Source: a virus
Lineage: Duplodnaviria; Heunggongvirae; Uroviricota; Caudoviricetes
Reading direction: 5' to 3' (one strand)
DNA: 23,009 bases
Virus record (IMG/VR): IMGVR_UViG_3300024333_000003
Below the pieces are notes generated by a model that did not search any database, was not told the DNA's origin, and was given only the letters and a program-made list of their open reading frames with translations. A program made the position numbers and the translations under genes. How positions within the stretch are numbered: the first letter of the stretch is position 1; each line of letters opens with the position of its first letter. Shown one piece after another: positions 1 through 23,009 of this stretch.

Positions 1-3000
1 ATGGATCAATAGTCATAGCCAGACCATTATATGTGTAAATCTTTAGGCCATTATAAGTGGCTGTATATTTTTCAAAGTAAACATCAGAAGCACCTACATA
101 GATATTCCCATCTACAAGTAAGTTGTTATCAGCTACATCTGATGTACCTCCTACATGTAATCCTTTACTAATGGATAATGAATTTGTGTTTCCAGTAAGT
201 ACATTAGTATTGGGTAAAGTTATAGTTCCTGTAAAGTTCGCAGAACTTGAAATAGTCTGTCCGTTAATAGTGCTTGCTACTGCTAAAGTGCCAGTAAAAC
301 TGGCAGAACTTGAAATAGTTTGTCCATTTACTGTTCCACATTGAAATGCTGCTGCCGTCTTTAATACCGCTGCACTATCTCTATATAGCCAAACGTCGAT
401 AGGATCACCAGTACCTTCACCAAATCCTATTCCCTTTTTATTAAAAGAAGGGCCAGCATAAATTCCTATGTAGTATAGACAATAGTTAGCATTTTGACTT
501 GTTCCAGAATAAGATATTATATCACCACCACCATAAAGTACCATTAGACATGTATTACTACCATTTAATAAAAAAGTAACATTCTCTGCTGTTACTGAAA
601 CGTCTCCTCCTTGTCCAGTGGAAGATGCATACAAACCTCCAACATTAAGAGTTCCACCAGAAATTGTTCCACCAGAAATTGTTCCACCAGTAATTGTTGC
701 AGTTGAAGTAAAACTGCCTACTAACCGCATCACATTATTAGAAGTATCATAACCTATATAAACAGAACCATCACCTTTACCAACATAAAAATAGGTATTA
801 TTAGCTCCTATAGTTCCCCACGGCATTGTTACATTTCCGGTGGTTTTAGCTGCGGCAAAAACTGGATACGCCTCAGACTCCCAAGATGCACAGAAACCAT
901 ATCCATTTTTCCAATCAGGTGTAGAACCCCAATAGTTTCTGCCCACAAAAGCCCACATCCATTGTGAATTTATATACTTGCCTACATACATAGAAGGATT
1001 GGTTGAATTGGCTAGTAGATTCAAGTATACATTATTTGAGTCATTGTATGTTAGAGCATCAGAACCAATAACCCAACTCGCTATTCGTGCCGTGAGTACT
1101 CCTGTAGATAAATTTTTAGAGAATTGAACATAGGGAGTGCTGGTATAATCTGGAGATAATGAGAATCCAAATTCATTCTGCCAATCACTGCTATAATACA
1201 GAAGCCCTACATTAACACCTATCTTAGAACTTGTATTCCTCATAAACAACGATGAAGCTACTGAGTTAGCAATAGAATATAATGTAGAGTAATTATCACC
1301 TGATGTTTTATATAAAGCAGAATCTGTAAAATTCCAACCGGCAATCTGATACTGACGAGTTGTCATTTCAAATACTGGGGCTGTATTATAGTCGGCAGCT
1401 AAAGTAAATCCAAATTCATCACGCATACTTGATTCACGATAAACATTTCCAATACAAATAAACGGACCTGATGAACCGCCACGCATAATAATTGAAGGCT
1501 TAGTATAAGCGCCGCTGAATTGGGTCGCATCCGAGAGAATATAAACATAATCTTGACCGTGATCATGCCACAAAGCTTTATTATTAAATCGCCAGCCCGC
1601 AATATGCGCTCTAAATGAAGAACTATTATCATTCTTATCACACGATATCTCAAATAAGTTGCCAAGATTCCATTGAACAAATTGAATCCCATAACGTACA
1701 TTATTTCCTGTTGCCGTCCATTTAGATACCCCACTCCAAGTGCCTCCGGGATCAACATCTGCTACCCGTCCAACAAATAATTTAAAAGTATCAGAACCGC
1801 CATTATGATTACCTATTGTCAAACCCGCCGTATAATCTCTCGCTGCATAATCTTCAAATCTACCTGCTTTTGAAGCTAAACGAACTCCAGTTCCTTGCCA
1901 GTATTTTTCATCTACTGCATCAGATAAGGAATCTTTAGCAAAAACCGTAGGGTCGAAAGACCAACCGGCAATATGACTTGTATTAGTGGCATCAGCAGTT
2001 AAGAAAAACAATTCATTTCCAGAAGCATCATAAGCATTTATACCAAATTTGGTAGACCAACCCCATGCTGTTGTTAATATTCGACCAACCGTTATTCGAG
2101 CAACACTTGTTGTTGAATAAGCAGCACCGTTAACAATAGTTAAAGCAGCGCCACCAGCATCTTGATAAAGTGCCACAGATTGTGTTCGACTATCACCAGC
2201 ATTTTTATAAAAAGCGTATTGATTTATTCCCCAATTGGCAATATGAGCTGTTCCACCGGAATCAACACGCATTATAGATGTTCCAGATGAATTTAATAGC
2301 TCAAAACCAACAACATCACTACCAGAATCAAAAGCTTTAAGAGAACCAAGACGTAAATTCCATCTTGATCCATCATGAAATCCTAAATAGGTTATAGTTC
2401 CAATAACGCCCATCTCCATCAGAACGCCAGAAGAACCTCTTAGCCAAAAAATTGGTCTTGATCCATTATCCCAAAATCCGAATCCGGCAGAGTTATTAGC
2501 TTCTCCTATACCGGCACTAAGATAATTACCTATTTGAAGAATAGACCCTAATGTCATTCTATTTGCATCAAAACTAAATCCAGAAATTGTTGCTGTCCCA
2601 CTTGTAGGTAAATAGAAATTTTTTGTTGTTCCAGAACCAGTATATCCAGATATGCCGGATGAATTAATAACAACGGCTTGATAACCATCAACGGTATAAC
2701 GTCCAATGTATGTTCCTGCTGCTGCAATAGCTGTTGATGTTCCAGCATCAAGAACTCTCATCCCAGCAGAAGATAGAGATATTGTTGGATTTTGAATACT
2801 TCCACCAAATCCTCCTGCTATTGCCCACATACCGTAACCTGACCCAGTATTACTTCCATCTGTTTTTTGATAAACAGTAGTTATACTACCGCTTTCAACT
2901 TGCAATCCCCAGAAGGCAAGTTTCTTAGTTGCTCCACCACTATGACGCAATACCCAGTCCATCCCCGACTGATAACCAGTAAAACTTGTTCTTACAACAC

Positions 3001-6000
3001 TTAATCGTGTCCAAGTATCAGCGTAGATAGTTCCAAACACTCCCCAAATATCGCTATTAACTGTACCGTTTGTATCAGTCCAAACCCAAACCGATGTAGT
3101 GTATGTTCCACTGGATAACGCTCCGGTCAAATTCAGATAATACCATAAATCAGTTGCATCATCAGATTTATGATATAATACTGTACTTCCATCTGGCGCA
3201 GTTACATTACCAGTAATATCTGTACCGACACCACCACCAGATCGCCCATAAAAACAATCATCGGATACACCTGTAAGTAAGTTAGTATGTATCTTACCAA
3301 CGTAGAAAGTATTACCTATGGTAGAACCTCCACCTACAGCAAGTGTTCCAACAATATTTGCATTACCTTCCGCATACAAATCTCTTGTATAAACTCCAAA
3401 CGTGCTTGATGCTAATGCTCCATATGTTAGTGTATTGACTCCACTTAAATCGCCAATTTGAGAACGAGTTATTAAATCGGTCTGTGGAGCAGTCGTCCAT
3501 GTCGCTATGCGATCATACGGACGATTACCTACTTCATTCAGCGCACATCTTTCTAAAATACCGTTCCCCGATACTCCATAGTCTAAAGCAATAGTTCCTT
3601 TTGTATAAGTAGTAGATGTACCAGACTGTTTTGTATATGTGTAACGCTGATATTTATTTGTGGTATCTCTATCATAATATGTTACAGTCAACCACGCTTC
3701 AGTAATATCCAAATGAAACGCGCCCATCGAAATATTCTTAATGCGAACATAATCTCCGTCAGCAAAAACCTGACCTGTATAGCCAGTGATTTCTTCTACA
3801 TACAAATAAGTATCAGTACCACATACAAAATCTTGATATAATTTAGCAGCAGATTTACAAATAATTTGTCCACCAACTAATGCTTGTTCAATATCAGTAA
3901 TAAATGATTTTGCATGCATCTCATTGACAGTTAGTTTTCCAAACACAGAGCCAACTTGTGTTAAATAATATCCAGTATATGGATCACTTACAGAATAGGT
4001 AGTTGAATAGATAGCTTTTGCGTTTGCCATTATTACATTGCCAGCAAATGTAGCAGAGTCGTCACTTTCTAAAATACGTAGTGCTTCAACACCGGCAACT
4101 GTAACAGCAAATCTTGCCCCTCCACTTGTTTCTCTTGATATATACGTATTTGTCCCAACACCAAGCATGTATCCTTTACCCGTAGCAATAGTCACATTTC
4201 CATTGGACAAAGTAAGATTACTTGGAACTACCACATTCCCAGAATTGTCAATCGTGATTGAATTAGCTAAAGCATAATTATCGCCGCCCAGATACAAATA
4301 GCTGTCTGTACGCTTTAAGACTCCTATAAATGCTGCTGATGTATTTGATTGAGGTGCTATGACACATATATTATTTGGTATAACAATTTCATTACCTTGA
4401 AATTGACCGCTTGTGTAAGAAGTTAAATTAACTCCAATAGCAACGGCTCTTGTTGCTTCACAAGTGCCTAATTGCAATACTCGATAAGCACCACTATAAC
4501 CAAAATAAGAATCTGTTATGTATAATGGTGTTGACCCTATACCAACACCGAGCGTACTCTTATTTAATCTAAGTGCATAGCCAACGCCATACGAATAAAA
4601 CCCCAAATCATTTGTTGTCTCAATTAAATTAACATCCCAAACCACTGAATCAGATCGTTTTATCCTAAATGGTGTCTGACTTCCAGCAGCAGTAATATTT
4701 ACAATTAGTCCATAATAATCATAATTGGTTGTTATATAACCATTCGTTAAAGTAATGTTATTTGCAAATGTAACAGCGTTAGTAGTCTTATCAAAAATTA
4801 CTGTATTTGTACCACTTTCGTTGTAAATATACAAATTACTATTACTAAGCTCTCTTTGACCAACAAACCATTCTCCGGCTCCATTAGTTCGATAAGATAG
4901 TCCGAGATAGTTTGTGTTTGCAGGACGATTTAAAACAAAATATTTATTGGTAATTGGCTGTAAATATATGTTCTCCTTGAACATCCAAGAACTATTGCTA
5001 ATGTGAGCTGAATAGCCATAACTTGTATGCTCAACATAATATTCACCAACGGGAGTAGTTTTGGAATTATTAATAGTTGGATTTACTGTAAAACAATTTA
5101 ATAACCTCCAATTTATATTTACTCCGTAAGTTACTGGATTTAGTTTAACGTAAACAGACTTTGCTCCTCCATTTACTCCCTCCAAACGCACAGCCAACAG
5201 TCGAGGATTGTAAGAATGATGCTCAATTTCCAACATAGGAGAATACGAATCAGGAGTATAATATGTTGTCATTACTTTTATTTCAAAAGGCTGCTCATTG
5301 TCTGTAGAACTAATATATCCTTTAACAGTAGCATAACCATATTCACCTCCAAATGTGAATAATTTTAGCCAGACAGGATCGCTACCCGCTTCCCAACTTT
5401 CTGTGTAAGTCGTTGAATTGTACATTCCGTTGCTTATTACAGCATTAGCAAATGTAGCTACATGATCAGCTCCAAGCGTTAATGTTAAAGCATCATCAGA
5501 GCCGTAAAATGCCGACCAGCCATCATCGCGCACAAGAAATCGTGTACTTCCACTTGAGTTGGATGCTTCAAAACTGTATGTACTCGAACTTGTTCCAGTA
5601 CCACGAACAGATAATCTACCATTACCTATTACTGGAATGCCTACAAATCCATTTTTATCTATTAACAATCTTACTAAATCAGGCGCACTTAATCCTTGTG
5701 ATGATTCTGTCCTGATTGCGAAATCACCATAAGCGTATTGATCGTTACCTAACCACCAACGTCTTGAGTCAGATGCTCCAGATTTATAATCCCAAGCCAC
5801 ATATTTACCATCTGTAGCGCTTGGTAATGTTATAGATGTAAATGGAGTTGCTGTTTCAACACCGATATAACCATTGCGCTGGGTTATTCCAGCGTGCCAA
5901 GAGCTACCATACCAATCATATAGCGTCCATGCAGAATTACTTAGAGGATTAAGGGCGAATGCTGGGGTAGAAGAATTATAAGCTACCCCCAATCCTGTAG

Positions 6001-9000
6001 ATTGCGAACCTGCTACAATTGTAAATCGTGAAGTATAATATCCATTTATGGTTGGATCATTCCCTCCAACAACCACAGATCCAATTGAAGAAGCCAAAAC
6101 TACAGCACCCTGAGAAGAAGGATTGCCTGTAGTCGTCGTACCATCAGCAAAACTCGGTGTTATAAAATTACCTAAATGAACAGCAGTACTTGTAAAATCA
6201 TATGAAACTGTTAATTTAGACCCAGAATCAAATAAACCATTATTCTGGTAAACCTTAACCTTCATCACTAAGGTTGATGAAGAAGCGGTATCAACATCTA
6301 AAGTGATCGAATTAGATACCCCTTCTTCATAATCCGACGCAATATACGCCGTCATATTATATTCACCACCTGCATACCAATCTCTTACTCTTACAGTATA
6401 TCTGCGAACCAAAAAAACAGGATTGGCATTACCTGTCTCCATTCCAGAAAAAACTAAAGTAACTGTTCCAAATAAAACCCCAGACTTGTATCCTGTATCT
6501 GGATTAGTAAACTGGAGAACTTTGCGAATTTGGGAATCCTCTGTATAGCTAAAAACTTGAGAACCAGAAAAACGCTTACTTAATGAAGGCGTACCAGAAA
6601 CAAACTCAATACTACCGATATTGCTCAAATCAATAACAGTTTCAGAACCAGAAGTATTTCTTGTAGCCCATGTAACCCAATCTGATTCGGCTTTATTTAG
6701 AACTCTTATATTACTTTGATGGAGTAAGACCCCCGAAGTTCTTAGATCTCCTATCGTTATCCAACTACCAAAAAGATACCCACCATAACCGCTGCCTTGA
6801 TTACAACGGACACTCCAACCACTCTGATCGTTTAACAAACCAATTCCAGAAGAATCCCAATATAAATATCCTTTAATAGTGCTATCGTGATTCGTCCTCA
6901 TTCTAATACCGCCAGAAGTAGGACTTCCTCCAGAAGAAATGTTCCAAAAGTTTAGACCGTCACAATACCAATGCGTAGTTTGAACTTCATTATATAATCC
7001 TGTTTTATTAGTCGTAACGTAAAACCAGTCGTCGGTAGAAACTATACTTGTAAAATAGGCCCGCATACTTTCATGAACATAAAATGGTCGCTGCCAACTA
7101 CCTCCAACAGCACGACGGTAAAGATTCATTTTATCACCACTTACGTGCCACATCCAACCAACGTTAGACTGATCTGTTTCACAGAATGCTAATGTAGGCG
7201 CGTCACCTACAAGTTTAATTCCTCCACCCCAACCTTCAGGATTTGAACTGGTATCAAACCAATTTTGATATATCTGCAATTTGCTATTATAGTCAGTGGC
7301 AAGATTACCACCAAGAATAATAGAACCTCCAGAAGTGGCATTTAATATTAATGGCAAAGTTGAATAAGAGGCGAGTTCGGCGTACTTAAATGTCTTACCA
7401 GCATTGGTAATATAAATATTAAAATTCATATCGACGCCATTTGTTATATCAACTAATCTGTTAGCACTTGACCCCTCAGTCGTATCAAATATACTCAAAC
7501 TCGAATATCCGGCATTTGCAAAAACACCTTGCTTGCTAATTGATACTTCACCATAATGGTTAATCTGCATGTGAGCTATAGCACCAACAGCCCAATTATT
7601 CGATGTGGCAAAATACATCTTGCTACCATAAGTACCACTTGATTGCACATATATACCGGCATGTGTTTTGTCAGCGTAACTGGGATTCGGAATACCCCAA
7701 GTTATACCTTGTGAATAATCATAATAGCTGACATCATTAGTAGGCTCAAAATGCAATCCACATTGCGAAGTCAATCCGGGAGTGGGATAACTAATATTAA
7801 TTGGAACTTTATCAATTGTAATATTACCGCTACTCGTTATAGCACCAGAATTAATTGTTGATGCAAATGTAGCATTGCGTGACGTATCAAAACTTAATGC
7901 TGCTGCCCCCTCATAATACAGACGAAAAGTATCACCTGTTATTTCGATATAAGCCGACCTGGCAGTTGAACCAGTTTTATTGAAGTAAACGTACGGATTA
8001 GATGCATTTTGTGTAATTAATACAGATCCCTGTATTGTGCCCAAATTAGAAAAATTACCTGTTGTAATATCCCAATAACTTAACCAATAGCTATTTGAAT
8101 GATTATAAAAGCCAATTAGACTTGATGTAGATGTCCCTGAATTTATTATATCTACTTGCTTTCCATCTGTGTTTGATGCAGTAAAACGCAGATAACGATT
8201 ATCAACAGAGTTGTCTTTAACAATTTCAATTCCTGGACTTGTTGAAGTAGTAACAGTGAGTTTCCCACTACTCATTATAGCACCTACTGTAAAGCTACCA
8301 GTACCTATACTAAAGTTTGCTCCTAAAGTAGGAGCCGTTTGTGAGCCCTTAGCAACATGTGCTCTGGTTCCTAACGCCCATTTGGTATTAGTAGTATCCC
8401 AGTATATTAATCTATTTGTTCCGCCGGTTCCACTATCGATTTCGAATCCAGCATAATTAGGAATTGCTGCGTCATTATTAACTACTTGAAATGGATTAGC
8501 AATGATAACTGTACCATAATTAGTCCAGGTTCCATATGAAATAAATGAATTATAAACGGTCAGTGAGTCTATTTCGGCGGTAAATCCTTTTAATTCCGCC
8601 ACACCAGACCCAAATTTTAAATACTGACTTTCACTATTTACTACATATAATCCTTTAGCGTTTAATTCAGAAAATGGTGTAGTCGATTTAATTTCGATAT
8701 CATCTATATACAAACCTACTTGATTATTACCAGATATCGTTATTGTTATATCGCTATCAGTTTGCGGTGTAAAAGTCGCTACAAATTCAGACCAGTCATA
8801 AAGACCGCCCTGACCAGAATCATAATTTAAAAGTTCATGTTCAGTATCATCATAATTTGCATATACTCCTACAGTGCCTTCCATAGGCCAATACCAAAGT
8901 GTAATTGAAGTAGAATGTCCTGGAACGGCTGCACCAAGATTTTTTGAGGTCCAACACATCCAATCACGTTCAGACGCACCTGTTCCCAAAAAACTATAAG

Positions 9001-12000
9001 TGCCGGTATGTGCTTTAGATGTAGATCGAGCAAATCCAGTACTTGTACTCCAACCATTTGCACTAGATTCAAAATCAGTAGTATCTAATCCACTGGAAGT
9101 AATTGAGCGCCATGATGTATTTCCAGTCATATATGTGATTGGTATACTATTAATATCGTTTATATACAAACCATAACTATCAATAAGTACTTTAGCTGTA
9201 GCATAACTTGTACCGCCAAATCCTCCTACTGTTCCCCATAGTCCGTATGTGTTAGTTGTTAAATATCCTAAACGTGCTTTCTCTGAAGAACTGTATTCGG
9301 CCATTACATAAGGATGACTATCAGCTACACTCATAATAACACCGGTACCAGAACTAATATTTTCAATTGTATTAGCATTGATTGTCCAGCCACCGACAGT
9401 TATAACTCCAGCAGATGTCCATGCGATATTACTACTTGCCAAATATCCAGAACCATTTGTTGCTAATGAAATACGAGTATAATCATTTCCACCAGAACGA
9501 TAAAGCAGTCGAACACCGTTTGTTGAATCTACAGTAACAAATGAGTATGAATTGGCGTATTTACCGGCAGCGAAGCCATAAACGTTTGACGAATAACCGT
9601 ATATGCCATTTAAATTACCAATTGCCCAATGTTCAGTCCAAGCATTATAAGTTACATCATTATCACGGACATTTCCAACGATCGTAGGTCCATATTGTGC
9701 CGCACTTTTAACACTACGCAACGAATATAAATCGATAAAACCATCTCCTGTGACCCCAGTATTAAATATTGCGTCGCCGGCGTACCATGCATGAGCTGCA
9801 TGTTCTTCGATGTTTCTATCCACTACGTATGTGTAAGGTCCTACTCCTGATGGACCGGATTCAATTTTCATAAATTCAATTACTGCATTTGCTTCTAAAT
9901 ATACAATATCACCAACAACCAAATTATTATGTTTTGTATATATTGTAGTGGCAGATTCGCTTGCAGCCAAATCCGACGTTAGTACTGTGGTAGGTCCTAC
10001 CAATACGCGGCCGCCAATTGTTGCTAATGTATCTTGTGCTACTAATGTCTCAACTATAAGTTCAGCGGCATGTAAGGTAAGATATTTTTTACTTAATGAA
10101 CCAAGATTTAAATCGTAATTACTTGCGGGTAAAATATCATTTCCGGTAGGATCAAGTATTATATCTCCGCCAGGAGCGATGTTTAAATTTACCCCTGTGT
10201 CTGTATAAAGATTACCACCCTTAACATATAAATTACCAGTTAATGAGGCACCAGCGCTAAATTCTACTAATCCAGAACTACCGGTTAATGTATTCGAGTT
10301 GGGCAATGTTAATGTGCTGCTTAGTGTTAAGGCGTCTGAAATCGTTTGTCCACCACGTCCGGCAAGATACAAATATTGTGTATGATCATCACCTGTTGTT
10401 AAATTCGATAATGCGTGGTGATCTGTAGCTATATAATTCGATGTCGGCAACGGAGTAACTGCGCGGTAATCTGCCGCTTCGATATACGTTGGAGGGCTTC
10501 CAGTATTACGATAAATTATTCGATACAATAATTTCATCTCTGCTACCGGTAATGTATCGTATATTAGATTTTCGGGAACATTGTTTGCGCGTGCATTTGC
10601 TATATTAGCATCGACTCTTTGTCCCATCAACACCATAATAGGATAAGATGTATTATTCGACGCAAATACCCAGTAGGCCACATAATTATTCGCCGGCACA
10701 GCTGTTAGTGTTGTGCTATTATTATATTGAATATTACTACTTACTTCATAATAAGGAACGGCCGATCCTGCTATTGACTTGTAGGCTGAGGATCCATCGT
10801 GATATAATACCATACATGAAGTTTGTTGCGTAATTTCATGTTCAATATCTTCATCATATATTTCTCCCGCAGCAATCGTAATACTGCTATTACCAAATGT
10901 ACCTGCTAAACCAGATGCATAACGAGTTCCTACAGTTTCATGTAAGTATTCATGCGTCCATTGATCGCGCCCCATCCAGTGACGTTCGTCTGAAAGTATT
11001 CCTACACCAGTAGTTGAATTCCAATAAACACCGGCTACTAAGCATTGATCGAAACCAGGATATGAACTGCTTGCAGTTAATGTGGGTACATTATCAACTA
11101 AACTATAATATATCCAGTAAAAATTAGTTGAATCTGTAATTGTTACATATGATGTATTTAATGTATATTCAGAACCGTTCAGATAAACTTTAAAATTTGT
11201 ACCTGTAATAGTCATACGACGGTTTGTATTATTAAATGACAATGCTGTATCAGCACGATTTGGAAATCCTGTATAGTGCTTAGTCGTTGTAAACAATGTA
11301 GGTAGTTTTACTGATGTGCCTAATGTTAACGCAACAAAAGTCGGTGAACTAGATGATAATACCGGATTCGCGCCTTCGACTACTGATACATTATTTATTT
11401 TGTAAGTTTTGCCTGATGCGAGATTCCAGTGTTCAGTTGATGTCCAATTAGTGTTTGACAGATCCCATAAGATAGTCTTATCAGTAGTGCCCTTCAAAAT
11501 AATACCACCACCGTCTGCCAATGCATCGGTTGGATTTGTACTAACAGCCATTGAAATTTGCTTGTCGGCTACTTTAAGAACTGAAATATCTACTTCATCA
11601 ATATCCCCAGTTAAATATATATTTCCGGCAATGTATATATCTCTTCCAATATGTACATCACGTGGTCGTCCGGTGTTTATACTTCCAATATCATATGTCG
11701 CGTCAGTCTCATAATTGAAACTTGCCCCACCGTGCAATATTACTCCGTTTTTAGTTATTCCGGTCTGCCCACCTGCACCAGTTCCAGTTCGTTTTGCAAC
11801 TATCCACGCTGAATCTCCAGATGAATATGTTAGTAATTGATTATCACCGCTAGTGTTATCTACTTCAATTCCACCATAACTTGGTAATGCGGCATTATAA
11901 TTCAAGACCTGTATCGGAGCTGAAATAACTACTGAACCATATTGATGCCAAGTACCATACTGATTAAAATTACCATAGATGGTTAAGTCTTCTACTTCAA

Positions 12001-13639
12001 AACCACTTCCTTTTATCTCTGCTATTCCCTTGCCGAATTTGATATATGAATTTGCATTGTTTACAAGGAAGAGTCCTGCTGCGCTTAACTCCGAAAACGA
12101 CGACGAATATTCCAGACGTACTGTTGAGAGATAATATTCATACACAACTGTGCCTGATATAGTAACAGTAATTATACCATTAGTGGTAGTGGTGAAAGTT
12201 TTTTGCCACGTACTATTTGTATATGGAGGAACGGTTACAGTATAATCGGTATAACTTCCGCTATGTGCAATGCGAATAGTAATATCTGAAGGAGCATTAG
12301 CGCAATTATGTTCTATTCTTAAAGTATAAGTTTTATTTGCAACTCCGGCCCCTAAACTTTTATAAGTTGATTTTCCAGACCCCGCTGTTGCTTTAATATA
12401 GTTAGTTATCCAAGAGAAGCCATTTGTCACATCCCAACCTTCTGCGCTGGAAGCAAAGGTAGCGTTTTCTACAACTGTCGTATCAATAGAACGCCAATCA
12501 GTATCACCAGTAATATATGTTATGGGGGCGCTATAGTCATCATTAATATATAGTCCAGAGCTATTAATAAATACTTTTGCGTTATCATACGATGTGCCGC
12601 CAAATCCACCAACAGTTGCCCAAATACCATTTACATCACTAGATAGATAACCCATTCTAGCATATTCGGTGACACCGTTACCAACACCTATGTATGGAGT
12701 ATTTGTACCAACCACCTCTATCTTGCTTCCTGAAACTTCGCGTACTAGGCTGGTTTCGGTAATTGCCCATCCGCCGATCTTTGCATAGATATCTGTCAAT
12801 GTTCCAACAGTTTGACCATCATTATATAACGCTACCACTGTCTGACCGAGTTCATCAATTCCTCGGATACTTGCAGTATCGATTATGAAACCAGAAGCAC
12901 CACCATCAGAGATGCTAATCCCTTTTTCGACCCGAATACGTCCGGCATCGATTTCGTCGGCCGCTAAACGACTTGTAATTTTTATTTTGAGATTAGAATT
13001 ACCAACATGTGCACCAATGATCTTTACTTTATAAGCAGCACTTATCAATGATGTTGTAAGATCATATATAATAGTTTCACCAACAGCAAGATTACATGGA
13101 TCGGCCGGTGTGGCATTCCAGTCAGTTAAGTTGTATGCGGTGTCAAAATCCGGCGTTGTAATAATTGGATTTTTATGTTGTTGTATTAATGTTATTTCAA
13201 GCCCAGATACAGTTGCAGTACCCACATTTGATATGGATACTCGTGTGGCATTTATAGCAACAGCATACTCTACTAATACAGTTGAATCATCAATAATAGT
13301 AATAGTTTCACGTAACAATCCTTGTATATCGGCTGGTTGTATAGGATCAAGCATATCATCCCCCATTATGTCGATCCATTCCCAATCGCCATTTGGTGTC
13401 ATCGCTTGAATCATTCCGCTACCAATAAATTTTATATGATACCGTCCGGATGGAATTTCACTTTCGTCTTTCGTTATACTCCAGTAACCATCTTCATCTG
13501 TTGTGGTATAACCAATGATTTCTTGTGTATCTGCTCGTAGTAATTGAATATAGACACCAATTACTGGATTTCCGTTGGTATGGAATTTTTTGCCTTCAAT
13601 TGTTATTCGATGATTTTCTATTTTGTAAGATGTTGCCAT
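1..13639 (-). CDS. Giant tail fibre / adhesin-like virion protein, at least 4,546 aa, 3' end outside the window (partial)
   Basis: ATG at 13639-13637 (MATSYKIENHRITIEGKKFHTNGNPVIG...) is preceded by GAGG and lies 9 nt after the stop of the upstream gene. By-eye reading of the frame (plus-strand triplets starting at 2, 5, 8...) found no tta/cta/tca triplet down to position 2, where it ends ...NGLAMTIDP. The ORF track lists no long minus ORF here, as expected for an ORF lacking a stop in the window. The protein is rich in Gly/Ser/Thr/Asn/aromatics, with fibre-like motifs (IGGW, ATFA, DHHALSNLTTGDDHTQY, GGGIILKGTTDKTILW), and lies directly downstream of baseplate genes. Confidence 0.92.
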   Translation of the reverse strand, partial: MATSYKIENHRITIEGKKFHTNGNPVIGVYIQLLRADTQEIIGYTTTDEDGYWSITKDESEIPSGRYHIKFIGSGMIQAMTPNGDWEWIDIMGDDMLDPIQPADIQGLLRETITIIDDSTVLVEYAVAINATRVSISNVGTATVSGLEITLIQQHKNPIITTPDFDTAYNLTDWNATPADPCNLAVGETIIYDLTTSLISAAYKVKIIGAHVGNSNLKIKITSRLAADEIDAGRIRVEKGISISDGGASGFIIDTASIRGIDELGQTVVALYNDGQTVGTLTDIYAKIGGWAITETSLVREVSGSKIEVVGTNTPYIGVGNGVTEYARMGYLSSDVNGIWATVGGFGGTSYDNAKVFINSSGLYINDDYSAPITYITGDTDWRSIDTTVVENATFASSAEGWDVTNGFSWITNYIKATAGSGKSTYKSLGAGVANKTYTLRIEHNCANAPSDITIRIAHSGSYTDYTVTVPPYTNSTWQKTFTTTTNGIITVTISGTVVYEYYLSTVRLEYSSSFSELSAAGLFLVNNANSYIKFGKGIAEIKGSGFEVEDLTIYGNFNQYGTWHQYGSVVISAPIQVLNYNAALPSYGGIEVDNTSGDNQLLTYSSGDSAWIVAKRTGTGAGGQTGITKNGVILHGGASFNYETDATYDIGSINTGRPRDVHIGRDIYIAGNIYLTGDIDEVDISVLKVADKQISMAVSTNPTDALADGGGIILKGTTDKTILWDLSNTNWTSTEHWNLASGKTYKINNVSVVEGANPVLSSSSPTFVALTLGTSVKLPTLFTTTKHYTGFPNRADTALSFNNTNRRMTITGTNFKVYLNGSEYTLNTSYVTITDSTNFYWIYYSLVDNVPTLTASSSYPGFDQCLVAGVYWNSTTGVGILSDERHWMGRDQWTHEYLHETVGTRYASGLAGTFGNSSITIAAGEIYDEDIEHEITQQTSCMVLYHDGSSAYKSIAGSAVPYYEVSSNIQYNNSTTLTAVPANNYVAYWVFASNNTSYPIMVLMGQRVDANIANARANNVPENLIYDTLPVAEMKLLYRIIYRNTGSPPTYIEAADYRAVTPLPTSNYIATDHHALSNLTTGDDHTQYLYLAGRGGQTISDALTLSSTLTLPNSNTLTGSSGLVEFSAGASLTGNLYVKGGNLYTDTGVNLNIAPGGDIILDPTGNDILPASNYDLNLGSLSKKYLTLHAAELIVETLVAQDTLATIGGRVLVGPTTVLTSDLAASESATTIYTKHNNLVVGDIVYLEANAVIEFMKIESGPSGVGPYTYVVDRNIEEHAAHAWYAGDAIFNTGVTGDGFIDLYSLRSVKSAAQYGPTIVGNVRDNDVTYNAWTEHWAIGNLNGIYGYSSNVYGFAAGKYANSYSFVTVDSTNGVRLLYRSGGNDYTRISLATNGSGYLASSNIAWTSAGVITVGGWTINANTIENISSGTGVIMSVADSHPYVMAEYSSSEKARLGYLTTNTYGLWGTVGGFGGTSYATAKVLIDSYGLYINDINSIPITYMTGNTSWRSITSSGLDTTDFESSANGWSTSTGFARSTSKAHTGTYSFLGTGASERDWMCWTSKNLGAAVPGHSTSITLWYWPMEGTVGVYANYDDTEHELLNYDSGQGGLYDWSEFVATFTPQTDSDITITISGNNQVGLYIDDIEIKSTTPFSELNAKGLYVVNSESQYLKFGSGVAELKGFTAEIDSLTVYNSFISYGTWTNYGTVIIANPFQVVNNDAAIPNYAGFEIDSGTGGTNRLIYWDTTNTKWALGTRAHVAKGSQTAPTLGANFSIGTGSFTVGAIMSSGKLTVTTSTSPGIEIVKDNSVDNRYLRFTASNTDGKQVDIINSGTSTSSLIGFYNHSNSYWLSYWDITTGNFSNLGTIQGSVLITQNASNPYVYFNKTGSTARSAYIEITGDTFRLYYEGAAALSFDTSRNATFASTINSGAITSSGNITIDKVPINISYPTPGLTSQCGLHFEPTNDVSYYDYSQGITWGIPNPSYADKTHAGIYVQSSGTYGSKMYFATSNNWAVGAIAHMQINHYGEVSISKQGVFANAGYSSLSIFDTTEGSSANRLVDITNGVDMNFNIYITNAGKTFKYAELASYSTLPLILNATSGGSIILGGNLATDYNSKLQIYQNWFDTSSNPEGWGGGIKLVGDAPTLAFCETDQSNVGWMWHVSGDKMNLYRRAVGGSWQRPFYVHESMRAYFTSIVSTDDWFYVTTNKTGLYNEVQTTHWYCDGLNFWNISSGGSPTSGGIRMRTNHDSTIKGYLYWDSSGIGLLNDQSGWSVRCNQGSGYGGYLFGSWITIGDLRTSGVLLHQSNIRVLNKAESDWVTWATRNTSGSETVIDLSNIGSIEFVSGTPSLSKRFSGSQVFSYTEDSQIRKVLQFTNPDTGYKSGVLFGTVTLVFSGMETGNANPVFLVRRYTVRVRDWYAGGEYNMTAYIASDYEEGVSNSITLDVDTASSSTLVMKVKVYQNNGLFDSGSKLTVSYDFTSTAVHLGNFITPSFADGTTTTGNPSSQGAVVLASSIGSVVVGGNDPTINGYYTSRFTIVAGSQSTGLGVAYNSSTPAFALNPLSNSAWTLYDWYGSSWHAGITQRNGYIGVETATPFTSITLPSATDGKYVAWDYKSGASDSRRWWLGNDQYAYGDFAIRTESSQGLSAPDLVRLLIDKNGFVGIPVIGNGRLSVRGTGTSSSTYSFEASNSSGSTRFLVRDDGWSAFYGSDDALTLTLGADHVATFANAVISNGMYNSTTYTESWEAGSDPVWLKLFTFGGEYGYATVKGYISSTDNEQPFEIKVMTTYYTPDSYSPMLEIEHHSYNPRLLAVRLEGVNGGAKSVYVKLNPVTYGVNINWRLLNCFTVNPTINNSKTTPVGEYYVEHTSYGYSAHISNSSWMFKENIYLQPITNKYFVLNRPANTNYLGLSYRTNGAGEWFVGQRELSNSNLYIYNESGTNTVIFDKTTNAVTFANNITLTNGYITTNYDYYGLIVNITAAGSQTPFRIKRSDSVVWDVNLIETTNDLGFYSYGVGYALRLNKSTLGVGIGSTPLYITDSYFGYSGAYRVLQLGTCEATRAVAIGVNLTSYTSGQFQGNEIVIPNNICVIAPQSNTSAAFIGVLKRTDSYLYLGGDNYALANSITIDNSGNVVVPSNLTLSNGNVTIATGKGYMLGVGTNTYISRETSGGARFAVTVAGVEALRILESDDSATFAGNVIMANAKAIYSTTYSVSDPYTGYYLTQVGSVFGKLTVNEMHAKSFITDIEQALVGGQIICKSAAKLYQDFVCGTDTYLYVEEITGYTGQVFADGDYVRIKNISMGAFHLDITEAWLTVTYYDRDTTNKYQRYTYTKQSGTSTTYTKGTIALDYGVSGNGILERCALNEVGNRPYDRIATWTTAPQTDLITRSQIGDLSGVNTLTYGALASSTFGVYTRDLYAEGNANIVGTLAVGGGSTIGNTFYVGKIHTNLLTGVSDDCFYGRSGGGVGTDITGNVTAPDGSTVLYHKSDDATDLWYYLNLTGALSSGTYTTSVWVWTDTNGTVNSDIWGVFGTIYADTWTRLSVVRTSFTGYQSGMDWVLRHSGGATKKLAFWGLQVESGSITTVYQKTDGSNTGSGYGMWAIAGGFGGSIQNPTISLSSAGMRVLDAGTSTAIAAAGTYIGRYTVDGYQAVVINSSGISGYTGSGTTKNFYLPTSGTATISGFSFDANRMTLGSILQIGNYLSAGIGEANNSAGFGFWDNGSRPIFWLRGSSGVLMEMGVIGTITYLGFHDGSRWNLRLGSLKAFDSGSDVVGFELLNSSGTSIMRVDSGGTAHIANWGINQYAFYKNAGDSRTQSVALYQDAGGAALTIVNGAAYSTTSVARITVGRILTTAWGWSTKFGINAYDASGNELFFLTADATNTSHIAGWSFDPTVFAKDSLSDAVDEKYWQGTGVRLASKAGRFEDYAARDYTAGLTIGNHNGGSDTFKLFVGRVADVDPGGTWSGVSKWTATGNNVRYGIQFVQWNLGNLFEISCDKNDNSSSFRAHIAGWRFNNKALWHDHGQDYVYILSDATQFSGAYTKPSIIMRGGSSGPFICIGNVYRESSMRDEFGFTLAADYNTAPVFEMTTRQYQIAGWNFTDSALYKTSGDNYSTLYSIANSVASSLFMRNTSSKIGVNVGLLYYSSDWQNEFGFSLSPDYTSTPYVQFSKNLSTGVLTARIASWVIGSDALTYNDSNNVYLNLLANSTNPSMYVGKYINSQWMWAFVGRNYWGSTPDWKNGYGFCASWESEAYPVFAAAKTTGNVTMPWGTIGANNTYFYVGKGDGSVYIGYDTSNNVMRLVGSFTSTATITGGTISGGTISGGTLNVGGLYASSTGQGGDVSVTAENVTFLLNGSNTCLMVLYGGGDIISYSGTSQNANYCLYYIGIYAGPSFNKKGIGFGEGTGDPIDVWLYRDSAAVLKTAAAFQCGTVNGQTISSSASFTGTLAVASTINGQTISSSANFTGTITLPNTNVLTGNTNSLSISKGLHVGGTSDVADNNLLVDGNIYVGASDVYFEKYTATYNGLKIYTYNGLAMTIDP
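224..334. repeat. 63-nt-period direct repeat x2, encoding NGQTISSSA(S/N)FTGT
   Basis: An identical 17-nt core, gcagaacttgaaatagt, occurs at 240-256 and 303-319 with similar flanks. Confidence 0.9.
651..695. repeat. 15-nt tandem repeat x3 (gttccaccag[a/t]aatt), encoding ITGGTISGGTISGGT on the minus strand
   Basis: Directly visible: units at 651-665, 666-680 and 681-695 (one mismatch in the third). Confidence 0.95.
830..2595 (-). repeat. Six degenerate tandem ~87-123-aa repeats in the giant ORF, each starting with an I(A/S)(G/N/S)(W/F) motif
   Basis: ISGFSF (~2590), IANWGI (~2237), IAGWSF (~1972), IAGWRF (~1602), IAGWNF (~1345), IASWVI (~1082). Each is followed later by a (V/I/L)G(R/N/L/S) strand and a (F/Y/V)G(F/I) strand. 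Confidence 0.8.
8363..9397 (-). repeat. Internal protein-level duplication, copy 2 (giant ORF aa ~1415-1759)
   Basis: VGGW...ARLGYL...GLWGTVGGFGGTSYATAKVLIDSYGLYIND..SIPITYMTGNTSWRSI...[insert]...FSELNAKGLYVVNSESQYLKFGSGVAELKG...YGTWTNYGTVIIANPFQVVN..AAIPNYAGFEID aligns by eye with copy 1. Confidence 0.9.
11789..12778 (-). repeat. Internal protein-level duplication, copy 1 (giant ORF aa ~288-617)
   Basis: IGGW...ARMGYL...GIWATVGGFGGTSYDNAKVFINSSGLYIND..SAPITYITGDTDWRSI...[insert]...FSELSAAGLFLVNNANSYIKFGKGIAEIKG...YGTWHQYGSVVISAPIQVLN..AALPSYGGIEVD aligns by eye with copy 2. Confidence 0.9.
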
Positions 13640-13644
13640 TTAAA

Positions 13645-13648
13645 CCTC
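13645..13648 (-). promoter_or_regulatory. Shine-Dalgarno-like GAGG for the giant ORF
   Basis: Minus strand reads TAA-GAGG-TTTAA-ATG. Confidence 0.7.
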
Positions 13649-16519
13649 TTAATTTAGTGCCGGTCGCCCAAATATCACTATAGTTCCTGTTACTCCTGAA
13701 TAATTATCTGGATCTGTTCCATCATCATAAAGATCCACAATTATGTTACGGTCTCCATAATCTTCTTTTATAACAACGTCGCTAGTTTGTACGAAACCTA
13801 CGTCGCTCCCGGTAATCAGCAGTGAATCTGCCAGCGCTTTACCAGTTACTCCTTCTTGATACCAACGCATACGACATTTGCGTCCAACAAGAACATCACA
13901 ATCAAAATATGCTTTGGTTATTTCGTAATCAATTAATAACCCTTTCGCCACGTACACAGTTCGGCCGCGTTCTGTTGTACCAATACGGAATATACTATTT
14001 ACCGTAGGATCGGCGGTAGACCCGTTCATCGCACGTAACACCATAGTAGTGCCTTGATCATTTTGATCTAAAATATCCGCTACTATATATGTTCGTCCTG
14101 ACGTTTCATCCGAAAATACCTCGCCTATTATTTCTCTGGTCAATACCGTTCTAGATGTATTCGTGTCCCTTGTCCATGTGCCGGTTACATTATCTATATG
14201 AAAATATCCTGATTGCCCGCCCGTAGCGTAAATCACTAAATAGATAGTTTTTCCAACTGTCCCTGTCGGTATTGATGCAGAAATTGTTTTTGTCGTCTTC
14301 GCAGAGAAATTTGCTGGTATTGTGCCTTGATATAAATTTGTTGCCGCGCAAGGCGCAGCAGTGCCTGCAATAGATTGTCGCAACATTACTCCCAAAGTAT
14401 GTTGTGGCGTCGAGCCTTCATATGATACCTCAAAACTCATCTCAATCGAACTAACTCCTGACGGTATTACAAATTCCTGACATATTGCAGCCTGCATTGG
14501 ATCGGCAGTGCTATTTACACCCATTTTTACGTGACCGCCGGTAATACCACCCCAGTCTGCTGCGTTCACCCATGCTGTATTTCCATGACCGCTGGTCATA
14601 TCATATCCAAAGAAGTTTGTCCATCCAGCAATGTTGGAACCGAACGTACCGTTTACTACTGATACACTTTCAGATACTAATCCACTATAGGCAGGAGTAA
14701 CTACATCTTTAACTCTGACCACACTATAGTGTTCGCTCCCACCACCGTAACCAGTACCGCCATAAATCGTAGCATCTATGATACCCTGAAACGTTCGAAA
14801 GTTAATAGGTGTTTGCACTATAATACTATCATTAGGTGCAGCACCACCTCCGCCTGATACTACAGTAGTAGATAGTCCGGTCGATACTGCAACTTGTCCG
14901 CCTACTAATGGTCTAACAGTGATTCCATAAGTATATCTACCGGGGGTAGAAATTTCTACTTCAGTGTGATTAGTCACCACACGTTGATAATTTGGTGTAG
15001 TTAAATTTACACCACCTGTTGCCGATGTGTACAACACTTCATATGCGGTTGCTAGAGTCCAACCAGCTGAACTGGTGGTACCAGGATTTATAGCAACTTT
15101 AAAGCCTGCGTATGTAGGAGTGGCAGTAACAGATGCATTAGAATTATTCAATAATGCAATTTTTGTTATATATGGAATTGTGTAACTAACCACACCAGAA
15201 TTTTCATATTTTAAAGGCTCCTCTTCTTTAGTATAAGAACAGTTGGAGTTTAATTGTTGATACGCCGATTTCATAAACTGCGTACAACTTCTAACGGATA
15301 TGGAATATTTTTGTCCTAACGGTAAATCAACTGTCGCCTCCGGAAATACAACTAAATTACCATTAACATCTGTAATTGTATATTTTATCGACCATTCTCG
15401 AATCTGCTGTCGATCTTGTTGTCCAGTATCATATGGTATTGCAACAATCTCATAAAATTCTGCATCATCGTGTATCGTGACAGTACCAGCTAAATTTTCT
15501 GATGGGGTACTACCATCTAAATTACGTATCGTAATTGTATATGTATTAGTAGCGTATGAACTAACTGTTATTTCATAGTCTTTGTTCCATGTATGATGAT
15601 ATAAGTGCAATCCTACCAATGCATTTGCAGCCGAATAAGGAACTGTTGATATATATGATAACTGTGGAATAGTCAGTATACCACCACCGCCGCCGTCAGT
15701 TGCTGTGGCATTTACTATACCCCAAGCTAATTTTACTGTAACGTTAGTACTAGCCATTGCTTTCTTTGTATCTATTGGCAAAAATGCGTCCATAGTAGTG
15801 TCTATGTGCTCAATTATTTCTGCCGGTAAAACGTCCTTAATTACAAATAATTCTGGTTTGGTCGGAGCTGTACCTTCAGTCAATACCTCTGAGCCCCCAA
15901 CTTTTAAAGATGTGGTAACTGTAACAGGACCGCTTATTGTTTGTCTGTCAGTAAAATCTGTACGTACGACATAACCTGGTAACGGATCAGTTTTTAATAC
16001 GAATAAATTCTCATCCCTTCGGTCATCTATAGCCGTTACTACTACGCCGGAAACTGTAATATCTGCTATTAATAATCCAGATGTTACCGTATCCCAAGCG
16101 AAATCATATCCATCAATTTCTCTGGTTGGTGTTAAGTTTTCTCCCGCAGTATATTTAAAACCATTCATCACCGCAGTATATCCAGAATTATCTGGACTGC
16201 TATAAATGTATAACGTATGCACACCGTTGGTGCCGGGTAGAGCAAACGTTTGTGGCGACTCAACATCTAAGAACTCGAGATTCTCGGTCAAGGCCGTACC
16301 TGCGGCTATATTTATAAACCCAGGTGTTGTGTAAGATGCCTTTAACGTGGTATCAGCTGCAGCAACCGTACCATCTTGTGCACGTTCGGCTATAATACCA
16401 AAAGTCTCTATAAATGCTCCTAATGAATTGGCTATACCATTTTTTATATAAGTTTGTAAATCAGTAAATAATTGTTCTAAATTATGACGTGCACCATTTT
16501 TTGCTAATACTTTATTCAT
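13649..16519 (-). CDS. Putative baseplate-proximal tail fibre/adaptor protein (956 aa) with FN3/Ig-like domains and a CBM4/9-like domain
   Basis: Long ORF with a GAGGA RBS. The N-terminus (INIAAGTALTENLEFL) resembles baseplate-attachment domains. It has two FN3-like patterns (LPLGQKYSISVRS; AYEVLY...TPGRYTYGITVRP) and a jelly-roll-like segment VVNGTFGSNIAGW...AICQEFVIP...FHIDNV at about 14175-14660. It sits between the wedge genes and the giant fibre. Confidence 0.75.
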   Translation of the reverse strand: MNKVLAKNGARHNLEQLFTDLQTYIKNGIANSLGAFIETFGIIAERAQDGTVAAADTTLKASYTTPGFINIAAGTALTENLEFLDVESPQTFALPGTNGVHTLYIYSSPDNSGYTAVMNGFKYTAGENLTPTREIDGYDFAWDTVTSGLLIADITVSGVVVTAIDDRRDENLFVLKTDPLPGYVVRTDFTDRQTISGPVTVTTSLKVGGSEVLTEGTAPTKPELFVIKDVLPAEIIEHIDTTMDAFLPIDTKKAMASTNVTVKLAWGIVNATATDGGGGGILTIPQLSYISTVPYSAANALVGLHLYHHTWNKDYEITVSSYATNTYTITIRNLDGSTPSENLAGTVTIHDDAEFYEIVAIPYDTGQQDRQQIREWSIKYTITDVNGNLVVFPEATVDLPLGQKYSISVRSCTQFMKSAYQQLNSNCSYTKEEEPLKYENSGVVSYTIPYITKIALLNNSNASVTATPTYAGFKVAINPGTTSSAGWTLATAYEVLYTSATGGVNLTTPNYQRVVTNHTEVEISTPGRYTYGITVRPLVGGQVAVSTGLSTTVVSGGGGAAPNDSIIVQTPINFRTFQGIIDATIYGGTGYGGGSEHYSVVRVKDVVTPAYSGLVSESVSVVNGTFGSNIAGWTNFFGYDMTSGHGNTAWVNAADWGGITGGHVKMGVNSTADPMQAAICQEFVIPSGVSSIEMSFEVSYEGSTPQHTLGVMLRQSIAGTAAPCAATNLYQGTIPANFSAKTTKTISASIPTGTVGKTIYLVIYATGGQSGYFHIDNVTGTWTRDTNTSRTVLTREIIGEVFSDETSGRTYIVADILDQNDQGTTMVLRAMNGSTADPTVNSIFRIGTTERGRTVYVAKGLLIDYEITKAYFDCDVLVGRKCRMRWYQEGVTGKALADSLLITGSDVGFVQTSDVVIKEDYGDRNIIVDLYDDGTDPDNYSGVTGTIVIFGRPALN

Positions 16520-16520
16520 A

Positions 16521-17549
16521 TTATTCCTCGAATCCTAAATATATTTTATGGAAATGTATAGGTAACAATTTATCACGATAGTCCTCGTAAAATGTCACAT
16601 TATATGTTAAGTTTTCAATATTATTTTCTATTAGTAACGTGTTATATTGTGTTAACGCGTTAGTATACTGTCCTATTTTTGTTGGATTATTATAATAATC
16701 CCATACATTTATTCCGGAAACCAATAAATCAAATTGATCAAGTTCTGTACCTGAGGCGACAATGTTAAAACCAGAGGGTATTAAATATTGTTCATTACCA
16801 ACTGTAACTGTATATATGCCTTCGCTATATACGTATTCAACTGTACCACCTTCATACGCAAAAGGTAACCCCAGCGCTATAGATAAACCATCCTGTAATA
16901 TTTTAATCGTAGGCTTTTCTAACTGTTTATTCAATAACGCCCATATTAAAAATTTCAAATGTTTATACTTATTTTCTGAAGTATTTGTCTTATAAATATT
17001 ATATGAATTAAATTTTTCAATATCAATATTTACCATACGGGCCCAAGTTCCGAGCAAGACAGGATTAACTCTATATACTAATGGTACCGAAACAGTGAAT
17101 ACTTCTAAGTTTGTGTAACGTTCATCCCAAAACGGATCTCTTAGCCAATACAAAGTATTCATTCCAGATATTGAATAATCTACTCCTTCGATATAAACGT
17201 GATCTACTCCGCTAGCCAGATAACTATATCTTTGTTCCATCGTTGGAATAGTTAAAATCCAGTCATCCAGATAATACTTAAATATTACAGTAGGATCCTC
17301 CATTACATTAATTAAGTCTTCAATCCCTGAGCATACAAATGTATAAGTTAATGGACCTTCCTCTATAATTGGGGGCAAATATTCCAGTGATCTAGAATTT
17401 TGAACATCCATCATAAATGTGGACAAACGCTCTATACCGCTAGACAATGTTTCCCACTCAGCTTCTACATTGGTTTTGTCTACAACCTTTGACCAAGCAT
17501 CGCTTAAGTAATTCCATAAATCTTGAGCATTGCGATTTACTGTTATCAT
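16521..17549 (-). CDS. Probable baseplate wedge protein (P2 gpI / T4 gp7-like position), 342 aa
   Basis: Long ORF whose start overlaps the upstream stop (ATGA). It follows the baseplate J-like genes, and the segments LWNYLSDAW and PTIKILQDGLSIALGLPF resemble large-phage wedge proteins as I recall them. The product call is mainly positional. Confidence 0.55.
   Translation of the reverse strand: MITVNRNAQDLWNYLSDAWSKVVDKTNVEAEWETLSSGIERLSTFMMDVQNSRSLEYLPPIIEEGPLTYTFVCSGIEDLINVMEDPTVIFKYYLDDWILTIPTMEQRYSYLASGVDHVYIEGVDYSISGMNTLYWLRDPFWDERYTNLEVFTVSVPLVYRVNPVLLGTWARMVNIDIEKFNSYNIYKTNTSENKYKHLKFLIWALLNKQLEKPTIKILQDGLSIALGLPFAYEGGTVEYVYSEGIYTVTVGNEQYLIPSGFNIVASGTELDQFDLLVSGINVWDYYNNPTKIGQYTNALTQYNTLLIENNIENLTYNVTFYEDYRDKLLPIHFHKIYLGFEE
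16525..16529 (-). promoter_or_regulatory. Shine-Dalgarno-like GAGGA for the 956-aa ORF
   Basis: Minus strand reads GAGGA-ATAAT-ATG, embedded in the last codons of the upstream gene. Confidence 0.7.
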
Positions 17550-19189
17550 TGTTTTGTTAATCCAGTCATTGTGTATTCGTCAGCATATAGTCCATGTAAA
17601 GACGGAACTGTATAACTTGTTACAATATCTACTTCACGAGTAAGTGTTCTCTGCTCATTCCACTCTCGAATTGAAATATCTATTGTAGAGACATCTATAT
17701 ATGTGGCACCTGCCGCCATTAATTTAGATATTATTTCGGATATTGTTATAGTTTTCGTACCTATCACATAATCTTTTATGGTTTTGTATGCTTTATCCAA
17801 TGTCAACGATCCGCTGTATACCAAGGTATTCACAAATAGTAATGCCGGAGGCATTATTTTGCCTAGACTATCTGTTCCAATAAATCGATTTTCTGGAGCA
17901 TCTAGTAAGGCTTGTAAACCCACTCCATCGCTATAATATCTATATGTTATATCTAGATCAATATCTAAATAATCAGGCGATATTGCTAAGTATGGAACGT
18001 CTCTAGTGGAATAAGCATTTCCTACATTTTCACTAAACAAGTTCCAGTCGGTACCCTCGACCAACTCAGTTTGTTGCACAGTCGTGATTATTTTTGCGAC
18101 ATTAAATAAAGGCAATACTACACCTTCGACATTAGTCAGATTTATACGACCATCGCTAGTTGATAAAGTCTGTGTTCCTTCCATTATTTTCTCAGGATCA
18201 TATACATATATATCAGACTTTCCTCCAACATGTATTCCCGACGGTGATGTGTTTTCGATGCTTACATAATAAGTAGTAACATTACTTACATCTATTTCGG
18301 CAGTTGGTGTAGTTACACAAATACGTACAAAGTTATCCGTATCTCTATAAGTACTTGATAATGTTATAGTAGTGCTTAACACTGCCAACTCTGGAGAAAT
18401 TGTGCTATTATATGAATGTGTTCCAAATAATTCCCATTCTTCTAATAATCTATTCCAGATATATCCGTTGATGCCGGCAGTAGTACCATCCATTCCATAT
18501 CCATGATATTTTATTGTTGCTGTGGTTCCATTAGGAAATTTAGAAGGTTCCGCCTTTAGTTCAAACATCGCCACTGTATGTAGCGAATTCAAACTAGCGA
18601 TTTGAAGATCATCATAATACCATTCAGCCCCATTAGTTTCTAATACTGCTATACCAAAATGTGTCCCATTCGATCTTGGAACAAAGCCTCCGTGCGACAC
18701 ATGTATCATATTTGGTAAAGATTCATTGAAACCGCCTAATGCAAAGTCCCAAATCCAGACATCTAAAGAATAATTTTGACCGATATCCATTCTAAACGAA
18801 TATTTTGTATTTGGATTAATAATCCCAGATGCCGCAGCAAGAAACGAATTCTCCCCAACATTTTGTAATACAAACTTATCTGTAAACATTATATCATCGG
18901 TTAATGGATTACTATCTACCAGATATACATTGTATTCAGTTCCACCAGCCGAGTACCACGCAAAACCTAATCCATCGGAGGGGGCAATAGAATTTTCTTG
19001 TCTTAACACAGTTATATAACTTAGTTTTCTATTGATATCACTTGTTTTAAAATTACCAGTGACGCTAATTCCATTATGTACAGTTAGCGGCGTGTGTAAT
19101 ATCGGCAAATAATTTTCCGCTTTTGGTGTACTTAACATAGTGTTAATATTTGAAATTGTATCCTGTATTAATTGTAATTGTTCTTGCAT
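17546..19189 (-). CDS. Baseplate protein (547 aa): N-terminal ConA/LamG-like beta-sandwich, C-terminal half resembling the C-terminal part of baseplate J/gp6
   Basis: Long ORF with a GAGGA RBS. YSFRMDI...THFGIAV...WYYDDLQI is a concanavalin-like pattern. GIHVGGKSDIYV and the terminal IKDYV...ITISEIISKLMAAGATYIDV resemble the C-terminal region of baseplate J proteins. Confidence 0.6.
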   Translation of the reverse strand: MQEQLQLIQDTISNINTMLSTPKAENYLPILHTPLTVHNGISVTGNFKTSDINRKLSYITVLRQENSIAPSDGLGFAWYSAGGTEYNVYLVDSNPLTDDIMFTDKFVLQNVGENSFLAAASGIINPNTKYSFRMDIGQNYSLDVWIWDFALGGFNESLPNMIHVSHGGFVPRSNGTHFGIAVLETNGAEWYYDDLQIASLNSLHTVAMFELKAEPSKFPNGTTATIKYHGYGMDGTTAGINGYIWNRLLEEWELFGTHSYNSTISPELAVLSTTITLSSTYRDTDNFVRICVTTPTAEIDVSNVTTYYVSIENTSPSGIHVGGKSDIYVYDPEKIMEGTQTLSTSDGRINLTNVEGVVLPLFNVAKIITTVQQTELVEGTDWNLFSENVGNAYSTRDVPYLAISPDYLDIDLDITYRYYSDGVGLQALLDAPENRFIGTDSLGKIMPPALLFVNTLVYSGSLTLDKAYKTIKDYVIGTKTITISEIISKLMAAGATYIDVSTIDISIREWNEQRTLTREVDIVTSYTVPSLHGLYADEYTMTGLTKQ

Positions 19190-19191
19190 AT

Positions 19192-20544
19192 TTAATCCTC
19201 TGTGAATTTATTTTCTATTCCCAACGCATCTAGTAAATTGGTAGATAATGCGTTTTGATCTATCATTGATGCATAAGATGGATTTTGAGTAAGTGCCAAA
19301 TTAATAACATTTTTTATCAAAGTCATAAATCGTTTGCTAACAGGGATAGGAGTTTGTTCTAAAACCGCCGCAGCTGGAATGTATCCAAGTCTTACACCAT
19401 CATCAGTGGCAGCAATTTCATAAGCATTCCACAACGAGCTTGTGCCAACATATGCGTCTCCCGCAATCCACTTCGGATCCAAAGCTCCGCCAACAAAAGG
19501 ATCTTGCAATAATAATGTTGTCTGTAAGGTTGTCTTATAAGCATCTTTTAAATAATAAATATTTGCATACTGCGCAGTAGTAAATTGTGTTATATATTCA
19601 TCTGGTATAGGCATATCGGGTACTAATCCTGACGTGGTGGGGTCATCATAAAATAACGTCCAATATGCTTTACTTTGAGTATACGGATATTCATCAAATG
19701 ATGGTACCGAATCAAACAAACCGCTTGTTCTTATGTAATATCCTCCAGAGGCAGAAATATAAAAATCTGTGACGCTGATCTTTCCCCTATAGTCAACCAA
19801 ATAATAATTTTCCAATGATTCAACCCCTGAATAATGTAAGTCACGTACCATACGATCATCGCCTGCACCAATAACTACTGTTTCATATACTGACGGAAAA
19901 TTTTCAGTAATAAGATTATTAAAACTCTGTTCGCTGGCAAGACTTCGGTTCATTACGGCGTTTATTAATCTTTCGGCATATTCAGTATTTGTCTCTGCTA
20001 ATATCCCGGCGGCAAACGCTACTGGGTTCGTTATCTGCGACGGTTCAATAGCAAAATCAGTTGATGTAATAGAATTTGGATCAAGTGGTGTTCCCAATGT
20101 GTCATATGTAGCTACTACGGGAATCAATCCAGTGGAATATAAGGGGAATCGCCATAAATTGGCATTCATGGTTCCTTCAGATATAGTAAATGTTTTTGTC
20201 GTTGCATATATACGACTATCCAATGCAGTAAAAGTTGTACCAATTGGGATCGATATGTTTTGTGCGATATCATAAAACATTTCTACATAACCAGTGGATG
20301 GAATCGCTTGTCTGCGGTAAACTAAAAAATTACTGCCGATAGCATCTAGTTCGTCGGGGTTGATCTTCTCTGGGTCTTTCAATCCCAAATTATCTAATAA
20401 ATATTTTAATTGAGTAAGTACCGGGTCCATCATGGCCGCAGCTGGATTCACAAATAATTCAGACAGTGGAGAATTATCTGATACATCTAGATTTGGCAGT
20501 TTAGCTTTTAAAATTATTTTTATGTATTCTCTTGTTGTTAACAT
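19192..20544 (-). CDS. Baseplate J / gp6-like wedge protein (450 aa; N-terminal part of the family fold)
   Basis: Carries Baseplate_J hallmarks: ELDAIGSNFLVYRRQAIPSTGYV (cf. LD..g...g..R..a..a.G.v), IPIGTTF, and AGILAETNTEYAERL (cf. G.d.EtD.elr.R). It lies immediately downstream of a gp25-like gene. Confidence 0.8.
   Translation of the reverse strand: MLTTREYIKIILKAKLPNLDVSDNSPLSELFVNPAAAMMDPVLTQLKYLLDNLGLKDPEKINPDELDAIGSNFLVYRRQAIPSTGYVEMFYDIAQNISIPIGTTFTALDSRIYATTKTFTISEGTMNANLWRFPLYSTGLIPVVATYDTLGTPLDPNSITSTDFAIEPSQITNPVAFAAGILAETNTEYAERLINAVMNRSLASEQSFNNLITENFPSVYETVVIGAGDDRMVRDLHYSGVESLENYYLVDYRGKISVTDFYISASGGYYIRTSGLFDSVPSFDEYPYTQSKAYWTLFYDDPTTSGLVPDMPIPDEYITQFTTAQYANIYYLKDAYKTTLQTTLLLQDPFVGGALDPKWIAGDAYVGTSSLWNAYEIAATDDGVRLGYIPAAAVLEQTPIPVSKRFMTLIKNVINLALTQNPSYASMIDQNALSTNLLDALGIENKFTED
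19196..19200 (-). promoter_or_regulatory. Shine-Dalgarno-like GAGGA for the 547-aa ORF
   Basis: Minus strand reads GAGGA-TTAAAT-ATG, embedded in the last codons of the upstream gene. Confidence 0.7.
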
Positions 20545-20545
20545 A

Positions 20546-21046
20546 TTACACCGTTAATATATATTCTTCATTACTTTCTGTTACCACAATGACCTCAACC
20601 AGCACTGTTGTACTATCTGTTGGATCTAAATAGATATCACTTAATTGTAAATCTACTAGTAGTTGATTAGCTGCTAATGTTTGACCGGCTTGTGCTTCTA
20701 ATATTTGTTTTTTTACCGATGCTAACGCTGATGTCACTCGAACATGTAGTTCTAATGTATCAGAAGTATTTTGGACTTTTATCTGCGTAATTAAAGAGCC
20801 CATACCAGGATTAAATAAGCTTTCCCCAAAAGTCGTAAGTAGTGCAAGAGTTATTTTATCTAATAAAACTTGCACACCAGTAGATTTTTTCGGTGCCGCA
20901 CCAAAAGTCAACGAAATTTCACCTGTATTTTCATCGACACTGACTATGGACATACTTACACCTTTGGTCGAGGTTGGTAAATTCTCAGTTAATTCAAAAG
21001 TTAGTCCAGTGTCAGATGATTTAAAAATTTCATTATATGCACTCAT
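20546..21046 (-). CDS. gp25/GPW-like baseplate wedge subunit (166 aa; start revised from the track's 21100 to 21046)
   Basis: LLTTFGESLFNPGMGSLI matches the gp25/W family motif (L.T..GE....P.fGs). Size and position before baseplate J fit. The ATG at 21046-21044 (MSAYNEIF) overlaps the TGA of the upstream gene as ATGA, so it is the more plausible start. Confidence 0.8.
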   Translation of the reverse strand: MSAYNEIFKSSDTGLTFELTENLPTSTKGVSMSIVSVDENTGEISLTFGAAPKKSTGVQVLLDKITLALLTTFGESLFNPGMGSLITQIKVQNTSDTLELHVRVTSALASVKKQILEAQAGQTLAANQLLVDLQLSDIYLDPTDSTTVLVEVIVVTESNEEYILTV

Positions 21047-22950
21047 AAAGCCAGCCCCATAAAAAAGTCTGATGTTGCGTCGCCAGTTCCTTCCCACCAA
21101 GGCGCGGTATCTGGCGGTTTGTTTTCGTCAGCCTTGGCTGTTTGTTCAACTTGTTTACCTTGAATCTTCGCTTCTTCGTCAACTTTAGCATTTGTTAGCC
21201 CAGATTTATTATTAGCATGATTACAATCACCAGTTATTTTTTTAAATAGATTGTTTACATTATTTATTGCACCGGACGCCGTTTCAATCATAGCCGTTGC
21301 AACGCTACTTAATGTATTTGCCAGATTAGCAGTTTGGCCGGATACCAAACCAGTTACTAACGCGGCGCCAAATGGACTTTGCTGTGCTAATTGTGATAAT
21401 GCTTTTGTAACCGCAGAAACCAGCGGATTATTTAATATATTTAATTGTTTTAACAAAGACAATAGATATGTATCTTCGGCGATAGCGCGTAACAATAATG
21501 CCCGCACTTCAGTAAATAACACAACAGCTCTACGTAATACTGCTTTATTTAACGGTGCAGTGACAGCGAATCCTGTAATAACTAATGAGAGCTTTAACAA
21601 GCTATCTATAGCTTCCTCATCATACTTTTGATACGCAGTGGAATTTAAATATGTTTGTATTTTTTCTATTATATAGAAATCACTGGCCACCGCGTTAAAA
21701 GCTTCGCCCGCTTCGGTTTGTTGTGCTAATAATTGTTTTGCACCTTCTAATTTAGTAACTGTCCATGCTTTAAATAAAACTGGTTTGGCAATGGCGTTTG
21801 TTAGTGTTCCTGCCGCAGCACTATCTCCTACTTCTTTCAGATGTTTTGCAACACTAGCTTCTACTTCTTCGATTATTGACTTGGCTGGACTCAAAGAATA
21901 CCATAGTACTTTAGCAGAAGTCTTTAGTGTTGACCAATTGAGCGTCCAATTTTTAATTAATTCCACCTGCTTTTTTATTACAGCGTGAGTGGCAACCAAT
22001 CCCTTATTTGTATCGATCCAAGATAAAGTTTGCAAAAATGAATTTTCTTTCGGTATATCTTTACTCCATTGTGTTTTTAACGTGTTGTATTGTTGTTGTC
22101 GTTGTATTAATATTGTATTGCGGTCTTTTGCAACGCCGGGGATGGACTTCCCAAATGTTAAATCGATACCTTTTATTTCAACACCAAGGATACTTGCGCC
22201 AGAGGTTATGATTGCTAATTGTGTTAGATGCCAAATATATGCTTCAGCCAGCATTATATGCTCAGCAACTACACCTTCTAATATAACATCTTTAAAGGCC
22301 TGTCCGACACTTTTCTTTTTTGTAAGTATATCGTTAAAAAACTTTTGTCCTAATTTGCGTGATCGATCCCCGGTTATAATTCCAATAGCTACGTCGATAT
22401 TATAAATTACTTGCCTCAGTAATGATGTATTAAAACGTGGTTTTTCTGAAGATAAACTTTTTTGTATTACGTTTAAATCCTCCAATGCTTTTTTGATAAA
22501 GGGATAAGCGTATTTTAATTGAGTGTTAACTGATTTTATATATGGTTTTGATAATCTTCGTAATATATTTAATGCGCCGTCCGTATGATATAATATTTCA
22601 TTTAGTGATAATAATCGTAATGCGACCTGCCTTTTCAGGGAATCCAAGGTCATCCCAAAAGAGACTGATTCGGCTTCCGCGGATAGATTCAAAATAGAAA
22701 CTAGGCCGGCCAAAGCACTAGATGCAAATGCGCCTAATTTTTCTTGTGCGGCTTCTTGCATTTGTGTCACAGCGGTTTGTATACCTGCGGAAGTTAATCC
22801 TCCGATAGTATCAGATAATCCCGATATAATTGAATCCAGTGCAGGTATTCCAGTGCCAGCAAATGCACCTGCAACACTAGCTTCCTTTGAGGCTTTTACT
22901 TTCTTTAATATATCCTCCGAAGTAGTCGGAGGGCACACAAATGATGCCAT
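21043..22950 (-). CDS. Hypothetical, predominantly alpha-helical Ala/Leu/Lys-rich protein (635 aa), probably virion-associated
   Basis: Long ORF with an AAGGA RBS, coupled at both ends (TAATG and ATGA overlaps). No family motif was recognised. Confidence 0.8.
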   Translation of the reverse strand: MASFVCPPTTSEDILKKVKASKEASVAGAFAGTGIPALDSIISGLSDTIGGLTSAGIQTAVTQMQEAAQEKLGAFASSALAGLVSILNLSAEAESVSFGMTLDSLKRQVALRLLSLNEILYHTDGALNILRRLSKPYIKSVNTQLKYAYPFIKKALEDLNVIQKSLSSEKPRFNTSLLRQVIYNIDVAIGIITGDRSRKLGQKFFNDILTKKKSVGQAFKDVILEGVVAEHIMLAEAYIWHLTQLAIITSGASILGVEIKGIDLTFGKSIPGVAKDRNTILIQRQQQYNTLKTQWSKDIPKENSFLQTLSWIDTNKGLVATHAVIKKQVELIKNWTLNWSTLKTSAKVLWYSLSPAKSIIEEVEASVAKHLKEVGDSAAAGTLTNAIAKPVLFKAWTVTKLEGAKQLLAQQTEAGEAFNAVASDFYIIEKIQTYLNSTAYQKYDEEAIDSLLKLSLVITGFAVTAPLNKAVLRRAVVLFTEVRALLLRAIAEDTYLLSLLKQLNILNNPLVSAVTKALSQLAQQSPFGAALVTGLVSGQTANLANTLSSVATAMIETASGAINNVNNLFKKITGDCNHANNKSGLTNAKVDEEAKIQGKQVEQTAKADENKPPDTAPWWEGTGDATSDFFMGLAL

Positions 22951-23009
22951 TACATACTTTCCTTAACACGTTGTGCTATTCTTTTGCTTATTGTTCTAAT
23001 CTCTTCTTC
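22950..23009 (-). CDS. C-terminal end of an upstream gene (partial): ...EEEIRTISKRIAQRVKESM*
   Basis: The frame is open from the window edge to a TAA at 22952-22950 that overlaps the next ATG (TAATG), the same coupling style as the rest of the operon. Only 20 codons are visible. Confidence 0.65.
   Translation of the reverse strand, partial: EEEIRTISKRIAQRVKESM
22960..22964 (-). promoter_or_regulatory. Shine-Dalgarno-like AAGGA for the 635-aa ORF
   Basis: Minus strand reads AAGGA-AAGTATGTA-ATG. Confidence 0.55.

Follow-up and report, generated by a model that had tools for sequence, protein, structure and literature searches.

The stretch of DNA analysed here (the window), 23,009 nucleotides in length, corresponds to positions 62995-86003 of a 215,016-bp virus record from an uncultured lake-water phage, the completeness of which is estimated at 100% by CheckV. 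A single minus-strand frame is open from an ATG at 13639 to the window edge (2..13639) and appears as a 3'-open frame of 4,546 amino acids when ORFs are listed with open ends. This frame and its ribosome binding site had been pointed out in a first-pass annotation, and both are confirmed: the Shine-Dalgarno sequence AAGAGG (13645..13650, minus strand) is located 5 nt before the ATG (13639-13637). The same annotation had put the protein at a minimum of 4,546 aa and had suggested extending the contig to find the stop codon. In the full record the frame ends with a TAA at genome positions 61823-61825, 1,172 nt past the window edge, and the full-length protein has 4,936 residues (531 kDa); the earlier figure thus holds as a lower bound, 390 residues short of the true length. 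The TAA is followed by ATA AAA TGA, an ending named a "double TAA" in the summary of the analysis, with the second stop, TGA, three codons on. Stop-codon recoding was rejected as a cause of the long frame, since a frame ending in this way needs none. At the base composition of the minus strand, a stop is expected with a probability of 0.0715 per codon and 4,936 open codons with a probability of ~1e-159, and the two remaining minus-strand frames contain 347 and 512 stops over the length of the ORF. Frame 0 scores best on codon usage in 16 of the 16 windows of 300 codons, codon usage and GC content are uniform along the ORF and the composition of the protein is fibre-like (G+S+T+N = 39%). The giant ORF is a real gene, coding throughout; its sequence was absent from all RNA runs searched.

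The giant gene is the final gene of a baseplate operon. Four baseplate genes are located upstream in the same operon (13649..20544, minus strand) and code for proteins of 956 aa (13649-16519), 342 aa, 547 aa and 450 aa, the last of which is a Baseplate_J/gp6-like wedge protein (19192-20544, minus strand; Baseplate_J, phrog_6). All four are kept in the syntenic loci of relatives. The AAGAGG motif overlaps the TAA (13651-13649) of the 956-aa gene, suggesting translational coupling within the tail operon. A holin/amidase lysis cassette comes next after the giant gene, and the portal gene is also located downstream. No match to the sheath Pfam families PF04984 and PF17482 was obtained anywhere in the genome, and we therefore do not claim a contractile tail.

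The N-terminal anchor, residues 1-290 (12770..13639, minus strand), is shared at 36-54% identity with the fibre genes of all relatives found (alignment A4); the similarity to the fibre genes of L007, L008, L014, L016, L017, L019 and L023, at the same level of identity, covers residues 1-300 or 1-617. At the level of aligned predicted proteins, residues ~1-290 are thus shown to be the N-terminus that the fibres of this phage group have in common, and they are presumed to be the baseplate-docking part. Within this region, residues 13-84 (13388-13603, minus strand) are predicted to form a transthyretin/MG-like beta sandwich (VIA Z 8.5 to alpha-2-macroglobulin MG1; AF2 pLDDT 76-93); matches of the N-terminal region to CarboxypepD_reg, SdrD_B and SpaA were below threshold. 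Next follows the first copy of an internal repeat, module A (residues 288-641; 11717..12778, minus strand), in which a scaffold starting from GGWAI carries a hypervariable insert that varies among the orthologues (alignment A4). For residues 385-512 of this insert (12104-12487, minus strand), a CBM-type jelly roll is predicted with VIA Z 9-10 to CBM4/6/16/22/35, CBA120 TSP4 and the Kp7 fibre, from a low-confidence model (pLDDT 50-64). The first-pass annotation had spoken of several sugar-binding-like domains. This is supported in part only: besides the predicted jelly roll, a CBM_4_9 HMM match was obtained in 2 of the 9 aligned relatives (best E 8.3e-8) and not in the giant itself at E<=1. The second copy of module A (residues 1415-1783; 8291..9397, minus strand) is 39-41% identical to the first and contains a different insert, and the two CBM-like jelly rolls predicted in this duplicated scaffold, the second of them near residues 1520-1650, are candidate ligand-binding domains.

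Three further modules are located between the two copies of module A. Residues 648-775 (11315..11698, minus strand) match phrog_30158, phrog_6002 (virion structural protein) and Synechococcus-phage proteins, and in the relative L023 the same module occurs twice, close to the N-terminus of different fibre genes (g1525, residues 113-220; g1973, residues 88-214). The module at residues 780-1090 (10370..11302, minus strand; alignments A1 and A2; AF2 pLDDT ~97) is widespread: a search with residues 1-1200 returned 4,698 cluster representatives at E<1e-3, and nearly all of the 150 matches listed fall on this module. Its residues Y872, E885, H887, H900, D929, G1006, R1059 and H1074 are invariant, and the His/Asp/Glu cluster among them could be a metal or catalytic site. 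The N-terminal half has the 'shoulder'/Mtd_N/TssK-N fold of receptor-binding proteins (RBPs), with VIA matches of residues 783-897 to 8kec_A (Z 8.2), 2wzp_A (7.2), 4l92_A (7.0), 1yu0_A (6.7) and TssK (6.0-6.2) over 91-102 residues at an rmsd of 2.9-3.7 A, and the C-terminal half is without a clear solved fold. As the module has no Pfam or PHROG match, Mtd_N included, this is a resemblance at the level of the fold and not family membership. A Foldseek search with the model of residues 650-1160 against the PDB gave weak matches only, the best being to the phi812 baseplate (E 1.3e-4, TM 0.23), and in the BFVD, AFDB and Atlas collections the module matches S74- and Mtd-type phage proteins, with neighbours in Atlas and BFVD belonging to Uroviricota. 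A scan of genome contigs returned only five MAG contigs, labelled Patescibacteria and other groups, and gave no clue to the host. Siphophage RBPs, the BPP-1 protein Mtd and the type VI secretion protein TssK all share the shoulder beta sandwich, but there it is the baseplate-docking N-terminus, whereas in the giant protein it is internal, 780 residues from the N-terminus. The third module, residues 1133-1380 (9500..10243, minus strand), contains the motifs NYDLNLG and DGFIDLY, is found in 43 IMG/VR contigs at 44-67% identity, shares 53% identity with gene 2 of the relatives, and is in neither Pfam nor PHROGs. As the 780-1090 and 1133-1380 modules are abundant in environmental phages yet uncatalogued, defining them would improve the annotation of many phage RBPs.

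The long stretch of ~2,000 residues that follows (1803-3790; 2270..8233, minus strand) is rich in Gly, Ser, Thr and Asn. Family profile and sequence searches gave no family assignment for it, and its matches are all local: residues 3092-3433 match a structural protein of a Salinibacter phage, residues 3391-3626 a faecal phage and residues 3388-3691 the 3,330-aa fibre P0035. An array of five units starting with I(A)(G/N/S)W, with a period of ~86-123 aa, is located at residues 3800-4271 (827..2242, minus strand); the units 4012-4183 and 4098-4271 are 31% identical. Closer to the C-terminus, a shaft module is duplicated (residues 4472-4617 and 4636-4787, 67% identical) and contains a 168-bp perfect in-frame direct repeat (genome 62953-63120, identical to 62461-62628, 492 nt apart; positions 1..126 of the window, minus strand, hold part of one copy). 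A DGR variable region, which the first-pass annotation had suggested looking for at the true C-terminus, was not found: there is no DGR signature, a blastn search of the ORF against the whole genome returned the two internal repeat pairs only and no template repeat, and the differences flanking the 3' repeat, 18/26 of which are at third codon positions, are not adenine-specific. The giant protein also differs from Mtd in that neither a C-type-lectin variable domain nor a DGR template repeat was found in it.

Searches with the protein as a whole added little to this map. Pfam returned Peptidase_S74 alone and PHROGs nothing, a phmmer search of PDB sequences yielded nothing above noise (E ~0.8), and a word-index search, a method of low sensitivity, with the whole length and with residues 4440-4936 found no match among proteins of 2,715-8,638 aa. 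Of the T4-type fibre families, only gp12-short_mid was hit, below its cut-off (E 0.039, 14.6 bits; cut-off 25), and none was matched in PHROGs. Searching IMG/VR for related loci with the N-terminus, the 956-aa neighbour and Baseplate_J singly, as well as with alignment A4, returned nothing, and feature searches of a protein atlas gave leads only (viral hypothetical proteins, CBM_4_9/PTR, Mtd_N, T4_gp9_10_N). A match in S-CAM7 was set aside as uninformative, being an unannotated 748-aa protein among replication genes.

The last 109 residues of the protein form a Peptidase_S74 domain (PF13884), which the first-pass annotation had proposed to look for and which scores above the Pfam cut-off of 22 (25.6 bits with the whole protein, 29.4 bits with the piece and 33.2 bits in the genome scan). 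Residues 4828-4882 cover positions 1-57 of the 58 of the profile. The domain opens with the Ser-x4-Lys dyad S4828/K4833 (SSLRYK), which has the same spacing as the reference dyads S911/K916 of endoNF and S587/K592 of MyRF (PMC8326128); position 2 is Ser and not Asp, the residue found in the SDxxxK motif of MAT fibres (PMC10769870). Neither the ORF nor the rest of the genome contains another S74 domain, and a helical coiled-coil tail is predicted after this one. Matches of the S74 end in phage databases are mostly annotated as minor tail or tail protein; apart from these and the Salinibacter phage structural protein, the phage proteins matched are hypothetical or carry no annotation. EndoNF of K1F, T5 pb1 and the K5 lyase share with the giant protein the C-terminal S74 domain, a Gly/Ser/Thr/Asn-rich beta shaft and the proposed role as a receptor-binding appendage, but no sequence similarity to them was found outside the S74 domain. 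T5 pb1 and endoNF have ~1,400 and ~1,060 residues, respectively, and the giant is ~3.5-5 times longer. Unlike in these shorter fibres, one chaperone domain would serve ~4,800 residues, and we know of no precedent for a single C-terminal chaperone folding a chain of this length.

Based on these results, we propose that the giant ORF very probably encodes a single-chain, 4,936-residue receptor-binding tail fibre. All informatively annotated matches are phage tail, fibre or virion structural proteins, which supports this assignment. The tail fibre identity suggested by the first-pass annotation also agrees with the position between baseplate and lysis genes, the C-terminal S74 domain, the orthologous N-termini in syntenic loci and the fold matches to RBPs. 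The protein is a real, unusually large member of a familiar phage protein class. It is unlikely that it is a virion fibre attached elsewhere than at the baseplate, that is a neck appendage, a whisker or a head fibre. S74 domains are also known beyond tail fibres, for example in GA-1/phi29-type neck appendages (PMC8326128), jumbo phages with head or sheath fibres have been described (PMC7824862), and no sheath gene was recognised in the genome; however, the giant gene directly follows and is coupled to the baseplate block, the gene in this position precedes the lysis genes in all relatives, the mosaic relative P0035 is likewise encoded just after Baseplate_J, and the folds matched are those of baseplate-attached RBPs and TssK.

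In the relatives, the same slot is occupied by either one fibre gene of ~1,000 aa or by several. The syntenic loci L007 and L008 code for a single fibre of 985 aa and 1,075 aa, respectively. The slot of L017 and L018 contains genes for 760, 55, 1489 and at least 487 aa, that of L019 for 763 and at least 877 aa, and that of L023 for 732, 54, 1525, 773 and 1973 aa, the last with an S74 domain. The four fibre genes of L023 (732+1525+773+1973) add up to 5,003 aa and are flanked by homologues of the 956-aa and a 129-aa gene. Over its first ~1,800 residues the giant is colinear with genes one and two of this set, g732 corresponding to residues 4-617 and g1525 to residues 664-774, 1069-1405 and 1643-1802, and the end of g1973 corresponds to residues 4750-4924. 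The middle of the giant is without a counterpart in the four-gene locus, and g773 has no match in the giant. The two partly 'fused' arrangements that were found, in the distant L016 and in the closest relative L014, are in ORFs cut by contig ends. The first-pass annotation had described a single-chain megafibre stringing segments together; with homologous segments being separate genes in relatives, this holds more literally. The homology shifts from gene 1 of the relatives (732-763 aa) to gene 2 (1489-1525 aa) at residues 618-663 (11651..11788, minus strand). At this junction, the giant lacks any counterpart of the last ~100 aa of gene 1 and of the first ~112 aa of gene 2; these putative joint domains are paralogous in L023. 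A complex prediction with three copies each of the g732 C-terminus and the g1525 N-terminus of L023 reached a score of 0.26 (mark 0.34) and counts neither way. Recoding was rejected as a cause of the gene breaks in the relatives as well, the g732-g1525 frame in L023 holding several stops of different kinds.

Since the homologous segments are separate proteins in relatives, the giant chain might also be a polyprotein, cut after synthesis or internally initiated to yield several shorter fibre segments. We consider this quite improbable, as the sole S74 domain of the ORF and the genome is C-terminal, no other protease motif was detected in Pfam searches, and the candidate joint domains are absent at the junction, which fits better with a covalent link than with re-cutting.

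A chimeric or collapsed contig, in which separate genes were fused into one frame, is highly improbable. The perfect 168-bp repeat close to the 3' end of the ORF breaks the short-read unitigs and is the sole contig breakpoint, so that its copy number rests on graph logic and depth; the unitig of the repeat has a depth of 190.8 compared with ~104-117 in the flanks, and this ~2x depth is expected for two copies. The check for misassembly suggested by the first-pass annotation came out in favour of the contig, with three runs agreeing over 13.5 kb: the 13.5 kb of the ORF at L003:5092-18596, comprising the start and the module junctions, is present in single unitigs with 0 differences in Logan contigs of the lake-water runs X1 and X2, and this stretch is also tiled at >=99% by X7, a run that carries no possible-source flag. 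The junction at the gene boundaries of the relatives is located well within long unitigs, with its sequence confirmed in X1, X2 and X7, codon usage and GC content do not change along the ORF, and there are no frame breaks in the giant ORF in independent lake-metagenome assemblies. A mosaic architecture is also known from cells. The MAT fibres of Bdellovibrio bacteriovorus are mosaic trimers with shaft repeats and diverse binding domains, many of them with an autoproteolytic S74 end; they are cellular, with a signal peptide, a conserved N-terminal beta-rich domain and constructs of ~1,000 aa (PMC10769870), whereas the giant is encoded by a phage, within a baseplate operon, and its N-terminus is that of a phage fibre. 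The giant has in common with MAT fibres its mosaic trimeric-fibre design and its S74 terminus (PMC10769870), and a few 780-1090 homologues are in MAG contigs labelled Patescibacteria and others. Nevertheless, an adhesin of the cellular type (cf. MAT and the giant fibres on the surface of CPR bacteria) or a fibre belonging to a contractile injection system is hardly credible for an ORF adjoined by portal, holin and amidase genes in a virus genome rated 100% complete, with relatives whose contigs share the phage layout and with Uroviricota neighbours in Atlas and BFVD.

For a tail fibre encoded in this way, we envisage that three chains associate via the C-terminal chaperone domain, which would nucleate folding of the upstream trimeric shaft. 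The S74 domain would then cleave itself off before S4828, resulting in a mature fibre of 4,827 residues per chain and a trimer of ~1.56 MDa. The N-terminal anchor may dock at the periphery of the baseplate, probably on the 956-aa gene product encoded just upstream. Candidate ligand-binding modules along the shaft would be the two CBM-like jelly rolls, the Mtd/RBP-shoulder-type module, the five I-A-G-W units and the tip beside the cleavage site, and with several such modules one fibre could contact several surface structures. The suggestion of the first-pass annotation that so long a fibre may reach through a capsule, sheath or S-layer is speculation.

The four-gene fibre of L023 is similar in logic to the long tail fibre of T4, in which gp34, gp35, gp36 and gp37 are serial segments; the giant would then correspond to a covalent form of it. 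T4 gp34 has ~1,289 residues and the four T4 fibre proteins ~2,900 together, compared with 4,936 in the giant; T4 fibres use the separate chaperones gp57A and gp38 and not an S74 domain. Among ~190 related fibre proteins compared, the giant is the largest, followed by proteins of 3,677 aa (P0130) and 3,330 aa (P0035). P0035 has, like the giant, a TTR-like N-terminus, the modules 665-754, 784-1130 and 3388-3691 and its place just after Baseplate_J, and P0130 shares the 780-1090 module, in four copies, and the S74 end. The giant exceeds each of them by at least 1,250 aa, and the two are only mosaically related to it, neither being orthologous along its length. Literature searches on giant or fused tail fibres found no description of a phage fibre of 4,936 aa. 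In evolutionary terms, the giant may be the covalent single-gene version of a segmented fibre, the candidate non-covalent joint domains being absent at the first junction. One might speculate further that it is a natural end-to-end covalent fusion of a four-protein fibre, in which peptide links replace the joints and a trimer of the above mass, ~200-250 nm in length and with one C-terminal chaperone, acts as a multivalent 'beads on a string' RBP, but this more specific reading is doubtful.

Taken together, comparison of the predicted genes at this locus shows segments of the fibre moving, in a single phage group, between genes of their own and one joint chain, which is new. Tail fibres decide which cells a phage infects, and the comparison of gene numbers bears on the assembly of segmented fibres and on the reach of a single C-terminal chaperone in folding. 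If the covalent fusion is real, the giant protein would be a natural experiment on the reasons for which long fibres are usually built in segments, and it would also supply two very abundant fibre modules that are absent from the catalogues.

When open-ended ORFs were allowed during gene calling, a single minus-strand frame was found to extend from an ATG at position 13639 to the edge of the window (2..13639, 4,546 aa, 3'-open). An AAGAGG Shine-Dalgarno sequence 5 nt before the start shares bases with the TAA stop of the gene upstream. The window corresponds to positions 62995-86003 of a virus record of 215,016 bp, for which CheckV estimates 100% completeness, and in this record the frame stays open for another 1,172 nt past the window edge, up to a TAA at genome positions 61823-61825, followed by ATA AAA TGA. 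The first-pass annotation had proposed a fibre of at least 4,546 aa; the true product, P0002, is 390 aa longer, with 4,936 aa, a mass of 531 kDa and a pI of 5.0. The probability that such a frame remains open by chance is approximately 1e-159, the two remaining frames of the same strand contain 347 and 512 stops, and a codon-usage model trained on the other genes of the phage preferred frame 0 in each of 16 windows of 300 codons. GC content is uniform across the window. A chimeric assembly had been named as a possible source of the ORF, which read evidence does not bear out: at least 13 metagenome runs from lake water contain the sequence, in runs X1 and X2 single unitigs (Logan contigs) span 13.5 kb of the ORF with 0 differences, and contigs of run X7 tile the same stretch, confirming the ORF. 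Unitigs break solely close to the 3' end, at a perfect repeat of 168 bp, where the depth of the repeat unitig is about twice that of its flanks. In run X9, one 402-nt low-depth contig lacks one base within the ORF (L003:9849, genome 67849), 45 nt from the contig end; an error at the unitig tip is the probable cause, and a frameshifted variant in this sample a less likely one.

All genes of the block containing the giant gene are encoded on the minus strand. In transcription order, a 923-aa ORF without a PHROG match is followed by ORFs of 790, 328, 236, 635 and 184 aa, a 450-aa Baseplate_J/gp6-like wedge protein (Pfam 31.3 bits; phrog_6, E 7e-20) and ORFs of 547, 342 and 956 aa, which lead up to the giant gene. 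Directly after it come ORFs of 76, 129 and 240 aa, and then a holin gene, two small ORFs, an amidase/endolysin gene, two more ORFs and the portal gene. This slot, which closes the baseplate block and precedes the lysis genes, is the classical place of a tail-fibre gene. Despite the Baseplate_J-type wedge gene, no match to the sheath domains Phage_sheath_1 and Phage_sheath_1C (Pfam) was obtained in the whole 215-kb record; we therefore do not assert a contractile tail, and the phage has either a strongly diverged sheath or a tail that does not contract. The 76-aa ORF (genome 61587-61817, minus strand) begins 8 nt past the stop codon of the giant gene, and no homologue of it was found in the loci of the relatives.

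The composition of P0002 is fibre-like, with few charged residues and G, S, T and N making up 39%. The only Pfam family recognised in it is Peptidase_S74 (residues 4828-4882), which scores 25.6-33.2 bits where the cut-off is 22 and occurs nowhere else in the genome; the first-pass annotation had suggested looking for such a chaperone at the true C-terminus. The domain opens with S4828-S-L-R-Y-K4833 and is followed by a heptad-like helical tail. S4828 and K4833 have the same Ser-x4-Lys spacing as the catalytic dyads of endoNF (S911/K916) and MyRF (S587/K592) (PMC8326128) and the SDxxxK motif in Bdellovibrio MAT fibres (PMC10769870). At the other end, residues 13-84 gave consistent sub-threshold matches to transthyretin-clan domains, and their predicted fold is an MG/TTR-like sandwich (Z 8.5). 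Between the two ends lie internal repeats: residues 288-641 match 1415-1783 (39-41% identity), 4012-4183 are similar to 4098-4271, 4472-4617 match 4636-4787 (67% identity), and a shaft motif of about 50 aa recurs at 1096-1147, 4460-4510 and 4623-4674. Residues 3800-4271 comprise five units, each opening with I-A-(G/N/S)-W, and both copies of the duplicated scaffold (288-641 and 1415-1783) open with the similar GGW-x-I. The 168-bp repeat is a perfect in-frame direct repeat (window 1-126 and genome 62461-62628, 492 nt apart) and forms the core of a duplicated shaft module with diverged flanks, which suggests recent gene conversion or duplication. Most of the flank differences (18 of 26) fall on third codon positions and they do not target adenines, and no further copy exists elsewhere in the genome; the repeat is therefore an ordinary in-gene duplication or gene conversion and not the variable region of a diversity-generating retroelement (DGR).

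To identify relatives, residues 1-1200 were used as query in an exhaustive HMMER search, which matched 4,698 cluster representatives. Six proteins match residues 1-617 at 36-45% identity, and their contigs share a baseplate module with homologues of the 635-, 184-, 450-, 547-, 342- and 956-aa genes (23-59% identity). The fibre slot is occupied by one complete gene in L007 (985 aa) and L008 (1,075 aa), and by several genes in L017/L018 (760, 55, 1,489 and at least 487 aa), L019 (763 and at least 877 aa) and the 66-kb contig L023 (732, 54, 1,525, 773 and 1,973 aa, the last with Peptidase_S74). In L007, a block of methyltransferase and glycosyltransferase genes (L007:12958-20833) follows the fibre gene in place of the lysis genes. 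The four L023 fibre genes sum to 5,003 aa versus 4,936 aa for P0002, and the homologous segments are colinear: g732 3-629 with giant residues 4-617 (36% identity), g1525 113-220 with 664-774 (49%), g1525 366-693 with 1069-1405 (53%), g1525 1162-1391 with 1643-1802 (26%) and g1973 1802-1971 with 4750-4924 (25%). No counterpart of g773 (the third fibre gene, L023:10001-12322) or of most of g1973 was detectable in P0002. Downstream of g1973 lie a Hint-domain gene, a homologue of the 129-aa neighbour of the giant gene (66% identity) and an amidase gene; the Hint/intein-like gene encodes 394 aa (L023:18243-19427). The gene breaks in L023 are real, as they are made by TAA stops and by differing frames or several intervening stops, and a hairpin-containing spacer separates g1525 and g773. 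The N-terminal modules of L023 g1525 and g1973 are 67% identical to each other and correspond to giant residues 648-775, and g732 and g1525 share a C-terminal domain of about 70 aa. From sequence, we infer that this pattern fits the C-terminal domain of one segment holding the N-terminus of the next. In P0002, residues 618-663 (46 aa) replace about 100 C-terminal residues of gene 1 and about 112 N-terminal residues of gene 2. Between fibre genes 1 and 2, the split relatives carry a 54-55-aa ORF (L017:8285-8452, L018:7708-7875, L023:5171-5335) without a homologue in the genome of the giant; its product may be an assembly factor for the fibre joint. In L014, the closest relative by identity of the 956-aa neighbour (51%), a fibre ORF of at least 1,078 aa, ended by the contig edge, has the anchor joined to a stretch resembling giant residues 1191-1434, and in the distant relative L016 an ORF of at least 1,083 aa is colinear through giant residue 732. 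We therefore describe the giant gene, without assigning a direction of change, as a single-gene version of a fibre locus at which fusion or fission and module exchange take place.

Nearly all remaining listed matches to the 1-1200 query fall on residues ~780-1090 (window 10370-11302, minus strand; 40-54% identity), a module that is very abundant in environmental phages and has no Pfam or PHROG family. Of 150 listed proteins, 143 carry it, in 54 cases near the N-terminus, in 85 internally and in 7 at the C-terminus; the median length of these listed carriers is 921 aa and the longest has 3,677 aa. In alignments of 45 and 113 sequences, Y872, E885, H887, H900, D929, G1006, R1059 and H1074 are invariant; D931, D1057 and H1086 are invariant among the 45 and nearly so among the 113, and R886, D892, H896 and E930 are nearly invariant in both. 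The conserved His/Asp/Glu/Arg cluster (E885, H887, H900, D929, R1059 and H1074, with the nearly invariant D931, D1057 and H1086) could be a metal site or an active site. An AlphaFold2 model built on the 113-sequence alignment has a pLDDT of about 97 over residues 790-1060. In this model the N-terminal half of the module folds like the shoulder domains of several receptor-binding proteins and of TssK (Z 6.0-8.2), among them Mtd, the HFTV1 fibre, the p2 and 1358 RBPs of lactococcal phages and the tail fibre of cyanophage A-1(L), and the C-terminal half has no clear counterpart among solved folds (Z <= 3.6). In BFVD, AFDB and the ESM Atlas, its structural neighbours are Uroviricota proteins of the S74-bearing, Mtd-type and fibre-repeat kinds. 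A second widespread module, at residues 1133-1380 (window 9500-10243, minus strand), belongs to no assigned family and is 44-67% identical in 43 IMG/VR contigs, where it sits at varying depth in ORFs of 407-2,541 aa and has the motifs NYDLNLG and DGFIDLY. Two large mosaic relatives are P0035 (3,330 aa), encoded directly after Baseplate_J, and P0130 (3,677 aa), with four copies of module 780-1090 and an S74 end; P0002 is the longest related protein among the matches listed.

The first-pass annotation had also proposed several sugar-binding-like domains. In an AF2 model of residues 1-660 (9-sequence alignment, mean pLDDT 62), residues 385-512 form a jelly roll, with a local pLDDT of only 50-64, that resembles CBM4/6/16/22/35, CBA120 TSP4 and the Kp7 fibre (Z 8.5-10.1). 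Among the nine relatives in the alignment, two have a CBM_4_9 match (best E 8.3e-8), but none was detected in P0002 itself, and the scaffold insert is hypervariable across orthologues. The sugar-binding-like domains proposed for the giant are plausible candidates.

In the T4 long tail fibre, about 2,900 residues span a length of about 145 nm; if P0002 were as extended, it would be roughly 200-250 nm long. Building on the gene, its context, the S74 domain with its dyad, the conserved N-terminus and the modular kinship to split fibres, all of which are documented here, we propose that trimerisation would be nucleated by the C-terminal chaperone and followed by self-cleavage before S4828, giving a predicted mature chain of 4,827 residues (518 kDa) and a trimer of 1.56 MDa. 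The N-terminus would dock on the baseplate, several candidate binding modules would be spread along the shaft, and the tip would be uncovered by cleavage, as in S74 fibres, in which the binding cleft is exposed in this way (PMC10769870). P0002 would work like, and by S74 criteria belongs to, the phage fibres bearing an intramolecular chaperone (ICA), but it falls outside the T4 fibre families and is like the Mtd and RBP shoulders at fold level only. What is new is the size of the protein, the encoding in one gene of a fibre that is otherwise segmented, with apparent loss of the putative joint domains, and two abundant uncatalogued modules, 780-1090 and 1133-1380.
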